Both the position numbers and the translations under genes were made by a program. Of a stretch of 64,000 bases of DNA, positions 1 through 64,000 are shown piece by piece. The number at the start of each line of letters is the position of its first letter. Positions within the stretch are counted from its first letter, which is position 1. The notes below the pieces were generated by a model. That model saw nothing but the letters and a program-made list of their open reading frames with translations. It ran no database searches and was not told the DNA's origin. Source of the DNA: an uncultured Chloroflexia bacterium (GTDB lineage Bacteria > Chloroflexota > Anaerolineae > JAAYZQ01); NCBI GenBank assembly GCA_963749455.1, contig CAVVMX010000021.1, positions 393,354-457,353 on the forward strand, read 5' to 3'.

Positions 1-1
1 C

Positions 2-127
2 GTCGAAGCGTCGGCGTCGAGCTCACGGGTGAAGGTGCTGATCGTGCCCACCAACGAAGAGCTGGCCATTGCCCGCGACACCTACGACATCGTGAAAAAG
101 AGCCTGAGCGCAGATCAGCACAGATAA
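2..127 (+). CDS. ackA: acetate kinase, C-terminal fragment (gene begins upstream of window)
   Basis: Frame-2 translation ...RVKVLIVPTNEELAIARDTYDIVKKSLSADQHR* matches the conserved C-terminus of acetate/propionate kinases (VIPTNEE motif). Stop TAA at 125-127. Confidence 0.55.
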   Translation, partial: VEASASSSRVKVLIVPTNEELAIARDTYDIVKKSLSADQHR

Positions 128-183
128 GCGCAGACAAGATCATATCTGCGGAATCTGCGCTAATCTGCGTCCCAGTCAAGTCC

Positions 184-1357
184 CTACCGGGGTGTGACGC
201 GGGCGTTGATCTGGATCCCCCGCTTGGCCAGCTCCTGCACGAACAGGTCAGGCGGCACCGCCAGCTCGACTGGCACAGCGCCCCGACGTCGTCTGGCCGC
301 GGGCCATCATCCCGGCGACGATAGCCCCATCCCAACCGGTGGTCCGCTCCATCGCGGTGAAACCGGTCTCCTCGTCAAAGAAGTCCATGAGATCGAGGAC
401 CACCTCCGTTGGCCTGCCGCTCCTTGCGTCCCGTGGCCCGGATACGGATGACCACCACGTCCTTGTCGCCGGGAAAGGTGACCATTGGCTCAAACAGAGC
501 GTGGAACAGGTCACGAGGCACTACCTCGCCCCCTGTCGACCGGCACCGGGTCGGTACGCCACAGCCCCAGGTCGTAAAAGGCCCGCAGCTGAGCAAACTG
601 GCCGGGATAGCGGACTGTTTTGTTCTGGTAGGTCTTCAGCTTGCCCTCAAAGGTCCACGGCGCGGTCGACACGCCGCCCCCGGTGGTGAACGCCTCAAGC
701 CGGCCCACCGGCGGCGGAAACTCGATCTCCTCCAGCTCATCCATCGTCGGCACCAGCGTTGGCTTGCCGTCGCGCAGAAAGATGGGTGATTCCTCGTATT
801 CGTTGGTCAGCCCGGCGATGTTGAAGGTCAGCAGGTAGTTGAACGGCGGGCGCGGGTTCTGCGGCAGACCGCCGTCCCACATGAACACCTCTTCCGGCTC
901 GTCCAGCAGGCTCATGGCATACACCATCAGCGTCGTGCCCATGCCCGGCACCTGGCCGCAGTCAGGGATTATGCTGATTCCGGCTGCCTGAGCCGCCGGG
1001 TCGAGCGCCAACTGCTCGCGGACGAGATCGGTGTTCCCGCCCAAGGTCGCACATGCTGGCTCGGGCCTGGACGGCCGCTCGGGCGATGCCCAGGTTATGG
1101 TAATAGGGCACGGCACTCAGAAAGGCGTCGATGCCGGTCAGGGCGGCGACCACGGCGTTGTGATCGGTCACGTCGAGCTCGGCCGGATGTGCCTTGTCGC
1201 TGTTCAGCAGGCGGTTGACCCGCTGTGCCGCCGCCTGGGCGGCTGCCAGCGACTGATCGGCCAGCAGGACGCTGTCCGCCTCGCCGAGCTTGATCATGTC
1301 GTAGGCACAGGCCGTGCCCTGGCGGCCCGCGCCGAGTACTGCGTATCGATATCCCAT
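184..1357 (-). CDS. saccharopine dehydrogenase-like NAD(P) oxidoreductase, interrupted by at least 3 frameshifts
   Basis: N-terminus MGYRYAVLGAGRQGTACAYDM (Rossmann GxGxxG). Middle IPDCGQVPGMGTTLMVYAM. C-terminal domain ...TAMERTTGWDGAIVAGMMARGQ then VPPDLFVQELAKRGIQINARVTPR* in a third frame. ORFs 962..1396, 511..1116 and 248..514 are colinear pieces in different frames. Confidence 0.5.
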
Positions 1358-1424
1358 TTTGCCCCCCTGCCAAGAGCAGACTTCCGGGGCGGCCATTCGC
1401 CGCCCCGGAAGCCTGGGTTCTCAT

Positions 1425-2073
1425 CTACATCCCCATCAGCCGTTTGGCCACGATCACCGCACCGGCTGCATCTTCGGCATAAGCCATCGGCGCCGATCTG
1501 GTCGGCCCACGCCTGGGTGACGGGCGACCCGCCGACCATCACCTTCACCCTGTCGCGCAGACCGGCCTCGACCAGGTGCTCGATCACGTCACGTTGGTGG
1601 AGCATCGTGGTCGTCAGTAGGGCAGACAGGGCGACAATGTCGGCGTTGTGCTCGCGCGCCTTTACCACAAACTCGTCAGCCTGGATGTCGATCCCCAGGT
1701 CATAGACCTGAAAGCCGTTGGCCGACAGCATCGAGCCGACCAGGGCTTTGCCGATTTCATGGATGTCGCCCGTGACAGTGCCCAGCACGATGGTGCCAAG
1801 CACCTTGCGCTGCCGGCCTCCGGCCTTGAGCGCCGGCTCCAGAACGGCCAGGGCAGCCTTCATCGACTCGCCGCCCAGGATCAGATCGGGCAAAAAGTAC
1901 TCGCCGCTGGAATAGAGCTCACCCACCATATCCATCCCGGCAGTGTATCCCTTGTTGATCGCCTCCAGCGGGTCAATGCCCGCATCGAGCGCCTTCTGGG
2001 CCAGCATCTGGGCTTGGTCAGGGTCGCCGTCGATCACCGCCTGGGCCATTTGCTTGAACAGTTCTTCTGACAT
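1425..2073 (-). CDS. B12-binding corrinoid protein, cognate partner of an MttB-family methyltransferase (MtgC/MttC-like); one frameshift near 1480
   Basis: N-terminal helical cap domain (MSEELFKQMAQAVIDGD...). DxHxxG cobalamin-binding motif (TVTGDIHEIGK). Rossmann-like B12 domain. True C-terminus ...IGADAYAEDAAGAVIVAKRLMGM* is recovered after removing one G in a GG run. Confidence 0.7.
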
Positions 2074-2110
2074 TTCGGGTCTCCTTTGAGTCTCTTCACT
2101 CAGTTGTGGG

Positions 2111-3594
2111 CTACACCGGTCGGACGGTGAGCTTGGGCAGTTCGTTCAGCCCGGCTGCCTTGGCATGCCTGACGGCAATGGCCTTCAGGGCGCGCACCAC
2201 ATCGTCGGGGATCTCTGGCAGCTCATAGGCCGCGATCAGCTCCTGAACCTTGCGGTGGGCACGGGCGTTGGTGTCCAGTGCGCCCTTGTCGAACCAGTTC
2301 TGGCGAAAGTCCCGGTCGATCACCTCCGTCGGGATATAGTCCTCCTGGCGGAAGTGGCGGCGGGTGTGCTTGTTCTTCAAAAAGTTGCCCTCGTGGCCCA
2401 CCTGGCGCATCACCTCCAGCGCCAGCGGCGTCTTCCGAGTCGTCCACGCCGCGCACCAGGCGCTTGGCCATGCCGACGATCTCGGCGTCGATCGCCAGCT
2501 TTTCCAGGCTGAAGCAGCTCTCAAAGTCCATCATGCCGGGACCGGACATCATGTTGACCCCCGCCAGCGCACCGAGGATGGCGCCCGAAGCGGTCTCCAG
2601 TCCGGTCTGGGCATCGACGATCTTGGTGTCGCTCATGCCCAGGTAGGCGTGAGTCGGCAGTCCGCCTGGCTTGATCGCCTTGCCGATCTGGGTGTAGGTG
2701 CAGTCGAGCATCATCGTCGCCATGGCGCCCATGGGAGTTGTGCCGGTGCGCATGTCAAACGACGCCGGCGACCCGCCCCACACGATCGGGCTGCCTGCCT
2801 TGGCCAGTTGGTGGATGGTCAGGCCGCTCAGGCACTCGGCGGCGTGCTGCACCGCCGAGCCGATCACCGTGGCCGGCCCGGTAGCGCCCATGAGCGGCAT
2901 CGACACCAGCTCGGCGGGCACGCCCGTCCGCGCCGCGTCGATCAGGTTGGCGCAGGTGATGTCGCTCCACAGCAGGGGCGGCGACGGGCAGACGTCAAAG
3001 ACGGCCCGCGGCTTGGCTGCCAACGCCGCCGCGCTCCCGGCCGAGGCTACCAGCAGCTCGTGCATAATCGGGAAGCTCTCGATGGCAAAGGTCCCGGTGA
3101 CGATCGGCTTACGGCCGTAGAGCAGAAGCAGGTACAGCCGGTACCAGTCGGCCATGCCTCTGTGGCACGTCGCCGCATACGATCGATGTGGCCAGGGCGT
3201 CGATCTGGGGCAGCATTTCAGCCAATCGGACGAAATTCTCGCAGTCGGCGGTCACCGGTGTTCGGGACTGGTTGGCGCCATAGTCGGCGATCTCGATGGC
3301 CGCCGATCCGGGGTCATAGTGGATGTCGTCGCCCCCATAGTGCACGGCCGGTTCACCCTCCAGGCTGTACAGGAAGAACGAGCCAGGTGCAGTGTCCACT
3401 GCCTTTTCGGCCAGGGAGCGCGGGATCTTGGCTACGCGTGTCGCCATGTCGACCGTGGCGCCCGCGTCGGCCAGCAGCTGCAGCGCCTCATCGTAATGGA
3501 CGCGCACGCCGGGATCCCATAGTAGCTCATACGCTTCGTCGATGACGCGTTGTACCGTCTCGCGCGACAAAAATTCCAGCTTGGGTCGGATCAT
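2111..3594 (-). CDS. MttB-superfamily (trimethylamine methyltransferase-like, non-pyrrolysine) quaternary-amine:corrinoid methyltransferase; 2 frameshifts
   Basis: Three colinear ORFs (3109..3594, 2223..3155, 2111..2524) together give a ~490 aa protein with MttB-family blocks (PVTADCENFVRLAEML..., GMSDTKIVDAQTGLE, MMSGPGMMDFE, C-terminal NELPKLTV). The pieces lie in three different frames, so the breaks are frameshifts and not an in-frame amber/Pyl codon. GAGGAGG RBS upstream of ATG 3594. Confidence 0.7.
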
Positions 3595-3804
3595 CTTTCC
3601 TCCTCAGTTGTTCAGCAGTCAGGTCGCTGCTGTGAGCTATTGAATTATAGGTTCGTAACAGACGAAAAAAGGCGTGGACAACGGACCGCTGTCAGCGGGT
3701 AGAGAGGCGTCAAAGTCCGGCTTCAAGAAGCGGGCTCAAGATCCACATCGGCTTGATCTCCCCTTACGCACGATACTATACCACCGAACTGGCAAACAGG
3801 CAAA

Positions 3805-3833
3805 TGGACAAATAGGCAAATGAATGCTATAAT
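3805..3833 (+). promoter_or_regulatory. sigma70-like promoter of the amidohydrolase operon (-35 TGGACA, 17 bp, extended -10 TGcTATAAT)
   Basis: TGGACA 3805-3810 and TATAAT 3828-3833 with TG at 3825-3826, about 30 bp upstream of ATG 3863. Overlaps GGCAAA tandem repeats. Confidence 0.4.
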
Positions 3834-3862
3834 GACCGCGCATCGCACTCGGAGAGATTGCC

Positions 3863-5051
3863 ATGCTACAACAAGCTCAAACGCTGAGCAACATACTGAT
3901 TGCCCTGCGCCGCGAGGTTCACCGCCATCCCGAGCTGGCTTTTCAGGAACACCGCACGGCTCAGCTGGTCGCCCGCCGGCTGGCCGAGCTGGGGATCGCC
4001 AGCCATACCGGTGTGGCCAAGACAGGAGTAGTGGCCGATCTGGTGCCGGCCGGAGTCTCTGGTCCTACCATCGCCCTGCGGGCCGATATGGATGCCTTGC
4101 CGATCCAGGAGGAGAACGAGGTCTCCTATGCCTCGCAGGTTCCTGGCGTGATGCACGCCTGCGGCCACGATGTCCACGTCGCGTGCCTGTTGGGTGCGGC
4201 CCAGCTCCTGGCCGAGCAAGCCGCTGCTGGGCGGCTGCCGGGGCGCGTCCGCTTCCTCTTCCAGCCGTCGGAGGAGGACTGGGACGACGAGGGGTTCAGC
4301 GGCGCAATGCGCATGGTGAACGAGGGCGCGATGGACGGCGTCGATGCCGTGGCCGGCCTCCATGTGTGGACCGACCTTCCGGTGGGCGTCCATTTCCACC
4401 CGCGTTGGCCCGATGAGCGCTCGTCCCGACAAGTTCAGTCTTGTGGTCAGGGGTCAGGAAGCCCACGGAGCCTTTCCCCATCGCGGCGTGGACGCCATTG
4501 TTCTGGCCGCACAGGTCATCAATGCCCTGCAGACGGTGGTGTCGCGCCGGCTCGATCCGACCCGCGGCAAGGTGCTGACCGTCGCAACCATCCAGGGTGG
4601 GACGAAGGAGAACATCCTGGCCGGTGAGGTGCGAATGACCGGGACGCTGCGCACCTTCGAGTCCGAGACCCGTGACCGTCTGATCGCCGAGATGGAGCGG
4701 GCCTGTGGGGTGGCACGGGCGTTGGGCGGTGACTTTGAGCTGACCGTCGTCCCGGGCTACGACCCGGTGATCAACGACCCGACCATGACCGAGCTTGTAC
4801 GCCGGGTCGGAGCCGATCTGCTGGGCGAGCAGGGCGTGCGCGAGGGAGCCTTGGAGATGGGCGGCGAGGATTTCAGCTATTTCGCTCAAAAGGCGCCCGG
4901 CTGCTTCTTCTGGCTCGGCGGCGCCATCCCTGGCGAGCCGCAGCGGCTGCACCATCACCCCCGTTTCGACGTCGACGAGCGCTGCTTGCCGCTCGGGGCG
5001 GCGTTGCTGGCCGAGATCGCGATGCGCTATCTGGGGGAGCACAACCGATGA
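3863..5051 (+). CDS. M20D-family amidohydrolase (N-acyl-amino-acid/hippurate hydrolase-like); one frameshift near 4400
   Basis: MHACGHDVH metal-binding motif, FLFQPSEE, and M20 dimerisation domain ([20 protein letters not shown]..., [12 protein letters not shown]). ORFs 3863..4627 and 4344..5051 are colinear. Confidence 0.7.
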
Positions 5052-6010
5052 CTGAGCCAGGTGAAACCGGTTCCATGCGGATCACTACCCTGGAGGAGAT
5101 GGTGGCGGTCGCGCGACAGGTTGGCCCGGTGCGGATCGCCGTGGCGGCGGCCCACGACCCCGAAGTGCTCAAGGCGGTGGATCAGGCCCAGCACGAGGGC
5201 ATCGTTGACGCCACCTTGATCGGCGATTGGGGAGCCATCGAAGCCTATGCTGCCCAGATCGAGGTCGATCTGGACGGGATTGCGGTCATCCACGAGCCGG
5301 ATCCTCGCCTGGCGGCACGGCAGGCGGTGGCTCTGGCCCGCCAGGGTCAATCCGACGTCGTGGTCAAGGGCCAGATCAAGACCTCCGACCTGTTGGGCAT
5401 TGCCTTGAACCGTGAGGTGGGCATCCGTGGACGGCGCCTGCTGTCCCATGTGGCTCTGTTTGACCTGCCGGGCGTTGACCGGCTCATCTACCTCAGTGAT
5501 TCAGGGGTGGTCGTCTATCCCGACGTGTACCAGAAGCTGGAAATCATCAACAACATGGTCGAGGTGGCCCACCTGTTCGGTCTGGAAACGCCGCGCGTTG
5601 CCATTCTGGCTGCGAGCGACACGGTTCACCCCAAGATCCCGGCCAGTATCGACGCTCTGGCGTTGGCCAAGATGGCCGAGCAGGGCTGGGTCCAGGGTGC
5701 CATCGTCGATGGTCCACTTGGGCTTGAAGTCGCCATCTCCCCGCGTGCCGCCCACCTGGAAGAATCGCGCTCACCAATCGCTGGCCTGGCCGACATCCTC
5801 ATCGTTTCCAACGTAGAGGCAGGCAACATCGTGGCCAAGGGCCTGCTCTACTTTGCCGGTGCCCGCATGGCCGGCCTTGTCGTCGGAGCAAAGGTGCCGA
5901 TCGTCATCAGCTCGCGGGCCGACACGGCTGACACCCGTTACCTATCCCTGGCCATGGCCGCCCTGCTGATGGCCCTGACCCGCAAGTCACAGACGTCGAG
6001 TGAGACCTAA
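5048..6010 (+). CDS. phosphate acetyl/butyryl-transferase family protein (PTA_PTB)
   Basis: 320 aa with PTA_PTB hallmarks (VVKGQIKTSDLLG, SDSGVVVYPD, ILIVSNVEAGNIVAKGL). ATGA start/stop overlap with the amidohydrolase gene. Confidence 0.65.
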   Translation: MTEPGETGSMRITTLEEMVAVARQVGPVRIAVAAAHDPEVLKAVDQAQHEGIVDATLIGDWGAIEAYAAQIEVDLDGIAVIHEPDPRLAARQAVALARQGQSDVVVKGQIKTSDLLGIALNREVGIRGRRLLSHVALFDLPGVDRLIYLSDSGVVVYPDVYQKLEIINNMVEVAHLFGLETPRVAILAASDTVHPKIPASIDALALAKMAEQGWVQGAIVDGPLGLEVAISPRAAHLEESRSPIAGLADILIVSNVEAGNIVAKGLLYFAGARMAGLVVGAKVPIVISSRADTADTRYLSLAMAALLMALTRKSQTSSET

Positions 6011-6192
6011 CCTGGTCCAGGGAGGTTGCATATTCGCCGGACACCACGATAGAAAAGAACGCCCTCTAATCACCTTTGTATCCTTCGTGTCCCGTAGGTC
6101 CCCGACTCGAAGGCCGTCGTTCAGTACGGCGACAGGCGCCGTGGGAGCAGGGTTTGTGGTGAGTCTGTCCTCAGAGGAGAAAGGAGGAACCT

Positions 6193-7168
6193 TTGAACGT
6201 CATCGAATCCGGGATCGGCGAGCTGATCCAGCCGCCGGACATGAATGCCTTCCGTGAGTGGAACCGCACTCAGAAAACGCGCAAGCTGGTGGACAAGCTG
6301 ATGACCGAACGCGAGGCGGTCAGCCGCTTTGTCTACGATGGCTGCTACATCGGCACCGAGCTGTACGGTACGGTCCGCTGTCCAATGACCCTGGTACGCG
6401 AGGTGCTGCGGCAGGGGATCAAGGATCTGCGCGTCGCCGGTCAGGGGGTCACCGAGCTGGATCTGTGGTTGGCGGCGGGTATCGTCAAGGCGCTGGACAT
6501 CACCTACATCGGTCTGGAGGTATATGGCACCTCGAGCGCCCTGCGGCGCGCCGTGGAAAGCGGCCAGGTGGAAAAGGTGGTAGAGTGGAGTAACGCCGGC
6601 ATCTCCTGGCGCTTCAAGGCGGCGGCCATGGGTGTGCCCTTTCTGCCTGTACGCTCCATGCTTGGGACCGACACGCTCAAGTACAGTGCGGCTAAGGTGG
6701 TCGAGTGCCCCTTCACCGGCGAAAAGCTGGCCCTGCTGCCGGCTCTCATCCTTGACGTGGGCCTCATGCATGTCCACCGAGCCGACCGCTGCGGCAACTG
6801 CCAGGTTGAGGGCATCACCGGCTTTGGCATCGAGTTTGCCCGCGCCTGCAAGCGGTTGATAATCAGCGCTGAAGAGATCGTGCCCACCGAGCGAGATTCG
6901 CCGCTATCCGGATCGAACCACTGTGCCCTACTACCTGGTCGACGCCGTCGTCCATGCCCCATTTGGCTCACATCCCGGCGAGATGGTCTACTCCTACTGC
7001 CGGGACGAGCCCGAGATCAAGGCCTGGGTTGAGGCGTCCAAGACCCACGACACGTCGATGGCCTACTTGGCAGAATGGATCTACGATCTGCCCGACCACC
7101 AGGCTTATCTGGACAAGGTCGGGCAGGAGCGGCTGGCCCGCCTGGTCGATGGGAGGGAGCGACGATAA
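6193..7168 (+). CDS. CoA-transferase family I, subunit A (glutaconate CoA-transferase GctA-like); one frameshift near 6900
   Basis: TTG start after AAGGAGG RBS. GctA-like blocks (DGCYIGTELYG, ITYIGLEVYG, HRADRCGNCQVEGITG). C-terminal part in ORF 6923..7168. Confidence 0.6.
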
Positions 7169-7938
7169 TGAGCGAGCTGAGTTACAATCCAGCAGAGCTA
7201 TTGATCTGCACTGCCTCGCGGCTGATGGAGGACGGCACTACGGCCTTCATCGGCACCGGTATCCCCATGTTAGCTGCGGCGTTGGCCCAGCGGCGCCAGG
7301 CACCCAACCTGGTGCCGGTGTTTGAGTTCGGCGGCACGGGTGCCATCCTGGAGGACCTGCCGTTGGCCGTGGGTGAAGCCCGCACCTTTCATAAGGGCGT
7401 GTCCGCCTCGGGCATTACCGATGTCATGGAGACGGCACAGCGGGGCTTTATCGACTATGGCTTTCTTGGCGGCGCTCAGGTCGACCCCTACGGCAACCTG
7501 AACAGTACTATTATCGGTCCGCAGCATCACCCGCCCAAGGTGCGCCTGCCGGGCAGCGGCGGCGCCAACGACGTCGGCTCATTCTGTTGGCGGACGATCA
7601 TCATCATCCGTCACAGCAAGCGCAGCTTTGTACCCAAGGTCGATTTCCTCACCACTCCAGGCTATCTGACCGGCCCGGGGGCGCGCGAGGCGGCGGGCCT
7701 GCCGCCCGGCACCGGCCCACTGTATGTGGTCAGCAACCTGGCGTTGCTAGGCTTTGACGACGGGACGAAGCGCATGAAGCTGCTGTCCACCCAGCCGGGT
7801 GTGACCGTCGACCAGGTGGCAGCCGAGACCAGTTTTGAGCTGGTCATCCCGGACGACGTGGGTACTAATGCTCCACCTTCGGACGAAGAGCTGCGCATCC
7901 TGCGGGACGAAGTGGACCGCAACCGCTTCTATATCTAG
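7165..7938 (+). CDS. CoA-transferase family I, subunit B (GctB-like)
   Basis: MSELSYNPAELLICTASRLMEDGTTAFIGTGIP...; SGGANDVGSF; 4-nt overlap with subunit A. Confidence 0.65.
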   Translation: MMSELSYNPAELLICTASRLMEDGTTAFIGTGIPMLAAALAQRRQAPNLVPVFEFGGTGAILEDLPLAVGEARTFHKGVSASGITDVMETAQRGFIDYGFLGGAQVDPYGNLNSTIIGPQHHPPKVRLPGSGGANDVGSFCWRTIIIIRHSKRSFVPKVDFLTTPGYLTGPGAREAAGLPPGTGPLYVVSNLALLGFDDGTKRMKLLSTQPGVTVDQVAAETSFELVIPDDVGTNAPPSDEELRILRDEVDRNRFYI

Positions 7939-8069
7939 CCCCTGACCCAGCCGACTTGCGCGGCGGGAGACGACGGCGCCGACTTGACTACTGCCTGCCG
8001 TCGCCGGCAGAGGCGAGCTCGCCTGCCGTCCCTGTGGCACTGCCGGGGACTGCGTCCGGCAGCTCCACC

Positions 8070-9380
8070 TCAACGCGGCGGATAGGACGAATGAAGGCGG
8101 CGAGGAGGGGAGCGAGGGCCACGACGAGTCCGGTGAGAACCAGGATTAGGCCGATGCCCCGGCCAGAGCCGACCCCCAGGATGCATCCGACAGCTGCCGG
8201 CTAGCGCACCTCCCTCGGCCATGAGCGGCTCGGCGATGCGATCGGCGAGTGGTCCGGCCAGCAGATAGGCCAGAGGGGTGATGGCACTGCCGATCATCAT
8301 TCGGGCGGCAAAGACACGGCCCTGCACGTCGGGAGCGACCTTGGCAAGCCAGATTGCCTGGCTGGCGGCGTTGGCAATGGGCACGAGGGCAAAGAAGAAG
8401 AGGTTGCCGGCGCCCATGAGCAGGACATCGGGCCGCAGGCCAACGGCGCCCATGCCCAAGCCCGAAAGGGAGATGGCACCGAGCACAGTGTAAATCTTGC
8501 GCGAAGTGCCACCCCACGCGCTCATGACCAAGCTGCCGGCGAGCATGGCTAGCCCACTGATCGACAGGAGGCTGCCGAGCGCCTCGGCACCAAAGCGCGA
8601 CAGGACCAGGGGCGTGAAGAGGGCGCTGTAAAAGCCCAGCGCGAAATTGACGATGGCAAACAGGATGAGCATGCCCAACAGCCCTCGGCGGGCGCGCAGA
8701 TAGCTCCAACCAAAGGCTGCCTGGTGCAGCACCGAGCCACGGCCGTCGGCGCCGCCGGACTTGGCCGGGCGGGGAATGCGCACGACCAGCAGCGCCGACA
8801 CGGCAAAGAGAAAGGTGGCGAAATCGACCAGGAACACGCCCTGGATGTCGATCACGGCGATCAAAAAGCCGGCGGCCAGGGGCGCCACGATGATGGAGGC
8901 CGACTCGGCGAGCTGCATCAGCCCGCCTATACGACCGAACTGGTTCTTGGGCACGAGCAGCGAGGGGACGGCCATGTAGGCGGGCCGCTGAAAGGCGCCC
9001 AGCGCCGAGGCGAGGGCATTGCCGACGTACACGTGCCACACCTCCAGACGCCCGGCGGCCAGCAACGCCCACAAGGTCAGCGTGACCAAGGCCGCGCCGG
9101 TGTCGCTCAGGACCAGCACCCGCCGCCGGTCCCAGCGATCGACCAGGGCGCCGGCGAACGGCAGCAGCACCAGGTTGGGCAGGCTGGCGGCCACCAACGA
9201 CAGCGCGAGCTGCGTGGCCGCTCCGGTGCGGTTATAGATATAGACGCCCAGGGCAAAGCTGGTAAGGCCGGAGCCGATCAGCGAGATGAGCTGGCCAAAC
9301 CAGATGATCAGAAAAGTGTGGGTGCCGGAGCGCTCGCGCCGCTGCCCGTGCCTATCCGGCACCGATGGGTAAGCTGCCAT
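8070..9380 (-). CDS. MFS transporter (EntS/macrolide-efflux-like), C-terminus frameshifted
   Basis: 12-TM hydrophobic profile. MFS signature LVDRWDRRRVLVLSD. Last ~60 aa read as low-complexity Pro/Arg-rich text typical of a frame error. Confidence 0.55.
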   Translation of the reverse strand: MAAYPSVPDRHGQRRERSGTHTFLIIWFGQLISLIGSGLTSFALGVYIYNRTGAATQLALSLVAASLPNLVLLPFAGALVDRWDRRRVLVLSDTGAALVTLTLWALLAAGRLEVWHVYVGNALASALGAFQRPAYMAVPSLLVPKNQFGRIGGLMQLAESASIIVAPLAAGFLIAVIDIQGVFLVDFATFLFAVSALLVVRIPRPAKSGGADGRGSVLHQAAFGWSYLRARRGLLGMLILFAIVNFALGFYSALFTPLVLSRFGAEALGSLLSISGLAMLAGSLVMSAWGGTSRKIYTVLGAISLSGLGMGAVGLRPDVLLMGAGNLFFFALVPIANAASQAIWLAKVAPDVQGRVFAARMMIGSAITPLAYLLAGPLADRIAEPLMAEGGALAGSCRMHPGGRLWPGHRPNPGSHRTRRGPRSPPRRLHSSYPPR

Positions 9381-9697
9381 ATAACGGTCCTCCTGTCCGT
9401 CAGGGGGGTATTATACTCGAGAGAGTGGAGGATTGGCTAGCCGGGAACCGATTGTGGCTGAATTTCAGCAGCGGGTAGAGCAGTCGCACCGACCACGATG
9501 ACCTCCGTCAAGAGCTCGACCACAGCTGGCGCATCACCACGGCCGGCCGACAAAAGGCGGCTCTCCCCTCCTTACCCGCGATCCAAGAAACTCAGCGTGA
9601 CCGCCAGGCGTTCAGAACGGCGGACAAGACAGCAACGCCTGCATCGGCCACCCCAGGATTTGCAGCCCTTCCATTCTATGGTACAATGTGGGCCGCA

Positions 9698-9713
9698 CTA
9701 GAACATAGTTTCT
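9698..9713. promoter_or_regulatory. putative LexA (Cheo-type GAAC-N4-GTTC-like) operator upstream of uvrA
   Basis: TAGAACATAGTTTCTA is semi-palindromic, one mismatch from GAAC-N4-GTTC. It sits just downstream of the extended -10 TGGTACAAT (9679-9687) and 44 bp upstream of the uvrA start. Confidence 0.3.
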
Positions 9714-9756
9714 ATTGCTGCATGGCGCTTGTTCTACGCACTCACAAGGAGAGGGT

Positions 9757-12657
<2,901 letters not shown>

Positions 12658-12733
12658 TCCAAAATCAAGGATCCAGAACCCCACTATGGAACAGTCTGTT
12701 TTCAATAAAACCAAGAGTGAAAGGAGAAGTACG

Positions 12734-13087
12734 ATGGACAAGATCATTGCCTACTGCGGCCTGACCTGCACCGAGTGCGAGGCCTACCTCGCCACGCAGG
12801 CCAATGACCACGCCGCATTGGAGCGGGTGGCCACCAAGTGGCGCGAGGAGTACAACGCGCCGAACGTCACCGTCGAGTCTGTCATCTGCGACGGTTGCCT
12901 GGCAAGCGATGGCCGGCTGTGCGGCCACTGCCTGGAGTGCGAGATCCGGGCCTGCGGCGTGGCGCGCGGGGTCGCCAACTGCGCCTACTGCGACGACTAT
13001 GGCTGCGCCAAGCTGGAGGGCTTTTTCGGCTTTGTCCCCACAGCCCGCGCCACTTTGGATGCTATCCGCCAGGGCCTGGTGCGCTGA
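12734..13087 (+). CDS. DUF3795-family Cys-rich zinc-ribbon protein
   Basis: AAGGAGAAG RBS 5 nt upstream of ATG 12734. MDKIIAYCGLTCTECEAY... with four CxxC pairs. Confidence 0.5.
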   Translation: MDKIIAYCGLTCTECEAYLATQANDHAALERVATKWREEYNAPNVTVESVICDGCLASDGRLCGHCLECEIRACGVARGVANCAYCDDYGCAKLEGFFGFVPTARATLDAIRQGLVR

Positions 13088-13440
13088 CCGCAGGTCGCGC
13101 GCCAGGCCGGATTCCGTTCCCACCAGAAGGCCTGCCTGCTAGCCAGCAGGCAGGCCTTCTGGTCCATCAGCGCCAGCCAGGCATCAGCCCTTGAGCCCAA
13201 CGCCGGCGCTCCTGCCAGCAGAGACAAACTGCGTCAAGGTGAATGTGCGGATCTCGGCCGGTACGCGCTTGCCTGCGTGCATTGGGGCAAGTTCTGGGCC
13301 CTGTAGGCCGCTGTGCTTTGCATTTCGCCTCGCATGGTGGTACAATCGATCCGCTGGTGACGAACCAGGATAACGCACATTTGCCTGTTTGCTCATTTGC
13401 GCGTTTGCACATTCGTCGATTCTCACGGGAGGGAGCAGGA

Positions 13441-13962
13441 ATGAACACAGTCGAGTTGACTCAGTATGCGTTGGGCAATGCCTTCGGCATCCTGGCCCAG
13501 GTTGTCGCTGATCTGACCCAGGAACAGGCCGATTGGATCCCACCAGGCTGCGCCAACCCCATCGGCGCCTCGTACTGGCATGCCGTTTCCGGCGCAGACG
13601 AAGTCATGTGCCGCTGGGTGCTGGGGCAGGAGCCGCTCCATCAGCGGGAGAGCTGGCAGGCAAAGGCGCTGACCGTCTCAGCGCCCGAACCGGAGCACGG
13701 AGGTGACTATCTGGCCTGGATGCAGACCATCCGCGTCGACCTGCCCGCGCTGCACGACTATGCCAAGGCAACCGCAGCGGCGCTAAACGGATGGCTCGGT
13801 TCATTGACGCCCGAGGATCTGGAACGCACTATCAACACCCCCATCGGCGAGTACAACGTGGCGCAGGTGATGGAAACCTTTGTCATCTGGCACCTCAACG
13901 CCCACTGCGGCGAGATCTCGGCCCTGAAGGGCTGCCAGGGTGCTAAAGGGTATCCGTTCTAG
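13441..13962 (+). CDS. DinB_2/DUF664-family metal-dependent protein
   Basis: GGGAGGGAGCAGGA RBS. 173 aa four-helix-bundle-like protein with conserved His residues (WHAVSGADE, IWHLNAHCGEI). Confidence 0.5.
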   Translation: MNTVELTQYALGNAFGILAQVVADLTQEQADWIPPGCANPIGASYWHAVSGADEVMCRWVLGQEPLHQRESWQAKALTVSAPEPEHGGDYLAWMQTIRVDLPALHDYAKATAAALNGWLGSLTPEDLERTINTPIGEYNVAQVMETFVIWHLNAHCGEISALKGCQGAKGYPF

Positions 13963-13980
13963 AGATCTGATAGCAGCGAG

Positions 13981-14010
13981 TTGACCGGCATTCTCTTCCT
14001 GTGGTATACT
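13981..14010 (+). promoter_or_regulatory. putative promoter of tRNA-Arg (TTGACC, 18 bp, TATACT)
   Basis: -35 TTGACC 13981-13986 and -10 TATACT 14005-14010. A 11-bp-stem hairpin (TAGGGAGTTCT/AGAACTCCCTA, 14029-14052) lies between it and the tRNA. Confidence 0.35.
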
Positions 14011-14077
14011 ATTGCCGGTCGTTCTGTGTAGGGAGTTCTCTAGAACTCCCTACGAGACCTGTGTGGCTAAAGCTCTA

Positions 14078-14150
14078 GCGCCTGTAGCTCAACGGACAGA
14101 GCATCGGTCTTCGGAACCGACGGTTACAGGTTCGAGTCCTGTCAGGCGCG
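14078..14150 (+). tRNA. tRNA-Arg (anticodon TCG)
   Basis: 73-nt cloverleaf folded by hand. Acceptor GCGCCTG/CAGGCGC, D arm GCTC..GAGC, anticodon arm TCGGT-CTTCGGA-ACCGA, T arm ACAGG-TTCGAGT-CCTGT, discriminator G. Confidence 0.85.
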
Positions 14151-14167
14151 CCTTTGTCTGTCTCACG

Positions 14168-14200
14168 AAGGGGTTGGCGTCGAGCCAACCCCTTTCTGTT
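14168..14200. terminator. bidirectional rho-independent terminator
   Basis: AAGGGGTTGGC-gtcga-GCCAACCCCTT stem-loop followed by TCTGTTT. Lies between the convergent tRNA-Arg and the exonuclease gene. Confidence 0.5.
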
Positions 14201-15037
14201 TACCCATCCGCCGTCATCTCTATGATCCGGTCCAGGCGGAACGTGCGCTGCTCTCCCTTCAGATAACAGAAGGCGACCATGTACTGGTACCCCCGATCCT
14301 CCCGGACGCGCAGCGGCTGGATGGTGCGGCATGTCTCCTGGCCGGCGGCGTTCACGTACCGCATCCGCACCCGTCCGCCGCTGTCCAGCGCTTCAGCAAT
14401 CGTCGGCGGCAGCGGCACGGCCTGTGCGTGGGGATATGCGATCGGTCCACCCTGGAAGGCAACCAGCTCACCCAGGGTCGCGGCGCCCCAGCGGTTCTCT
14501 ATGTCGTGCAGGATCTGGTCCAGGACCTGGCGGGTCGTATCCACGTCGCCCATTGCCCGGTGGGCCGTGCCGGTATCTATCTCCATCGCTGCGGCAACCG
14601 CCGGCAGGCTGTTGCTGGCAAAATGGTACAACCGGCGAACCAGGGCCAGCGTGTCCACGATCACCCCTTCGGGCGGGGGCAGCCCGGCAATCTCCAGCTC
14701 TGCGGCCAGAAAGCCCAGGTCAAAGGGCGCATTGTGCGCAACGATCGCCGCGCCCGACATCAGGGCCAGCAAGGGAGCAGCGATCTCCTCGAAAGCCGGC
14801 GCGCCGGCCAGCATCTCCCGGCGTGATGTGGTTGACGTGAAAGGCGCCTGCCGAGACGTGCCGTCTGGGATCGACCAGCGATTCGAAGCGAGCGATCTCT
14901 TCGCCGTTCCGAACCCGCACGCAGGCCACCTCGCACACCCGATGGCCGTAAGCCGGGTTCAGGCCGGTCGTCTCCACGTCAAAGACGGCAAAGGCCGTCT
15001 CGCTCAGGGGCTGATCCAGTTCGTCCATCGCGGCCAT
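14200..15037 (-). CDS. DEDDh 3'-5' exonuclease (DnaQ/PolIII-epsilon-like) with C-terminal WYL-like domain; one frameshift near 14770
   Basis: Exo I FAVFDVETTGL, Exo II IVAHNAPFDLGFL, Exo III HRAMGDVDTT. C-terminal ~70 aa ...GRVRMRYVNAAGQETCRTIQPLRVREDRGYQYMVAFCYLKGEQRTFRLDRI carries the RxFRLDRI signature of WYL domains. ORFs 14720..15064 and 14200..14814 are colinear. Confidence 0.55.
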
Positions 15038-15378
15038 TCTATCCCAGCTTGGAGTGGCTGTCAACCACGGTCAGTCAGGGGGCATGCTGAGCGCCTTGAA
15101 TTCGCAACCGGCGTCCTGCCCGGCGGTCCGCCACAAACACTGCCATGTCTGAAACCTGGTACCCATTACACGAATATTCACCCTGCGTCGGTTTGTATCT
15201 ATTCATTACATGTGCTATACTTTGAGACGAGGCGCTGCAGAGCATTCACAGTAACTTGTACACTGTGGTGTATGGGGGCAGTCCTGGGGCGGCAGGGGGG
15301 TGCCGAGCCTACAAGGCGACCGGTCTGCGTTTGACCGTACAGCCATTTGGCGGTAGAATACGGGCCGGGGAGGGAGCG

Positions 15379-16149
15379 ATGACACTGCAGGCGACGACGC
15401 GATCTCTGGTCGAGATCAAGGCCTACCTGGACGATCTGCTGCAGGTAGCAGGTCTGGACGAAAGCGGCAACGGCCTGGTGATCGGCGGCCGGCCCACTGT
15501 GGCCAAGGTAGGCCTGGCCGTCAACTGCTCCTTCCAGGCCATCGACCGGGCGGCAGCCCGGGGCTGCGATCTGCTGATCACCCACCATGCCGCCTGGCCT
15601 GGCACCGATGCCCACCTGGCCCCGCAAAAGTACGATCGCCTGCGCCAGCAGGGCATCAACCTGTATGTAGCCCACGATTGCCTGGACCAGGCTCGCGACC
15701 TTGGGACGAGCGATGCGTTGGCCCGAGTGGTGCGCGTGGCGATCCAGGCGGCGTTCAAGCCCGACGACGAGTCCGAGTTCGGCGTGCACGGCATGACGGT
15801 CGGCAATCTGTCCGAGTTTGTGGTGCGGGTGGGCAACCAGCTGGGCGCCGAGCCGCGTGTCTGGAAGAACAGCGACAGCTTTGGCCACGTGGGCATCATC
15901 GCCGGCTGGGGTGGCCGGCCCGAGTGGATGGCCCGCGCCCAGTCGCTGGGCTGCGATACCTTCCTGACCGGCGAGGCTGACATGTTTGGCATCCTCTTCG
16001 CCCGCGAGGCAGGGCTCAACCTGGTGGTCGCCGGTCACTATGCCACCGAGACCCCCGGCGTCATGGCCCTCAGCGCCCGTCTCGCTCGCGATCTGCAGCT
16101 CGACGTGACCTTCATCCCTGAAGACATCGTCGAGGATCTCGGGAGATGA
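15379..16149 (+). CDS. NIF3/YqfO-family dinuclear-metal protein (GTP cyclohydrolase 1 type 2 homolog)
   Basis: NIF3 blocks (GCDLLITHHAAW, GINLYVAHDCLD, VVAGHYATE). Confidence 0.7.
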   Translation: MTLQATTRSLVEIKAYLDDLLQVAGLDESGNGLVIGGRPTVAKVGLAVNCSFQAIDRAAARGCDLLITHHAAWPGTDAHLAPQKYDRLRQQGINLYVAHDCLDQARDLGTSDALARVVRVAIQAAFKPDDESEFGVHGMTVGNLSEFVVRVGNQLGAEPRVWKNSDSFGHVGIIAGWGGRPEWMARAQSLGCDTFLTGEADMFGILFAREAGLNLVVAGHYATETPGVMALSARLARDLQLDVTFIPEDIVEDLGR

Positions 16150-16200
16150 GCGAACCGTGATCTGGGACCTGTGATATGTCCTGCGACTCGAGCCTGAGCC

Positions 16201-17943
16201 ATGACCAACCGTGACGTAGCAGACCTGCTAAACGGCATCGGCGACATCCTGGAGATCATGGGCGAGAACCGCTTCAAGGTGATCGCCTACCGGCGCGCTG
16301 CCGAAAACATCCTGAGCCTGGGTCGCGACATCCGGGGTTACTGGCAGGCCGGCAAACTGCAGGAGATCCCAGGGGTCGGCCAGGCCATCGCCGACAAGCT
16401 CGACGAGCTGTTCAGCACCGGCCATCTGGCCTATTATGAGCGTTTGCAGGAGCAGGTGCCGTCTGGCGTCGTCTCGCTGCTGGCCATCCCGGAGGTCGGT
16501 CCCAAGACGGCCAAGCTGCTGTGGGAGCAGTTGGGCCTGCAGGGCGTGACCGAGGTCGAAGCGGCCGCCCGTGCCGGCAAGCTGCGCGACCTGCCGGGCC
16601 TGGGGGCCAGGTCCGAGTCCAAGATCCTGGCCGGCATCGAGCTGCTACACCGCCGCAGCGACCGCATTCCTCTGGGCACGGCCTGGCCGGTGGCCAATGA
16701 GCTGGTGGATGGGCTCAGGGCCACCTGCCCTGAGGTCGTGCAGGCAATGGTTGCCGGCAGCCTGCGACGGATGAGATCAACCATCGGCGACATTGACCTG
16801 CTGGCCGCCTCGGATGCGCCGGCGGCGGTCATGCGCGCTTTTGCCGCGCTGCCGCAGGTGGCCGAGGTGATGCTCAGCGGCCCGACCAAGACGACCGTTC
16901 GCCTCCACAATGGCCTGCAGGCCGACCTGCGCGTGCTGGAGCCCCGGCGTTGGGGTGCGGCCCTTCAGTACTTCACCGGCAGCCAGGCCCACAACGTCCG
17001 GATCCGCGAGATCGCCCAGAAGCAGGGCCTCAGCTTGAGCGAGTATGGCTTCAAGCAGCAGGACGGCGGAGAGATCTTGACCCCGGAAGAGTCTGAGGTG
17101 TATGAGAACGCTGGGCCTGCCCTGGATCGCACCCGAGCTGCGCGAGGACCGGGGCGAGATCCAGGCCGCACAGACGGGACGCCTGCCCGATCTGGTGGAC
17201 TGGGAGCAGATCCAGGGCGATCTGCACGCCCACACCAACTGGAGCGACGGCGTCGGCAGCCTGGCCGAGATGGCCGAGCGCGGCGCGGGCGCGGGGCTAC
17301 CGCTACCTGGTCATCTCTGATCACACCCACAGCCTGGGAATCGCCAAAGGACTGACCGCCGAGCGGCTGCAGGCGCAGCGGGTGGAGATCGACGACCTGA
17401 ATGCGACCTGGGACGACTTCAGGCTGCTCCAGGGCTGCGAGCTGGAGATCAAGGCCGACGGCTCGCTCGATTTTCCCGACGAGGTGCTGGCCGGCTCGAT
17501 CTGGTTGTCGCGTCGGTGCATACCTCGCTGCGCCAGGATCCGGCAGCAGATGACGCAGCGGGTGCTGGGCGTCCTGCGCAACCCCTACATCGACGTCGAT
17601 CGGCCACCCGTCTGGGCGCATCCTGGGCCAGCGTGACGAGAGCACCGTGGACCTGGATGCCGTGATCCGCACTGCTGCCGAGACCGGAACGGCCCTGGAG
17701 GTCAACAGCCACCCCTCCCGGCTCGACCTGGACGACGTGCACATCCGGCAGGCTGTCGAACAGGGTGTCCCGATCGCGATCAACAGCGATGCCCACCATC
17801 CCGACGGGCTCGACGTCCTGTTTTTCGGCCTGGCGACGGCCCGGCGCGGCTGGGCCAGGGCCACTGACGTGCTCAACTGCATGACACTGGATGAACTGCA
17901 AGCCTGGCGACAGGCTCGAATCAAGAGACGATCAAGAAACTAA
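16201..17943 (+). CDS. polX: DNA polymerase/3'-5' exonuclease PolX (Pol-beta-like core + PHP domain); at least 3 frameshifts
   Basis: N-terminal lyase/HhH domains ([34 protein letters not shown]..., IPGVG, EVGPKTA). Palm ([18 protein letters not shown]). PHP domain ([11 protein letters not shown], ...[11 protein letters not shown]) in shifted frames. Confidence 0.75.
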
Positions 17944-17965
17944 CTCGCAAAGGAGGAAAGTCATC

Positions 17966-18540
17966 ATGACGCAATATGATGCCGGCCCAGGGGAGAGGAG
18001 CGATCGCGAGTGGGAATCGCCCGATCGGAAACCGGTGCGCCATGCCAGACGCCGGGGACCGATCCTGCCTGGATGGGCCCTGCTGGCTATCGTCGTCGGG
18101 GTCGTGATCCTGCTGTGCGTGGGATTGGTGCTGCTGGTCAAGGCCATCCAGGGTGGGGGAGCGGATGAGACCCCGACCCCGTGGCAACGGCCACCCGTCA
18201 GCTCGTGCCCACCGCCACCTTGACGCCGTCCGTGCTGCTGATCCAGACTGCCACGCCGACGGTGGTGCTGCCTATCAGCTCCACGGCCCAACCAACTCCA
18301 TTCACCGAGATCGCGTCCGGTGCCACAGTGATCGTCGAGGGTACCGGGCGCAGGCCTGAACCTGCGCGCTCGAGCCCACCACCGGGGCAGCCATCGTGAT
18401 CACCGTCAAAGAGGGCAACTCCCTGTCGTGGTGGAGGGTCCCCAGGAGGCCGACGGCCTTGTCTGGTGGAAATTGCGCACGCCGGAAGGCAAAGAAGGCT
18501 GGGGTGCGGCCAAGTACCTGGTGCTGAAAACGAATCCATG
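17966..18540 (+). CDS. membrane-anchored protein with Thr/Pro-rich linker and C-terminal bacterial SH3 domain; frameshifted
   Basis: AAGGAGGA RBS. One TM helix (ILPGWALLAIVVGVVILLCVGLVLLV). PT-rich low-complexity stretch. C-terminal SH3b-like segment ...ITVKEGNSLSVVEGPQEADGLVWWKLRTPEGKEGWGAAKYLVLKTNP* in another frame. Confidence 0.4.
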
Positions 18541-18565
18541 ATCGTTAGCCGTAAGGAGACTGGCT

Positions 18566-19643
18566 ATGGACATTTACGAGCAACTGAGGGCCAAGCTGGC
18601 CGTCCATCCGATGGGCGCGCCGCCTCGAGAGTCGTTCCTGGAGATCCTGCGCATCCTTTTTACGCCTGAGGAGGCCGCCGTAGCCCTGCACTTGCCGTTC
18701 AAGCCAGGCCGTGACACCGAGATAGCCCAGAAGGCGGGCTTGCCGCTGGAGGAGCTGATAGCCCATTGTGAAGCGATGGCCGACAAGGGGCTGGTCTATG
18801 CCTACGAGTCCAAGGGCCGTCACTTTTACATGCTCTTTCCCACGGCGCCGGGCCTGTTCGAGTTCCCGCTGATGAAGCATGGCCGCCTGGACCTGCCTTT
18901 CGAGCGGCTGAGCGAGCTGTGGCACGACTACTACCAGGACGGCTGGGGTGCAGAGATGACCGGCAGTGCGACCCACATGGCCCGGGTCATCCCTGTCCAG
19001 GAAACGGTCGACGCCCAGCAGACGGTGCTGGTCTACGAGCAGGTGGTCGGCTACATCGACAAGGCCAAGTACATCTCGGTCCAGGACTGCCCCTGCCGCG
19101 TGTCCAAGCACTCCTGCGACGCGCCGATCGACGTGTGCCTGGCCCTGGACTATGGCGCCAAGTTCCTGGCCGAGCGGGGGATGGGCCGGCTCATCGGCCG
19201 CGACGAGGCGCTGTCCGTGCTGGAGCGGGCGCGCCAGGCCGGCCTGGTGCACATGACCTCCAACACGCTGGACAAGGTCGAGTTCATCTGCAACTGCTGT
19301 CCGTGCTGCTGCGGGCTGCTGGGCACCGTCACCCGGCTGGGAGCGGCCTCGGCCAAGATCGCCTCGAACTTTTACGCCATGGTCAGCGCCGACGACTGCC
19401 TGGCCTGCGGCCTGTGCGAGGACGCCTGCCCGGTGGAGGCCATCGCCGTGGAGGACGTGGCGGTGGTCGACCGGGAGCGATGCATCGGCTGCGGCGTGTG
19501 CGTCACCCGCTGTGAGAGCGGAGCACTGGCCCTGGTTCGCCGGGAGACGACCCACGAGCCGCCGAAAGACTATGCGACCTGGCTCGTCCAGGTGGCGCTT
19601 GGAGAAGGACCGTCTGGAGGCGCTCGCGGCGCAGATGCAATAG
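18566..19643 (+). CDS. iron-sulfur protein: unknown N-terminal domain + Cys-rich CCxCCC segment + 2x[4Fe-4S] ferredoxin domain; C-terminal frameshift
   Basis: AAGGAGA RBS. CPCRVSKHSCD, FICNCCPCCCGLLG, then two CxxCxxCxxxCP ferredoxin motifs (CLACGLCEDACP, CIGCGVCVTRCE). Plausible C-terminus ...LEKDRLEALAAQMQ* in a shifted frame, with stop TAG overlapping GTG 19643 of the permease. Confidence 0.5.
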
Positions 19644-21489
19644 TGCTGAACAAAACCCGCAACCTTCTAATCGGCCCTCCGCTCCCCACCCAGCAGCTCG
19701 CCGAGAAGCGGTTGAACAAGGTACGGGCTCTGGCGGCATTCTCGCCCGACGCCCTGTCGTCGATCGCCTACGCCAACCAGGAGATCTACCTGGGGCTTGG
19801 TGGTCGCCGGCGCCGCCGGCCTGTCCATGTCGCTTGCCGATTGGAGCTGGCGATCATCGGTGCTGCTGGTCGATCGTCGCTCTGTCCTACTTTCAGACGA
19901 TCCACGGCTATCCTTCAGGCGGCGGCTCCTACGTCGTGGCCCGCGAGAACCTGGGCACGCTGCCGGGCTTGATCGCCGCCGCGGCGCTGTTGATCGACTA
20001 TCTGCTGACGGCCGCCGTCAGCCTGACGGCGGGAGTGGCGGCGATTGCCTCGGCCTTTCCAGCGCTGTGGCCCCATCGCGTCGCCCTGGCGCTCGTCCTC
20101 CTGGCGATCATCACCATGGTCAATCTGCGGGGGCTGCGAGAGACAGGCACCCTGATGTCCATTCCGGTCTACCTGTTCCTGTTCACCTACCTGCCCATGC
20201 TGGTCTACGGCCTGGTGCGCGTTGTGATCGACGGCCCGGGATCCATGGCCGCTGCTGCACCGGCTGCCCGACACACCCTCTGACGGCGTTTCTGGTGCTG
20301 CAGGCTTTTTCCACTGGCTGTACGGCATTGACCGGGATCGAGGCGATCAGCAACGGCGTGCCGGCCTTTCAGCCGCCCGAGGCCAGGAATGCCGGGCGGA
20401 CGCTGATGGTCATGGCCGTGCTGATGGGTGTGCTGTTCGTGGGCAGCATCGGCCTGACGCAGGTCCTGGCCGTGGTCGCCGGGCCGCAGGAGACGATCCT
20501 GTCGGCGCTGGCGCGGCGGCTGCTGGGCAGTGGGCCGGCCTACGTGCTGATCCAGGCCAGCACGATGCTGATCCTGGCCGTAGCGGCCAACACCAGCTTT
20601 GCCGGCTTTCCGCGCCTGGCAGCTCTCCTGGCCGCCGACGGCTTTTTGCCGCGCCAGTTGACCGGTCTGGGGGATCGGCTGGTGTTTACCAACGGCATCT
20701 TGCTCCTGTCGGTTGCTACTGGCGGACTGATCGTCGTCTTTGGCGGCGATACCCACTCGCTGATCCCCCTGTTCGCCGTCGGGGTATTCCTGGCTTTTAC
20801 CCTGTCGCAGGCCGGCATGGTCATCCACTGGCGGCGTGACGGGGGAAAGGGATGGGAGCTGAAAGCATGCTATCAACGGCGTCGGAGCAGTGGCAACGGC
20901 GGCAACCTTGCTGGTCGTCGGCATCAGCAAGTTCGTCGAGGGAGCCTGGATCACCGTTTTGCTGATCCCGGCCTTGGTGCTTGGGTTCCTGCGGATCCGA
21001 GCCCATTACCGGACGGTGTCCGAGCAACTGTCGCTGCGCGGGCTGCCCCCATCGCTCAAGCCGTTCCCACCCATGCGGGTGGTCGTCCCCATCTCCGGGG
21101 TGCACCGGGGGATGATGGACGCCGTGGCCTACGCCTGTTCGATCTCCAAGGACGTGACGGCGGCGTACGTGGAGCTGGAGCCGGGCGCGGGGGAGCGCGT
21201 CCGCAAAGAGTGGGAATGCTGGTGGCCCGACGTGTCGCTGGTGGTCCTGCCCTCGCCTTACCGCTCCGTTGTCAGACCGTTGCTCGACTTTTTGGACCAG
21301 ACTGACCGGGAGCACAACGACGGCCAGCTTGCGGCGGTGGTGCTGCCCGAGTTCGTGCCGGCCAGGTGGTGGCAGAACATCTTTCACAACCAGACCGCTC
21401 AGCTGCTCAAGAGCGCGCTGCTCTATCGCCGCCGGCAGTTTGGTTTTCAGCGCGTGATCATCGACGTTCCATATCATCTCAAGCAGTAG
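19643..21489 (+). CDS. APC-superfamily amino-acid/polyamine-type permease with cytoplasmic C-terminal domain; several frameshifts
   Basis: N-terminus LLIGPPLPTQQLAEKRLNKVRALAAFSPDALSSIAYANQEIY typical of this permease family. 12 TM segments spread over ORFs 18566..19972 (tail), 19834..20283, 19797..21305 and 20890..21489. Confidence 0.55.
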
Positions 21490-21493
21490 TGAG

Positions 21494-21527
21494 AAAAAAA
21501 GCCCTCTCGATGTGAGAGGGCTTTTTG
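21494..21527. terminator. bidirectional rho-independent terminator
   Basis: AAAAAAA-GCCCTCTC-gatgt-GAGAGGGC-TTTTTG between convergent genes. Confidence 0.5.
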
Positions 21528-21543
21528 TTTGTGCGAAGAAGCG

Positions 21544-23011
21544 CTAGGGCGCGTACCGGAACGGATGCCGGGCCGCTTCCTTCTCTGCTATCAGCTCCTG
21601 GAGCGTGGGCCGTCCCTCCAGCGCCTTGCGGATCGCAGCCCGCATCGCCTTGTAGTTGTTGATCTTGACCCGCTGGCGGATGCTGGCCGCCGGGTGGACA
21701 AAGACGTTGGCGATGAGGCAGACGTCGTCCAGGATCGCCTCCGGCAGGTTGTGGTGGGCGATGGCATGCTCCAGGGCCAGCTTGACACCGCTGGCCGCCT
21801 CCTCGTAGACCAACTGCCGGGCCTTGGCCCCGCGCACGGTCACGGTGGGAACCAGCAGGGTTAGCGGCCGGTCGCTGAGGATCGGCCAGCTCATGGCCGG
21901 GGCGCGGCTCGTTCCGGGCCCGCGCGATGGCCTTGCCGACCGGACCGTCCTTCTTGCCCAGCAGCAGGTCGATGTGGGCGATCTCGGAAAAGGGCGGGCC
22001 GGCAAACCCCTCGCCCACACACAGGGTCAGGTCCTCGAAATGGGGCGGCACGTCGGCCGGCAGGGCATACTCGACCTCTTTGCCACCCAGGACCACGGTC
22101 TGGGTGCCGATCTTGCCCAGGTTCTCCAGCTGGGTGCGCAGGTCCTCATAGTCCTCGCGCTCGAACTCGCCGCCCTGGATCATCGGCAGGCGGACGTTGC
22201 TCATCTGCGGCAGTCCGATCATCCGCAGCCCTTCCTTCACCGCCTGAGGACTGCCTTTGCGCGTCACGATCCGGGCCAGGATCTGGATCTCCTTGTGGCG
22301 CTGCCGGACAAACTCGACGTCGCCGCGCTGGGCGGCCTGGTAGATCTCCTGCCAGATGTCGGGGATCAGGTTGGCCGAGGCCAGGATCGCACCGTCGGCG
22401 CCGGCCAGCAGCGCCGGGCCGGCGATCTCGTCGTGCCCGACGAACAGGCCGATCGTGCCGCGCAGCTTTTCCAGCGCGGCCATGAAGAAGGGCATATCGC
22501 CCGACGAGTCCTTCATGCCGATCACATGGTCGAAGGCCAGTCCCATCCCCTCGGCCGTCCACCACTGAAAGTGGGTGCCGGCGCACTGGGGGATGTTGTA
22601 CAGCACCATCGGCAGCTCGACCTTGTCCACCTCTTTGTAATGGTCGAACACCTCGTTGAAGGCAGGCTTTGAGATAGTAGGGCGCTACCACCAGGGCGCC
22701 GGTCACGCCGGCGTCCTTGGCCCAGCTGGTCAGCTCGACCGTCTCGCGCGTGCTCTGGCAGCCGGTGCCGGCCAGCACCGGTACCCGGCCGCCGACCTCG
22801 TCCAGGCAGACCTCGATGGTCCGCTTCTTTTCGTCGAGCGTCATGGAGCTGAACTCGCCGGTCGTGCCGCACGGCACAACGCCGTTCGACGTGGGGCAGC
22901 ACAAAGCGGATCAGCGCCCGGTAGGCTGCCTCGTCCAGCCGGTCGTCGGGGGTAAACGGCGTGACCAACGCCGGGAAGATGCCTTTGAACCAGTCTAGTT
23001 TTCTTGCTCAT
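21544..23011 (-). CDS. fusion protein: DapA/DHDPS-family class I aldolase-like domain + C-terminal formaldehyde-activating enzyme (Fae)-like domain; copy 1, about 3 frameshifts
   Basis: ATG 23011 (MSKK) five nt after the stop of copy 2. A poly-A indel at ~22990-23000 restores ...KLDWFKGIFPALVTPFTPDDRLDEAAYRALIRF (DapA N-terminus). GVVPCGTTGEF and lysine-bearing KDSSG motif. C-terminal VGEGFAGPPFSEIAHIDLLLGKKDGPVGKA ... NNYKAMRAAIRKAL ... EAARHPFRYAP* aligns with Fae (AHIDLIIG, YNYEATKLSIQRAV, THPF). DapA C-terminus and Fae N-terminus are in one frame (ORF 21479..22651), so the fusion is genuine. Confidence 0.6.
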
Positions 23012-23016
23012 GGGTT

Positions 23017-24442
23017 CTACGCTCCAAATGCGGCGTCGATCGCCGCGCAGGTCGCCGCGTAGGCGTTGTGGTGCAGCAGCCGGCGGTCGAGCGCCTGGGG
23101 ATGGACCGCTGCCTGGACCAGGATCACGTCGGTGTGCATGGCTGTTTCAGGGATGACCTCGGCGGCCAGCTTGTCGACGATGGCCTTGGCGACAGCGTTC
23201 TGCACCGGGCCGTAGATCATGTTCGCCTGCCGCAGGTCCTTCAGCTCGTTCGTCGGCACGATCAGCGTGCTGGGCCGGACGGTCAGATTCGGCTCCAGGA
23301 TCGCGCTCAGCGCCTCGTAGCCGTGACGGGGGTAGGTGAGCTGGTAGGCCCATGCCTCGCCCAGCGGCCCATCCTTGGCACCGCACAGCAGGTCGATCTG
23401 GATCGCCTCGACCGCTTCGCCGGCAGCGCCGGTGCCGATCCGCATGCCGTGGGACTGGATCGTGTTGGCGGTCACGCCCACCGCCTCAAATCGTCCGACC
23501 AGCGGTCCACCTGGCACATGGTGCTCGGCGCTTGGGGCTGGGATCTTGCCCAACCGCTCCAGCTCTAGCTGGATTTCGGCCCGGTCCTCGTGCATCAGTG
23601 CCCCGCCGACGCTCTTGAGCGGGCTGCGCGGCTGGCCGGCATCGACGCCCATCATCTTGAGCGCCTGCTTGACGGCCACCCCGCCGCCGTAGCGGCAAAA
23701 GATGCGCGACAGCTTTTGCACCTTGCGCTGCAGCGCGCGGGCCGTCTCCAGGTCGCCGCGCCGCACGGCTTGCAGGATCGCCTGCCACACCTCTGGGTAG
23801 ACCTGGGCCGAGGCCAGGATCATGCCGCTGGCGCCGCCGGCCAGGGCGTTGAGCACCACCTCGTCGTGGCCGATCAGGACGTTGATCCGGTCGCCGGCAT
23901 ATTCCAGGATCTCCATGGTGTAGGTCAGGTTGCCGGACGAGTCCTTGAGGCCGACGATGTTGGGAATGTCGGCCAGGTCCTCGACGACGCGGCGGGGCAG
24001 GTAGGCATCGACCACCTGGGGGATGTTGTACAGGATGATCGGCAGGTCGGGCAGGGCTTTGGCGATCTCGTAGAAGTGCTGGTAGATCCCCTTGTCGGAC
24101 GGATGAAGGAAGATAGGGAGTGACGACCAGGCAGGCGGTTGCACCGGCTTCCTGGGCGGCGCGGCTGAGGTCGATGGCCAGCTTGGTGCCGGCTGCGCCG
24201 GTGCCGGCGATGACCGGCTTGCCGTGGGCTTCTTCGACGGCGATCTGCACCAGCCGCTTGCTTTCCTCGGGGGTGAGATAGTTGAACTCGCCGGTGGTGC
24301 CGCACGGCACCAGGCCGTCGACATGGTCGATGACGTGCCGGATCAGGCGGCGGAAGGCCGCCTCGTCCACCGATTCGTCTTTGGCAAAGGGCGTGACCAG
24401 GGCGGGGTTGACCCCACCCGGTCGGAACGGTTTGTCAGTCAT
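23017..24442 (-). CDS. fusion protein: DapA/DHDPS-family aldolase-like domain + C-terminal Fae-like domain; copy 2, one frameshift
   Basis: GGAGAG RBS. MTDKPFRPGGVNPALVTPFAKDESVDEAAFRRLIRHV..., GLVPCGTTGEF, GLKDSSGNLTY. The 435-aa ORF 23017..24324 carries the DapA C-terminal half and a complete Fae-like domain (EAVEAIQIDLLCGAKDGPLGEA...) in one frame. Confidence 0.65.
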
Positions 24443-24457
24443 GGGTTTTCTCTCCGT

Positions 24458-25727
24458 CTATCTGTGCAGGTTCCACGCAGCGATGACCGACAGGCCGGCC
24501 TCGGTCAGCGCCCGGGCAGTGCGGTTCACGGCGTTGTGCTTGTCCAGGTAGTTCCGCTCCATGGCCGGCATCAGCCCCTTGGCCAGGATCTCCTGCTTTG
24601 GCACAAAATAGTCGAGGATGTCAGAGGGATGCTCCAGCCCCTCCTCCACGTCCGGGTTGCCGCCCTCATGCTTGGCCGAGATGTTGGGCACCGTGGCGGC
24701 CAGTTCCACCAGCTCCTGGGTGCGGTCATAGGGCTGGCGGACGATGCTCTTGTACGCCTCGGTGATGTGGTGCTCAAAGCGGACTACCTCCTCCAACCCT
24801 AGAGCGCGGCGCAGGTCGGAGGCGATCTGGATCGTCTCGTTGTTGACCGAGTTGCTCCAGTTGAAACCGATGAGCGACGTGGTGCCGTCGTCTCGGGCAA
24901 AGAGCCGGGCGCCGATCAGGGTCCACAGCGCGGCGTAGGGGTTGTCGTTCCCCACAAAGACCGAGATCTTGAACTCGACGTCCACCCCCAGCTTGTGCAG
25001 GAAATAGGCAAGCAGGATCGTGCCGTTGTTGATGTTGAGCACCTGCTTGATGCCGTAGGTGGTGTAGTAGCCCAGGAACTCATCGAGCCACTTCAGTGCG
25101 TAGTGGTTGGGCTGGCCGATGCCGCCAAAATAGCCGGTGATCGTCGCCGGTCCGCCCAGGTGGACGTTCGAGCCGTCGGTGCCCTTGGTGTCAAGCGTCT
25201 CGACATAACTTGCTCCGACGATCTGCATGGCCGCGGCAACGGCCAGGGTATCACCCTGATCGGCCACCTGCTCCTTCATGTTGCGGACGCGGATGTAGCG
25301 CCCGGGCATCAGCTCGCCGTTGGCGATCGCCTGTCTGGCTTCGGCAATCAGCCAGGGGAAGAACGACAGGGAGCTGATCTCCAGGGTGACTGCCCGGCTG
25401 TCGTCAAAGACAATTGTATCAGACCGGCTGCCCAGCTACCTTGCGCCGGTAATCCGCCATGGGGATAAAGGCGCCCCTGTCCCGCTGATCCTCCAGCCAG
25501 GCTAGATCGGCCAGATAGGGCGAGCTGATCGCTTGCAGGCGCTGTTTGAGGTTTGGGAGGGAACGCGCCTCAGCGGCTTTCCGGTTTATCTCCTCGATCG
25601 TGCCATACTTGTCGACTACCGCCAGAAAATCGTTGATGGCCCGGTTGTTCGGGTCGAGCAGGAAGGCATTGACCTCGTCGAGCCGGCTGCTGGCGATCCT
25701 CAATCTGTTCCGCAGATCGGTGTCCAT
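24458..25727 (-). CDS. conserved hypothetical protein, first gene of the DapA-Fae operon; probably one ~420-aa gene split by a frameshift near 25419-25438
   Basis: ORF 25419..25727 (MDTDLRNRLRIASSRLDEV..., GAGGAGG RBS) ends inside a region that is open and protein-like in the frame of the 283-aa ORF 24458..25309 (...VFDDSRAVTLEISSLSFFPWLIAEARQAIANGELMPGRY...). No ATG, GTG or TTG start nor RBS precedes the 283-aa ORF. No family recognised. Stop is 15 nt upstream of DapA-Fae copy 2. Confidence 0.35.
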
Positions 25728-25866
25728 CAGTTCATCCTCCTCGCTGAGCGTGGATTACGTTGGCTGCCTGATTATAGCACACAAATTGCAGCTTGTCACT
25801 TCGTAGACGAAAGGAGGGCAGGACGCAACACAAGACCCGACAGGTTCTCGCAAACCCGTCGGGTCT

Positions 25867-25942
25867 TATACCCTCAGGTACCCTCGGCGCGATTCGGACG
25901 CGCGGCCTTCTCCTCCGCAGGGAGACGCTCTAATCCACTGAG
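25867..25942 (-). tRNA. tRNA-Arg (anticodon GCG as read; T-loop TCCGAAT)
   Basis: Hand-folded cloverleaf on the minus strand. Acceptor GCCCTCG/CGAGGGT (G1-U72), D arm GCTC..GAGC, anticodon arm TCTCC-CTGCGGA-GGAGA, T arm GCGCG-TCCGAAT-CGCGC, discriminator A + CC. Confidence 0.65.
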
Positions 25943-25947
25943 CTACG

Positions 25948-26040
25948 AGGGCTCAAAGGCGGGGAGGCAGGGATTTGAACCCTGGGAGGAGCTTTATGGC
26001 CCCTCAACCACTTAGCAGGCGGCCCCGATCGACCACTCCG
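25948..26040 (-). tRNA. tRNA-Ser (anticodon GCT), long variable arm
   Basis: GGGGAGG acceptor, 3-bp D stem, anticodon loop CTGCTAA, 21-nt variable arm, T arm CAGGG-TTCAAAT-CCCTG, discriminator G + CC. 5 nt from tRNA-Arg. Confidence 0.85.
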
Positions 26041-26057
26041 GCACCTCCCCAAGATAT

Positions 26058-26147
<90 letters not shown>

Positions 26148-26283
26148 ACATCCCTCCGCGAGCGGTGCCCCGGACTCCCTCCCCGGCGCATGGACAGTAT
26201 ATCAGAGAGCCCAGTTTCTGTCAAAACGGGTCTCTGGGCAAACCGAGAGGGTCCCCGGGGCCGGAAGTTGGCCGCGACCGCGG

Positions 26284-27550
<1,267 letters not shown>

Positions 27551-27738
27551 AGTTGCGGGATTATAGCACGAGGATGTCGTGATGTCAATTGTGTGTCCTG
27601 ACGCGTGTTTCGTATCTTGTGCTGCGCAACCGGAACACATGGCAGAGGTTGCCCGTAGGCCAAAAGTCTGGTATACTGGGCATAGACATCTACTGTCGTG
27701 TGATTTCGGCCTTACAGCTTCACATCAGGAGGTGAGCG

Positions 27739-28365
27739 ATGGACCGGGTTGAGCAGATGTATCAGGCGGTTAAGCAAAAGATACTGAATCTGGAGTTGAA
27801 TCCGATCCAGCCGATCGACGAGAAGGCGCTTGTGCGGGAGACGGGCGGTAGCCTGACGCTTGCCCAGCAGGCACTGGAACGACTGGCCAAGGACGGATTC
27901 GTCGTCAAGCAACGAGGGCGGTGGCTTGTGGCCCACTCGGCGACGACCTCCACCATGCGCGAGATCTTTGATGTGCGCACGACGTTGGAGGGGATGTGCG
28001 CCCGACTGGCAGCCGAGCGGATAACCCCTGAGCAGGTCCAGCGAATGGAGCAGCTGCTGAAGGACTTTGAGCGTGTCCTGAAGACAGAGGACAACAAGGC
28101 GCTGCTGATCGTAGATCACCAGTTCCACGGCCTGATGTACGAAGCATCGGGGAACCGCTTTCTGGCCCGCGCCCTGGAAGAGATGTACACCCTCGTCTAC
28201 CGCCTGTCGTTCTTTGCCCTGGACAGGATGGGCAGCGTCCGTGGCAACGTCGAGGAACATCTCCGGATTCTGGAAGCGCTGAAAGAGGGTGACGCGCGCT
28301 CGGCAGAGCGGCTTGTCCAACAGCACATTGCCCATTTTCAGAGCATGGTTGAGGGGTTGCTATAG
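27739..28365 (+). CDS. GntR-family transcriptional regulator (FadR/FCD C-terminal domain)
   Basis: AGGAGG RBS. N-terminal wHTH (ALVRETGGSLTLAQQALERLAKDGFVVKQRGRW) and helical FCD domain. Extended -10 TGgTATACT at ~27673-27681. Confidence 0.75.
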   Translation: MDRVEQMYQAVKQKILNLELNPIQPIDEKALVRETGGSLTLAQQALERLAKDGFVVKQRGRWLVAHSATTSTMREIFDVRTTLEGMCARLAAERITPEQVQRMEQLLKDFERVLKTEDNKALLIVDHQFHGLMYEASGNRFLARALEEMYTLVYRLSFFALDRMGSVRGNVEEHLRILEALKEGDARSAERLVQQHIAHFQSMVEGLL

Positions 28366-28368
28366 GGG

Positions 28369-29052
28369 TCAAACTTTCAGGGCATACAGCATCAGCATGG
28401 CGGCCAGGGGGACGGTCAGGTTGTCGATGCCCCACGGTGAAAGGGCCTCGACCAGAGTGCAAACGACCGACGTCGCACCACCATAGATCAGCGCCAGAAG
28501 CGGGCTGATGGATGGGGTCCCCAGGATGAGGGGGAGGACAAACAGGGCCAGTGATGTGGGGATCCAGCTCCACAGCAGCATCGCCACCGAGCCTTCCACC
28601 GAGCGGGTCTGGCCAAAGACGGTGTAGCGATGAAAACCGTACCGTCGGCCGACCAAAGCTGCCTGCGCATCGCCCCAGGTCATGGGCATCATGCTGGCGA
28701 CCATCGGGACGGGCATCCCCCAGAGGCAGTAGATGATGACGGCGAAGGAGATTGGAAAGTAGATCGTCCCCAGGTTGCTCTTGTCGCCCGTCTCCATGGC
28801 CTTGATAGTACCCCGCAAGTAAGAGATGGCGTTGATGATCGTGAAAGCCAACGGCGGGACGAGGGCCAGGTAGCAGTTCTCAAAGAGGAACACCGTCCCC
28901 ACGATCCACATGCCCACGCCGATGTGGATGAACTTCCGCGTGAAATCGAGCGACCGTCCGGCGACGCGGCGCAGCAGCTCCGCCACGGCGATGACGCCAA
29001 AGACGTAGGCAAAAGAGACGATCAGTGCAGTGTAGTTCTGATTCCAGGTCAT
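28369..29052 (-). CDS. integral membrane protein of the CTP-dependent polyprenol/diacylglycerol kinase (DUF92 / dolichol kinase-like) superfamily
   Basis: 7 predicted TM helices. RKFIHIGVG motif. Overlaps the psuG stop. Confidence 0.45.
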   Translation of the reverse strand: MTWNQNYTALIVSFAYVFGVIAVAELLRRVAGRSLDFTRKFIHIGVGMWIVGTVFLFENCYLALVPPLAFTIINAISYLRGTIKAMETGDKSNLGTIYFPISFAVIIYCLWGMPVPMVASMMPMTWGDAQAALVGRRYGFHRYTVFGQTRSVEGSVAMLLWSWIPTSLALFVLPLILGTPSISPLLALIYGGATSVVCTLVEALSPWGIDNLTVPLAAMLMLYALKV

Positions 29053-29982
29053 CTATTCCTCTGCCAGCCCCTTCAACGCGACCGCGATCTGGGCTGCGAC
29101 GGCAGCGTTGTTTTTTAGCAGCGCGACATTGGCTTTGAGGCTGTCTCCCCCTGTCTCCTGAGCGAGCCACTTGAGCAGAAACGGCGTTACGGCGTTGCCT
29201 TCGATGTGCTGCGCCCTGGCCTCAGCCAACGCGCTGATGATGTGGGGTTCGATGCTTTCCTTCGGCAGTTCGTCGGCCTCCGGCACAGGGACGACGATCA
29301 GAATGCCGCCGGGCAGGCCCAGTTGCCTCGTGGCATGAATGATAGCCGCCGCTTCCTGTGGCCTGTCGACGCGTATGTCGACCCGCAGTCCGCTATGTCG
29401 CGAATAGAAGGCGGGCAGCTCATCTGTGCCGTAGCCGACCACCGGCACGCCTGCCGTCTCCAGCCATTCCAAGGTCGCCGGCAGATCCAGGATCGCCTTG
29501 GCGCCGGAGCAGATGACAGCCACCGGCACCGACGCCAGCGTCGGCAGGTCGTTGGAGACGTCGAATGGGGCGTTCCGGTGTACCCCACCAATACCACCGG
29601 TTGCAAACGTTTCGATTCCGGCCCATGCAGCAATTGTGGCCGTCGCCGCCACGGTGGTGGCGCCGTCACACTGCTGGGCTACGACCACCGGCAGATCGCG
29701 GCGGCTGACCTTACGAATATTCTGCGCCGTGGCCAGGAATTCCAGTTCGGGCTCGGTCAGCCCGACGTGCAGTTGGCCGTGGAGGATGGCGATTGTGGCC
29801 GGTACGGCGCCGTGCTCCCAGACGGCTGCCTCCATCTGGCGGGCGACTTCCAGATTGTCAGGATAGGGCAGCCCATGGGCAATCACTGTGGATTCCAGAG
29901 CGACGACCGGCTGTCGGGCGCTGAGGGCGGAGCGGACTTGACTACTGACGTGCAAGAAGGGGGTTCTCTTCCTTTGAGCCAT
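29053..29982 (-). CDS. psuG: pseudouridine-5'-phosphate glycosidase
   Basis: Indigoidine-synthase-A-like family blocks (VVALESTVIAHGLPYP, VICSGAKAILD, ILIVVPVPE). Confidence 0.75.
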   Translation of the reverse strand: MAQRKRTPFLHVSSQVRSALSARQPVVALESTVIAHGLPYPDNLEVARQMEAAVWEHGAVPATIAILHGQLHVGLTEPELEFLATAQNIRKVSRRDLPVVVAQQCDGATTVAATATIAAWAGIETFATGGIGGVHRNAPFDVSNDLPTLASVPVAVICSGAKAILDLPATLEWLETAGVPVVGYGTDELPAFYSRHSGLRVDIRVDRPQEAAAIIHATRQLGLPGGILIVVPVPEADELPKESIEPHIISALAEARAQHIEGNAVTPFLLKWLAQETGGDSLKANVALLKNNAAVAAQIAVALKGLAEE

Positions 29983-29990
29983 TGGTTACC

Positions 29991-30941
29991 TCAGATCTGC
30001 AATTGGTCGTACAAGTGTTCCAGGCTAAGATCAGGGTGGACGGTCTCGCGGCTCTGGATGGTGAGCGCCGCGGCCGAGAGACCCAGCCGCACCGCCTGGT
30101 CTACGGGTAGGTCGTTAAGCAGGCCAAAGATGGCGCCTGCAGTCAGCGCGTCGCCCGCGCCGGTCATATCGACAATGTCGCATTCGATGGCCGGCACATT
30201 GCCACTCTCCTGCGACGTGGCGTATGCCAGGCCGGTAGCGCCCTGGGTTATGACCGCAATGCGCACCCCCATGGTCACCAGCTTCTTGGCGGCTGTCAGG
30301 GCGCTCCTACGACCCTGGACGTGCACGCCACACAGGGCCTCAGCTTCGGTGCTGTTGGGGGTGATCAGAAACAGCTCGGGCAGGTAGGGGCACAGCCGCG
30401 GCGCCAAGGTGGTGGTGGTGGGATCGGCGCACACCGGTACCTGATACTTGCGGGCCAAGCTAAAGATGGTGCGCAACGCGGCTGGCGACAGGTTGGCGTC
30501 GAGCGCGATCATCCGCGCGCCGCGGAAAAGGTTCCGATGTTGGTAGATGAGCTGGGGAGTGAGCACCTCTTGGCTGATCGCCATGTCATCGATGGAGGTC
30601 ACCATGTTGCCCGTCTCGTCCAGGACGGCCAGATAGGCTGCCGTACGGTGATCGGCGGCCACGACGATGTGACTGATGTCGATGCCGGCCTCAGCTGCCT
30701 GGCTCAGGATACGGCGGCCCGAGCTGTCATCGCCCACCGCCGAGAGCAGGACCACCGGCTCGCCGAGCCGCGCCAGGTTCTCGGCAATGTTGCGCGCCAC
30801 ACCACCGGCGCTGATGCGGATCGCCCCGGGGGTCGACGTGCCAGGCTGGATCGGCTGGCCGGCTCGGCCCTTCGTATCCAGGCTGGCTGCACCAATGATC
30901 AGCAGATGGTCTGAGCGCTCGAATCGGGTCGATACCACCAA
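29991..30941 (-). CDS. psuK: PfkB-family carbohydrate kinase, probable pseudouridine kinase
   Basis: Ribokinase-fold motifs (GGVARNIAENLARLG, DMTGAGDALTAGAIFGL). Immediately upstream of psuG. Confidence 0.6.
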   Translation of the reverse strand: MVVSTRFERSDHLLIIGAASLDTKGRAGQPIQPGTSTPGAIRISAGGVARNIAENLARLGEPVVLLSAVGDDSSGRRILSQAAEAGIDISHIVVAADHRTAAYLAVLDETGNMVTSIDDMAISQEVLTPQLIYQHRNLFRGARMIALDANLSPAALRTIFSLARKYQVPVCADPTTTTLAPRLCPYLPELFLITPNSTEAEALCGVHVQGRRSALTAAKKLVTMGVRIAVITQGATGLAYATSQESGNVPAIECDIVDMTGAGDALTAGAIFGLLNDLPVDQAVRLGLSAAALTIQSRETVHPDLSLEHLYDQLQI

Positions 30942-30992
30942 TAGATCATCCTCTTGTCGATATCATCCGGCCACTGTAGCGAAAAACGGTTG

Positions 30993-31021
30993 TTGACACC
31001 TCAACCCCTATCTGCTATAAT
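30993..31021 (+). promoter_or_regulatory. consensus sigma70 promoter (TTGACA, 17 bp, TATAAT)
   Basis: Perfect hexamers and spacing, 32 bp upstream of ATG 31054. Confidence 0.5.
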
Positions 31022-31053
31022 CAACATCAACTTTGCCCAAGAGGATATTACTC

Positions 31054-31308
31054 ATGGTTCAGGGAACGCAGCGAGGTCTCAAGATCTGGTTCAGGGATGA
31101 GATCCAGAACACACTGGTGGCCGTTGACATGGCGAATCTCGATCTCTTTTCCAGCATCGACTCCCCCGAAATGCAGATGTATCGCCGAGGCTACGTGGCA
31201 GCCATGCGCGCTGTCGCCGCGGCCTTTGGCCTCTCCTATTCGCCGCACATCGACCAGATGCAGCCTCAGGTTGTCGAGTCTCCTGCCTGGACCCGGGTCC
31301 TTTCCTAG
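31054..31308 (+). CDS. small hypothetical protein (84 aa)
   Basis: GAGGA RBS 7 nt upstream. MVQGTQRGLKIWFRDEIQNTLVAVDMANLDLFSSIDSPEMQMYRRGYVAAMRAVAAAFGLSY... No family recognised. Confidence 0.4.
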   Translation: MVQGTQRGLKIWFRDEIQNTLVAVDMANLDLFSSIDSPEMQMYRRGYVAAMRAVAAAFGLSYSPHIDQMQPQVVESPAWTRVLS

Positions 31309-31351
31309 CCGGCAGGGTCTCAAGCCGGACGGAAAACAGGACCCTGTCCTA

Positions 31352-32650
31352 TCAGGAGTCGTCCTCCGCTGGGGATATGCTGTCCCCTGCGGCGCGGCCC
31401 CCTGACGCCAAGGTCAACTCCGCCGTCTTCTGGAGCATCTTGACAGACTCGGGTGCCAGGTAGGTCAGCGCTAGCGAATCGGTGCCAATGTTGCGTATCG
31501 CCAGAAAGAACTGCGTCAGGGCGCCGCTGACAAATGCCTGCCGTCCCTGAGCTGCTAGCTCGTGCAGTATTCTGGCGCTGTTTGTGATCTTTTCGGCGGT
31601 GAGTCTGGACCTGGCGCCGCCCACAGACTCCACGTAGGCAGCCTCCGCTGGGGCCAAGTAGCTGCTCTGCCATCGATCCCATTCGGCCCGCCAGCTCTCG
31701 ATCCATTGCTGCGTAACCGCGTCCGCGACCTTGATCTGCCCGAGCTCCACTTTCAGGACTCTGGCCCCTACTCTGGCAGCGGCTGTGTGAAGCTCGGTCT
31801 CCAGCTCGTTGCGAATCACCTGCCTGGGGTGCTCGCTTCCTTCTCTTTCGGGTGCGACGAGCCGGTCGAGGGGGTAGCGAGCCAGGATGAATCGCAATTT
31901 ACCCTCAGTTGCGGATACGATGATCAGCCCCTTCCAATCCAGCATCCGGTCGCCTTCTGGTCGAGTAAGCTCACGCATCCACTTGCTGGTCACGGCCGTA
32001 AAGACCGCCTGCCCGTCCATCGGAAATGGCAATTCGTCTGTTGCTTGCTGATCTCCATTCTGGATCTGAAAGGCAATATCTGCATCGCAAGTAACAGGGA
32101 TTCCCTCTTTGCTCATGCCCACCACCGGGTACACCCATCGTGTGGGGCGGAGATCCACTGTGTCATGGATACGCTCGTACCGCTCGATGTGAGGGAAGCC
32201 AGGCCCTTCTACCCGTGTCAATTGCCCGCCTCGTTCAAGCATGACGGCAGAATCCTTGCGGATCACCAGATGGCCTGGTCCACCCACTCTCACGATCAAG
32301 CTGTCGAGTGGGTTACGTTGGAAGTTAACCTTGCCTTCCTCGACCAACAGCCATGGTTTGAAATTGCCTTGCCCGAACATGCAGTGGATCAGATACCAGA
32401 AGATCTCGCGCCTGCTTCCCAGATCATGCAACCGCTGTATGTAGCCAATGGACAGGGCAAAGGCAGCGGCGACCGCCACCGCTGCCGGAACAAGCGCTGC
32501 GCCTAACCTGATGCCCACGTGCCATGCAGTCGTGGCCATGCCGCCGACCAGCACGCCCACCACGGCCAACAGCACCAGGCAGATGAACAGCGGCATCACC
32601 CCGGAAAGAAACCGCTTCAGGAATCCGACGAACCGTTTGGGGCTGAACAT
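31352..32650 (-). CDS. membrane protein with SPFH/Band-7-like domain, paralog A
   Basis: N-terminal 2 TM. GGPGHLVIRKDSAVML, FPMDGQAVFTAVT. Shares colinear motifs with the upstream paralog. Confidence 0.4.
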   Translation of the reverse strand: MFSPKRFVGFLKRFLSGVMPLFICLVLLAVVGVLVGGMATTAWHVGIRLGAALVPAAVAVAAAFALSIGYIQRLHDLGSRREIFWYLIHCMFGQGNFKPWLLVEEGKVNFQRNPLDSLIVRVGGPGHLVIRKDSAVMLERGGQLTRVEGPGFPHIERYERIHDTVDLRPTRWVYPVVGMSKEGIPVTCDADIAFQIQNGDQQATDELPFPMDGQAVFTAVTSKWMRELTRPEGDRMLDWKGLIIVSATEGKLRFILARYPLDRLVAPEREGSEHPRQVIRNELETELHTAAARVGARVLKVELGQIKVADAVTQQWIESWRAEWDRWQSSYLAPAEAAYVESVGGARSRLTAEKITNSARILHELAAQGRQAFVSGALTQFFLAIRNIGTDSLALTYLAPESVKMLQKTAELTLASGGRAAGDSISPAEDDS

Positions 32651-32653
32651 CGC

Positions 32654-34162
32654 CTATACCCCAGATCCTTTCGCGGGCGAGTCGGAAACTAACACCGGCC
32701 TCCCCATCGATCGGAGATATGTGAGCCTCTGCCGGGTATCGTGTGTCAGCATTTCGCTGACGTTGGGGTTCTCGGCCATCCGCTCCAGTGAAGCGACGTA
32801 ACTGGCGGCGATCAGCTCTTCTGAAAGGTCTTCCCCCTCGGCAATGCTTTGGCTGAGCAGCTGGGCAACCATGGCAAACAGAGCCTGTTCGACGCCCAGC
32901 CGCGCGGCGTCGATCTGTTCTACCCTGGTGGCATCACGGTCTGCCTCAATGGCCTTGAGGCGGCTTTGCCACTTGGTCCGCCAGTTCTCAATCCGTTGCT
33001 GGATCAACGTGTCGTCTATAGGCAAGAGATTACTGATGCCGCCCCCGATGACTTCGATGCCAAAAGCACTCATCTCCGTTCGCAGACGGCCGACCAGTTC
33101 ATCGCGGACACGATACCGGGGATCATGCTGCGGATCGTGGGGGGAGGGTGTCCCATCCGACGAGTACCGCTGGACGATGTCCTCCGCCCCTTCGATGCAT
33201 GGTCCCAGCGCTAGGCACAGATCGTCAAACTTGTAGCGGGAGATGATATCCCGAAGGATCTGGGTTGCATGTATCTCCGGAAGCTCGTCCCAGCTATGCC
33301 TGCGCGCGGGCCGCTGTTCGACCGGTTCGTTGGTGACAGCCTGGAAAACAGCCTGGGAGTCATAGGGGAATGAACGTCCTTCTTCTGGCTTCTGGCCACC
33401 CCAATTTACACGGAAAGGGATAAAGACCAGCACCCGGATGGCAATGCCGTCCAGAGTGCGGGCCTCGACGAAAAAGGCTCGCAGTTGCGGCCGAAGATCC
33501 ACCACACGCTGGATGACATCATACCTGTGGGTAAACACCAGCCCGGGTTTCTTGTCCACTTGGATGTTGTTACCGTTGGTCAGGACCGCAAGGTGATCGG
33601 GGCCGGTCAAAACGACACCGGGTCCGGCGAATAACGATCGATAGGGGTTACCGGGAACTCGCTCCTTTAGCTCCCGATCCTGGACAACATAGTAGGGGTA
33701 GTTGGTGCCGAGAGAGAATGTCAACAGGCTGCGGAAGGCCCACTTGCGTTCCTGGTCATCTTGTGTGGGGAGCAGGTAGCCAGAAAGCAGGTAAAGCACG
33801 CCCCAGAAGAGCAGCGTTGCTGGCAAGGTGATCGTCGCCAAGCCCACACCGCCGCCTGCCCAGTATCCAATTAGGCACGCCAGGCTGAAAGCCAGCCAGA
33901 AGGCCACAGCAAGCGTTGCGCTACGAGATCCGGACAGTTTCCTGCCGAGGAACCAGCCGAGCACCGCAACTATCGCAACGGCGACGAGTAGCCCTATCCA
34001 GCCGGCCAGGGTCGCTCCGGCAATGCACACGCCGCACGCCGCTGCCGCAAGTGACACAAACAGGATGGCGCCACATCCCCCTTGCAAGTAATAGCCAAGG
34101 AATGCGGCAGCGAGCATGGTCGCCCCAGTAACAGCGGCTTCGATGAGCAGGAGATTGCCCAT
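32654..34162 (-). CDS. membrane protein with SPFH/Band-7-like domain, paralog B
   Basis: N-terminal 4-5 TM. AGPGVVLTGPDHLAVL, FPYDSQAVFQAVT, C-terminal coiled-coil-like region. 4-nt spacing to paralog A. Confidence 0.4.
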   Translation of the reverse strand: MGNLLLIEAAVTGATMLAAAFLGYYLQGGCGAILFVSLAAAACGVCIAGATLAGWIGLLVAVAIVAVLGWFLGRKLSGSRSATLAVAFWLAFSLACLIGYWAGGGVGLATITLPATLLFWGVLYLLSGYLLPTQDDQERKWAFRSLLTFSLGTNYPYYVVQDRELKERVPGNPYRSLFAGPGVVLTGPDHLAVLTNGNNIQVDKKPGLVFTHRYDVIQRVVDLRPQLRAFFVEARTLDGIAIRVLVFIPFRVNWGGQKPEEGRSFPYDSQAVFQAVTNEPVEQRPARRHSWDELPEIHATQILRDIISRYKFDDLCLALGPCIEGAEDIVQRYSSDGTPSPHDPQHDPRYRVRDELVGRLRTEMSAFGIEVIGGGISNLLPIDDTLIQQRIENWRTKWQSRLKAIEADRDATRVEQIDAARLGVEQALFAMVAQLLSQSIAEGEDLSEELIAASYVASLERMAENPNVSEMLTHDTRQRLTYLRSMGRPVLVSDSPAKGSGV

Positions 34163-34277
34163 ATCTTTTACGATTTCTCAAGTAATCTAGATCACACTAT
34201 AGCACAAACCGGCCCAGGGTCAAGTTCCCTTCGCTGCCTCTGAACCACCCATAGGGCTCCTGCGAATGCATCAGCGG

Positions 34278-35987
34278 TCAGAGTGTCACACGAAAGTCCT
34301 GCAGGATCGACCCGCCGACGAACTCGCGCAGGATCGAGTTGTCAGGCACCAGATCGGGAACCAGCGGCTCAAACCAATCCAGAAGGGTGAGCAGTCGCTT
34401 GGCCTCAAGATGCGATTGGGTGCGTGCCTTCACCTGCAGTAGCAGTGGCTCGGCCAGCGGCTTGAGCACGGCCAACTCGTACACCAGCGCCGAATTGAAC
34501 ATTACGTCGGCGTGCTCCTGGAACGGAAATATCCAGCGCTTCTCACCGTTGCGCACAGCCTCCCAACGCTCAATCGTCTGGCGAGCCGAGTAACCCCGCT
34601 GTGCCGCGTCGCGCACGATGCGGCGGATGAGGCGCGAGTCGGTGGTCGGTATCCGATTGTGCTTGTCGACGTTCAGTTGGGTTAGCGCCGAGGCATAGAT
34701 GCGGTATAGGAACTCGGACGGGACGTCGGGTACGAGGGCCGGATTCAGACCGTGGATCCCCTCGATCAGGATAATATGGTCGGGCCGCAGGCGGACGTCT
34801 GGCCCCACTTCGCGCAGGCCGGTCTTAAAGTTATAGTGAGGCAGGGTGACCACTTGCCCGTCGAGCAGTCGGAGTAGATGCTCGTTGAACAAGCCCACGT
34901 CCAAGGCCCCCAGGGACTCATAGTCATACTGCCCCTGCTCGTCGCGTGGCGTCTTGCTCCGATCCACGAAATAGTTGTCCATTTCGAGGGGAAAGGGGCG
35001 CAGCCCATTGGCCAGCAGTTGAATGCTCAACCTCTTGGAGAAAGTTGTCTTGCCTGATGACGATGGTCCGGCGATGAGCGCCAGGCGAACCCGCCCGTGG
35101 CGCTCAGTGATCTCGGCAGCAATTCGGGCGATGCGCTGCTCGTGCAGCGCTTCAGAGACCAGCACGACTTCACGGATCCGTTCGCCGGCTATGGCTTCAT
35201 TCAGCATGCCTACGTCGGGAACACCTATCAGCTCCAACCACTCGCCATATTCACGAAAAACGTTGACAAGCTTGCGCGCGTCCGTGAATGGCTGGAGCTG
35301 CATGGGCGGGCCGCTGCGCGGGAAGTGGAGGATAAAGCCCGGCGGGTATCTGAGCAGGGAAAAGACGTCAAGATAGCCGGTCGAGGGAACCATGTAGCCG
35401 TGAAAGTAATCGCGAAAGCCGCGCAATTGGTACAACGTCAGATAGTCTTTGCGCCTGCGGCTCTGGAGCCGCACCTTGTCCTCGTCGCCCCTGGCCTGGA
35501 ACAGGGCGATGGCGTCGTTCAGCGGCACCCGCTCCTTGAGGATCGGCTCATCGGCGTCCACGATTTCCTGCATCCGGGCTTTGATCTGAGCCAATTCCTC
35601 TTCGGTGAACGGCTCTCGGCCCTTGACTTCACAGAAGTAGCCGCCAAAGGTGAGTGAGTGATCGACGTAGACACTGGCCTGGGGGAACAGCTCATGAACG
35701 GCGGTGATGAGCAGAAACGACAGCGAGCGGCGATAGATGCGAAAGCCGTCGCTGTGGGCCATGGTGATCGGCACTACCTCGACGTCACCTTCGATCCGGT
35801 AGGTGAGCTCGCGCAGCTCGTTATCTACGATGGCCGCCACCGTGGGCGAGTCTGGATCAGAGCCGGCTACCTGGACGAACTTCTCCAGTGAGGTGCCGAT
35901 AGGTCCCTCGAAGACACGCCCGTCGCTGAACCAGACCTGGGCGGTATCGCGGGGTTGGGCCGGATGGATCGATGACGTGTGATTCAT
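34278..35987 (-). CDS. TGS-domain + uridine-kinase/phosphoribulokinase-family P-loop NTPase
   Basis: Walker A GPSSSGKTT. PRK/Udk-like core (LIEGIHGLNP). N-terminal ~270 aa ThrRS-like TGS/second-additional-domain-like region. ATGA overlap with the upstream small membrane gene. Confidence 0.5.
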   Translation of the reverse strand: MNHTSSIHPAQPRDTAQVWFSDGRVFEGPIGTSLEKFVQVAGSDPDSPTVAAIVDNELRELTYRIEGDVEVVPITMAHSDGFRIYRRSLSFLLITAVHELFPQASVYVDHSLTFGGYFCEVKGREPFTEEELAQIKARMQEIVDADEPILKERVPLNDAIALFQARGDEDKVRLQSRRRKDYLTLYQLRGFRDYFHGYMVPSTGYLDVFSLLRYPPGFILHFPRSGPPMQLQPFTDARKLVNVFREYGEWLELIGVPDVGMLNEAIAGERIREVVLVSEALHEQRIARIAAEITERHGRVRLALIAGPSSSGKTTFSKRLSIQLLANGLRPFPLEMDNYFVDRSKTPRDEQGQYDYESLGALDVGLFNEHLLRLLDGQVVTLPHYNFKTGLREVGPDVRLRPDHIILIEGIHGLNPALVPDVPSEFLYRIYASALTQLNVDKHNRIPTTDSRLIRRIVRDAAQRGYSARQTIERWEAVRNGEKRWIFPFQEHADVMFNSALVYELAVLKPLAEPLLLQVKARTQSHLEAKRLLTLLDWFEPLVPDLVPDNSILREFVGGSILQDFRVTL

Positions 35988-36253
35988 TTTGGCTTTTCTT
36001 CCTGCCTCAGCCAGGCGGCTACGATTAGCAGGGTTAGAGCTATGAGCGTAGCTTCGATAACGTGCACCTGGCCGATAGTCCAGGGTATGGTATCGAGAAT
36101 TTGGCCAGCGAGCTGTCCGGCGGCGAAACCTACAGTGGATGCCAGCCAAAAGAATAACAGGTCGCGCAGGCGTCGGCCCCGCCACAGGTAAAAAGCCGCG
36201 GCGTACGCCGATGCCAAGCCGACAGACAGAGCTATAGCCGGTGCCTCGAGCAT
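35984..36253 (-). CDS. small membrane protein (89 aa, 3 TM)
   Basis: Hydrophobic ORF translationally coupled (ATGA) to the NTPase gene. Confidence 0.35.
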   Translation of the reverse strand: MLEAPAIALSVGLASAYAAAFYLWRGRRLRDLLFFWLASTVGFAAGQLAGQILDTIPWTIGQVHVIEATLIALTLLIVAAWLRQEEKPK

Positions 36254-36284
36254 CTAGTTCCCCCTTACACTGCACCCCATTATA

Positions 36285-39029
36285 TCACAGATCTGCTCTG
36301 GCCAGGTAACGCAACCAGCATGCCAGCAGATGGGCAGCTGCCGGACTGCGGCTCAGGCCGGTCGGTTGATCGCCGAGCCCGCCTTGTAGGCGCAGGGTTG
36401 TGACGAGTAACGCGCCCTGGCCCCATTCCAGGACCGTGGCATACTCGCACAGCTCCAGGCTGCGGGTGTCCAGGCGGCGAAGGAGGGGAGAGATGCTTCC
36501 GAGATGACCACCTGAGCGTGGAAGGGCGGAAGCATCTAGGGCACAATCGGCCGCCAGTGCATAGAACTGCAGGCCGGGGTCACTGTGGGGGAAATCGCCC
36601 CACGCCAGATGCGGCTCGGCCAGTTTGAGCGACTCGCGCCAGTACGGACAGGCGACGACCGGCAGCGGTCCCGGCGGCCCATTCTTCTGTTGGAGCAGGA
36701 GCGCCCGGCCGCCGGCTGCAACGAGCGCGTCAACCTCTGCGTTCCAGGCAGTGCAGACCGTGACGGCATCTGCCGGCGGCATTCCTCGGTCAGGATTATA
36801 GAATCGACATAGCTCTGGCGTCAGGGATGGCAGATCGGCCAGTACCCCCGGTGGATCGATCAGCAGAAAGGGGGCCACGCCCACCCACGGGTTGGACGGA
36901 TAGGTCCACAGCGTCCAGGCATTGGCCGAAGCTTCATCGCCCGCTTCGATCTTGGCCTGGAGTGTTAGCTGTTGTGGGCTAGTGGTCCTCGGGGCGTCGA
37001 AACTCGGCCACAGCCAGCTCCTGAGCACGTCCGGGTACCAGCTCGACCGCCAGCCTCACCCCCTGGCGAACGGCGCCTTTCCCGCAGCAGGCGGCCTTCC
37101 AGGACAACCTGGCCGGGCCACGAACAGGCGGCATAGTTCGAGGCGATCAGATGAGCCCGCACCGTCGCCCCTGCCTGGATAGTTGTAAGGGTCCCAAAAG
37201 GCCGGCCGGTCGCCGCCGGCATCCCACGATCTCTGCCGATCCCATCCGATCAACAGGACCAGGTCGTCGTTGAAAGCGCGGAACGCATCGGGCTCGAATT
37301 TGGATCGGCCTAGATCATCCCACATGCCAGGCGTGCTGATCGGTGTGTCAGCCTCGCCGGTCACCACGTAACCCGACAGGTCGCGCCGGGCGCGCACTGC
37401 CTCGAGAGTGACCTTCCGGTGTAACAGGCTCTGGTGAACGGAGGCCGCGACGATCTCGCCCGAGATCTCCCTCACGTAGGTGTTCCTCTACGGAGGATGG
37501 GGCAGGTGACTGGCTGGGCCTCCACAGGCCGTTTTCCCGTAGTCTGTCAACGTGGTGAATGGGCGGTACTCCCAGCGGGCGCCCTGCGGGTTGGCCTGTG
37601 GGTCAGAGTGCAGCCACCAGGGCAGGGCGCCGTCGTGACCCTCGAGGATGGCCGGCAGATCGCGCACAGTGTCATAGTCGCAGAACTCGCCCATCAGCCA
37701 CGGCTTTTCTGCCCGCCAGGCGGGGGCAAAGGTGTCGAGCAGTGGGCGCAGGAACTGCAGGTCGCAATAGAAGTGGTTATCGTAAAAGTCAGCCGACTCG
37801 GTCAGCCAGCCGCCATACGCCTCGCCTGAGCCGCTGTTGTCACGCACCAGGGCGTCGCCGGCCAGCGACTTGACCTGGGCATACAGCCCGGCCAGAAAAG
37901 CCGCGTCTACGGCCTGACTGAGCTCGCAGCCCAGGGTGTAGAGCAGCACTGAAGGGTGCTTGCGCGCCAGGTGCACCAGTCGCTCATATTCGAGCGGGAC
38001 CTGCCCCCGGAAAAAGGGGGTTGTCTCGGGCAGCCACATCGGCAGCTCGACCCACAGTAGCATGCCCAGCTCGTCGGCTAGGTCAAAGTAATAGGGCGGC
38101 GGGAACCACAGGCACAGCTTGACGCCGTTGTAGCCCATCTGTCGCAGGCGGAGGAGATCGGCGCGGACACGCTCCGCTCCGGGGTTGGGGCTGTGCCGAT
38201 CCGGGTACCAGCCCCACGACAGAGCCAGGCGAGGATAGATTGGCTGGTCGTTCAGTAGGATGATCGCACCCTGTGCCTCCACGCTACGCAGGCCAAATCG
38301 CCTGGCGTAGGAGTGAGGCATGCCATGCTCGTCCTCTTGCGGGCTTAACAGGACGTCGTAGAGCACTGGGCTGGCTGGTGACCAGGGTTGTGGGTTAGGC
38401 AGGCGCCCTGACCACTCCAGGTGCGGCCCGGCCTCGACGGTCTCTTTGACGAGCGATTTCCCAGTTGGGTCAAAGATCTGTAATTGGAGTGGCCCGGGGG
38501 CCGAGCACTCGCCGCTGATGCATACCCTACCGTCGGCAGCGCCGTGTACGTGAAGGTCGGTCACGCGGCGCGGCCCGGTGACGAGTACCTGCGCCTCTTG
38601 CCACAGGCCGCCAAAGGCGTGGCCCCACACGTAGGGCAAAAAGCCGCTCAGCGTTTGCCGCAGCGGAAAGTGGCCCGGCACGGCCGGAGAGTCGGGGCCG
38701 GCAGTCAGGCTGGCCGGCTTTTCGACCTGCACCAGCAGATCGGCCCGTTGACCCGGTGCAAAGGCGCCGGGGATCTCGACCTCGAACGGGTCCCACATCC
38801 CGGTGTGAGAGCCTATCTCCTGTCCGTCAAGTGACACGGTGCAATGGTAGCTCACCGCTCCAAAGCGGAGCCAGAGGCGCTGCCCACCGGCTCTGTGGAC
38901 CGGGATTGTGGTTCGATACCAGTATGGGCCGGGATCGGTCACGGGGAACCCGGCGTCCTCCCAGCAACCGGGCACGGAAACCGGCTGCCAGCTCCTTAGG
39001 CCGTCGCGGCGTATCTCCCAGCGCAGCAT
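36285..39029 (-). CDS. glycoside hydrolase family 2-like (beta-galactosidase/mannosidase/glucuronidase fold); at least 2 frameshifts
   Basis: Sugar-binding N-domain (GMWDPFEVEI), TIM barrel (QMGYNGVKLCLWFPPPYYFDLADELGMLLWVELP), colinear continuation in ORFs 37056..37475 and 36285..37028. Confidence 0.5.
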
Positions 39030-39032
39030 TCC

Positions 39033-39389
39033 CTATTTCACGAACCAGTAGTATGCCAGCGCAGCGTGGACAAGGGTGCCGAGGATCAGGCACAGCCAGA
39101 TGCCGGGATGCTCTCGGTAGTTGCTCTTGTGATTGAATAGGAACATGCCAGCCCAGCCGCCGGGGAACCCGCCCAGCAGGGCCACGAGGTTCAGAAGGCC
39201 CTCGGGGCACCGTCCCCACTTGATCTTGGATAGCAGCTTGTCGAGCCCGTAGAAAACAAAGGCGGTGGCGCTCAGGGCAGTGAGCCAGTCGACGTACGGG
39301 TTCCATGAGGTGTTGCTATAGAGGTAGACGAAGAGGGCGCCGGCCAGAGCTATGCTGATGAGGCCAAAAGTCAGGTAGTAGCGCATTGT
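39033..39389 (-). CDS. DUF1294-family small membrane protein
   Basis: 118 aa, MRYYLTFGLISIALAGALFVYLYS..., 3-4 TM. Confidence 0.45.
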   Translation of the reverse strand, partial: TMRYYLTFGLISIALAGALFVYLYSNTSWNPYVDWLTALSATAFVFYGLDKLLSKIKWGRCPEGLLNLVALLGGFPGGWAGMFLFNHKSNYREHPGIWLCLILGTLVHAALAYYWFVK

Positions 39390-39418
39390 CGGTCTCTCAC
39401 ACGCGCAGTGTACAATTG

Positions 39419-40353
39419 TCATCTTGTGTCGAGCTTCAGATCGGCCAGGGTGCCTCTCCAAGGTCCCGGATGCTCCTGCTTCAACGTCGTGACGGCGGCG
39501 GCGACGCGCACGGCCTCTTCCGGGGGAGCTTTCAGTCGCCAGCCAAGGTAGCTGGCAAAGCAGGTATCTCCTCGGCCCGTTCGCCCTGCCAGGGAGCGGG
39601 GGGTGAACGGCGCCTGATAGATCTGCCCGTCGGCCCACACGGTCACCCCTGCCGACTGGGTCAGGACGATCTCCCGCGGGCCATAGTCGGCCAGCTGCCG
39701 GGCGGCAGCCAGGAGATCGGTCTGGCCGGTCAGCAGCTCGGCCTCCGCCCGGTCTACCTTCAGGTAGGTCACCAGCGACAGCCCTCGCTCCATCTCAGCC
39801 CAGTGGCGAAACACCAGGTCGTCCCCATCGCGGACGCGCACAAATCCCTGCACGTCGAGCGCCACGGGACCGCGTTTGGCCAGCAGCTCAAGCAGCGGTA
39901 GATCGACCTCACCGGCGATGATCGACGCAATGACATAGATGCGGGCCGGTAGGTCAGGGATCTCGCCCGCCGTGAACGGACCGGCAAAGCCCAGTGGCTG
40001 GCAGATGCGCCGTTCCATATCGGCAGACCTGTAGTAGTTGGCAATACCCGAAGTTTCGGGAGCCGGCGTGGCAAAAACCCGGACCCCTTCTTGTTTCAGT
40101 TCGTCCAATAGGGGAAAATCGTCAGGATGTAGGCGGGTGACAACTGCTACACTGACGCCCAGCCGGCGCAGGGCCACGCTGCCATAGTACACGCCCCCGC
40201 CCGGCACCGTTTGGCCCTGGCCGTCCACGATCACCTGATCCTTGGCAAAGTGGCCGATCATCACGACGTCGACAGACGTCGCGTCGACTGACGTCGCGTC
40301 AATAGGTGTCTTGGATCTCGTCATCACATCATCCTGGGTGTGTTTGAGCCGGT

Positions 40354-40357
<4 letters not shown>
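39419..40357 (-). CDS. PfkB-family sugar/nucleoside kinase (start uncertain: 40357 GTG, or internal ATG 40324/40261)
   Basis: Ribokinase-like (VVMIGHFAKDQVIVDGQ, GGGVYYGS, C-terminal GRGDTCFASYLG anion hole). GTGA overlap with the ABC ATPase stop. Confidence 0.55.
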
Positions 40358-41430
<1,073 letters not shown>

Positions 41431-41432
41431 GG

Positions 41433-43673
41433 CTACGCTCCCATTGAAAGATCTACCTGGCCGCGACCGCCCATGAGCTTGTTTACCACGAAATAGAGCA
41501 CGCCGATCGCGATCAGCACCAGGACGATAATCGTCGTCGAGTAGGCGGCGGCGATGCTGATGCCGCCCTGCTCCCATTCGCTCAAGATGCTGGCCGTCAC
41601 GATCCGCCACCGGGCGCTCACCAGGAAGATGATGGCTGACAGGCTGGTCATGTGCCGGGTAAAGCTAAAGATCAGGCCGGCCAGCAGCGCCGGCGTGATG
41701 AGGGGCAGTGTAACCCGGCGGAAGGTGTACTGGGCGTCGGCGCCCAGGATGTTGGACGCTTCTTCGATGCTCGGATCGATCTGCTGTAGAGATGCCACGC
41801 CGGCCCGTACCGAGGCGGGCAGGCTGCGCACGGCAAAGGCGGCGATGATGATGTATGGCGTGCCCACCAGAGCCAGGGGCTTGCCCATGAAGCACATGGC
41901 GCCCATCAACCCCAGGAGGACCACTGTCAAGCCCAATCGCAGCACACCTTTGAGCTGGCTGATCGCCAGTGTTGACAGAAAGGCATAGATGATGGCCGAC
42001 AGGGGCGTCGGCGTCTGGAAAAAGACCAGGATGTAGTCAGAGAATTGGAAGATGGCATTGCTCCAGAAGCCGGGAGGGATTGACCGGCTCAGGTCGGCGA
42101 TCGGCCGTGCGATATAATAGCCTAGATCTCCAGCGAACAGGTAGACTCCCATGCCGATCAGCAGCCAGCCCATCCCTTTTCGCCTCTGCCACAGCCAGAG
42201 CAACAATCCCAAGCCCACGTAGATACCGCCCATGAGGTACAGCATCCCACTTTGCGTCAGGACACTGTACAGTTGGGCCAGGCCGATGCCCACGCCGGTG
42301 CCGACAAGTAGTGCGAGCCACTGATCGCGGCGGTTGTGAAGCGCTGTCCGCGTCATGAACAGCGCCAACAGGGCATACAGGATGCCGACCACGAACATCG
42401 GCGGGGTGCTGAATGCCAGTACAAAGCCGATGCCCAAGATCGTGCCGGGCACGGCCCCACCCAGGTTCGAGATAAAGTCGACGCTTTCCTTGCCGGTAAA
42501 CCGCTTGCGTACCACCAGAAAGGCGATGACCATCCCTGTCAGCCCGGCGATCGGCGTGGCAAACGCGCTCAGGAAGGTTGTGTCCAGGATCGATTCGATG
42601 CCGCGGGTGACTGTATGGGCCCACCACCTCAGCGTCGGGCTGTAATCTACCCCCCAGGCGGCGCTGAACGAGCCCCAGAAGATGGCCAGGTAGAGGATGA
42701 TGATCAGCGCGCACACCAGGTAGGTTATGATGATGAACGGCCACCGGATCCACGCCTCCTTTTCCACGATCTGACCGCCGGTTGGCTTGCCGGTGACCGA
42801 GACGTAAGAGCGGCGAGTGACATAATAACGCTGCACCAGGAATACCACTAGGGTGGGGATGAGCAGCACGAGGGCGAGGGCTGAGGCCTTTTGGTAGTTG
42901 TACTCACCGGCCACAGCCAGAAAGATCTGTGATGACAGCACGTTCACGTTGCCGGCGATAAAGAGCGGGTTGCCCAGGTCGGCCAGCGACTCGACAAACA
43001 GCAGCAGGAACGAGCCGGCGATACCGGGAATCAGCAACGGCAGGGTGACGGTGCGAAAAATGTGAAACTTGCCGGCCCCCAGGCTATGCGCCGCTTCTTC
43101 CATGCTGGGGTCCAGGCGTTCCAGCATGGCGCGGACGATCAGGTAGGCCACAGAGAAAAAGGTGATGATCTGGACGAAGACCAGGCCATCCATGCCATAG
43201 ATGTCGTTGGCCCCCAGCGGAAAGGTCATGCCCAGCAGCTTACGTGTCACCAGCCCGTTGCGGCCAAAGAGCAGGATGGTGCTCAGGGCCAGGGCAAAAG
43301 GAGGTGACACGGTAGGCACCAGGGCCAGCAGGTGGATCAGCCGCTTGAAGGGCATGTTGCAGCGGACCATGGTGTAGGCAAAGATAAAGCCCAGGATCGT
43401 TCCGCCTGTGGCGGTCAGTACCCCCATCACCAGCGTGTTCCAGAAGATCCCCCGGGAAACCGGACCGTAATAGGAATCGAAATAGCGGCCCAAATATTCC
43501 AGGCTGAGGCGAGTGTACCATGGGCCGCTCTGCTCAGCATCGACAAAGCCGTTGGCCGTGCCGCGAAATAGGGGATAGACCACAAAGATGAATAGAAAAA
43601 GGCCACAGAACAGCAGGCTGATCATCAGCACCGGGTCACGGGCGATCAGCGCGAACTCACGATAGCGGCGCAA
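41433..43673 (-). CDS. ABC transporter permease, fused two-domain FbpB/ThiP-type (12+ TM)
   Basis: 746 aa with two EAA-loop permease domains (EAAHSLGAGKFHIFRTVTLPL, EEASNILGADAQYTFRRVTLPL). Confidence 0.75.
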   Translation of the reverse strand: MRRYREFALIARDPVLMISLLFCGLFLFIFVVYPLFRGTANGFVDAEQSGPWYTRLSLEYLGRYFDSYYGPVSRGIFWNTLVMGVLTATGGTILGFIFAYTMVRCNMPFKRLIHLLALVPTVSPPFALALSTILLFGRNGLVTRKLLGMTFPLGANDIYGMDGLVFVQIITFFSVAYLIVRAMLERLDPSMEEAAHSLGAGKFHIFRTVTLPLLIPGIAGSFLLLFVESLADLGNPLFIAGNVNVLSSQIFLAVAGEYNYQKASALALVLLIPTLVVFLVQRYYVTRRSYVSVTGKPTGGQIVEKEAWIRWPFIIITYLVCALIIILYLAIFWGSFSAAWGVDYSPTLRWWAHTVTRGIESILDTTFLSAFATPIAGLTGMVIAFLVVRKRFTGKESVDFISNLGGAVPGTILGIGFVLAFSTPPMFVVGILYALLALFMTRTALHNRRDQWLALLVGTGVGIGLAQLYSVLTQSGMLYLMGGIYVGLGLLLWLWQRRKGMGWLLIGMGVYLFAGDLGYYIARPIADLSRSIPPGFWSNAIFQFSDYILVFFQTPTPLSAIIYAFLSTLAISQLKGVLRLGLTVVLLGLMGAMCFMGKPLALVGTPYIIIAAFAVRSLPASVRAGVASLQQIDPSIEEASNILGADAQYTFRRVTLPLITPALLAGLIFSFTRHMTSLSAIIFLVSARWRIVTASILSEWEQGGISIAAAYSTTIIVLVLIAIGVLYFVVNKLMGGRGQVDLSMGA

Positions 43674-43831
43674 TAGCGAAGAGCGCCACCTGACCCCCGG
43701 TCCGGTCAGCAGATAGCGATGCAGAAGCGGCCATCGGGCCCCCTTTCAGACAAAGTGGGGCGAGGTAAGGGCATCTGGGGCGAGGTGGCCTCGCCCCTAA
43801 ACCCTACTTCGCCCCACTCGGCACCGTCAAG

Positions 43832-44877
43832 CTATTGCTTCAGGTCGTCGGCGGCTGCGATTTCGTTGGTGAACTTGTCGACGAACGCCTTCTTGTTGTC
43901 GCCCGCACCACTGGAAGTCGTAGTCGATCAGGTTGACTTCCATCAGCTCGGGGTGCGACAGCTCCACGCCGCTGACGGTGGGTGCCTGGTAGGCTTTGTA
44001 CTTGGGGCCGAGCGCCTGCGTCTCTGCCGTCAGCGCCCAGTCGAACCACTTCTTGGCGGCGTCCAGGTGCTTGGCGCCCTTGAGGATGCCCATGCCGCCG
44101 ATCTCAAAGCCGGTGCCTTCCTCGGGGAAGGTCAGGACCAGCGGCAGCTTGTTGTTTTCGATCTCGTTCACGATGTCGTGGGAGAAGACGATGCCGACTG
44201 CCGCCTCACCCTGGCCGACGAACTTGGCCGGGGCCGCGCCGCTCTTGGTGAACTGCAGCATCTGGCCGGCATACTGCTTGTCATGTATTCCCAACCCGGC
44301 TGCTTCGCCCCTGATCTGCAGGACGGTAGCACAGGGCGGTGTAGGATGTGCCGGAGGTGGAGGGGTGGGCGACCATGATCTGGCCCTTGAACTCGGGCTT
44401 GAGCAGGTCATCCCACGACGTGGGTGCCTCGACGCCGGGGTTGTTTGCCAGCCAGTCGGTGTTGGTGGCAAAGCCCAGCGTGCCAACATAGATGCCGGCC
44501 CAGTAGTTGTCGGCGTCCTTGAACTTGGCCTGGTCTCTCAGGTTCTTGTAGTTGGGCGAATCGTAGGCTTCCAGCAGGCCATCCTTCTTGGCGCTGATAA
44601 AGCTGTCGATGGGGCCACCCCACCAGATGTCGAAGGTGGGGTTGTCCTTCTCCGCCTGGATGCGGGCCAGCGCCTCGCCGCTGGACATGCGGACATAGTT
44701 GACGGTGATGCCATACTTGGCCTCGAACTCCTGCTTCATGCCCTGGCACCATTCTTCCTGGGGGGTGCAGAGCACGTTGATCTCCTTGCTCTCCGGCTGG
44801 CCGCCGCACCCGGCCAGGCCTACTACCAGCCCCAGCAGGACAGCAAGCGTGGCGAACAACATCGATCTGCTTTTCAT
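43832..44877 (-). CDS. ABC transporter periplasmic substrate-binding lipoprotein (family 1, Fe3+/polyamine/thiamine-type); about 2 frameshifts
   Basis: Lipoprotein signal MKSRSMLFATLAVLLGLVVGLAGCGG. SBP blocks (FDIWWGGPID, MVAHPSTSGTSYTAL). C-terminus ...AFVDKFTNEIAAADDLKQ* in a shifted frame. Confidence 0.55.
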
Positions 44878-44978
44878 CTTCTTTCCTCCTCGAATTTTGG
44901 ACTGCGCATCGCTGCACATGTCTGCAATCAGTGTACCATTGTCGGCAGGGTTTGTCAAGCACACCACTGCTCAGCAAG

Positions 44979-45755
44979 TCATTGCCGCACGAACGCGCGG
45001 ATTGCCTCAAAGTAGGCTGCCACCCCGACTAGCATCAGGTCGTTATGGCCGGCGCCTGGGATCAACACCAGCTTCTTGTCGGTTGCCGCACAGCAGCGGT
45101 GCAGTTCCTGCCCATCGCCGACCGGGATCAGCACATCGCGTTGGCCGTGGATGACCAATGTCGGCGTGCGGATGTGACCCATCTTGATGGCGTTGCCAAA
45201 GCCGTCGCGCTCTTCATCGGCACCCACTACCCGCACGCCAAGCCGGGCCAGGAGCCCGAACGTATCGGCAAAGCCGCTCTCGACGATCAGCCCGGCCAAC
45301 CGCTCCCCGGCGCGCAAGGCCACCTCGATGGCAGCAGCGCTGCCCAGTGACCGGCCCATCACGTACAGCCGAGGCGGGACCAGGCCACGGCCCTCCAAGA
45401 CGCGGCCCACCTGACTAAAGATGGTCACCGCGTCAGTCAGGAGATGGCTGGCTGTGGGTGTGCCACCGCTGGTGCCATAGCCGCGATAGTCGGCCACCAG
45501 CAACGTGATGCCCAGCCGGGTGTACAGAGGCGCCAGGTCGTCATAATCGGCGGCGATCTCGCCGTTGCCGTGGAAAAACAGGATCACTGGCGCCCGGACG
45601 CCAGCCGGATACAGTCGACCGCCGATGATGACGCCTGGCTCGACCTCAAAGGCCACAGACCGTGCGCTCGGCGGGATAAAGGCTGGCTCCTCCTCCCGCC
45701 GGGGATAGAACAGCACCCGTAGCACTTCGGGCCGGTCAAGAACGGAACCAGTCAT
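44979..45755 (-). CDS. alpha/beta-hydrolase fold protein
   Basis: HGNGE oxyanion region, nucleophile elbow GRSLGS, C-terminal GAGHND. Confidence 0.6.
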   Translation of the reverse strand: MTGSVLDRPEVLRVLFYPRREEEPAFIPPSARSVAFEVEPGVIIGGRLYPAGVRAPVILFFHGNGEIAADYDDLAPLYTRLGITLLVADYRGYGTSGGTPTASHLLTDAVTIFSQVGRVLEGRGLVPPRLYVMGRSLGSAAAIEVALRAGERLAGLIVESGFADTFGLLARLGVRVVGADEERDGFGNAIKMGHIRTPTLVIHGQRDVLIPVGDGQELHRCCAATDKKLVLIPGAGHNDLMLVGVAAYFEAIRAFVRQ

Positions 45756-45774
45756 CGTCCACTCAACCCTTGCT

Positions 45775-46410
45775 CTAGATCCAGTTCAGAATGCCCATGA
45801 ATACCACCAGGGCAACGATGTCGACCCCAAGGATCGTGCCGACCGTGATCGCCTTGTCTCTTGATCTTCTCCATGTCGTACACCCAGAAGGAAACCAGGA
45901 AGAAGGTCAGGTAGCCGATCAGGAAGATCAGCCACGGTGAGTTGGCGTCCCACCACGAGTACTCCCAGGTGAGTGCGCCGACTGCGTTCAGCAGCACCTC
46001 GACAAACACGCAAAAGATCGAGCCGGCAACGGCAAACACCAGCCGGTTGGGGATGCCCGCGATCTTGAGATGCTTGTCTCGGGGCAGCATCTTGGAAAAG
46101 GCGATGCCGGCGATAAAGAACATGAAGCAGATCTCGATGTTCAGTCCGATCAGGATAAGGTAGGCGGTCTTGCCCGGAGCGCCCCACACCGGCGCATAGT
46201 TGTTGAAGTGAAAGACCAGCCCATTCCAGATCTCGTTGAACCAGTCCATGCCCCAGAAGGCCAGGCCGGCAAAGATCAGATTCCAGTTCTGTCGCTCTAT
46301 CTCGACGGCATAGACGTACACTACCAGGGCAAACAGGGGGATGACGTACCACTGGAACTGACTGCCATCCCGCAGGATGCTCAAGGCTTGGGAAGCGGAT
46401 TCGGTTGGCA
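45775..46410 (-). CDS. hypothetical integral membrane protein (5-6 TM); one frameshift near 45830
   Basis: Strong AAGGAGG RBS 7 nt upstream of ATG 46410. Hydrophobic (FQWYVIPLFALVVYVYAVEI..., LIGLNIEICFMFFIAGIAF). C-terminus ...DKAITVGTILGVDIVALVVFMGILNWI* in a shifted frame. Confidence 0.4.
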
Positions 46411-46939
46411 TCGTTCTCCTCCTTGATTGTGAATCTGAATCAGAAACAGGCAGCGGGGATCGCCTTTGCCCTGGCGCAGGGAGTATTGGACATCCACTCC
46501 GGCATCGGGTAGCAGTGTCTCCAGCCAGGCGTTCCACACCGTCTCGCACGCCACGCACGCCTGGTCGGCGCGGGGCAGGTTGGCGCGTTTGGCGCCTTCG
46601 TAGGCGGCGCAGTGCCAGATGGTGATTTCGGCGCGGTCGGCCCCAGTCAGGGCGACTGTGGCCGACAGACCATCGCCCATGAACGCCTGGGTGTAAGTCA
46701 TCAGCAGTCGCAGTGCATCGGCCAGGTCGTCGGCCTGGCGTTTGTCGCAGCACCTTGAGCAGAGTACGCATCTCGATCCGTCCGAAGGAGGCCCTCACCC
46801 GTGCGTTGAGGTCGATGGCCGGCTCGAGGCCAAAGGCCTCGACGGTTTTCAGAAACCACTGCCCATCCCAGAAGAGCATCAGCTTGCGCAGCATCTGCGC
46901 CTGCTGAGCGTCGGACAGCACATAACTTGTGTCGGTCAT
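46381..46939 (-). CDS. hypothetical protein (~185 aa), frameshifted in the middle
   Basis: MTDTSYVLSDAQQAQMLRKLMLFWDGQWFLKTVEAFG... and ...ITIWHCAAYEGAKRANLPRADQACVACETVWNAWLETLLP in two frames. No confident family call. Confidence 0.3.
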
Positions 46940-47044
46940 GGCCGCAGTATACTACCGATCTGGGCAGAAGACAAGGCCATCTGATTTGAAGATCCGACGC
47001 CAAGTCGGGTACAATGTAAGTGCGAGACGAAAAGGAGTGAAGCG

Positions 47045-47630
47045 ATGCCGACCCGAGAAGAAGCCTGGCAGTTGGTGAACGAGTATACCAGCAATCCCGG
47101 CCTGGTACGTCACATGCTGGCCGTGGAGGCAGCGATGCGGGCCTATGCCCTCAAGTACGGACAGGATGAGGAGCCTGTGGGGCATTGTGGGCCTGGTCCA
47201 CGATTTCGATTACGAGCGCAACCCCGACCTGTCGGTGGAGGGCCACCCGGTCATCGGTGCGCGTCTGCTTCGGGAGTGGGGTTGGCCGGAGGAGATCGTC
47301 CGGGCGATACTGGCCCATGCCGGCGAGTATACCGGTGTCCAGCCCGAGTCACTGATGGAGAAAGCGCTGGTGGCCGTGGATGAGCTGACCGGTTTCCTCG
47401 TAGCGGTTGCCTTGGTGCGCCCGACCAAGGACATTCGAGATATCACCAAGATCAAGTCGGTCAAGGACAAGTGGAAGGACCGTGCCTTTGCTGCAGCGGT
47501 CAACCGGGCCGAGATCGAGCATACCTGCCAGGCGTTGGGCGTGGACCTGTGGACGGAGCACGTGCCGCTGGTGCTGGAGGCGATGCAGGCGATTGCGTCA
47601 CAGCTCGGGCTGGACGGGCAGGCAACCTAG
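47045..47630 (+). CDS. HD-domain phosphohydrolase; one frameshift near 47170
   Basis: HMLAVEAAMRAYALKYGQDEE then ...GIVGLVHDFDYERNPDLSVEGHPVIGARLLREWGWPEEIVRAILAHA (HD motif H...HD...H) in a second frame. Confidence 0.55.
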
Positions 47631-47637
47631 AAGGCGG

Positions 47638-50054
47638 TCACCGCTCTGTCTTGACCCACCACTGCTGGCCGTCCGTAATCAGCTCGATAGTACCTACCTG
47701 GTCGGTGCGAAGGACGGTGGCTCCCAGTTGGGTCAGACGATCCAGGACGGCCGTCGCCGGATGGCCAAACCGGTTGCCGGCACCGGCTGAGACAACAGCA
47801 TAGGTGGGGTGCACGGCTGCCACAAAGCCGGCGCTCGACGAGCTGTTGCTGCCGTGGTGGGCCAGCTTGAGCACGTCGGCCGACAAGCGGCTGTTCGGAC
47901 CAGATCAACGAGCTCTCTGCCTCGGCCGCAATGTCCCCTGTGAGCAGGACGCTGGCTTGCTCCCAGGTCAGCCGCAGCACAACCGATTGATCGTTGGCAT
48001 CGGCTCGTGTGTCAGCCGCTGGGTCAGGCGTTGTGGCCGGATTGAGCACCGTCAGGACGGCTCCGTCACCCAGGTCGATCTTGACCCCAGCCTGGACGAT
48101 GCTGCGAGTCACCTTTCCCCTGTCCAGTTCCTTGCTGGCATTCTTCATAGATCGCCTGGCCCTCGGCACGGCCGTTGTCGAGCCACCCGCCCACCCGGTA
48201 GCGTCTCAGCACTTCCACCAGGCCGGTGATATGATCGGCGTCGGCATGAGTCATCACCACCAGGTCGATCGACCGATCCCAGAACGGCATCTCGCTGACC
48301 CAACCCTGACGTCAGGGCCGTGGGGCTGGGGCCGCCGTCGACCAGGATCTGCTGGCCGCGCGGGGTGGTGATGAGGGTGGCATCACCCTCGCCGACGTCC
48401 AGAAAGGCGATGTGCAGCCGGCCATCGGGCAGTTGCAGGACGGCCAGCCAGATGAGCGACCACTGTCACCGGAAGCAGCCCCAGCATGACCGCTGCCGAG
48501 CCGGCGGGGCAGGCGGGCCGCCAGCCAGTTCCAGAGACGGCGGTCGTACCCCTGGCTGTAGGCCCAAACTGCGGCCAGCAGCAGGCAGTAATACAGGGCC
48601 AGCCGGCTGGCCCTGTCCGGACTGATCTGAACGGAGGCCATCGGCCAGGTGGCCAGCCAACGCACAACGGCCGTGGTATAGGCCAGGCCAAGCCATGGGA
48701 TCCAGAAGATGAGCTGGGCAATCGGTTGAAGGAAAGGGAGGAGCCCGACGAGTGTTGCCACCCCGCCGGCGATGATGATGGCCGGCTGGGCCGGCAGGAT
48801 CAGCAGGTTGGCCAGAGGCGCCACCAGCGACAACTGTCCAAAGTGATAGACGATCAGCGGGCAGGGTCAGGATCTGTGCGGCCAGCGTGACGATCAGTAG
48901 GTCGTCCAGGTAGCGAACTGCCTTCTTGGCCCTTTCCTGAGGCAGGACGCGCGCCAATCCGCGCTCAAAAAGCCGGTCCAGCGCTGGGGAGAACAGGATC
49001 AGGCCCAGGGTGGCGGCAAAGCTGAGCTGAAAGCCGACGTCCCACAGTGAGAAGGGATTGATCGCAGTCAACAGCAGGCCCGAGGCGCACAACGACACAT
49101 AGGCCGTGGCGTGGCGGCCCAGGTACAGGGCCGTCAGGTATAGGCCGGCCATCAGTGCGGCGCGAGCCACGGCCGGCTCAGCGCCGACCAGCAGCACGTA
49201 CAACCCGACGCCGCCCAGGGTGAACCAATAGGCCCGGCGCTTGCCCAACAGCCGTCCACAAGTCCGGGAAAGCAGCGCGGCGATGATGGTCAGGTTGGCG
49301 CCGCTGATGACCAGGATATGGCTGGTGCCGGTTGCGTTGAACAGGTCGTAAAGGTCGCGGGGGATGCTGGCCCGGATGCCCAGGATGATGCCCTGCAGCA
49401 GCGACGCCTCGGGCTCGGGCACCAGGCGGGCGATGGCGGCTCGAGCCCGGTCCTTGACGGCACAGAAGGCTGCCTTGATCGGGCTGCCCTGGTCCTCTGC
49501 CAGGAGCTCGATGCGTGGCCGGCCGATGTAGGAGTAGATCCCCTGACGGGCCAAGTACGCCTCGTAGGAAAAGCCCTCCATCTCGGGCGGGGTCTCCAGC
49601 AGGCCAGACACTCGCAGCCGGTCGCCATAGGCATACTCTGGCAGACGAGGGGCGCGCACCAGTACAGTCCCATGGACCGGGTAGACCTGGCCGCCGACCT
49701 CGACCGATTCGGCGCTCGAGCCGCAGGTTGGTCCAGGTGTCGCGCACGTCGGGATAGCCAGACACGACGCCCTCGACGGTCAGCCATCCGCTGTCGTTAT
49801 AGTGCGCCGACAAAGGTCTGGTCGGCCCAGTTGGGCAGGGCCGCTTGATAGCGCAGGGCGCCGGCGAGCAGGGCCAGGGCGCAGACGCCGCTCAACCGCA
49901 TGGAGCGATCTCGCCGCCACAGGACCGCGGCGGCCAATGGTATGATGGACAGGATCAGCAGTGCGGCGGGTTCGACGCCGCTGGGCGCCAGCACATAGTG
50001 GGCCAAGGACAGGCCAGCCGCCCATGCAGCTGCAACCAAGACCAGGGGAGGCAT
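47638..50054 (-). CDS. comEC: ComEC/Rec2-family DNA internalisation competence protein with C-terminal metallo-beta-lactamase domain; many frameshifts
   Basis: N-terminal TMs, competence domain (TGTSHILVISGANLTIIAALL), MBL motif VVMTHADADHITGL, C-terminal LKLAHHGSNSSSS... in colinear pieces across ORFs 49797..50141, 48466..49659, 48312..48833, 48066..48290 and 47638..47886. Confidence 0.65.
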
Positions 50055-50145
50055 GAGTGGTACTCTTTGATAGGTGAGACCTGACGGGCTGTCGGAAGAA
50101 CCCCGCCCAAGTGGGAGAGGTGGCCCGTGTGGACCTGTCAAGGCT

Positions 50146-50843
50146 CTACAGCCTGGGCATATAGTAGCCTACGCCCCGCTCAGAGCAGATGTAGCGCGGC
50201 TTCTGGGGGTCGGGTTCGATCTTGCGGCGCAGGTAGGTGGCGTATACCTTGACATTCTTGTCACCCCCTCTGATAGGCCACGTCCCAGACGTTGGCCAGG
50301 ATGCTTTCGTAGGTGAGCACCCGCCCGGCATTCTGTGCCAGGTAGAGCAGGAAACGGTACTCGGTGGGCGTGAGCCGGACCTCTTCGCCGTCGGCTACCA
50401 CCCGACGGCAGACTGGGTCGATGATCAGCTGGCCGTGGTCGAAGCTGAGCACTTGATCTGCCTGTTCGACCGGCTGAGCACACCTGCGCAGCAGGGCCTC
50501 GATGCGGGCTACCAGTTCCTCCCGGTCAAACGGTTTGGGTACATAGTCGTCAGCTCCGCCGTGCAAACCTTGCACGATCGTGCGCCACCTCTCCAAGTGC
50601 AGTCAGCATGATGACCGGCACGGTGGACATCTCGCGGATCCGTTTTAGCGTTTCCCAGCCATCCATGCCGGGCATCATGACATCGAGCAGTATCAGGTCC
50701 GGCCGTTCGTGGTACAGCAGTCGTATCGCCTGTAACCCCCCACTGGCGCTCAGGACCTCGTAGCCCCGCCGCTCTAGCATGGCTCGCAGGAGTTGCTGTA
50801 GGTCCTCTTCGTCGTCCACCACCAATAGCTTTGGTGCCATCAT
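50146..50843 (-). CDS. OmpR/PhoB-family response regulator; about 2 frameshifts
   Basis: Receiver [11 protein letters not shown]...[14 protein letters not shown] (canonical Asp pocket). Winged-helix output ([37 protein letters not shown]). No histidine kinase adjacent. Confidence 0.7.
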
Positions 50844-50999
50844 GCCTCAGGTCCGAGAGGGTCAGGACGTCGGACCAACAGATTATACCGACACCGGTGG
50901 GGAATGTCAAATCCAATAGCAGAAGGGTCTCTAGTCTTTAGGTTGGCTAACTGGAGAGAAAACAGCCGGCGCGAGGTCCCTGTCTGGCCCCCTACTCGA

Positions 51000-51389
51000 T
51001 CATGAACGGAGCTGCTCGTCAGCGGCATTCCACTCGGCGCGGCGCAGTCGGGCCAGGATCCGTGCGCATAGCTCGTTCAGAGAGGATGGCCACCGGATAT
51101 AGTCGTCGGCCCCCTGCCGCAGCCCTCGCACAGCGTCAGCCCGGTTGCGACTGGAGGAACACAGGATCAGAGGAACGCCCGATCTGGCCCGAATGTCGCG
51201 CAACAAGCTCCAATCCATCGGGTCTTCGACCTGGAGCAATATCAGGTCTGGTTGGAACGTGCCTAGAAGGGCCAGGCTGGACCTGGTTGCCGGAGCAACG
51301 TGCACGCCATAGTCCTGACCCGGAAGAAACGCTGCTACCTTGCGCGCCAGGTTGCCACGTCTTTCCAAGACCAGGATCCGGGTCGGCAC
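51000..51389 (-). CDS. stand-alone atypical receiver-domain protein (pseudo-receiver)
   Basis: CheY-like fold, but acidic pocket DD replaced (ILVLERRGNL) and the phospho-acceptor Asp position reads DLILLQVEDP (Gln). Confidence 0.5.
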   Translation of the reverse strand: MPTRILVLERRGNLARKVAAFLPGQDYGVHVAPATRSSLALLGTFQPDLILLQVEDPMDWSLLRDIRARSGVPLILCSSSRNRADAVRGLRQGADDYIRWPSSLNELCARILARLRRAEWNAADEQLRS

Positions 51390-51521
51390 GATCGCAGTCC
51401 CTTTCTCACATGACTTCTGGTTCGGGTGTCACATGGTTGCCCATGCCCACATCGCTTTCTGCGCCCTCAAGAAGCGGTTGGGCTCAACTGCACACTCTCT
51501 TGTATACCACGCAACGATTAT

Positions 51522-51554
51522 AGTCCGGCTTGAATTCGATTAGAATTCGGTTAG
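51522..51554. repeat. three tandem 11-bp direct repeats (GAATTCGATTA / GAATTCGGTTA / GAGTTCGACTG)
   Basis: Read directly from the sequence. Helical-turn periodicity in the divergent regulator/RiPP intergenic region. Confidence 0.5.
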
Positions 51555-51590
51555 AGTTCGACTGGCCAGCGGCGGCCGGGCTGTGCCAGA

Positions 51591-51630
51591 CTGTAACCGT
51601 TCTGTTACGCATCTCTAACCGGCCTGTAAC
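51591..51630 (+). promoter_or_regulatory. Pho-box-like array: four 7-bp direct repeats with 4-bp spacers (CTGTAAC-cgtt-CTGTTAC-gcat-CTCTAAC-cggc-CTGTAAC), then extended -10 TGgTACAAT 10 bp downstream
   Basis: Exact 11-bp periodicity. Resembles the PhoB binding-site architecture (CTGTCAT repeats replacing the -35, 10 bp upstream of -10). TACAAT at 51641-51646 with TG at 51638-51639. Confidence 0.45.
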
Positions 51631-51690
51631 GTGCGGGTGGTACAATCGCCTTGGTTGTGTGTGGGTACGGCAGCAGGCAGAGCGCGGGTT

Positions 51691-51719
51691 TTGACAGAAT
51701 CCTGTATCTGTGCTATTAT
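51691..51719 (+). promoter_or_regulatory. consensus sigma70 promoter (TTGACA, 17 bp, TATTAT) of the RiPP-like operon
   Basis: 33 bp upstream of ATG 51752. Confidence 0.5.
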
Positions 51720-51751
51720 CGGTTAAATACAAGGCGTAGAGAGTATCCCAA

Positions 51752-52047
51752 ATGGAAGTCCTTTCCCGGCGCTACCGCAAGAGCCCCGATCTGGTCTTTC
51801 GACAGATAGCTGGTGAGTTTGTGCTGGTGCCGATCCGGCACGACGTGGCCGACCTGGAGGCGGTATACACCCTGGCGGGGTAGGCGCGCGCATCTGGGAG
51901 CTGCTGGATGGCGAGCGGGATGGCCATGCCGTCCTGGACCAGATCGTGCAAGAGTACGACGTCACCCCTGACGAGGCCCGGACCGATCTGGTCGAGTTTC
52001 TCGGCGAGCTGGAAGCGGTGCAGGGGATAGTGCCGGTAGAGGCCTGA
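51752..52047 (+). CDS. PqqD-family RiPP recognition element (peptide chaperone); one frameshift near 51880
   Basis: MEVLSRRYRKSPDLVFRQIAGEFVLVPIRHDVADLEAVYTLAG then VGARIWELLDGERDGHAVLDQIVQEYDVTPDEARTDLVEFLGELEAVQGIVPVEA* has the PqqD/RRE layout (beta strands, then LNxxgxxIWellDG helix). Stop TGA overlaps ATG of the rSAM gene. Confidence 0.6.
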
Positions 52048-52048
52048 C

Positions 52049-53168
52049 ATGGGTGACGGGCAGAGTACAAGAAGCAGGTCGGTGCGAGATTGGATCGACC
52101 GTATCGATCAGCGCACGGGAGATCATCGCGTGCCCTGGCTCATCTCCCTGGAGCTGACCGAGCGCTGCAACCTGCGCTGTGTGCACTGCTACGTCAACCG
52201 GCCGGCCGGCGACGACGAGGTCCGCCGGAAAGAGATGACCCTGGCCGAGTGGCAGGGGATCCTGGATCAGGTAGCCGATGCCGGCACGCTGTGGCTGCTG
52301 GTGACCGGCGGCGAGCCGCTCCTCCGGCCCGATTTTCCCGACTTCTACCGGTATGCCAAGGGCAAGGGGCTGCACGTTATCCTGTTTACCAACGGTACCC
52401 TGCTGACGCCGGAGCTGGCCGACCTGCTGGCCGAGTACCCACCGTGGGAGATCGAGATCACCCTGTACGGGGCCACCGCCGAGATCTACGAGCGGGTCAC
52501 CGGCGTGCCCGGTTCCTATGACCGGTGCCGGCGGGGGATTGACCTGCTGCTGGAGCGCGGCCTGGCCCTGAACCTGAAGACGATGGCCCTGACGCTGAAC
52601 GTGCACGAGCTGCCGGCCATGCAGCGCATGGCCGACGACCTGGGGGTGCGCTTTCGCTGGGATCCGGCAGTCCACTCGCGGCTGGACGGCGACCACCGGC
52701 CGCTGGCCTGCCGCCTGTCGCCGGAGGAGATCGTCGCCCTGGAGCGGCAGGACCCCAAGCGGATGCAGCAGTGGCAGGAGTACTGCGGGCGGCCTGGCTG
52801 TCGCCGATGAGGACCGGCTCTTTATGTGTGGGGCAGGGTTGGGCACTTTTCACCTGGATCCGTATGGCGGCCTCTATCCTTGCCTTACGGCCCGCTGGCT
52901 GCGTTATGACCTCCTGCGGGGTTCGGTTAGGAAGGCGCTGGGGGAGTTTCTTCCGGCCGTGCGTGCCCTGCCGGTTGCGCCCGACAGCACGTGCCGGAAG
53001 TGCGACCTGCGGATCATCTGCCAGAACTGCCCGGCCTGGGCATATCGCGAGATAGGCGACCCTGAGGCTCCTGAACCGTTCCGTTGCGAGTTGGGCCGTC
53101 TGCGACAGACTAATCTGGGCCTGACCGTGACGTCTGCCACGGGAAAGGCACAAGCGCAGTCATGCTAA
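52049..53168 (+). CDS. radical SAM / SPASM-domain peptide-modifying enzyme; one frameshift near 52810
   Basis: CNLRCVHC (Cx3Cx2C) radical SAM cluster motif, GGEPLL. C-terminal SPASM Cys clusters (CGAGLGTFHLDPYGGLYPC, CRKCDLRIICQNCPAW). Confidence 0.75.
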
Positions 53169-53198
53169 TATCAGATCGATTAAGGAGGGATTCACGTG

Positions 53199-53309
53199 AT
53201 GACAGAAAGCAAGAAAGCGTACCAGAAACCGACCTTGGAGCGGGTGGTGCTGATCCCGCAGGAGAATGTGCTGGGAGACTGCTACCACCTCCGGCCGCAG
53301 GCGACATGA
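53199..53309 (+). CDS. candidate RiPP precursor peptide (36 aa): MTESKKAYQKPTLERVVLIPQENVLGDCYHLRPQAT
   Basis: Strong AAGGAGGG RBS 6-9 nt upstream of GTG 53196/ATG 53199. Starts 31 nt after the rSAM stop. Charged leader plus C-terminal GDCYHLR core with a single Cys. Stop TGA overlaps ATG of the kinase-like gene. Confidence 0.45.
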   Translation: MTESKKAYQKPTLERVVLIPQENVLGDCYHLRPQAT

Positions 53310-54268
53310 AGCCAGTGCGGGCCACCCATCCCGTGTCCGACAGAGCATATCGAGCTGGCCGACGGCCCACGGCTGGCCGAAGCCGTAATCGGGTAGACCT
53401 TGTGTCGTTTTCTCTGGCTCGCATCGCCGGGCTGGACCTGTGCCTTCGGTGGGAGGCGGGATGTCCCTGGAAGGGATTTCCTCCTCAGTATGATCCCTTT
53501 CGCGTTTCGGATGGCGAAGGCGCCAATGTCGAGCTCACCATTCGCGTCCTGCCGGCGCCCTCCGGCGGGAATGAGGGGCCCGGGGGGGCGGGGACCGTGC
53601 CTTCAGGCCGGCCGACTTCTGGGCCGTGTTTCCTCGCAACGGAGGCTGGCGCTTTGTCAACGGGCCCATGGCAGCTGGCAAGTGGCAGCGGGCGTTGGCC
53701 TGGTCCCCGGGATCGGGGCAGGCGCATCTGTGGCTGGAGTCCAGCGTTCCCTCTCCTGATCCGCTGGGAGACTTGACCTTGCCGTTCTTCACGGCCCTGT
53801 TCGCCCATCACCACGGCCTCCTGCTCCACGCTGCGGCTGTGGAGGTAGACGGGCGGGCGTGGGTCTTTGCCGGGCCGTCGGGCACGGGCAAGAGCCATTG
53901 GTCCCGGCAGTGGCAGGACCGTGGCATGACCGTGCTCGACGAGGACCGTGATCGTGCTGCGTCAGTTGGATGGGCAAGTGTGGGCCTTTGGCACGCCGTG
54001 GCACGCCGAGCCCCGCCTCTGCTCGCCGCGCGGAGCGCCGGTGGAGCGGATCTTTTTCCTGCGGCAGGCCGAGACGGACACGGTGCAGGAGGTCCGGCAG
54101 GCGGCGGGGACCGCGCTGCTCATCCGCTCCTCGCAGTTGCCTCTCTGGGATCCAGAAGGGATGCAGACGGTCCTCGACGTCGCCGGGCAGGCGGCGACCC
54201 AGGCGCGGCTCTTTGGCCTTGGCCGCATGACTGACGATGGTCTGCTCGATCGCGTGATGGCGCTGTAG
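53306..54268 (+). CDS. HprK-related kinase-like P-loop protein (serine-kinase fold), about 2-3 frameshifts
   Basis: P-loop AGPSGTGKSHWS followed by GTPWHAE. Overall HPr kinase C-terminal-domain-like layout, distributed over ORFs 53162..53776, 53626..54234 and 53948..54268. Confidence 0.45.
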
Positions 54269-54285
54269 CTCGAGGGCTATTCAGC

Positions 54286-54329
54286 CCAACAACGAAGAGG
54301 CGGCCACGCGGCCGCCTCTTCGTTGTTGG
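54286..54329 (+). terminator. 20-bp perfect stem-loop at the end of the RiPP-like operon
   Basis: CCAACAACGAAGAGGCGGCC-acgc-GGCCGCCTCTTCGTTGTTGG. No clean U-tract (followed by TCATTCT). Confidence 0.4.
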
Positions 54330-54384
54330 TCATTCTGACCAAGTGTTGGTCTCTGCTATGCCGATCCTCTCTGGTGGCCCCGTA

Positions 54385-54413
54385 TTGACTCGGGCGCCGA
54401 CTTGCGTTATACT
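54385..54413 (+). promoter_or_regulatory. sigma70-like promoter of the GH1 gene (TTGACT, 17 bp, TATACT)
   Basis: 72 bp upstream of TTG 54486. Confidence 0.45.
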
Positions 54414-54485
54414 GCGTCTGCCTCAGAACAAGCTGGCTCCGGCGCGCGGTCGCGGCCGAGTTTGCCTACATAGGAGATACGGAAC

Positions 54486-55849
54486 TTGGACGATTTCGAG
54501 GGAGACTTGCTGACCTTCCCGGCAGGGTTCGCCTGGGGTGTTGCTACTGCTGCCTACCAGATCGAGGGGGCGTGGAACGAAGGCGGCCGCGGCCTGTCGA
54601 TTTGGGACACCTTCTGCCGCCGGCCGGGCAAGGTGCACAACGGCGACACCGGCGATGTGGCCGATGATCACTATCACCGCTGGGCTGAGGACGTGGCCAT
54701 CATGGCCGAGCTGGGCGTGAACGCCTATCGCTTTTCGATCTCCTGGCCGCGCGTCCTGCCCGATGGCAAGAGTGTCATCAACCTGGCGGGCCTCGATTTC
54801 TACGACCGGTTGGTGGAGGCGCTGCTGGCCAGAGGCATTACCCCCTTTGTCACGCTCTACCACTGGGACCTGCCCCAGGCGCTTCAGGATCAGGTGGGGG
54901 CTGGGCCAGCCGCGACACGGCCCGCTATTTTGCCGACTATGCCCACCTTGTCGGCAGGCGCCTCGGTGACCGGGTGAAGCACTGGATCACCCACAACGAG
55001 CCGTTCGTCGTCGTGTTCCTTGGGCATCAGACGGGACGCACGCACCGGGCGTGCAGGACCAGGCCGTCGCCTCCGCCGTTCGCCATCACCTGCTGCTGTC
55101 GCACGGCTACGCTGTGGGCGCGCTGCGCGACGCAGTCCAGGATGCACAGGTCGGCATCACGCTGGACCTCTACCCTGTCCATCCTGCCTCGGATTCCGAG
55201 GCAGGATCAGGAAGCCGCCAGGCGATTTGACGGCATGCACAACCGCATCTATCTCGACCCGGTCCTGCGCGGCAGCTATCCTGACGACATGGTCGCTCTC
55301 TTGGGCCCGCACTTTCCCCAGATTCAGCCGGGGGACATGGAGGTGATCTCGACCCCGATCGATTTCCTGGGAGTGAACTACTACAGCCGCTCGGTCGTCA
55401 AGCACGATCCCGATTCGTCCTTTATCCAGATGGCGTGGGTGCGCCCGCAAGGCAGCGACTATTCGGAGATGTGGGAGATCTACCCGCCCGGGATCTATGA
55501 GATGCTGACCCGCCTCCAGGCAGACTACCAGCTCAAGAAGATCTATATCACAGAGAACGGCATTCCTGTGCCTGACGTGCTGACCGCAGACGGGCAGGTG
55601 CACGACCAACAGCGGATCAGGTACATCCGCGATCACCTGGCCCAGCTCCATCGGGCCATCGCCGATGGCGTTCCGCTGCGCGGCTACTTTGCCTGGTCCA
55701 TGCTGGACAATTTCGAGTGGGCGCACGGCTACAAGATGCGTTTTGGATTGGTGTACGTGGATTATGCCACGCAAGTGCGGACGATCAAGGACAGCGGCCG
55801 GTGGTATGCGCGCGTCGCTCGGGAGAATGCCATACGGGCCCGGCGGTAG
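54486..55849 (+). CDS. glycoside hydrolase family 1 beta-glucosidase; about 3 frameshifts
   Basis: TTG start after AGGAGA RBS. GH1 blocks ([20 protein letters not shown], acid/base region TLNEP-like ITHNEPFVV, nucleophile ITENG). Confidence 0.75.
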
Positions 55850-56018
55850 AAGGCGGCTGAAACCCATGCGGCGAAGGCATGTTGCACAACTGTCCGTCTC
55901 GTGGTAAGCTACAGGCGTCAATGTCTACCCGCTCTCGCCGGACCGTGCTGAGCGAGCGCATGAACATGTCCTTGACACAGCAGCGTTGCAGTTGGCAGCC
56001 TGGATGGAGGTGAAAGGT

Positions 56019-56947
56019 ATGCTGGCAAGATCCGGTCTATTCCCATTTGATTACATTCGCCCGACTACACCCGACGAGGTGGTGCGCCTGTTGCAGAATG
56101 ATGGGGACGGCGCACGGCTGTTGATGGGCGGCACCGACCTGTTGGTGCGCATGCGCGATGGGGTCATCGCCCCCCGGGTCGTGGTGGACGTCAAGCATCT
56201 GCCCGGCATGGGTGAGGTAACCTACGACGACGGGACCGGCCTGACGGTGGGTGCGGCGGTGACGATGAACCGGCTCGCCGGCCATCCGGCGGTCCAGGCC
56301 CACTATCCGCTGCTGGCCGAGTCGGCGAATTCGGTCGCGTCCTACCAGGTGCGCAACCGGGCGACGCTGGGCGGCAACCTGTGCAACGCTTCTCCGGCGG
56401 CCGACACCGCGCCGGCTGTGCTGCTGTTTGAGGCGTTCATCGTCCTGTATGGCCCGCATGGCGAGCGCCAGGTGCCGGCAGCGGCCTTTTTCCTGGGCCC
56501 CGGCCGGACGGCGATGCAGGCCGGCGAGTTCATGACCGCCATCCGCTTTCCCCCACCGCCGAGCGGCGCGGCTGGCCGCTATCTGAAACTGGGACGGAAC
56601 CGGGCCGGCGACCTGGCGATTGTCGGCGTCGCTGTACTGGGCTTTCCCGACCATGCCGTCCCGTCAGGCTATCGCTTTCGCATTGGATTGGCGTCGGTAG
56701 CGCCGGTGCCGCTGCGGGTCGAGGAGGCTGAGGCGCTGCTGGCGACAGCCCACCGGGCGAGGAAACCTTTGCTGCCGCTGCCGCCACGGCTGCCGCTGCG
56801 GCCAGCCCTATCGACGACGTTCGGGCCAGCGCTGCCTACCGCCGGGCGATGGTCCGCAACCTTACCCTGCGCGCCCTGCGCGATGTGTGGGCCCGCCTGG
56901 CTGAGCAGCTGACCGCTTTAAGCGAACAAAGGAGAAGCAATGTCTGA
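56019..56947 (+). CDS. molybdenum hydroxylase (XDH/CODH family) FAD-binding medium subunit, CoxM-like; one frameshift
   Basis: FAD-binding LLMGGTDLL, ATLGGNLCNASPAAD. Confidence 0.7.
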
Positions 56948-57423
56948 GCACTCGATCACAATTAGTTGTGAATGGCGAACAGGAGCGCCTGACCGTGCCG
57001 GCGAACATGACGCTGCTGGAGCTGCTGCGCGAGAGGCTGGCGCTGACCGGCACCAAGAACGGCTGCTCGGCCGGGGAGTGCGGGGCCTGCACGGTGCTTG
57101 ATGAACGGCGAGCCGGTCAACGCCTGCATGGTGCTGGCCGTGGAGGCCGATGGGGCCGAGGTCGTCACCGTCGAAGGGCTGGTCGCACGATGGGCAACTG
57201 GATGCCGTCCAGCAGGCGTTCATGGACGAGGGGGCCGTCCAGTGCGGGTTCTGCACGCCGGGCATGTTGATCTCGGCGCGGGCGCTGCTGACCGCGTACC
57301 CCGCACCCGACCGAGGAGCAGATCCGCGAGGCGCTGGTGGGCAACCTGTGTCGCTGCACCGGCTATACCCGCATCGTGCAGGCGATTCAGAAGGCGTCGC
57401 GCAGCAGCGGACGTGACCGGTGA
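56940..57423 (+). CDS. molybdenum hydroxylase [2Fe-2S] small subunit, CoxS-like; about 2 frameshifts
   Basis: Plant-type ferredoxin motif [11 protein letters not shown] and second cluster motif QCGFCTPGM...NLCRCTGY. Confidence 0.7.
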
Positions 57424-57439
57424 GAGGCAGGAGTGGAAG

Positions 57440-59794
57440 ATGAGCGACGAGAAGCAGACCTTCAATCCTGTCGGCCAGAGTGTCCCGCGCGTGGATGCGC
57501 TGGACAAGGTGACCGGCGCGGCGCAGTTCACCGACGACCTGCAGTTCGGACCGGGGCTGCTGTACGGCCGGGTCGTGCGCAGCCCTCATCCCCACGCGCT
57601 GATCAAGCGGGTGGATGCCAGCCAGGCGCTGGCCGTGCCCGGCGTCAAGGCGGTCGTCACCGGGGCCGACACGCCCGGCTTCATCGGCCTGTACCTGAAG
57701 GACCGGCACATCTTTTGCACCGACCGGGTGCGCTACGTGGGCGATCCGGTGGCCGGGGTGGTCGCGACCAGCGAGGAGATCGCCGAGGAGGCGGCCCGGC
57801 TGGTCGAGGTCGAGTACGAGGAGCTGCCGGCCGTGTTCGACCCGCTGGAGGCGATCAAGCCCGAGGCGCCCCTCCTGCATCCTGACCTGGGGTCCTACGA
57901 AGTCGTGCCCTTTATCTTTCCCAAGGCGGGCACCAACGTCTCCAACATCTTCCGGGTGCGCAAGGGCGACGTGGACGCGGCCTGGGCGCAGTGCGACGCC
58001 ATCGTCGAAGGAACCTACCGCGTGCCGCACATCCAGCACGTGCCGATCGAGCCGCACGTGGCCGTCGCCCGCTGGGAACGCTCTGGCGAGGTGACGCTGT
58101 GGAGCAGCACCCAGTCGCCCTTTGCCCAGCGCGACCTGATCGCCCAGACGCTGGGCATCTCCCAGGGCGACATGCGCGTCATCGGCTCCTACATCGGCGG
58201 CGGCTTTGGCTCCAAGGCGGGCGTGTCGATGGAGGCGCTGGCCGTGGCCATGGCGCAGAAGGTGCCGGGCCGGCCGGTCAAGCTGCGCATGACGCGCGAG
58301 GAAGAGTTCTTCTGCACCTTTGTCCGGCAGGGACTGGTCGCCAAGGTCAAGATCGGCGGCACGCAGCGAGGGCAAGATCCTGGCCCTCCAGGTCGAATAC
58401 TATTGGGACGCCGGGGCCTATACCGAGTATGGCGTGAACATCACCCGCGCGGCGGGCTATTCTTCCACCGGCCCGTACAACGTGCCCAACGTCAAGACCG
58501 ACTCCTACTGCCTCTACACCAACCATCCGGTCGGCGGGCCGATGCGCGGCTTTGGCATGCCCGAGATCCACTGGAGCATCGAGCAGTCGGTGGACCGCCT
58601 GGCCGAAAAGCTGGGCCTGGATCCGGTGCGAGTTCCGCCTCAAGAACTGCGTCAAGGGCGGCGACACGATCGTCACCGGCATGATCATGCACCCGATCGG
58701 CCTGTCAGAGTGCATCGAGCAAGGTGGCGCAAGGCGATCGAGTGGGGCAGCAGGAGAACGCCCGTCGGCCCCGCACAAACGGCGGGGCAAGGGCATCGCC
58801 ATCTGCTGGAAGGCGCCGGCCATGCCGCCCAACGCCGGCTCCGAGGCCTGGGTGCGCTTCAACGAGGACGCGACGGTCAGCGTGGCCGTCAGCGGCCAGG
58901 AGCTGGGCCAGGGCACCTTTACCGTGGCGGCGCAGATGGCGGCCGAGACGCTGGGTGTGCCGTACGAGTGGGTGCGCATCTCCCGTCCGGTGGACACCCG
59001 CTACAGCCCCTACGAGTGGCAGACGGTCGCCAGCCGCCTCACCTGGTCGATGGGCAACGCCGTGCGAGGCCGCCGCCGGCGACGCCCGGCAGCAGATCGT
59101 GGAGATGGTGGCGCGCTACTGGGACGAGGACGCCGGCCGACCTCGACATCCGCAACGGCGAGGTCTTTTCCTATCGCAGCGAGCGGTCCTTCTCCCTGAA
59201 AAAGCATGGTGATCTACGGCCTGCCGCTGCCCGACGACAAGGGTTGGACCGGCGGCCCGATCATCGGCCGCGGCAAGTTCATGCCGACCTACGTCACCGG
59301 CCTGGATCCAGAGACCGGCCAGGGCGAGCGGGCGGTGGTCCACTATACCACCGGGGCGCAGGCGGTCGAGCTGGAGGTGGACACCGAGACGGGGCAGATC
59401 GAGATCGTGCGCCTGGCGGCGGCTTACGACGTGGGCAAGGCGATCAACCCCGACCAGGTGCGCGCCCAGATGGAGGGCGGCGTGGTGCAGGGCGCCAGCT
59501 CGGCCCTGTTCGAGGAGCTGAAGCTGCGCAACGGCAAGCCGGCTGAACCCCTCATTCGTGGACTATCGCATCGCGACGGCCGTGGACGCGCCGCGCAAGA
59601 TCATCGCCGAGTATGTCGAGGTGCCGCAGGATGATGGCCCGTGGGGGGCGCGTGGGATCGGCGAGCACCCGATGATCGCCACCGCGCCGGCCATCGCCAA
59701 CGCGCTCTACGACGCGCTGGGCATCCGCTTCAATGACCTGCCGCTGACGGCCGAGAGGGTGTTCCTCGCCTGGCAGGAGCAACAACCACAGTAG
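57440..59794 (+). CDS. molybdenum hydroxylase molybdopterin-binding large subunit, CoxL/XdhA-like; at least 4 frameshifts
   Basis: AGGAG RBS. MSDEKQTFNPVGQSVPRVDALDKVTG... Mo-cofactor blocks (GGGFGSK, GMPEIHWSIEQ, C-terminal GARGIGEHPMIATAPAIANAL). No AYRCSFR (form I CODH) motif seen. Confidence 0.75.
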
Positions 59795-59801
59795 AGTCAC
59801 A

Positions 59802-59834
59802 GGGCGGGATGTGCAATTCATCCCGCCCTTTTTT
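59802..59834 (+). terminator. rho-independent terminator
   Basis: GGGCGGGAT-gtgcaattc-ATCCCGCCC followed by TTTTTT. Confidence 0.6.
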
Positions 59835-59875
59835 GTTGCGCCGGGATACCCGGCTCCAACTCGGAGGACAATTCT

Positions 59876-60960
59876 ATGCCCGAGTTCATCCCCGCTCGCG
59901 AGCTGGCTCGCTTGTACTACGTCGAAGCGGTCAGGCCCATCCTTGAGGCCGACTATCCCGATTTGGCGCACTCGGCCGGGCTGATCGGTCCTGGCTCGGA
60001 GGTGCTTGGCTTTGACACCGAGATGTCCACCGATCACGGTTGGGGGCCGGGGGTTGGGATCTATCTGACCGAGGCCGATCACGCCCGGCTGGCCGGCGAG
60101 CTGCGCACAACGCTGGGCTACAAGCTGCCTCTGCTCTTTCGCGGCTGGCCGACGCACTTTGAGGAGGTGCCGGATGATCCCGGGACGGAGGTGCCCACGT
60201 TAACCGAGACCCGCCCCCTCAACCACCATGTGCGGGTCACCACGCTGCACCGATTCGTCCGAGAATACGCCGGCGTCGATCTGGATCGGGAGCTGACGGT
60301 GCTGGACTGGCTGGCCATTCCCGAGCAGAACCTGAGGACGCTGGCCGGCGGGGCCGTGTATCACGACGGGCTGAACGTCCTTGAGCCGATGCGCCGCAGT
60401 CTGGCCTACTATCCGCACGACGTGTGGCTATACCTGTTGTCGGCGCAGTGGCAGCGGATTGGGCAGGAGGAGCCGTTTGTCGGCCGGGCCGGCACAGTCG
60501 GCGACGACCTCGGCTCAGCGAGTCATTGCCGCGCGGCTGGTGCGCGACCTGATGCGCCTGTGCCTGTTGATGGAAAGGCAGTACGCGCCCTATCCCAAGT
60601 GGTTTGGCTCGGCATTTGCCCGGCTCGAATGCGCCGCTACCCTGATCCCCATTCTCCAGAACGTGCTGCGGGCGACCGATTGGCACGAGCGAGAGAAGCA
60701 TCTGTCTGTTGCCTACGAGACCGTCGCCATCATCCACAACGATCTGGGCATCACCGCGCCGGTGCTCGCCCAAGTCTCGCGCTTCTGGAGCCGGCCGTTC
60801 TGGGTGATCCAGGGGGAGAGGATCGCCCGCGTGATCTGGGAGGCGATCCAGGACCCGGAGGTCAAGCGGCTGCCCTTTGGGGTCGGCAAGGTCGACCAGT
60901 ATGTCGATAGCACCGACATCCTGTCTTACGCCGGGCGGTGCCGGCGACTGGGTGGGCTCT
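59876..60960 (+). CDS. hypothetical protein (possibly DUF4037-like); one frameshift near 60500, C-terminus uncertain
   Basis: MPEFIPARELARLYYVEAVRPILEADYPDLAHSAGLIGPGSEVLGFDTEMSTDHGWGP... continuing in ORF 60381..61151. Confidence 0.3.
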
Positions 60961-61057
60961 ATACGAAGAGGATGCTGAGATGGGCAGGCTGCAGCTCCGC
61001 GGGCGACTGTGGAAGAGGCATATCGATTGTTCGCGCATGGGTCCCGGGCGCAGGAGA

Positions 61058-61931
61058 TCACCCGGCGGCCAGCCACAGGAATCCGGCCAGCACGTCTGCG
61101 CCGGACGTGGCGCCGTGGGCCACGACCTGCTGGACGGCCGGCGCAAGCTGAGCGCACGCCACCGGCGCTGAGGGCAGCCAGCAGTCGGTGCCAGTTTGCA
61201 TCACACTGTCCACGGGCGGCAGCGCGCAGAAAGGCGGCTGACAGCGTCGTCGTGCGGGGGCCGGCCACCTCGGCCAAGGTGCGGCAGAACGGCCCAGGGG
61301 CAGGGTGGGCAAGCCAGGCCCACAACATCAGCCCGCCCAAAAAGTCGTCGCCGGATGGGGTGAGGCCGATCCCACGGCCGGCCAGCTGAGCGGCTGCCTC
61401 CCGGAGGCAGGCAAGGTCTCCCTCCCATCCTAGCCTCAGATTCTTCGCTTCGCTACCTGGCCTGACAGCCAGGGCCGGCTGGACAACATGCGCATCGGCC
61501 GTGTCCAGGGCAGTAAGTAGGCTGCCGGCGGGGGCATGGCCCTGGGCGATGGCCCTCAGCTCTGGCAGACCTGTCATGATGATCGGCAGCCGTGCCCGGT
61601 GTGCGCTCCAGTTGGGGCAGGGCTCCCACACGGGCGCTTCTCCCAGGGCAACCTCTAGACTGCCGACGTGCAGCGTGTCTCCATCCAACCGGGCCGGCGT
61701 GCCGGGCAACGCCCCGTGAGCTGCCGCCAGCTCACCCGGCTCAGCCTGGACCACAACGCTGAGTGGGCCATCGCCGACGCTGGGGGACACCAGGGCCACC
61801 ACATCGCCCTCTGGCGTCGCCAGGTCGCACGCCTGGTCAAAGACTGCCAGGACGTGGGCAGAAAACCACTGGCGTTGTAGGGTTGTCCTTGCCGTCCGGC
61901 TGATTGAGCGGGCAATCAGGCGCATGGTCAT
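61058..61931 (-). CDS. DUF2877-family protein; one frameshift near 61300
   Basis: GIGLTPSGDDFLGGLM and C-terminal VVAHGATSGADVLAGFLW (in ORF 61058..61312) are signature blocks of DUF2877. Confidence 0.4.
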
Positions 61932-62298
61932 CTCTCCACGGCCTATTGTACTCTGGGCGTGCCCGGTGTCAAGCTGCGCGCCGGCGTTAAGGGATCAGAC
62001 CAGGGCAGGGCGAACTCACTTCTCCACTCGGAGAGGACAGGAGATCGCAGCGGCCGGTTGCCGGAGGGCCTGAGACCTCAATACACTATGATTTGCAGGG
62101 TGTTTGAGGGTTATGTGAGGGTTGCTGTGCACTGCAGGGCGCCATGTTGACATAATGCACGGGGATCGAATGGGGATTGGCATCACTGCCATCGTGGATC
62201 CAGGGGCACTTGCCTGCCCAGGGGGTTTTGACGGGCTTGGCCGGCTGGTGTATAATCGAGAGTGGGCATGGCCAAGACTACAAGGGAGTAGATACGGA

Positions 62299-63483
62299 AT
62301 GACCTACGATTTCGACGAGATTGTGGACCGGCGCCAATCGGGGAGCATCAAGTGGCGGCTCTATGGTGACGGGGTGCTGCCCCTGTGGGTGGCCGACATG
62401 GATTTCAGGTCGCCCGAGCCGGTGATCCGCGCGCTGCGCGAGCGGGTGGATCACGGGGTGTTCGGCTATGGCAGCGAGCCGCCCGAGCTGCGCCAAGTTG
62501 TCCTGGACTGGCTGGCCCGCTCCTTTGGCTGGCAGGTCTCGCCCGAAGCGCTGGTGTTCTTGCCCGACGTGGCAACCGGCTTTAACCTGGCCTGTCATGC
62601 TGTGGCCGCGCCTGGAGACGGCGCATTGGCTCAGACCCCCGTCTACTTTCCGATCCTGCATGCCCCGGCCAATGCCGGCCTGCTGCTGGACCAGATGGAG
62701 CTGTCCAGGCAGGCGGATGGCTATTACGTGATCGACTATGACGCCTTTGAGGCAGCGATTACCCCCCGCACGCGGCTCTTTATCTTGTGCAATCCCCACA
62801 ACCCGGTGGGAAGGGTTTTTCGGCGCGAGGAGCTGGAGCGGATGGCCGAGATTTGCCTTCGTCACGGGGTCGTCATCTGTTCCGACGAGATCCACTGCGA
62901 CCTCATCTTCCAGGGCAGCCGGCACGTGCCGATCGCATCGCTGGCTCCGGAAGTGGCGGCGCAGACGATCACCCTGATCGCTCCAAGCAAGACGTTCAAC
63001 GTCGCCGGACTGAAATGCGCGGTGGCCATTGTGGAGGACGCGGCGCTGCGGGACAGGTATTGCGCGGCGCGGGCCGGGCTGGTCGGCAGCGTGAGTGTCA
63101 TGGGCTACGTTGCCGCCATGGCTGCCTATCGCGACGGCCGGCCATGGCTGGACGAGGCGCTGCGCTACCTGGAGGGCAACCGCGACCTGTTACTGCAATA
63201 CGTGCCCGAGCATATGCCAGGCATTGAGGTGGGCAGGCCGGAGGGAACCTACCTGGCCTGGCTCGACTGCCGTCAGGCCGGCCTGCCCGGCAATCCGCAC
63301 GAGTTCTTTCTGAAACAAGCCAGGGTGGCCTTGAACGACGGGGAACCGTTTGGCCGAGGGGGAGAGGGGTTTGTGCGGCTGAACTTTGGCTGCCCGCGGG
63401 CCACGCTGACGGAGGCGCTCGACCGGATGCGGCAGGCGATGCAGACCCTACGCGAAGGGACTGTGGGGCAGGGAGGAGGGTAG
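62299..63483 (+). CDS. PLP-dependent C-S lyase / aminotransferase class I-II (PatB/MalY-type cystathionine beta-lyase)
   Basis: MTYDFDEIVDRRQSGSIKWRLYG..., VADMDF, PLP-lysine region IAPSKTFNVAGLKCA. Confidence 0.7.
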   Translation: MTYDFDEIVDRRQSGSIKWRLYGDGVLPLWVADMDFRSPEPVIRALRERVDHGVFGYGSEPPELRQVVLDWLARSFGWQVSPEALVFLPDVATGFNLACHAVAAPGDGALAQTPVYFPILHAPANAGLLLDQMELSRQADGYYVIDYDAFEAAITPRTRLFILCNPHNPVGRVFRREELERMAEICLRHGVVICSDEIHCDLIFQGSRHVPIASLAPEVAAQTITLIAPSKTFNVAGLKCAVAIVEDAALRDRYCAARAGLVGSVSVMGYVAAMAAYRDGRPWLDEALRYLEGNRDLLLQYVPEHMPGIEVGRPEGTYLAWLDCRQAGLPGNPHEFFLKQARVALNDGEPFGRGGEGFVRLNFGCPRATLTEALDRMRQAMQTLREGTVGQGGG

Positions 63484-64000
63484 GTGGAGCAACCACTGCG
63501 CGTGATCAACAGCGCCGCGCCCATCCGCATCTGCGACAACGGCGGCTGGACTGACACCTGGTTTGCCGAGCACGGCCAGGTCTTTAACATCGCGGTCCTC
63601 CCGCCGGCCGAGGTGCAGATCCAGGTCGTGCCCCGTGCCTGGCATCAGAACGCTGAGCGCATCATGATCCTCGCCGAGAACTTTGGCGACCGGTATGCAC
63701 CGGCGCTCGACGGGGCGGGATGGGACCGGCACCCGCTGTTGGAGGCGACGATCCAGCGCATGGGCATACCAGATGATGTAGCGTTGGAGGTCAGCATCTT
63801 CTCAGACGCGCCAAGCGGAGCCTCGACCGGGACGTCGGCGGCGGTCACTGTGGCTCTCATCGGCGCCCTGGACCGCCTGACGCCAGGGCGGCTGACTCCT
63901 CACGAAGCGGCCCAACTGGCCCACTCGGTGGAAGTGGACACGCTGGGGCAGCAGTGCGGCATCCAGGATCAGTTCTGCGCAGCTTATGGCGGCATCAACT
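63484..64000 (+). CDS. GHMP-kinase-family protein, N-terminal part (continues beyond window)
   Basis: GTG 63484 overlapping the preceding TAG. GHMP motif 1 region ...VDTLGQQCGIQDQFCAAYGGIN. Confidence 0.45.
   Translation, partial: MEQPLRVINSAAPIRICDNGGWTDTWFAEHGQVFNIAVLPPAEVQIQVVPRAWHQNAERIMILAENFGDRYAPALDGAGWDRHPLLEATIQRMGIPDDVALEVSIFSDAPSGASTGTSAAVTVALIGALDRLTPGRLTPHEAAQLAHSVEVDTLGQQCGIQDQFCAAYGGIN

Follow-up and report, generated by a model that had tools for sequence, protein, structure and literature searches.

The fold of the formaldehyde-activating enzyme (Fae) catalyzes the condensation of formaldehyde and a reduced pterin, H4MPT, and the enzyme assembles as a stable homopentamer. 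The enzyme of Methylorubrum extorquens (PDB 1Y5Y and 1Y60; PF08714, TIGR03126) is specific for H4MPT, and the 2005 structure paper reportedly assigns a role to its conserved His22-x-Asp24 motif (AHID). In archaeal Fae-Hps, Fae is joined to an aldolase that handles formaldehyde, and the fusion captures this toxic aldehyde on a pterin in archaea whose ribulose monophosphate pathway runs in reverse. PanB, a methylene-THF:2-oxoacid hydroxymethyltransferase, converts methylene-pterin and a 2-oxo acid to a 4-hydroxy-2-oxo acid. Class I aldolases of the DHDPS type normally use pyruvate; a donor with 3,3-disubstitution, for example 2-oxoisovalerate, would be an unusual one for them. In DHDPS itself (DapA), Arg138 is needed for binding aspartate semialdehyde, and Tyr107 is a catalytic-triad residue contributed across the tight dimer.

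Here, we describe a bacterial (Anaerolineae, Chloroflexota) operon that encodes a DHDPS-type aldolase domain and a Fae-type domain on one polypeptide, twice in tandem. In the window (the whole 64-kb stretch of DNA that was analyzed), an open reading frame (ORF) reading recovered three co-directional minus-strand genes, A-B-C, at 21544-25727. Gene A (24458..25727), the first of the operon, encodes a 422-aa orphan protein, and genes B (23017..24442) and C (21544..23011) encode DHDPS-Fae fusions of 474 and 487 aa, respectively, as identified by Pfam. A and B are separated by 15 nt, and the stop of B lies 5 nt from the start of C, the spacing given in the original prediction. A promoter-like site (25771..25799, minus strand; GTGACA, a 17-nt spacer, and TATAAT, with TG in front) sits 44 nt upstream of the start of A, and a bidirectional terminator-like hairpin with T-runs (21502..21520) lies 24 nt past the stop of C. 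Both are consensus matches only, and together they bracket A-B-C. The predicted position between a terminator and a tRNA cluster also holds, with three tRNA genes at 25877-26157. The three genes form a single operon, and the unit is kept at loci L001, L005, L006, L009, L085, L086, L087, and L089, which represent at least four distinct sets of neighboring genes. An MttB-type system had been named as another C1 source in the window, which does encode an MttB fragment (2223-3155) together with a B12-binding protein (1294-2073), but the MttB system lies 18 kb from A-B-C, and no link to the operon was found.

No single ORF in the window encodes A, B, or C, and the full proteins appear only after removal of single-base insertions. 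A has a single insertion (between 25431 and 25492), as does B (24110-24117), and C has four (at approximately 22996, 22885-22904, 22668-22681, and 21884-21900). The length of about 480 aa predicted for both fusion proteins is thus correct for the frame-corrected genes but not for any ORF as assembled. Six frame breaks inside 4.2 kb could be taken as a sign of decaying pseudogenes or an assembly chimera, with fusion genes that are non-functional here, a reading that we find hardly credible. Compared with intact orthologs, each of the six is the insertion of a single base, amino-acid identity to those orthologs is 96-98% on either side of each break, and the same A-B-C order is repeated in independent assemblies. 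Corrected A is 98% identical to the intact protein P0121, corrected B is 96% identical to P0001 at 100% coverage, and corrected C is 96-97% identical to P0391 and P0392. Moreover, breaks of the same type interrupt the essential genes serS (one) and polX (three) at similar density, as well as an amino-acid permease gene (four) and an RNaseT-WYL gene (one), each relative to intact L001 orthologs. Because these genes are broken alike and the orthologs are intact, we read the frame breaks, on sequence comparison, as assembly indel errors and not as pseudogenization of the locus.

The two domains assigned to both proteins in the original prediction are strongly matched in Pfam. PF00701 scores 249.2 bits in B (4.5e-74) and 231.4 bits in C (1.2e-68) against a curated cut-off of 22.1 bits, and PF08714 scores 119.1 bits (2.4e-34) and 109.7 bits (1.9e-31), respectively, against a cut-off of 27 bits. 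The class I aldolase (DHDPS/NAL-family) domain occupies residues 9-278 of B (23608..24418, minus strand, from the domain limits) and 8-287 of C (22148..22989, minus strand, approximate owing to the insertions). The Fae-type domain follows at residues 335-472 of B (23026..23439, minus strand; Pfam and NCBIfam) and 331-483 of C (21559..22018, minus strand), and a linker of about 45 residues joins the two domains in both proteins. All of the signature motifs (VTPF, VPCGTTGEF, KDSSG, (A/I)(H/Q)IDLL, and ARHPF) are present, and each junction lies in one frame, within uninterrupted ORFs at 23017..24324 (B) and 21479..22651 (C), as had been claimed. The DHDPS-Fae fusion is real in both genes. An AF2 model of P0392, an ortholog of C, likewise features two packed domains (pLDDT 84.6, pTM 0.82). 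At 39% identity, B and C bear out the proposed tandem paralogy and, as judged by their sequences, are diverged paralogs.

Intact orthologs at 80% identity or more number at least 240, with thousands of further matches beyond, and they belong to Anaerolineae/Chloroflexota where named. We found no description of a DHDPS-Fae architecture in the searched literature, in line with the suggestion that it was undescribed, and comparison with the PDB found no solved structure with both domains. The fusion is not rare, however, given more than 240 intact orthologs among the matches listed. The architecture is therefore common, and in place of a defined function the databases give it automatic names only: “4-hydroxy-tetrahydrodipicolinate synthase,” “formaldehyde-activating enzyme,” and “dihydrodipicolinate synthase family protein.”

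Relative to E. coli DapA, B and C are 29-35% identical and feature the (beta/alpha)8 fold common to DHDPS and other DHDPS/NAL-family aldolases (NanA, YagE, and HOGA1). The P0392 model, which contains this barrel and a C-terminal helical bundle, matches DHDPS structures at TM 0.85-0.93 (about 0.92, normalized to the target). Across 120 B and 120 C orthologs (E. coli DapA numbering), Thr44, Thr45, Tyr133, and the Schiff-base Lys161 are invariant (240/240), as in DapA. In contrast, Arg138 is missing from every one, replaced by Val in 120/120 B orthologs and by Cys (103) or Thr (17) in the 120 C orthologs. The Tyr107 position is mostly Phe (119/120 B and 98/120 C), although Tyr106 is mostly kept and a register shift is possible. 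Despite the invariant catalytic Lys, Tyr, and Thr residues, the replacement of Arg138 indicates that neither B nor C is a true DapA, and because this residue is missing, the database label “4-hydroxy-tetrahydrodipicolinate synthase” is probably wrong. Both proteins are also longer than DapA by about 190 C-terminal residues (linker and Fae domain).

One could still hold that B, and perhaps C, is the host 4-hydroxy-tetrahydrodipicolinate synthase, with the Fae-like domain serving only as an oligomerization or regulatory module. B lies just above the dapA equivalog cut-off (TIGR00674; 223.3 versus 206.15 bits), the closest solved structures are all DHDPS, and the databases use the DapA name; furthermore, the pentamer formed by Fae is stable, and one PDB series, 8UB7 (“Avd”), contains the same Fae sequence as part of a fusion, at residues 126-265 in a chain of 290 residues. 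Yet C falls below that cut-off (197.8 bits), Arg138 is replaced throughout, two diverged paralogs are kept in tandem, and the Fae catalytic-site residues His22 and Asp24 are retained in all 120 C orthologs. Nor are the genes found with other lysine-biosynthesis genes, no other dap gene being adjacent to them in any locus seen. We therefore regard an ordinary DapA as very improbable.

The Fae-type domains belong to the same fold family as M. extorquens Fae (Pfam E 1e-31 to 1e-34), and that of B aligns to 1Y5Y at 2.8e-18 (phmmer). Whereas the M. extorquens protein is free-standing, these domains are fused and only about 29-32% identical to it, and their TIGR03126 scores are borderline (118.6 bits for B and 116.9 bits for C versus a cut-off of 118.05; NCBIfam). 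Asp24 is conserved in both, and His121 and much of the Fae core are conserved as well, but each lacks a different set of conserved features. The domain of C keeps His22 and Asp24 (120/120 each) and the C-terminal RHPF tail, and has lost the Gly85-Pro86-x-Gln88 motif and, by deletion, the loop that corresponds to Fae residues 58-62. The domain of B, conversely, keeps the loop and the motif, but position 22 is Gln in 117/120 orthologs (Asp24 in 119/120) and the C-terminal HPF tail is absent. From this pattern across orthologs, both domains appear to be under purifying selection with different losses. M. extorquens Fae uses H4MPT, yet no H4MPT genes were seen in the 64-kb window, and to our knowledge neither H4MPT genes nor H4MPT synthesis are known in Anaerolineae, the host group of B and C.

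Such divergence might mean that the Fae-type domains were recruited for another aldehyde or nucleophile (e.g., acetaldehyde or glyoxylate, or a non-pterin amine or thiol carrier), in an aldol reaction unrelated to C1 metabolism. The low identity, the TIGR03126 scores at the cut-off, the loss of His22 from B and of the loop and GPxQ motif from C, and a host group not known to make H4MPT would all fit. Retention of Asp24, His121, and much of the core fits less well, however, and the operon partner A points to C1-pterin chemistry through its link to PanB, described below; we consider this recruitment distinctly unlikely.

Gene A matches the unknown upstream gene of about 420 aa in the original prediction. 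It has no Pfam or NCBIfam match, and a PDB profile search was also empty; an AF2 model (pLDDT 70.7) features a helical domain at the N terminus and a TIM barrel. Its family occurs in many phyla, and among 73 species-level genomes in which the flanks were informative, 54 have gene A directly beside panB, the neighbor passing the panB equivalog model TIGR00222 (319.6 and 296.6 bits versus a cut-off of 207.55). Only in this Anaerolineae group is it joined to B/C in place of panB, and at 16 of the 73 informative loci it is beside neither. A neighbor-joining tree of gene A splits the loci linked to B/C between two places, so that they form no single clade. B and C have no PanB match (NCBIfam), and no panB was found near them in the 64-kb window, in about 21 kb each of L001, L085, and L086, or in 11-15 kb each of L005, L006, and L009. 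This survey covered locus DNA only, and B/C may act at a step other than that of PanB.

The putative coupling of aldolase-handled formaldehyde to a pterin carrier, suggested in the original prediction, gains indirect support from the company that gene A keeps in other genomes, since PanB attaches a methylene-pterin C1 unit to a 2-oxo acid. With confidence a little under even, we tentatively propose that in B/C, pterin-bound formaldehyde is coupled to class I aldol chemistry. B and C would together constitute a hydroxymethyl-transfer enzyme, probably in the form of a hetero-oligomer. Their Fae domains would interconvert methylene-pterin with enzyme-held formaldehyde and pterin, the pterin in this host most likely being tetrahydrofolate, with H4MPT also possible. 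The aldolase domain would bind a 2-oxo acid (pyruvate or 2-oxoisovalerate) through its lysine and add this formaldehyde to the resulting enamine, yielding a 4-hydroxy-2-oxo acid, or catalyze the reverse, and the TIM-barrel protein A would handle the product or the substrate.

The same domain and residue evidence would serve a catabolic role in formaldehyde capture, the reading given in the original prediction. Here, the aldolase would cleave a 4-hydroxy-2-oxo acid (e.g., 4-hydroxy-2-oxobutanoate) to pyruvate and formaldehyde, and Fae would immediately capture the toxic formaldehyde on a pterin, for which Fae-Hps is a precedent. Some loci do feature amino-acid-metabolism neighbors, including a Beta_elim_lyase (threonine-aldolase-type) gene just upstream of A in L087, aminotransferase and acetate kinase genes within a few kb in L086-L088, and an amino-acid permease gene adjoining C in the window, L001, and L089. 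These flanking catabolic genes vary between loci with no conservation, however, and the link of gene A to the biosynthetic PanB across many phyla leans toward biosynthesis. Since the chemistry is that of our proposal, differing only in direction and substrate, and the data do not fix the direction, we hold capture to be a serious possibility, if a somewhat unlikely one. By the PanB link, hydroxymethyl transfer, possibly biosynthetic, is favored no less than the release of formaldehyde from 4-hydroxy-2-oxobutanoate.

Returning to hydroxymethyl transfer, for which Fae-Hps is likewise a precedent, B/C would be a two-domain functional analog of both archaeal Fae-Hps and PanB. Assignment to Fae-Hps itself was rejected: the matches of B and C to its NCBIfam family NF009833 (5,6,7,8-tetrahydromethanopterin hydro-lyase/3-hexulose-6-phosphate synthase) are confined to the Fae half, at profile positions 2-161 of 392 and with 104.5 and 76.8 bits, respectively, versus a cut-off of 274, and the Hps half is without a match. 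Like B/C, Fae-Hps carries Fae and an aldolase on one polypeptide, with formaldehyde as the aldehyde partner, as it presumably is in B/C; by analogy, the two may share a logic in which formaldehyde is passed between a pterin and the site where a carbon-carbon bond is made. The partner differs, being an OMP-decarboxylase-fold Hps in the archaeal protein and a DHDPS/NAL-family aldolase of the class I (Schiff-base) type in B/C. The domain order is also reversed, with the aldolase N-terminal in B/C, which further differ as two diverged tandem paralogs and in their bacterial (Anaerolineae) host.

PanB (3-methyl-2-oxobutanoate hydroxymethyltransferase) has no sequence or fold relationship to B/C, but it holds the equivalent genomic place beside gene A in the 54 genomes noted above, and this gene context suggests that the two may be functionally equivalent. 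It is also possible, although unlikely, that B/C are an outright non-homologous replacement of PanB, a class I aldolase-Fae hetero-oligomer making ketopantoate or a close 4-hydroxy-2-oxo acid, and that A is an unrecognized enzyme of the same pathway, e.g., a new type of ketopantoate reductase. If so, the operon would add two new enzyme families to a textbook vitamin pathway. The proposed net reaction of B/C would in either case be that of PanB, from a methylene-pterin C1 unit and a 2-oxo acid to a 4-hydroxy-2-oxo acid. PanB, however, is metal-dependent (class II-type), has a single domain, and belongs to the PEP mutase/isocitrate lyase superfamily, whereas B/C would divide the chemistry over two domains and employ a lysine Schiff base.

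ORF calls and a three-frame reading place three co-directional genes on the minus strand at 21544-25727. Gene A (25727..24458) encodes an orphan protein of 422 aa after frame correction and is followed by two paralogues, B (24442..23017; 474 aa corrected) and C (23011..21544; 487 aa corrected), in which an aldolase domain of the DHDPS family is joined to a formaldehyde-activating enzyme (Fae) domain. The fusions described in the original prediction are real: in each copy the DHDPS-to-Fae junction lies within one frame (ORFs 23017..24324 for B and 21479..22651 for C), B and C are separated by 5 nt, and an orphan gene of about 420 aa precedes them. The flanking features reported with them, a terminator-like hairpin (21502-21520) and a tRNA cluster (25877-26157), are also present, and a promoter-like site (25799..25771, minus strand) lies just upstream of A. 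What went unmentioned is that all three genes are frame-broken. None of them is a single ORF in the window; in each, the protein resumes in another frame after one extra base.

Comparison by tblastn with intact orthologues locates one break in A (between 25431 and 25492), one in B (24110-24117), and four in C (about 22996, 22885-22904, 22668-22681, and 21884-21900), all six of which are insertions. Once corrected, the proteins align over their full length with intact database orthologues of A (P0121; 98% identity), B (P0001; 96%), and C (P0391/P0392; 96-97%). Like breaks were found relative to L001, a collinear contig that is 89% identical to the window and served as the reference for frame comparison: one in serS (26287-27550), three in polX (16201-17937), four in an amino-acid permease (19643-21486), and one in an RNaseT-WYL gene, with intact orthologues of serS, polX, and the permease in L001. 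Across the 17 genes compared, essential genes included (about 12.7-30.9 kb of the window, which has a G+C content of 64%), single-base frame breaks occur about once per kb of coding sequence. Because serS, polX, and the permease carry the same type of break, and because A, B, and C are 96-98% identical to intact orthologues, these are indel errors of this assembly rather than decay of the locus; that the genes are pseudogenes or the product of an assembly chimera is scarcely credible. The pattern points to an unpolished long-read-type assembly, and any ORF-based reading of the window needs frame correction. The annotation of another locus (L085, 12827-14301 of a 1.15-Mb contig) divides gene C into a DHDPS of 385 aa and a Fae of 104 aa, which is probably another assembly frameshift and not a natural split.

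Both domains are assigned by Pfam in each copy, PF00701 (DHDPS family) at E 4.5e-74 in B and 1.2e-68 in C, and PF08714 (Fae) at E 2.4e-34 and 1.9e-31, respectively. B and C are 39% identical to each other, 29-35% identical to Escherichia coli DapA, and 29-32% identical to Methylorubrum extorquens Fae. An AlphaFold2 model of the C orthologue P0392 is confident (pLDDT 84.6; pTM 0.82), and its N-terminal half fits DHDPS crystal structures with a TM-score of about 0.9 normalised to the target. Both halves of the model together are covered by no single chain in the PDB (TM-score normalised to the query of at most 0.57), and sequence searches of the PDB likewise returned no structure with both domains.

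Active-site residues were examined in 120 B and 120 C orthologues, with aldolase positions in E. coli DapA numbering. All 240 sequences carry Thr44, Thr45, Tyr133, and Lys161, the residue that forms the Schiff base. Arg138, with which true DHDPS binds aspartate semialdehyde, is replaced by Val in 120/120 B orthologues and by Cys or Thr in 120/120 C orthologues, and Tyr107 is replaced by Phe in 119/120 and 98/120, respectively. The NCBIfam dapA equivalog (cut-off 206.15 bits) is narrowly passed by B (223.3) and missed by C (197.8). Given the replaced Arg138, the mostly substituted Tyr107, and the borderline scores, the sequences indicate class I 2-oxoacid aldolases in which the aldehyde pocket is altered, and not DapA. 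A true DapA carrying an accessory domain is very improbable even with the score of B in its favor, as Arg138 is lost, two paralogues are retained, and no dap gene context is present in the loci examined. We rejected a B/C heterodimer in which each copy would compensate for the other at Tyr107, since most C orthologues also carry Phe.

The two Fae domains have diverged in different ways. In Fae numbering, the C domain still has the AHID residues His22 and Asp24 and an RHPF tail at its C-terminus, and it has lost Gly85-Pro86-x-Gln88 and five residues of loop 58-62 (plus residue 51). The B domain retains both loop 58-62 and Gly85-Pro86-x-Gln88, has Gln at position 22 in 117/120 orthologues, and lacks the final ~20 residues. 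Within its own set of 120 orthologues each pattern is fixed, which argues that selection maintains the two copies for different roles. The cofactor cleft of M. extorquens Fae sits between neighbouring subunits, and the differing losses would fit a mixed B/C assembly, possibly a B5C5 complex in which aldolase dimers would connect two pentameric Fae rings. Divergence of this kind, with Fae domains that lie on the TIGR03126 cut-off, also favors recruitment of the Fae fold for another aldehyde or carrier, an explanation that we regard as unlikely.

Among the matches listed (the best 120 per search, out of more than 5,000 significant matches), at least 120 B and at least 120 C orthologues, from NCBI, JGI, ENA, and Logan assemblies, are intact two-domain proteins of at least 80% identity, and the organism names attached to them are those of Anaerolineae or Chloroflexota MAGs only. 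The proteins bear only automatically assigned names ("4-hydroxy-tetrahydrodipicolinate synthase," "formaldehyde-activating enzyme," or "dihydrodipicolinate synthase family protein"), which are probably wrong. Searchable literature yielded no relevant paper on the DHDPS-Fae architecture or on Fae in Chloroflexi/Anaerolineae. The many intact orthologues, the automatic names, and the literature result together indicate an architecture that is abundant in Anaerolineae metagenomes and functionally undescribed in the searchable literature.

The A-B-C block is kept in eight other loci (L001, L005, L006, L009, L085, L086, L087, and L089), and B-C is kept at a contig end in L088. Assemblies with the block include the MAGs GCA_964489325.1 and GCA_034429215.1 as well as contigs of 1.15 Mb and 0.87 Mb from ERZ25039514 and ERZ25039459. 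The flanks vary by locus and include serS with tRNA genes, a 2-oxoacid dehydrogenase complex, a Beta_elim_lyase gene, NUDIX and HflX genes, and an amino-acid permease with a ferredoxin-like gene. In four more distant loci (L085 15042-15533, L086 14229-14681, L087 12955-13452, and L088 3785-4231), C is followed by a co-directional gene for a NUDIX hydrolase, which the window lacks at that position. The roles of NUDIX enzymes include steps of folate and CoA metabolism, and this neighbour may be a further functional hint. In one locus only (L087, 7465-8520), a threonine-aldolase-type Beta_elim_lyase gene (PF01212), encoding another aldehyde-handling enzyme, lies directly upstream of A. Two small overlapping genes of 86 and 75 aa, with no Pfam match, are inserted between A and B in the close relatives L001 (9524-10004) and L002-L005; since the window has only a 15-nt gap there (24443-24457), the pair looks like a small mobile cassette rather than part of the operon.

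Gene A has no Pfam or NCBIfam match, a PDB sequence profile search returned noise only, and an exhaustive phmmer search of 1.8 billion representative proteins recovered only its own family and fragments thereof. Its model consists of a helical N-domain and a TIM barrel, with generic TIM barrels as the only fold neighbours. The family is very strongly conserved (65-98% identity across many phyla), and the species-level genomes that encode a member number at least 585, from Anaerolineae, Bipolaricaulota, Desulfobacterota, Myxococcota, Spirochaetota, Planctomycetota, and other groups. Among the best 80 genome loci, 73 had enough flanking sequence to judge context: panB is directly beside gene A in 54/73 (neighbours scored 319.6 and 296.6 bits against an equivalog cut-off of 207.55), B and C follow it without an adjacent panB in 3/73, all Anaerolineae, and neither is present in 16/73. 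No panB was found in the 64-kb window or in the L001, L085, and L086 loci. Searches of the 80 loci with E. coli sequences found no panC, panD, or panE near gene A; thus, the PanB-A pair is not part of a classical pan operon. The searchable literature offered nothing of use on new ketopantoate reductases or on the context of panB. Gene A may function in pantoate/C1 metabolism.

In the PanB reaction, 5,10-methylene-tetrahydrofolate donates its C1 unit, which the enolate of 2-oxoisovalerate accepts, and the product is ketopantoate, a 4-hydroxy-2-oxo acid. In B and C, the Fae domain would interconvert formaldehyde and methylene-pterin, the fused class I aldolase would take formaldehyde as its aldehyde, and both domains together would perform the PanB net reaction in two steps. 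As gene A stands beside PanB in most lineages and beside B/C in this one, the simplest interpretation is that, for gene A, both PanB and B/C would provide (or use up) a metabolite of one kind. Based on this company and the PanB-like net chemistry, we tentatively favor a hydroxymethyl-transfer function for B/C, at somewhat less than even confidence. We infer the 2-oxo acid (pyruvate or 2-oxoisovalerate), the pterin (tetrahydrofolate or H4MPT), and the B/C heteromer. Against hydroxymethyl transfer, the gene A sequences linked to B/C do not form a single clade in a simple neighbour-joining tree, gene A is beside neither partner in the 16 loci noted, and class I aldolases rarely use 3,3-disubstituted donors. 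The original prediction ran the same chemistry in reverse, as catabolic release and capture of formaldehyde, which we consider rather doubtful.

The MttB-type system that it also reported is represented at the start of the window (1294-3155) by part of an MttB-family methyltransferase (PF06253) and by a corrinoid protein that binds B12. Both lie about 18 kb from A-B-C, and nothing links them to the operon. Elsewhere, frame-broken genes for a xanthine-dehydrogenase-type molybdenum enzyme (PF01315, PF02738; 55986-61931) adjoin an AllH-like (oxamate carbamoyltransferase subunit) gene, which suggests a purine/allantoin degradation cluster. An ARAGORN "tRNA-???" with a four-base anticodon (59985-60073) is probably a false call, as it sits within an ORF that matches DUF4037 and shows no alignment with the genuine tRNA-Ser genes.

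The name DapA or Fae is attached to hundreds of metagenomic proteins. In the case of these fusions, such calls are likely to mislead metabolic reconstructions of Anaerolineae, which are abundant in anaerobic digesters and sediments, when taken as lysine biosynthesis or as methylotrophy/H4MPT metabolism. Gene A represents a second, more widespread orphan family of putative enzymes, and, with panB so tightly linked to it, its function can be tested directly and a specific, testable hypothesis on B/C can be framed.

In summary, on present sequence evidence B and C would be best classed as a formaldehyde aldolase fused to Fae. If hydroxymethyl transfer is correct, they would be a second natural way, after PanB, to add pterin-borne C1 to a 2-oxo acid without free formaldehyde, built from two well-known folds in a combination that we found in no paper; formaldehyde-fixing aldolases are sought for synthetic C1 assimilation. 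To our knowledge, the only known Fae fusion is the archaeal Fae-Hps, in which, as proposed here for B/C, Fae is joined to a formaldehyde aldolase.

Follow-up and report, generated by a model that had tools for sequence, protein, structure and literature searches.

Genes at the Locus

The window considered here, that is, the whole stretch of DNA that was analysed, comprises 64 kb from an uncultured bacterium of the Chloroflexota. Within it, an intergenic region of 362 bp separates two divergent sets of genes (Table 1). The minus strand carries the genes for an OmpR/PhoB-family response regulator and for a small receiver-only protein, and the plus strand carries an operon with genes for a PqqD-like protein, a radical-SAM enzyme, a small peptide and an ScmC-like protein. 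An earlier interpretation made from the letters alone, referred to below as the sequence-only reading, had named an OmpR-type regulator and an atypical receiver as the divergent neighbours of the region, and both were found.

Table 1. Coordinates of the genes and predicted control elements around the intergenic region (positions of the window).
Feature	Position	Strand	Basis and remarks
OmpR/PhoB-family response regulator, receiver + winged helix	50146..50843	-	PF00072 + PF00486 over three frames
Promoter of the regulator gene, TTGACA-17-TATAAT, 12/12	50882..50910	-	Same promoter in L001, L138
Pseudo-receiver, 129 aa, no DNA-binding domain	51000..51389	-	Domain and alignment
Predicted leftward extended -10, TGgTATACA	51501..51509	-	7 nt past the fourth left unit
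Left array, right-array motif inverted, four units	51517..51556	-	Inverted repeat, PWM, conservation
Right array, four 7-bp units at 11-bp phasing	51591..51630	+	Sequence, conservation, PWM
Predicted P1, extended -10, TGgTACAAT	51638..51646	+	7 nt past the last right-array unit, without -35
Predicted P2, proximal promoter, TTGACA-17-TGcTATTAT	51691..51719	+	Near-consensus, 11/12 + TG; conserved
PqqD-like (RRE) protein, first gene of the operon	51752..52047	+	PF05402 in orthologue; frameshift near 51880
Radical SAM/SPASM enzyme	52049..53168	+	PF04055; frameshift near 52810-52834
Small Cys-containing peptide, candidate precursor	53196..53306	+	Conserved leader KxYQKPxLERVVLxPxENVL
ScmC-like / HprK-related protein	53393..54268	+	PF27840; frameshifted

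The regulator gene, whose neighbours are ComEC and the receiver-only gene, is split by two 1-nt indels in the present assembly. An independent contig (L139), which is 97% identical over 1.7 kb, shows two 1-nt indel differences exactly at the frame breaks of the regulator, and its gene is intact and encodes 231 aa. Intact orthologues of 230–231 aa are found in L001 and L139. The many frameshifts at this locus are peculiar to the present assembly.

In the receiver-only protein, the acidic pair DD is replaced by ER, the phospho-acceptor D by Q and the conserved K by W. Because all of these substitutions are conserved in four loci and the segment GADDY...P...EL.ARI.A.LRR is retained, the 129-aa protein is regarded as a pseudo-receiver. 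The 64-kb window was also searched for a histidine kinase by tblastn with a kinase query and with an HMM built from five HisKA/HATPase_c domains, using all six-frame segments (E ≤ 1). No such gene was found in the window, in agreement with the sequence-only reading.

The radical-SAM protein of the window is a truncated form that shares a 90% cluster with an intact protein of 373 aa, and the small peptide gene of the window is probably truncated by an indel. The combination of PqqD-like, radical SAM/SPASM and ScmC-like (HprK-related) proteins in an operon resembles the SynChlorMet system (SCM; NCBIfam TIGR04248-04251, Pfam PF27840 ScmC). However, the operon here has one radical-SAM gene and a 60-aa Cys peptide, and the scores of its proteins fall far short of the equivalog cut-offs (ScmD 29 vs. 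100, ScmF 71 vs. 400 and ScmC 39.5 vs. 125). It appears to be related to SynChlorMet at the family level only (PF27840, PF05402, PF04055). A literature search on SynChlorMet gave no match.

Repeat Arrays and Predicted Promoters in the Intergenic Region

The right array is composed of four 7-bp units, CTGTAAC (51591-97), CTGTTAC (51602-08), CTCTAAC (51613-19) and CTGTAAC (51624-30), which are separated by spacers of 4 nt. When the pattern CTSTWAC-N4-CTSTWAC was searched on both strands of the 64 kb with at most one mismatch, only three overlapping positions were found, all of them in the right array. For this two-unit pattern, 0.01 matches are expected per window, and none of 100 shuffles reached three. 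The right array is not a product of chance. It is a putative site for two regulator dimers arranged head-to-tail. A possible fifth unit, GCTGTGC at 51580, 5' of 51591, was rejected as off-register and unconserved.

The last unit of the right array is followed, after 10 nt, by the -10 hexamer of the predicted promoter P1. At the -35 position of P1 (51618-23), the sequence ACCGGC has no likeness to TTGACA. Further downstream lies P2, in which TTGACA (51691-96), a 17-nt spacer, TG (51711-12) and TATTAT (51714-19) can be recognized. In both P1 and P2, TG stands one base 5' of TAnnnT, and both elements are conserved. These observations bear out most of what the sequence-only reading had described on this side of the region: the four repeats with their coordinates and sequences, the extended -10 without a -35, the geometry of a PhoB-type class-II promoter (7 + 4 units phased at 11 bp, with 10 bp between the last of them and an extended -10) and the presence of a second strong promoter, which proves to be near-consensus.

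P2 lies 32 nt from the start codon of the PqqD-like gene in the window and 30–44 nt from it across the loci that carry the peptide cassette. In the form TTGACA-17-TGnTAnnnT, it is present in 9/10 cassette loci, including loci that have no array. The contribution of P1 is uncertain since P2 looks sufficiently strong alone. The gap between the two promoters is about 45 bp in the window and 55–250 bp, with an unconserved sequence, in the other loci. A precursor peptide or a small RNA between P1 and P2 was rejected on account of this short and unconserved gap. A search of the intergenic region against Rfam at a permissive threshold returned a single, meaningless miRNA match of 14.6 bits and no known RNA element.

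The sequence-only reading had also mentioned further 11-bp repeats upstream, at 51522-51554. These repeats are real, and Tandem Repeats Finder reports them at 51532-51561 with a period of 11 and 2.7 copies. Their description was incomplete, however, as four inverted units of the same motif lie at 51556-51517 on the minus strand. Read on that strand, they are CTCTAAC cgaa TTCTAAT cgaa TTCAAGC cgga CTATAAT, followed by cgttgcg and then by TGgTATACA. The repeat finder also identified CGGTTAGAG (51548-56) as the exact reverse complement of CTCTAACCG (51613-21). The upstream repeats do not constitute an element of their own; they form the mirror-image array of a second, leftward promoter that is predicted to be regulator-dependent. 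This array, its linker and its -10 are directed at the minus-strand genes for the pseudo-receiver and the regulator.

The two sides are built alike. Each has four 7-bp units with the consensus YTSTWAC and the core TGTWAC, each array stands 10 bp from its extended -10 (TGnTAnnn), and a -35 is missing from both. The leftward promoter is the weaker prediction because in most loci its -10 does not end in the customary T (TATACA, TATAAC). The TATAAT within the fourth left unit (CTATAAT) was considered as an alternative -10 and rejected, as relatives read CTCCAAT at this place. The left and right arrays are 34–38 bp apart. An origin from a mobile element or its terminal repeats was rejected in view of this short distance and of the conserved position and synteny.

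The arrays were also scored with a PWM derived solely from right arrays at seven loci other than the window and summed over four units at 11-bp spacing. The top site in the window is the right array (53.6 bits), and the second independent site, when shifted copies of the right array are set aside, is the inverted left array (51513-51556, minus strand; 18.8 bits). The best score elsewhere in the window is -3.3 bits, against a background of -67 ± 14 bits over 127,914 positions. Neither the pattern nor the PWM revealed a further array site in the 64-kb window beyond the two arrays.

Conservation of the Intergenic Region

Syntenic contigs were collected from homologues of the radical-SAM protein, and the metagenome pattern scan added more loci. 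The footprint alignment comprised seven distinct loci (the window, L008, L001, L005, L007, L128 and L147), the radical-SAM proteins of which are 76–87% identical. The array is conserved in the orthologous intergenic regions of all seven. Units 1 and 4 of the right array (CTGTAAC) are invariant, and units 2 and 3 have one variable position each. The element TGrTAyrAT stands at an invariant distance from the right array in all related loci, though the 7-nt linker varies. On the left side, TTGAA..GATTAGAAT..G.TAGAG and TTATAyCA are conserved, and the latter, which reads TGrTATAA on the minus strand, is invariant. The variable parts are the 4-nt spacers, the 7-nt linkers (gtgcggg, gcgcccc, atgtgtc, atgtggc), the centre of 34–38 bp and the outer flanks.

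Cores that are kept while spacers drift are the signature of protein-binding cores and promoter elements and the opposite of what a microsatellite would leave. The alignment supports the view that the repeats are a genuine conserved operator, predicted to be of the OmpR/PhoB-family type. The features by which class-II operators of this family are recognized are present together, namely a regulator nearby, direct repeats of 10–11 bp with variable spacers and a fixed distance to the -10.

The distribution of the array among the cassette loci is linked to that of the regulator. The array is found in all six cassette loci with a linked regulator gene (window/L139, L008, L001, L005, L007 and L138). 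In the four more distant cassette lineages, which have no regulator nearby (L002-4, L148/149, L150 and L151), no array was found in 7–11 kb, and the best four-unit score was ≤ -1 bit. P2 is kept in three of these lineages (L002, L148 and L150), and in L151 no P2 was detected. Since the array tracks the regulator across cassette lineages, the array and regulator together look like a module that was added to a P2-only cassette. The adjacent regulator, which the sequence-only reading had put forward as the binder, is the best candidate. The locus L138 is without the pseudo-receiver gene and also without the left array. In L001 and L005, a gene for an SdrD_B-domain surface protein sits between the left promoter and the pseudo-receiver gene, so that the leftward promoter faces the SdrD_B gene in these relatives.

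The Regulator Compared with PhoB, WalR and RpaB

The regulator reaches no NCBIfam equivalog cut-off. Its best match is RpaB with 218.6 bits (cut-off 330), followed by MtrA with 209.8 bits (300) and YycF/WalR NF040534 with 199.1 bits (340). The three PhoB models score lower still: TIGR02154 gives 188.8 bits (296.2), NF053854 174.6 bits (270) and NF007546 139.3 bits (471). When the DNA-binding domain is compared with solved structures, VicR 2hwv (71 bits), WalR 2zxj (70 bits) and YycF 2d1v (66 bits) are closer than PhoB 1gxp (43 bits). Judged by these models, the regulator lies outside the PhoB, WalR, RpaB and MtrA orthologous groups.

At E. coli pho promoters, the final unit takes the place of the -35, at a distance of 10 bp from the -10, and activation is of class II. 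The present array has the same placement, 10 bp 5' of the -10 in place of a -35, and would be expected to support the same kind of activation. Like PHO boxes, which often occur in twos (four units), the array consists of direct repeats of 7 conserved and 4 variable bp with 11-bp phasing (PMC4415409). The core of the E. coli PHO box is CTGTCAT, with units of 7 + 4 (PMC4415409), and CTGTAAC matches it at 5/7 positions. In contrast to that system, the core here is TGTWAC and not TGTCAT, the regulator is no PhoB equivalog, neither PhoR nor pst targets were found, the -10 has a TG extension, and the arrays form a mirror-image divergent pair.

The WalR/VicR/YycF boxes of Firmicutes have an identical half-site and an identical 11-bp spacing. 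The WalR consensus is TGTWAH-N5-TGTWAH (PMC4168254); units 1 and 2 of the right array (TGTAAC-cgttc-TGTTAC) match it exactly, and units 3 and 4 (TCTAAC-cggcc-TGTAAC) match it with one mismatch, of a kind that also occurs in footprinted VicR sites (PMC4168254). The WalR group also provides the closest DNA-binding domain among solved structures, and the targets of the arrays in other loci are, as in that group, cell-surface or envelope genes. The differences are that the regulator falls below the YycF equivalog cut-off, that neither a walK-type kinase nor a walHIJ context accompanies it, and that the phylum is another one. In addition, there are four units here instead of two, and the site occupies the -35 position instead of lying upstream of a complete promoter.

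The HLR1 repeat of cyanobacterial RpaB, (G/T)TTACA(T/A)(T/A), contains the reverse complement of TGTAAC and also occurs as direct repeats (PMC6525291). However, HLR1 has an 8 + 2 structure with 10-bp phasing and two units, the score of the regulator is below the RpaB cut-off, and the targets here are not photosynthesis genes. Taken together, the array has a PhoB-like geometry, whereas both the protein and its specificity are of the WalR/RpaB/MtrA kind.

Arrays of the Same Design in Other Loci

Species-representative genomes were scanned for four degenerate units. Perfect 11-bp microsatellites, drawn from many phyla, make up most of the matches listed, which were then filtered for non-tandem arrays with an extended -10 at +7. 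Among the non-tandem matches listed, TGnTAnnnT exactly 7 nt 3' of the array occurred only in four Chloroflexota MAGs (L011, L017, L061 and L069). A metagenome scan with the extended -10 added to the pattern gave 20 loci.

A second array family has the sequence CTCTAAC catt TTCTAAC catt TTCTTAC aggg CTCTAAC, followed by 7 nt and TGyTAyAAT. It precedes a DUF7507/DUF11 surface protein of 1,390–1,478 aa, and the cluster that contains this protein encodes a kinase, a 230-aa regulator that is 48% identical to that of the window, and a hybrid kinase. The architecture of four units, 7 nt and TGnTAnnnT was found beside the 48%-identical regulator in L130, L143, L135, L011 and L069. L130 carries one more array, this one with TGgTATACT, upstream of another OmpR-type regulator gene. 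The array of L017 precedes a PKD-domain protein, and those of L061 and L136 precede polysaccharide-priming sugar transferases. The arrays of L017 and L061 have no regulator gene within 8 kb, so a regulator encoded elsewhere could be the binder. The sequence-only reading had looked to pst and pho genes for further arrays of this kind. No pst or pho gene was found downstream of an array in the window or in the roughly 25 array-bearing loci examined.

Proposed Mechanism and Alternative Explanations

The adjacent OmpR/PhoB-family regulator probably controls transcription in both directions from the 362-bp intergenic region, and it would do so in the following manner. Two phosphorylated regulator dimers would occupy each array head-to-tail, and the promoter-proximal protomer, placed in the -35 position, would recruit RNA polymerase to the extended -10 in a class-II, PhoB-like fashion. 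The outcome would be two divergent activator-dependent promoters. P1 and P2 both precede the PqqD / radical-SAM / small-peptide / ScmC-like operon, for which P2 would provide basal expression and P1 would add signal-dependent induction. The regulator would be made from its own consensus promoter. The leftward promoter, which faces the pseudo-receiver gene in the genome of the window, could close a feedback loop via the pseudo-receiver, possibly with read-through into the regulator gene. An unlinked kinase would supply the signal, which more probably has to do with the surface or envelope of the cell than with phosphate. What is observed is the anatomy of the sequence, its conservation, the co-occurrence of array and regulator gene and the family assignments; that the regulator binds and activates, where transcription starts and what the signal is are inferences.

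Other explanations have to be weighed against this proposal. According to the sequence-only reading, the array is a true Pho box, and the operon would then be induced by phosphate limitation through a neighbouring PhoB or PhoP. The 7 + 4 repeats, the 10 bp to the -10 and the missing -35 are indeed those of E. coli pho promoters (for the PHO box, PMC4415409), and CTGTAAC agrees with CTGTCAT at most positions. Phosphate control is nevertheless highly improbable. All three PhoB models fail, TIGR02154 by more than 100 bits, the winged helix is nearer to WalR/VicR/YycF than to PhoB (71 vs. 43 bits), the half-site is TGTWAC, and neither a PhoR-like kinase nor a second such site beyond the mirror-image pair was found in the 64 kb. 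Moreover, what follows an array in the loci examined is a surface protein, a sugar transferase, a regulator gene or the present cassette, and never a pst or pho gene. A different, possibly global WalR/MtrA-like regulator that is encoded elsewhere might also bind the arrays, the adjacency of the present regulator being incidental or a matter of co-regulation. Arrays of the same design at L017, L061 and L136 without a regulator nearby would fit such a multi-target surface/envelope regulon. This explanation is unlikely in view of the 6/6 regulator-linked cassette loci with an array and the 0/4 regulator-less lineages, and because the second array family likewise clusters with a related regulator.

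The arrays might instead be operators for repression or insulation, for example blocking divergent transcription or read-through, with P2 alone driving the operon. P2 is near-consensus and almost always present in the cassette loci, and OmpR-family proteins, including WalR and RpaB, can repress at sites that overlap promoters (PMC6525291, PMC4168254). On the other hand, the extended -10 is conserved at a fixed 7 nt on both sides despite the variable linker, and selection on an operator alone would not keep it there. The array also lies 45–250 bp 5' of P2 at a variable distance, from which it would be unable to occlude P2. Repression or insulation is thus quite improbable as the role of the arrays. 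Perfect 11-bp tandem repeats with CTGTAAC or CTCTAAC are common in many phyla among the matches listed, and the array could in principle be a non-functional microsatellite of this kind or the relic of a mobile element. The conservation pattern effectively refutes this idea, which has hardly any probability left: the cores stay the same and the spacers change, and syntenic loci share the position and orientation of the arrays as well as their distance to the -10 elements. Activation from both arrays by the adjacent regulator is the explanation preferred here.

Significance for Chloroflexota

The element itself is undescribed. Its kind, a direct-repeat operator of the OmpR/PhoB family at a class-II promoter, is well known. 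The mirror-image pair, the proposed self-induced pseudo-receiver and the recurrence before surface and envelope genes across Chloroflexota are neat features that would not surprise a specialist. By itself, Pho-box geometry is no diagnostic sign of phosphate control, since here it comes with a regulator that has a WalR-type DNA-binding domain and half-site.

A broader proposal has two parts. An undescribed surface/envelope regulon, run by a WalR-like clade of the OmpR family, might be widespread in Chloroflexota, and in the present lineage a phosphorylation-dead pseudo-receiver induced by the regulator might provide feedback. That both parts hold together is rather doubtful. If they did, the promoters of the regulon would be stereotyped, each with four TGTWAC units followed after 7 nt by an extended -10. 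Its members would be giant DUF11/PKD/SdrD_B surface proteins, polysaccharide-priming sugar transferases and the radical-SAM peptide cassette. Through its retained alpha4-beta5-alpha5 face, the pseudo-receiver (D to Q, K to W) would form a heterodimer with the regulator and so modulate it, and it would represent a built-in, phosphorylation-independent feedback element.

To our knowledge, transcriptional control in uncultured Chloroflexota is almost wholly unstudied. The motif, the two predicted regulator-dependent promoters and the basal promoter, all of which have comparative support, yield a directly testable model of how a cryptic radical-SAM peptide (RiPP-like) operon is regulated, and the PWM can be used for mapping the regulon in related genomes. 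For expressing the peptide cassette, the activation or over-expression of the adjacent regulator would be the obvious lever.

Arrays of the Same Design at Other Loci

Direct 7-bp units at 11-bp phasing, followed by 7 nt and an extended -10 element, also occur at loci other than the peptide cassette. In L061 and L136, which are unrelated contigs, an array of this design precedes a gene cluster encoding Bac_transf sugar transferases (polysaccharide). In the compared locus L130, one cluster holds both the array preceding a giant surface protein and a second, four-unit array. The latter reads TTCTAAC caaa TTCTAAC ttgt TTCTTAC gatt TCCTAAC, with TGgTATACT following after a gap of 7 nt, and the ORF behind it is a second OmpR-type regulator gene. 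A seven-unit array was seen in L137, a metagenome contig of 62% GC; it consists of GTTGTTAAC x3 and after these CTGTAAC x4, followed by 7 nt and TGCTATACT.

CTGTAAC arrays at 11-bp spacing were additionally observed in a multi-copy element, where they are followed by their own inverted copy (...CTGTAACCTTTCTGTAAC..GTTACAGAAAGGTTACAGATGAGTTACAG). Among the matches listed, this element lies on at least nine contigs of one Bacteroidota genome, a Prolixibacteraceae MAG (L019, L021, L023, L034, L055, L062, L067, L081 and L084), and L100 and L107 are grouped with it. The element appears to be mobile or repetitive and to have no relation to the arrays of the window.

Features of the array, promoter and gene loci
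Locus	Feature	Position	Strand
L130	Second four-unit array, upstream of ORF	about 1249-1292	-
L130	ORF behind second array	420-1232	-
L061	Array	6760-6799	-
L136	Array	81-132	+
L137	Seven-unit array	7825-7911	
L150	Direct repeat CTGCTGACGTT x2	about 3240-3275	
L001	Repeated GTCATTCTGAGC motifs	4340-4430	
Window	Promoter TTGACA-17-TATAAT, directly upstream of regulator gene	50882-50910	-
Window	Single-base indels (examples)	about 50273, 50579, 51880, 52810-52834	
Window	ComEC gene, indel-broken	48466-50141	
Window	GH1 gene, indel-broken	54486-55849	
Window	PYLIS_3 match	2537-2636	-
Window	MttB-family fragment (ORF)	2223-3155	-
Window	Corrinoid protein gene	1294-2073	-

Integrity of the Window Genes

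Many genes in this assembly are broken by single-base indels (window 47000-56000). Intact versions are present in L139, an independent contig that is 97% identical, and in the cluster mate P0121. The breaks are probably assembly errors and not signs of pseudogenes.

Elsewhere in the window, the Rfam model PYLIS_3 (pyrrolysine insertion sequence, mttB) gave a match of 39 bits, just over the gathering score of 38. The match falls within an MttB-family methyltransferase fragment, which a gene for a corrinoid (B12-binding) protein adjoins.

Promoters of the Regulator and Cassette Genes

The perfect consensus promoter of the regulator gene is also kept in the compared loci L001 and L138. In L001, repeated motifs were observed within an insertion of ~190 bp, missing from the window, that separates the array-linked promoter (P1) from the proximal one (P2). 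In L150, a Chloroflexia MAG locus with a cassette but no regulator, a different direct repeat followed by TGtGCTAGAAT lies upstream of P2. Another regulator may use this repeat as its site.

Follow-up and report, generated by a model that had tools for sequence, protein, structure and literature searches.

The window analysed here, a 64,000-nucleotide (64-kb) stretch of DNA from an uncultured bacterium of the Chloroflexota, carries an operon that runs from a promoter through genes for a PqqD-type RiPP recognition element (RRE), a radical SAM (rSAM) enzyme with a SPASM-type C-terminus, a small peptide and a protein of the HprK fold to a hairpin (table 1). Two response regulators and a GH1 glycosidase are the other genes between 50.1 and 55.9 kb. 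The consensus promoter that had been proposed from the sequence in a first-pass annotation is present, with 11 of 12 consensus matches in a promoter scan, and is kept in relatives: in five related loci, including L211, L210, L209 and L001, the −35 TTGACA is invariant and the −10 region is conserved (TGnTATnnT) despite diverged flanks. At the other end, the inverted repeat that had been described as a terminator is perfect, with arms of 20 nt (54286–54305 and 54310–54329) and a folding energy of −49.9 kcal/mol (z = −8.8), but a scan for consensus terminators did not call it, because it is not followed by a T-tail. It is regarded as a probable terminator without a U-tract.

Table 1. Features of the operon, numbered from the first nucleotide of the window
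Feature	Position	Strand	Remarks
Promoter	51691..51719	+	−35 TTGACA, 17-nt spacer with extended TG, −10 TATTAT; sigma-70-like
PqqD-family RiPP recognition element	51752..52047	+	98 aa once repaired; Pfam PF05402
Radical SAM / SPASM peptide maturase	52049..53168	+	about 372 aa once repaired; CNLRCVHC and C-terminal Cys
Ribosome-binding site	53182..53189	+	AAGGAGGG, read from sequence; serves the precursor gene
Precursor peptide gene	53196..53388	+	about 62 aa reconstructed; DNA alignment with L211
ScmC-like HprK/PEPCK-fold P-loop protein	53402..54268	+	about 288 aa once repaired; PF27840 in relatives
Hairpin, probable terminator	54286..54329	+	perfect 20-bp stem, 4-nt loop; 18 nt past the stop codon of the ScmC-like gene

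The group of four tightly coupled genes recognised earlier is a real operon and all four genes are there, but indels interrupt every one of them and none is an intact ORF in the window; these pervasive frameshifts had been overlooked and the genes taken as intact. The PqqD gene lacks one nucleotide of a G-run at about 51876 and so falls into two frames; two 1-nt deletions (about 52793 and 52805) break the rSAM gene; the precursor gene contains at least three indels; and the ScmC-like gene has two extra nucleotides in a G-run at about 53581 and one at about 53948. Of the two stop/start junctions that had been read from the uncorrected frames, TGAcATG, where the PqqD gene ends 1 nt upstream of the rSAM start, is seen in the window and has the same arrangement in L211. 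The overlap acATGA between precursor and kinase gene is an artefact: the ScmC-like gene begins at GTG 53402, not at ATG 53306, and the precursor ends with the TAA at 53386–53388. Intact orthologous operons are found at L211, L001 and L002.

Gene products and distribution of the cassette

The first gene encodes a PqqD-family protein, as had been proposed (PF05402, 56.1 bits against a cutoff of 23.4), and its orthologue in L211 is an intact protein of 98 aa. Its top match among the NCBIfam models is lasso_PqqD_Bac, the PqqD model of Bacillota lasso peptides, at 35 bits and thus under the cutoff of 80.

The rSAM enzyme is represented in the window by a truncated ORF of 253 aa, identical to P0013 in NCBI/ENA, and at full length by P0174 of L211 (373 aa). 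In a family alignment the Cys residues of CNLRCVHC (C40, C44 and C47) are invariant in 20 members; C260, C278, C315, C318, C324, C327 and C346 in the C-terminal part are also invariant and C246 is nearly so. Pfam Radical_SAM scores 81.9 bits, and the Pfam SPASM model gives no report at E ≤ 0.01 on the window protein; homologues are named 'radical SAM protein with 4Fe4S-binding SPASM domain' by JGI. The motif together with the seven to eight conserved C-terminal Cys thus agrees with the rSAM-SPASM assignment made at first. The protein aligns at full length to MftC, PapB, CteB and anSME, and the closest solved structures by sequence are SkfB (E = 2e-21) and then PqqE, with CteB also matched over its full length; anSME is a distant PDB match (E = 8e-7) and is absent from the top 25 NCBIfam matches. 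The best NCBIfam match is AhbD (122 bits against 500, N-terminal part only), followed by MftC (106.7 against 265, nearly full length), and the enzyme stays under all curated cutoffs tested, including those of PqqE (76 against 381), StsB (84 against 625), AlbA (63 against 850), PapB (63 against 340), GeoRSP_rSAM (62.5 against 400), and ScmF and ScmE (82.3 and 81.7 against 400). Membership in the MftC, PqqE, PapB or sactipeptide maturase families was rejected on these scores.

The precursor is longer than had been thought. The strong ribosome-binding site noted ahead of the short ORF is there, and L211 has it too, one G shorter (AAGGAGG). The 36-codon ORF itself (53199–53309), however, is a truncated 5′ part of the precursor gene, and the peptides encoded in relatives have 55–64 aa. 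In the alignment with L211, the window lacks one nucleotide behind TGC (about 53283) and has one too many at ATGAAG (about 53308), and the TGA that ends the short ORF arises from these compensating −1/+1 indels; the frame between them reads xPPPAAGDMSQ, matching MTTSASGDIGQ in L211. Selenocysteine insertion or read-through at TGA 53307 was ruled out by the same indel pair. The reconstructed peptide is MTESKKAYQKPTLERVVLIPQENVLGDC-xPPPAAGDMSQ-C-GPPIP-C-PTEHIELADGHGWPKP, and the exact letters of its core are uncertain because of the indels; the L211 precursor has 58 aa (VVAESKRTYQKPTLERVVLIPKENVLGDCMTTSASGDIGQCDPPVEICEVGKVRGWKP) and shares the TAA stop codon. A caution for genome mining follows: where an assembly is rich in indels, a short ORF that looks like a precursor, strong ribosome-binding site and stop/start overlap included, can be an artefact.

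The conservation of the small ORF had been suggested as a check, and it is kept in synteny across phyla. Thirty-two peptides from syntenic loci were aligned. Their leader is conserved as [Y/W]xKPx[L/I/V]…EEAVL, with ENVL in the window's clade, and their core has three positionally conserved Cys in an otherwise variable sequence; the GDCYHLR segment once proposed as an invariant core is not conserved, since it is the leader that is kept while the core between the Cys is hypervariable. Outside the window's clade, 25 of 26 peptides carry C-K-x10-14-C-x3-8-C, and 25 of 26 end in Ser, 16 of these in Gly-Ser. The window's (Chloroflexi-type) clade has the C-termini KP, LP, AP and RC and no terminal Ser; the reconstructed core of the window contains one Ser and one Thr only, and the L210 peptide of the same clade has only two Cys. 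Compared with the NCBIfam and Pfam models, the precursor gave no match even at E ≤ 1.

The fourth protein carries LHAAAV…GPSGTGKS…DEDR…FGTPWH, in which the His, the P-loop and the DD(R)-like motif align with HprK/P. ScmC is its best NCBIfam match (46.4 against a cutoff of 125), and PF27840 is precomputed on all of its orthologues. Membership in the HPr-rel-A system with the HprK-related kinase A and B families (TIGR04352 and TIGR04355) or in GeoRSP, mentioned in the first-pass annotation, did not hold: the former score 25.7 and 29.8 bits where at least 200 are needed, and geo_PqqD_fam scores 20.9 against 100, in line with the low score of GeoRSP_rSAM given above.

The cassette is widespread. 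Its hosts include Chloroflexota, Nitrospirota, Acidobacteriota, Verrucomicrobiota, Thermodesulfobacteriota and Clostridia; the gene order is conserved in at least six phyla, and the same four genes are found in L001–L016 and L209–L211. A ScmC-like profile collected 3,258 clusters (50% identity) at E ≤ 1e-30, and an rSAM search more than 3,600 proteins at E ≤ 1e-10 among 8,000 scored candidates. A search of genome contigs with generic rSAM motifs returned about 10–15 true family members among the 80 loci listed, and a metagenome search with the DNA pattern for FGTPW[HY]G gave strong ScmC matches in 46 of 120 loci. Among the ScmC-motif metagenome loci the rSAM family is present in 11 of 12 that have enough upstream DNA, and an S24/SpI-like peptidase in 19 of 29 that have enough downstream DNA. 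In relatives the cassette often includes two further genes, one for a SipW-type signal peptidase and one for an NTP_transf_5 transferase; their S24-like proteins pass the NCBIfam cutoff for archaeal-type signal peptidase I (55.6 and 52.8 against 51.85). A tblastn search of the whole 64-kb window found no homologue of the leader peptidase or of the NTP transferase; a transporter likewise appears to be absent. In L005 and L006 the cassettes are embedded in polysaccharide loci.

Predicted biosynthesis and alternative readings

What does this operon make? It is likely to belong to a family of RiPP cassettes that is widespread and experimentally uncharacterised, a radical-SAM-bearing cousin of the lasso-kinase systems and of those for linear polyphosphorylated peptides (LPPs). 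The original proposal of an uncharacterised, RRE-dependent rSAM-SPASM peptide operon has thus been sustained: the motif, the SPASM Cys, the adjacent PqqD protein and a short precursor with leader and core are all present, and no characterised product was found. Conserved residues and the analogy with known pathways further suggest Cys crosslinking and peptide phosphorylation. The PqqD protein would bind the YxKP leader motif, as the recognition elements of lasso peptides and LPPs bind [Y/W]xxP, and would hand the peptide to the partner enzymes. The rSAM-SPASM enzyme would then crosslink the core after abstracting one of its hydrogen atoms, and Cys-to-carbon thioethers of the sactipeptide or ranthipeptide kind appear the most likely product because of the three conserved Cys. 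As the enzyme matches no curated subfamily, the suggestion of thioethers in the window family draws solely on these Cys and on distant relatives. The ScmC-like protein, through its HprK-type active site (His, GxSGxGKS, D/E-D-R), may phosphorylate Ser or Thr of the peptide, as do LppK and the paeninodin kinases, and the near-invariant C-terminal Ser would be the obvious target in most of the family. In relatives, the SipW-type signal peptidase would remove the leader and the NTP_transf_5 enzyme would decorate the phosphate. Judged by the register with LPP, the leader would be cut 16 residues from the Tyr, following EEA or EN.

A more far-reaching proposal is put forward tentatively, and we rate it as possible rather than probable. 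The family may constitute a new RiPP class in which the rSAM-SPASM enzyme crosslinks a three-Cys core, ScmC phosphorylates it (for most of the family on the C-terminal Ser), and the SipW-type peptidase and NTP_transf_5 process and decorate it. If this were true, the LPPs, reported only from Bacillota, would have in this family a cyclised counterpart that spans several phyla, with a possible link to exopolysaccharide or biofilm loci. The four-gene set, with its intact orthologues at L211, L001 and L002, makes the action of the rSAM enzyme on a three-Cys core and the role of the HprK-fold protein testable.

Several observations count against the RiPP reading with crosslinking and phosphorylation. 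They are the two Cys of L210, the missing terminal Ser in the window's clade, the few Ser and Thr in the window core, the hairpin without a U-tract, and the window's want of a leader peptidase and an NTP transferase (tblastn, 64 kb).

The alternative that survives best concerns the fourth gene. Instead of phosphorylating the peptide, the ScmC-like protein could work as a phosphorylase or ATPase, hold the rSAM enzyme and the RRE together as a scaffold, or phosphorylate something other than a peptide, for instance a sugar, or a lipid carrier, of the adjacent polysaccharide pathways. It resembles HprK/P only in its fold and around the P-loop (phmmer E = 0.94), PEPCK is as good a structural match, FGTPWH is family-specific with no HprK counterpart, the terminal Ser is missing in the window's clade, and the cassettes often lie within polysaccharide loci. 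Such a role is nevertheless unlikely, considering that the ScmC-like gene lies directly 3′ of the precursor gene across phyla, that a natural fusion of ScmC with Peptidase_S24, the leader peptidase, exists (P0251), that the known HprK-like enzymes of RRE-containing clusters are peptide kinases, and that most of the family has the near-invariant terminal Ser.

We give less weight, and only a low probability, to a peptide-derived small molecule or cofactor made as mycofactocin or PQQ are: the rSAM enzyme would modify conserved C-terminal residues, a peptidase would free them, and the product would be decorated by the kinase and the NTP transferase. The scores of MftC and PqqE are far under their cutoffs (107 against 265 and 76 against 381), even though MftC is the second-best NCBIfam match, nearly at full length, and PqqE the second-best PDB relative. 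The main family keeps a strongly conserved C-x-x-x-G-S end, but the C-terminus of the window's clade is not conserved at all; moreover, fixed Cys with variable loops between them are typical of scaffolded peptides, and the neighbourhoods of relatives have no conserved genes for a dehydrogenase or a redox partner.

A true pseudogene cluster, in which the frameshifts and the in-frame TGA would be real mutations and no product would be made, is very improbable. On the one hand, frame-breaking lesions occur in all four genes, and the protein deposited in NCBI/ENA (P0013) is the truncated rSAM ORF. On the other hand, the housekeeping genes that flank the operon (ComEC-like, response regulator, XDH FAD subunit and GH1 beta-glucosidase) are frameshifted at the same density, by which decay of the operon in particular was ruled out; some of the indels, such as those at 51876 and 53581, fall within homopolymers; and, indels aside, the protein sequences are well conserved. 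L211 shares 94.3% nucleotide identity with the window over 4.6 kb, with 27–28 gap openings depending on the aligner, and all of its genes are intact. Because the neighbours are equally frameshifted and so close a relative is intact, the breaks are, judging from these alignments, assembly errors and not decay of the operon. A non-RiPP enzyme (of the heme/siroheme decarboxylase type or a sulfatase maturase) beside an incidental small ORF is scarcely credible: AhbD, AhbC and NirJ top the NCBIfam list, but their matches span only residues 31–200, the rSAM core, with at most 122 bits against cutoffs of 500–650, and both the small ORF and PqqD keep their synteny from phylum to phylum, with a conserved leader motif, so that the check suggested at first, placement in a known non-RiPP family, came out negative.

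Comparison with known systems

By the curated models, the cassette belongs to none of SCM, HprK-rel-A/B and GeoRSP, every score being below its cutoff. SynChlorMet (TIGR04248–TIGR04251; PF27840) shares with the window an HprK-like ScmC, a PqqD-related ScmD and rSAM/SPASM enzymes, but the equivalog cutoffs are not reached (for ScmD, 26 against 100; ScmC, ScmF and ScmE as above), and its paired ScmE and ScmF contrast with the single rSAM enzyme of the window operon. A literature search found no paper on the SynChlorMet/ScmC cassette, which is thus uncharacterised too, and nothing relevant on the combination of rSAM, kinase and thioether. The sactipeptide and ranthipeptide maturases (SkfB, CteB, AlbA and PapB) resemble the window in rSAM-SPASM architecture, RRE dependence and Cys-containing cores; their RRE is fused N-terminally, whereas in the window it is a separate protein. 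The mycofactocin and PQQ systems differ in that the cutoffs of MftC and PqqE are not reached and no MftA- or PqqA-type precursor is present.

The absence of a kinase-fold partner from characterised RiPP pathways, asserted in the first-pass annotation, is contradicted by the literature. It has previously been shown that HPr-kinase homologues phosphorylate paeninodin-type lasso precursors; in the paeninodin/pseudomycoidin type, the C-terminal Ser is phosphorylated and an NTP_transf-type enzyme puts a hexose on the phosphate (PMC8498205; PMC6993621). The window family resembles these phosphorylated lasso systems in that its PqqD protein scores best against the Bacillota lasso model and that the main family ends in Ser. 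Unlike them, it has no macrolactam synthetase (Asn-synthetase-like, C) or transglutaminase-like B2 protease at 50.1–55.9 kb, its class-defining enzyme is the rSAM-SPASM protein, and the window's clade has no terminal Ser.

The LPPs, for which an HprK-like kinase is the defining enzyme (Popov et al., Nat Commun 2026; PMC13381572), share a discrete PqqD-type RRE and an HprK-like kinase adjoining the precursor, the homology between the kinases being confined to the fold and the P-loop motif. SpI-like peptidases cut the LPP leaders with the help of the recognition element, and the clusters lie in polysaccharide loci (PMC13381572); the window's relatives likewise encode a signal peptidase I of the archaeal (SipW-like) type together with an uncharacterised NTP transferase, and they lie in polysaccharide loci. 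The RRE-binding motif of the LPP leader, [Y/W]xxPx[L/V/I], has only the YxKPx[L/I/V] part in common with the window family, which is without the continuation VLxHQxIxFETxxS (in full, YxxPxVLxHQxIxFETxxS). The LPP phosphosite is Ser3 of the core, whereas the conserved Ser of the window family is, where present, C-terminal; and of the SpI-like peptidase, NTP transferase and MsbA-like exporter of LPP clusters, the window is without the first two (tblastn, 64 kb). LPPs are reported as restricted to Bacillota (PMC13381572), whereas the hosts of the window family belong to Chloroflexota, Nitrospirota, Acidobacteriota and further groups. LPPs are linear products of clusters in which a radical SAM enzyme is absent; the window adds an rSAM-SPASM enzyme and a three-Cys core. 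The only RiPP pathways known before to use HprK-like kinases were those of lasso peptides and, from 2026 on, those of the LPPs of Bacillota; the window family is much larger, lies mostly in uncultivated phyla, and pairs this kinase toolkit with a radical SAM enzyme.

Assembly errors and the boundaries of the operon

None of the four genes of the operon (0/4) is present in the window as a single open reading frame, and the neighbouring genes are affected in the same way. With proteins from the syntenic relative L001 as tblastn queries, at least three frame changes were counted in the ComEC-like gene, two in a response regulator and one in the XDH FAD subunit. The frameshift density in the split flanking genes is roughly one per 400-600 nt, suggesting that an indel-rich and probably long-read assembly underlies the whole window. 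The truncated rSAM ORF of 253 aa is exactly the NCBI/ENA deposit P0013, located on a 522,864-bp contig, and its 90%-identity cluster also includes the full-length P0174 (373 aa). The latter is encoded on L211, a short-read contig that shares 94.3% identity with the window across 4.6 kb (27-28 gap openings with different aligners). On L211 the genes for PqqD (98 aa), rSAM (373 aa) and a 58-aa peptide, as well as the kinase-like gene, are unbroken. Because the neighbours are equally broken and the L211 genes are intact, the frame changes are assembly errors and the operon is not specifically decayed. Two further calls are listed in the table: the tRNA call, absent from the Rfam matches, is most likely either false or the result of an indel error in a long-arm tRNA, and the PYLIS_3 match may reflect only an MttB-family gene.

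The first-pass annotation had described a 36-aa precursor that overlaps the kinase gene at 'acATGA', and neither feature survives comparison. In syntenic relatives the peptide gene at this position has a product of 55-64 aa, and the alignment with L211 DNA reveals one base missing just past the first Cys codon (~53283) and one surplus base at ATGAAG (~53308), between which the true frame reads xPPPAAGDMSQ (MTTSASGDIGQ in L211). Only the shifted frame contains the TGA at 53307. The second and third Cys are retained further downstream (C-GPPIP-C), and after one further shift the window ends …GWPKP-TAA at 53386-53388, homologous to …RGWKP-TAA in L211; the reconstructed precursor is ~62 aa long, with approximate core residues. 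The start codon of the kinase-like gene is GTG 53402 (MSFSLARIAGLDL…), in agreement with L211 and L001, rather than ATG 53306, and the overlap is therefore spurious. Between PqqD and rSAM, the TGAcATG junction is genuine.

The four co-directional coding regions lie between the consensus promoter noted earlier, which is indeed present, and an inverted repeat. Five related loci have an identical -35 hexamer and a conserved extended -10 even where their flanking DNA has diverged, a pattern that provides phylogenetic support for the predicted promoter. Of the proposed perfect 20-bp terminator hairpin, the repeat and its stable fold stand; its role as a terminator is only plausible, because a U-tract is absent and the terminator scan did not call it. 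A second promoter-like site just past the hairpin, 5' of the GH1 beta-glucosidase gene, fits the hairpin as the operon end. Upstream, two divergent response-regulator genes keep their position in L001, L209, L210 and L211 and not in the more distant L002-L004, which could reflect simple shared ancestry or regulation of the operon.

Features of the window and of related loci, in coordinates of the respective sequence
Feature	Position	Strand	Details
Sigma-70-type promoter	51691-51719	+	TTGACA, 17-nt spacer, TATTAT, extended TG; 11/12 consensus matches
PqqD	~51876		frame change
rSAM	~52793-52805		frame change
Kinase-like gene	~53581 and ~53948		frame changes
Perfect 20-nt inverted repeat	54286-54305 / 54310-54329	+	-49.9 kcal/mol, z = -8.8
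Promoter-like site	54385-54413	+	TTGACT-17-TATACT, 10/12 matches
ComEC-like gene	48168-50054	-	split by frameshifts
OmpR-type response regulator	50149-50843	-	~230 aa, Trans_reg_C; split by frameshifts
Response regulator	51000-51389	-	129 aa, receiver-only
GH1 beta-glucosidase	54486-55849	+	split by frameshifts
Xanthine/CO-dehydrogenase-type subunits	55986-58700	+	split by frameshifts
ARAGORN tRNA call	59985-60073	+	4-nt anticodon 'ttga'
Rfam PYLIS_3 (pyrrolysine insertion sequence, mttB type)	2537-2636	-	39 bits; gathering score 38
L013, two-rSAM variant	1832-8974		Thermodesulfobacteriota
L020, genes after ScmC and S24	9806-11724		Clostridia MAG
L005, genes around cassette	2724-3728, 11416-11790
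L006, genes around cassette	10506-11423; 1-2945, 11502-15086
L001, large flanking proteins	3233-5128, 8274-10547		Chloroflexi-type
L002, large flanking proteins	9106-11517		Chloroflexi-type

Conserved features of the proteins and precursors

The PqqD protein belongs to Pfam PF05402 (56 bits); its best NCBIfam match, the Bacillota lasso PqqD model, is below cutoff (35 bits, cutoff 80). The CxxxCxxC motif and the SPASM-type cysteine set of rSAM are invariant in 20 relatives, and, of the proteins with solved structures, SkfB (a thioether synthase), PqqE and CteB are nearest to it. No curated NCBIfam model is reached by rSAM: AhbD scores 122 against a cutoff of 500 (N-terminal part only), MftC 107 against 265, ScmE/F 82 against 400 and PapB 63 against 340. 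The best NCBIfam match of the kinase-like protein is ScmC of the SynChlorMet cassette (46 bits, cutoff 125), and next come the HprK-related kinase models B and A, to which it had provisionally been linked, with 30 and 26 bits (cutoff 200). All its orthologues carry the precomputed Pfam match PF27840 'ScmC' and share the motifs LHAAAV, GPSGxGKS, (D/E)DR and FGTPW(H/Y)GE. Orthologue P0121 has an AlphaFold model with a pLDDT of 91, and in an alignment with L. casei HprK/P the His, P-loop and DD(R)-like motifs coincide; the N-terminal beta-rich domain (~120 aa) gave no informative match. Natural fusions join the ScmC-like domain to a signal-peptidase-like Peptidase_S24 domain (P0251, 395 aa) and to a SAM-methyltransferase (P0179, 652 aa).

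Alignment of 32 precursor peptides, none of which matches any NCBIfam or Pfam model, reveals a basic leader followed by [Y/W]-x-K-P-x-[L/I/V]-x-x-[V/F]-x-L-x-P-E-E-A-V-L-x-x. In the main family, that is, outside the window's clade, the core is C-K-x10-14-C-x3-8-C-x4-6, and the C-terminal residue is Ser in 25 of 26 peptides (Gly-Ser in 16 of those 25). The window's clade (window, L211, L209, L210, L001 and L002) has ENVL instead of EEAVL and keeps the first Cys, and its hypervariable cores contain 2-3 Cys and end in Pro or Cys.

Distribution and gene neighbourhoods

Among 8,000 candidates scored with the rSAM query, 3,629 proteins had E <= 1e-10, and many relatives from several phyla are ~50% identical; the ScmC-like profile gave 3,258 clusters (50% identity) at E <= 1e-30. 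Cassettes arranged as PqqD, rSAM, small ORF, ScmC-like are also present in Chloroflexota-type MAGs, Anaerolineales, Nitrospirota, Aminicenantes, Thermoanaerobaculales, Thermodesulfobacteriota, Verrucomicrobiota and a 'delta proteobacterium' MAG, and rearranged ones in Clostridia and one actinobacterial MAG. A metagenome scan with the ScmC motif pattern FGTPW[HY]G, which is unbiased as to rSAM, yielded 46 loci with strong ScmC matches. This rSAM family was present in 11 of the 12 loci with at least 1.7 kb upstream, and, where 600 nt or more of downstream sequence was available, an S24-like peptidase in 19 of 29; the peptidase exceeds the NCBIfam cutoff for archaeal-type signal peptidase I (55.6 and 52.8 against 51.85). 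Several related loci also carry an NTP_transf_5 (PF14907) gene. Homologues of the peptidase, the NTP transferase and p757, a large conserved neighbour protein, are absent from the 64-kb window, which thus holds a minimal four-gene version.

The neighbourhoods of individual relatives vary. L013 combines two rSAM-SPASM genes, ScmC, NTP_transf_5, PqqD, an S24 peptidase and two tandem precursors with WTKPKL… leaders and ends AS and IS; despite its two rSAM-SPASM genes, it stays under the SynChlorMet cassette cutoffs. In L020, ScmC and S24 are followed by lookalikes, judged from N-terminal sequences only, of a GHMP-kinase (galactokinase-like) and a sugar-1-phosphate nucleotidylyltransferase, which hints at glycosylation chemistry tied to the cassette. 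Among Aminicenantes/Nitrospirota relatives, the cassette of L005, and likewise that of L006, sits amid polysaccharide synthesis/export genes; HD_5/HD (HD-GYP-like) proteins adjoin both, and in L005 a PilZ protein does so too. Large function-unassigned proteins (631-771 aa), mutually paralogous, one with an SdrD_B domain and all absent from the window, flank the cassette in L001 and L002.

Proposed pathway and relation to known systems

The observed genes and their synteny, together with the conserved motifs and folds, are those of an RRE-dependent rSAM RiPP cassette with an HprK-like kinase module of the kind found elsewhere in lasso and LPP (linear polyphosphorylated peptide) pathways. The RRE would bind the YxKP leader and rSAM would crosslink the core, the conserved Cys and the kinship with SkfB and CteB favouring thioethers. 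The ScmC-like protein may phosphorylate the peptide, in the main family most obviously at the C-terminal Ser. In relatives, a SipW-like peptidase would take off the leader and the NTP transferase would decorate the phosphate. By the register of the LPP motif, our guess is that cleavage falls 16 residues from the Tyr, after EEA or, in the window's clade, after EN. The cassette family is a worthwhile target because it is large and uncharacterised; owing to its assembly errors the window copy is a poor template, and the intact orthologues of L211, L001 and L002 are preferable.

The first-pass annotation was right about the type of cassette and not about its kinase-fold partner, which it considered foreign to characterised RiPP pathways: HPr-kinase homologues are established RiPP tailoring enzymes (PMC8498205, PMC13381572). 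In lasso precursors of the paeninodin type their phosphorylation target is the C-terminal Ser (PMC8498205), and in pseudomycoidin the NTP-transferase PsmN then puts hexoses on the phosphate (PMC6993621). The SynChlorMet cassette of NCBIfam, on which our literature search found no paper, has the same parts list, with scores below the cutoffs. LPPs, described in 2026 by Popov et al., are encoded inside capsular polysaccharide loci and have the leader motif YxxPxVLxHQxIxFETxxS; their kinase polyphosphorylates core Ser3, and their peptidase favours the phosphorylated precursor (PMC13381572). According to the authors LPPs are restricted to Bacillota, and radical SAM enzymes go unmentioned in that paper (PMC13381572). 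On the one hand, the cassette shares with LPPs the RRE, the kinase fold and the [Y/W]xxP leader element, and its relatives resemble LPP clusters in having the peptidase and NTP transferase and, as in L005 and L006, in lying within polysaccharide loci. On the other hand, the cassette adds rSAM-SPASM and a three-Cys core, and its hosts belong to other phyla.

Follow-up and report, generated by a model that had tools for sequence, protein, structure and literature searches.

The short open reading frame (ORF) at 53196..53309 (+) of the window, as the whole stretch of 64,000 nucleotides analysed here is called, is probably the precursor gene of a four-gene RiPP-type operon, a member of a very large and uncurated family of three-Cys peptides of which the window holds a copy interrupted by a TGA codon. 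That it is a true precursor gene of a large, uncharacterised, Scm-like radical-SAM (rSAM) RiPP family is strongly supported. The native gene would comprise about 65 codons (53199-53396) with the TGA at codon 37, and the 36-aa single-Cys form encoded by the sequence as it stands would not be the native one; the TGA itself is most probably an error of an indel-rich assembly and, less probably, a real nonsense mutation.

The precursor gene and its operon

Read directly from the sequence, the ORF translates as VMTESKKAYQKPTLERVVLIPQENVLGDCYHLRPQAT before its stop codon. Two start codons abut at its beginning, GTG at 53196 and ATG at 53199, and since the relatives of the peptide begin with MT(E/R)EKK... 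the ATG is the likely start of the window precursor. The sequence bears out the original prediction as to the ORF, the AGGAGG ribosome-binding site ahead of it and the GTGATG start; the doubling of the start codon is real and carries no special meaning. The NCBI/ENA gene call at the locus gives the same 36-aa product. A protein search with the window peptide padded to 41 aa returned the peptide itself as its sole match, and neither NCBIfam nor Pfam has a curated family that covers the window peptide, the version read through the TGA or any of the 15 relatives scanned. DUF5972 weakly matches KKAYQKPTL (E=0.2-0.5), and the other NCBIfam and Pfam matches of the peptides are due to chance.

The peptide gene is the third of four, preceded by genes for a PqqD-like RRE and a radical-SAM/SPASM enzyme and followed by that of an HPr-kinase-like ScmC protein (Table 1). 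A promoter scan by consensus match only found three sites where 0.5 were expected, and the one ahead of the PqqD gene is, judged by its sequence, likely the operon promoter; another promoter-like site precedes the next gene, which encodes a GH1 glucosidase, and the two sites thus frame a four-gene operon. No protease or exporter gene was found in the window operon.

Table 1. Positions of the operon features within the window
Feature	Position	Strand	Evidence and remarks
Sigma-70-like promoter TTGACA-17-TATTAT, TG-extended	51691..51719	+	11/12 consensus; 33 nt upstream of PqqD start
PqqD-family RRE	51752..52047	+	Pfam PqqD E=4.6e-15; 98 aa in relatives; TGA stop
Radical-SAM/SPASM peptide maturase	52049..53168	+	Pfam Radical_SAM E=8e-23; 361-378 aa in relatives
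Shine-Dalgarno AGGAGG of precursor gene	53183-53188	+	Read directly; 10 nt ahead of ATG 53199
Precursor up to interruption: leader MTESKKAYQKPTLERVVLIPQENVLGD, Cys1 (codon 28), YHLRPQAT	53199..53306	+	Translation and family alignment
In-frame TGA cutting the precursor	53307..53309	+	Assembly error or nonsense mutation; overlaps ATG 53306, mimicking a coupled start
Core continuation SQCGPPIPCPTEHIELADGPRLAEAVIG, then TAG, with Cys2 and Cys3	53310..53396	+	Same reading frame
ScmC-like protein	53402..54268	+	HPr-kinase-like P-loop GPSGTGKS ... LDEDR; TIGR04249

The rSAM protein carries a CX3CX2C motif, in which C44 and C47 are invariant and C40 nearly so, and seven invariant C-terminal Cys, these seven supplying both auxiliary-cluster sets of a full SPASM pattern. 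It is 84% identical to the protein P0002, its best solved relative is PqqE (6c8v), and no model reached its cutoff in an NCBIfam scan. The frame segments of the PqqD protein are 87-91% and 82-89% identical to the PqqD proteins of the relative loci L083 and L082, and among the NCBIfam models the RRE matches lasso_PqqD_Bac best, its 35 bits falling short of the cutoff of 80. For the downstream protein the best NCBIfam match is TIGR04249 ScmC (46.5 bits, cutoff 125), followed by matches to HprK_rel_B, HprK_rel_A and hpr-ser, and ScmC also matches Hpr_kinase_C; in three frame segments it is about 70-72% identical to the ScmC of L081 and L082, and its P-loop and DD/DE-D-R motif align, weakly (E about 1), to the HPr kinase 2qmh. 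The orthologues in L081, L082 and L092-L094 carry precomputed matches to PF27840 ScmC, and a local Pfam scan gave no PF27840 match for the window protein; as the ScmC proteins of L081 and L092 also went unmatched in that scan, the model may be missing from the local copy.

A widespread family of three-Cys peptides

The rSAM enzyme has thousands of homologues of 361-378 aa, and a short ORF with the same leader adjoins the rSAM gene in all close and many distant relatives, mostly directly downstream. The original prediction, that the ORF encodes the precursor of the adjacent rSAM/SPASM enzyme and PqqD-like RRE, is supported by these homologous short ORFs beside related rSAM genes, the absence of which it had named as grounds for rejecting it. 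The relatives are distributed over Nitrospirota, delta-proteobacterial MAGs, Anaerolineales, Thermoanaerobaculales, Verrucomicrobiota, Omnitrophota and other groups, and PqqD and ScmC homologues are present at loci carrying the short ORF. In four syntenic close relatives (rSAM 75-84% identical) the cassette has the same neighbours as in the window, ComEC and a response regulator (230 aa); their peptides have the leader in common and carry three Cys. For two of them, L081 and L082, the sequence reaches beyond the peptide gene and shows PqqD, rSAM, an ORF of 60-61 aa and ScmC in this order. Variations of the arrangement also occur: the loci L006, L011 and L013 have two or more rSAM genes, and L013 encodes an rSAM-ScmC fusion of 662 aa.

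A word-indexed search with an alignment of 21 peptides gave 464 matches, all of them unnamed and devoid of Pfam domains. With a profile of 121 sequences, searched against 1.84 billion representatives clustered at 50% identity, 1,801 representatives were found at E<=1e-3, 189 of them at E<=1e-10, the best E value going down to 2e-21. The strong support for the precursor call comes from these profile matches together with the homologous ORFs at related loci. Searches of the literature for SynChlorMet or ScmC, and for HPr kinase in combination with rSAM, RiPP or SPASM, found no paper describing the cassette, an absence that is no proof of its being unpublished.

The relatives of the peptide measure 52-66 aa and obey a small set of rules. 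The leader carries a [Y/W]-x-K-P-x-L motif, with K in 117 of 120 members, and the window peptide fits the form [Y/W]-x-K-P-x-[LIVM] with YQKPTL (Y8, K10, P11, L13, and then C28). The first Cys lies exactly 20 residues after the aromatic residue in 114/120 members, as it does in the window peptide, and 21 residues after it in the rest; the spacing is 11-19 between Cys1 and Cys2 and 4-8 between Cys2 and Cys3 among the 120, and five residues follow Cys3 in 104 of them. Three Cys are found in 253 of 260 members; a relative in L084 has two only, and a single Cys occurs in just one of the 260, which is apparently truncated. The C-terminal residue, usually within Gly-Ser, is Ser in 250 and Thr in 7 of the 260 members (257/260, about 99%). 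The N-terminus is basic, and the core is rich in Gly, Ser, Pro, Ala, Asn and Thr and otherwise variable. The Tyr and His that the original prediction had offered as crosslink partners occupy positions that are not conserved in the family, which speaks against this role.

Within the family the window copy groups with a subclade, the nearest named relatives of which are Chloroflexota MAGs; examples of subclade peptides are the L082 peptide, MKTGKRLYQKPVLERVVLIPEENVLGICQTTSDSDQFQSPAPCKLTSLDCQYGTKMLDTRP, and the L088 peptide, MKVVKKEYQKPTLERLVLIPRENVLAVCYSTSASGSFGNPTCNLGSPNGCFLNTAQGPVVP. The leader of this subclade reads LERVVLIPxENVL, the tails are mostly Pro-ended, and the window leader is 76-86% identical to those of its subclade relatives. 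Mean pairwise identity within the subclade is 0.83 in the leader and 0.32 in the core, a contrast between conserved leader and variable core that is typical of RiPPs. In main-clade loci ScmC is often followed by a gene for an S24/S26-like peptidase; none adjoins the window operon.

The in-frame TGA and the quality of the assembly

Beyond the TGA the same frame runs on for 28 codons, opening with SQCGPPIPCPTEH..., until the TAG at 53394-53396, which sits just ahead of the ScmC start at 53402. The GDCYHLRPQAT segment had been taken for a single-Cys core; this ORF end is an in-frame TGA, and the prevalence of three Cys in the family argues against that interpretation. As written the window ORF has one Cys, and the three-Cys spacing appears only if the frame is read through TGA 53307; with the TGA position counted, the spacing is then 11 between Cys1 and Cys2 and 5 between Cys2 and Cys3, both of which fall within the family ranges. 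Alignment of the orthologues places the beginning of ScmC homology only at 53393/53402, so that the 87 bases past the TGA lie outside ScmC, and the distance from peptide stop to ScmC start, 4-12 nt in the relatives, would be 87 bases in the window were the TGA genuine. GC3 over 53310-53396 is nearly equal in the peptide frame (0.76) and in the +1 frame (0.75) and does not tell the two apart. The frame opened by ATG 53306, which an annotator could attach to ScmC, has the lowest GC3 of the three (0.54) and is disfavoured as coding.

The C-terminus of the window peptide, on either reading, departs from the Ser/Thr rule of the family, being the Thr of an artefactual end as written and Gly once the peptide is extended. 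The inter-Cys segment, YHLRPQAT-x-SQ, is without the [ST]G[ST]G-like motif of the subclade relatives, and the extended tail exceeds theirs in length and closes with Gly, which suggests that the local sequence may hold further errors. Two such errors were considered: a pair of compensating indels between Cys1 and Cys2, the +1 frame there containing a ...TTSG... that faintly resembles [ST]G[ST]G, and a CCC/CC homopolymer error, correction of which would yield a ...WPKP tail followed by a stop, Pro-ended as in the relatives.

All three genes neighbouring the peptide gene, on the + strand throughout, are broken by frameshifts: the PqqD gene in a G4 run near 51877, the rSAM gene between about 52795 and 52820, and the ScmC gene at a G7 run near 53585 and again near 53948, so that two of the cassette frameshifts lie in G4 and G7 runs. 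Against the L082 proteins, 8 frameshifts were counted in about 4.1 kb of syntenic coding sequence, about one per 500 bases, and 4 of the 8 fall in ComEC and the response regulator, both unrelated to the cassette. Frameshifts being equally dense in these unrelated neighbours, an origin in the assembly is indicated, not selective decay. Further genes in the window also look split. The scan of the other genes against L082 proteins found indels only and no clean in-frame stop, and a substitution error as the source of the TGA is accordingly no more than a candidate. A metagenome scan for the subclade leader returned seven relatives and no second copy of the organism's locus.

Proposed maturation and comparison with known systems

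Where Cys is conserved in a variable core, as in sacti- and ranthipeptides, it usually serves as the donor in crosslinks that SPASM enzymes make. By analogy with these peptides and with the lasso peptide systems, the PqqD RRE is proposed to bind the YxKPxL leader in the way that B1 proteins of lasso clusters bind YxxPxL, and to present the core to the rSAM/SPASM enzyme, which would use the three Cys for radical crosslinks, most likely thioethers of the sacti-/ranthipeptide type. The ScmC protein may then transfer phosphate to the peptide, the probable target in the main clade being the C-terminal Ser/Thr. More speculatively, the S24/S26-like peptidase of main-clade loci might be the leader peptidase; positions -3 and -1 of the ...LAVG|CK junction are occupied by small residues, and an enzyme of this kind may therefore remove the leader there. 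The YxxPxL motif is conserved in actinobacterial lasso leaders and has been discussed alongside leader-B1 (RRE) binding (PMC6784204), and HPr-kinase homologues in lasso clusters phosphorylate the C-terminal Ser of the linear precursor (PMC8498205). It is the 99% of C-terminal Ser/Thr in the family that suggests a similar phosphorylation by ScmC. The subclade of the window is mostly Pro-ended and yet keeps an intact-looking ScmC, so that a role as C-terminal-Ser kinase would not be general, and the site or the role must differ there.

The SynChlorMet cassette (ScmC/ScmD/ScmE/ScmF, TIGR04249/04248/04250/04251), a computationally defined system, has the same parts, a PqqD homologue, a PqqE-like rSAM/SPASM enzyme and an HprK-like ScmC. 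The window proteins stay below the respective cutoffs (46.5 vs 125, 26 vs 100, 81.4 vs 400 and 82.4 vs 400), as do the intact orthologue P0005 and the L092 proteins. SynChlorMet has two PqqE-like rSAM genes, whereas the window cassette has one, between PqqD and the peptide gene; the loci L006, L011 and L013, with their additional rSAM genes, likewise score below the SynChlorMet cutoffs. The TIGRFAMs text reportedly gives the SynChlorMet precursor as "not identified", and the window cassette differs in having a precursor that can be identified.

With the sacti- and ranthipeptide systems (AlbA/SboA, SkfB/SkfA, CteB/SCIFF, PapB/PapA) the cassette shares a seven-Cys rSAM/SPASM enzyme, a PqqD-type RRE, a leader-core precursor and Cys in the core; the RRE is, however, a separate protein here and an N-terminal domain there, and the leaders differ. 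The HprK-like partner and the C-terminal Gly-Ser are features of this family and not of the sacti-/ranthipeptide classes, and in NCBIfam the rSAM gave no above-cutoff match to the AlbA, StsB, SkfB or PapB models. With lasso systems there are in common a YxxPxL-type leader (YQKPTL) and a discrete PqqD-family RRE, with predicted binding between them, and with paeninodin-type lasso clusters an HPr-kinase homologue beside the precursor, which in the main clade of this family is Ser-ended as well, unlike in the window subclade. In contrast to lasso clusters, neither a B2 protease nor a C cyclase is encoded in the window operon or its neighbours, the window peptide is without Thr at -2 and without an Asp/Glu ring acceptor at core position 7-9 and shows no Thr-x-Gly...Asp/Glu pattern, and the chemistry would be rSAM-based. 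The PqqA/PqqD/PqqE and mycofactocin MftA/MftB/MftC systems also have, within a single operon, genes for a small peptide, for a chaperone of the PqqD type and for a PqqE-like rSAM/SPASM enzyme; there the conserved residues are Glu/Tyr or a C-terminal Val-Tyr and here they are Cys, the equivalog scores here are far below cutoffs, and the other pathway genes are absent.

Alternative readings

The disruption of all four cassette genes, and the lack of any other clean in-frame stop that would hint at assembly errors of the substitution type, are consistent with a genuine TGA in a cassette that is decaying as a whole, the peptide gene being a recent pseudogene. This is unlikely, as frameshifts reach an equal density in the unrelated ComEC and response-regulator genes, other window genes are split, several of the shifts fall in G homopolymers, and the sequence after the TGA keeps the frame, two Cys and a stop just before ScmC. 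The 36-aa single-Cys peptide could otherwise be the true functional precursor, a shortened variant with one crosslink, exactly as the NCBI/ENA gene call has it; the cores are hypervariable, and the L084 relative makes do with two Cys. This reading is rather improbable given that the only single-Cys member among 260 appears truncated, that the leftover 87 bases read in frame with two Cys at the family spacing, and that relatives leave only 4-12 nt between the peptide stop and ScmC. Selenocysteine-containing rSAM target peptides have been proposed in silico, and decoding of the UGA, as selenocysteine or by read-through, would yield the full 65-residue peptide from a frame that is open past the UGA with the expected Cys pattern. 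No stable hairpin was found downstream of the UGA, however (z=0.28; 115 of 200 shuffles fold as well), nor any Rfam element; no in-frame UGA occurs in the relatives whose peptide gene was read, and the PqqD gene of this operon has UGA as its normal stop, all of which makes recoding very improbable.

As to the chemistry, the peptide may tentatively be seen as a genuine rSAM substrate that receives no thioethers, and instead acquires C-C or C-O crosslinks, Cys-derived heterocycles or formylglycine, or serves as a metal- or cofactor-binding peptide, with ScmC as an ATP-dependent scaffold. The rSAM scores alike against the AhbD, MftC, NirJ, PqqE, StsB, PapB and SbtM models, and it is no closer to the sacti-/ranthipeptide synthases than to enzymes of the AhbD, MftC and PqqE type (about 60-120 bits, far below cutoffs); with so many models scoring alike, sequence alone cannot fix the reaction. 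Retention of ScmC in the Pro-ended subclade favours the scaffold role, with which the rSAM-ScmC fusion in L013 is also compatible. On the other side stand three near-invariant Cys at fixed spacing in a variable, Gly/Ser/Asn/Thr-rich core, which is the usual signature of Cys-donor crosslinks, and, for ScmC, a C-terminal hydroxyl residue in 99% of members next to an HprK-like P-loop protein, which parallels the lasso-peptide kinases. The original prediction had also found the leader reminiscent of PqqA. That the peptide is a cofactor precursor of the PqqA kind, matured by PqqE and PqqD, would agree with PqqE being the best solved relative of the rSAM and with the place of the RRE in Pfam PqqD, but it is contradicted by other results and can hardly be entertained: there is no Glu-X3-Tyr pair and no PqqA match in NCBIfam or Pfam, the leader motif being [Y/W]xKPxL; the 76 bits scored with the PqqE model and the 22.6 with the PqqD equivalog lie far under the cutoffs of 381 and 46; neither pqqB nor pqqC is found among the neighbouring ORFs; and the conserved residues are Cys, not Glu/Tyr.

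Significance

The interest of the locus rests on the family and not on the damaged copy in the window. The annotated 36-aa product is misleading, and modelling or synthesis would better start from the L082 or P0140 peptide, or from the re-sequenced locus. What is familiar is the logic of an RRE and an rSAM/SPASM enzyme acting on a Cys-containing precursor; this cassette, however, is abundant in environmental bacteria, and no curated peptide family, above-cutoff enzyme family or paper was found for it, the class comprising at least 1,800 clusters at 50% identity in many mostly uncultured phyla. The rules of the precursor, namely leader motif, Cys register and C-terminal Gly-Ser, make the system directly testable, and a concrete hypothesis is gained for the HprK-like ScmC protein. 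It is possible, though at present doubtful in this full form, that the window holds a damaged copy of an undescribed and widespread RiPP class, in which a lasso-like leader and RRE would deliver a three-Cys core to a SPASM rSAM enzyme and ScmC would modify the C-terminal Ser/Thr, and which may supply the substrate type that Scm-like ("SynChlorMet") cassettes have long lacked and possibly a new crosslink chemistry.

Frame integrity of the window

Comparison with the orthologues of L082, a syntenic close relative, revealed eight frameshifts in about 4.1 kb of the window, some of them lying within G4 and G7 runs, and nearly every gene at 47627-50843, 51752-54268, 54486-55849 and 57098-59634 is broken in this way. 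The contig appears to be an assembly that was polished too little, and any ORF-level finding in the window has therefore to be read with this caveat. The GH1 glucosidase and xanthine-dehydrogenase-like genes of the window are also split in appearance.

Variation among the precursor peptides

The leader of the window peptide has a weak Pfam match, below the cutoff (E=0.2-0.5), to DUF5972, which may be a further short-peptide family with the same leader motif. In the subclade formed by the window peptide and its nearest relatives, most precursors end in Pro (eight of the nine complete ones among the relatives; loci L085-L091, L081 and L082), in contrast to the Gly-Ser end of main-clade precursors; the exceptions are L084, ending in Cys, and the protein P0205, ending in Gly-Thr. 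The stop codon is TAG in all six complete precursors of L085-L091. The L084 precursor, whose locus encodes an rSAM enzyme 79% identical to that of the window, has only two Cys and carries an odd Arg-rich tail (…SLTIRIHAASGRRIIRC), and represents either a divergent core or one more frameshifted copy. Some loci carry two precursor genes in tandem (L077 at ~6018 and ~6529; L006 at ~6227 and ~6786), in which the leaders are nearly identical and the cores differ.

Coordinates of features in the window and in related loci
Feature	Locus	Position	Strand	Remarks
DUF5972 match	window	53220-53246		peptide residues 5-13; KKAYQKPTL against first 9 positions
mir-1307 match (Rfam)	window	53795-53858	+	within ScmC coding region
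Two response regulators	window	50146-51389	-	230 aa with Trans_reg_C; 129 aa
Two-Cys precursor	L084	3433-3603		
S24/S26-like peptidase	L092	9262-9747		main clade; 160-175 aa in the three loci
S24/S26-like peptidase	L093	8118-8600		main clade
S24/S26-like peptidase	L094	9018-9545		main clade
NTP_transf_5 (PF14907)	L081	9617-10801	-	nucleotidyltransferase
NTP_transf_5 (PF14907)	L082	9742-10935	-	nucleotidyltransferase
rSAM/SPASM-ScmC fusion	L013	2321-4309		one ORF, 662 aa

Flanking genes and ScmC

In three main-clade loci ScmC is followed by an S24/S26-like peptidase, a candidate leader peptidase; no equivalent adjoins the window operon or follows ScmC in L081 and L082. In these two closest long relatives the cassette is followed, after roughly 2.5 kb, by a gene for an NTP_transf_5 protein, which has no match in the window, and HPr-kinase homologues of some lasso clusters are accompanied by nucleotidyltransferases (PMC8498205). 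Upstream, a divergent response-regulator pair is found in the window and, at the equivalent position, in all four syntenic relatives (L081-L084), and may regulate the cassette. The mir-1307 match in the window ScmC gene scores 29 bits, where the gathering score is 69, and is regarded as chance. In the L013 locus ScmC is fused to an rSAM/SPASM enzyme, a Rosetta-stone link which suggests that ScmC works with an rSAM enzyme on one shared substrate.
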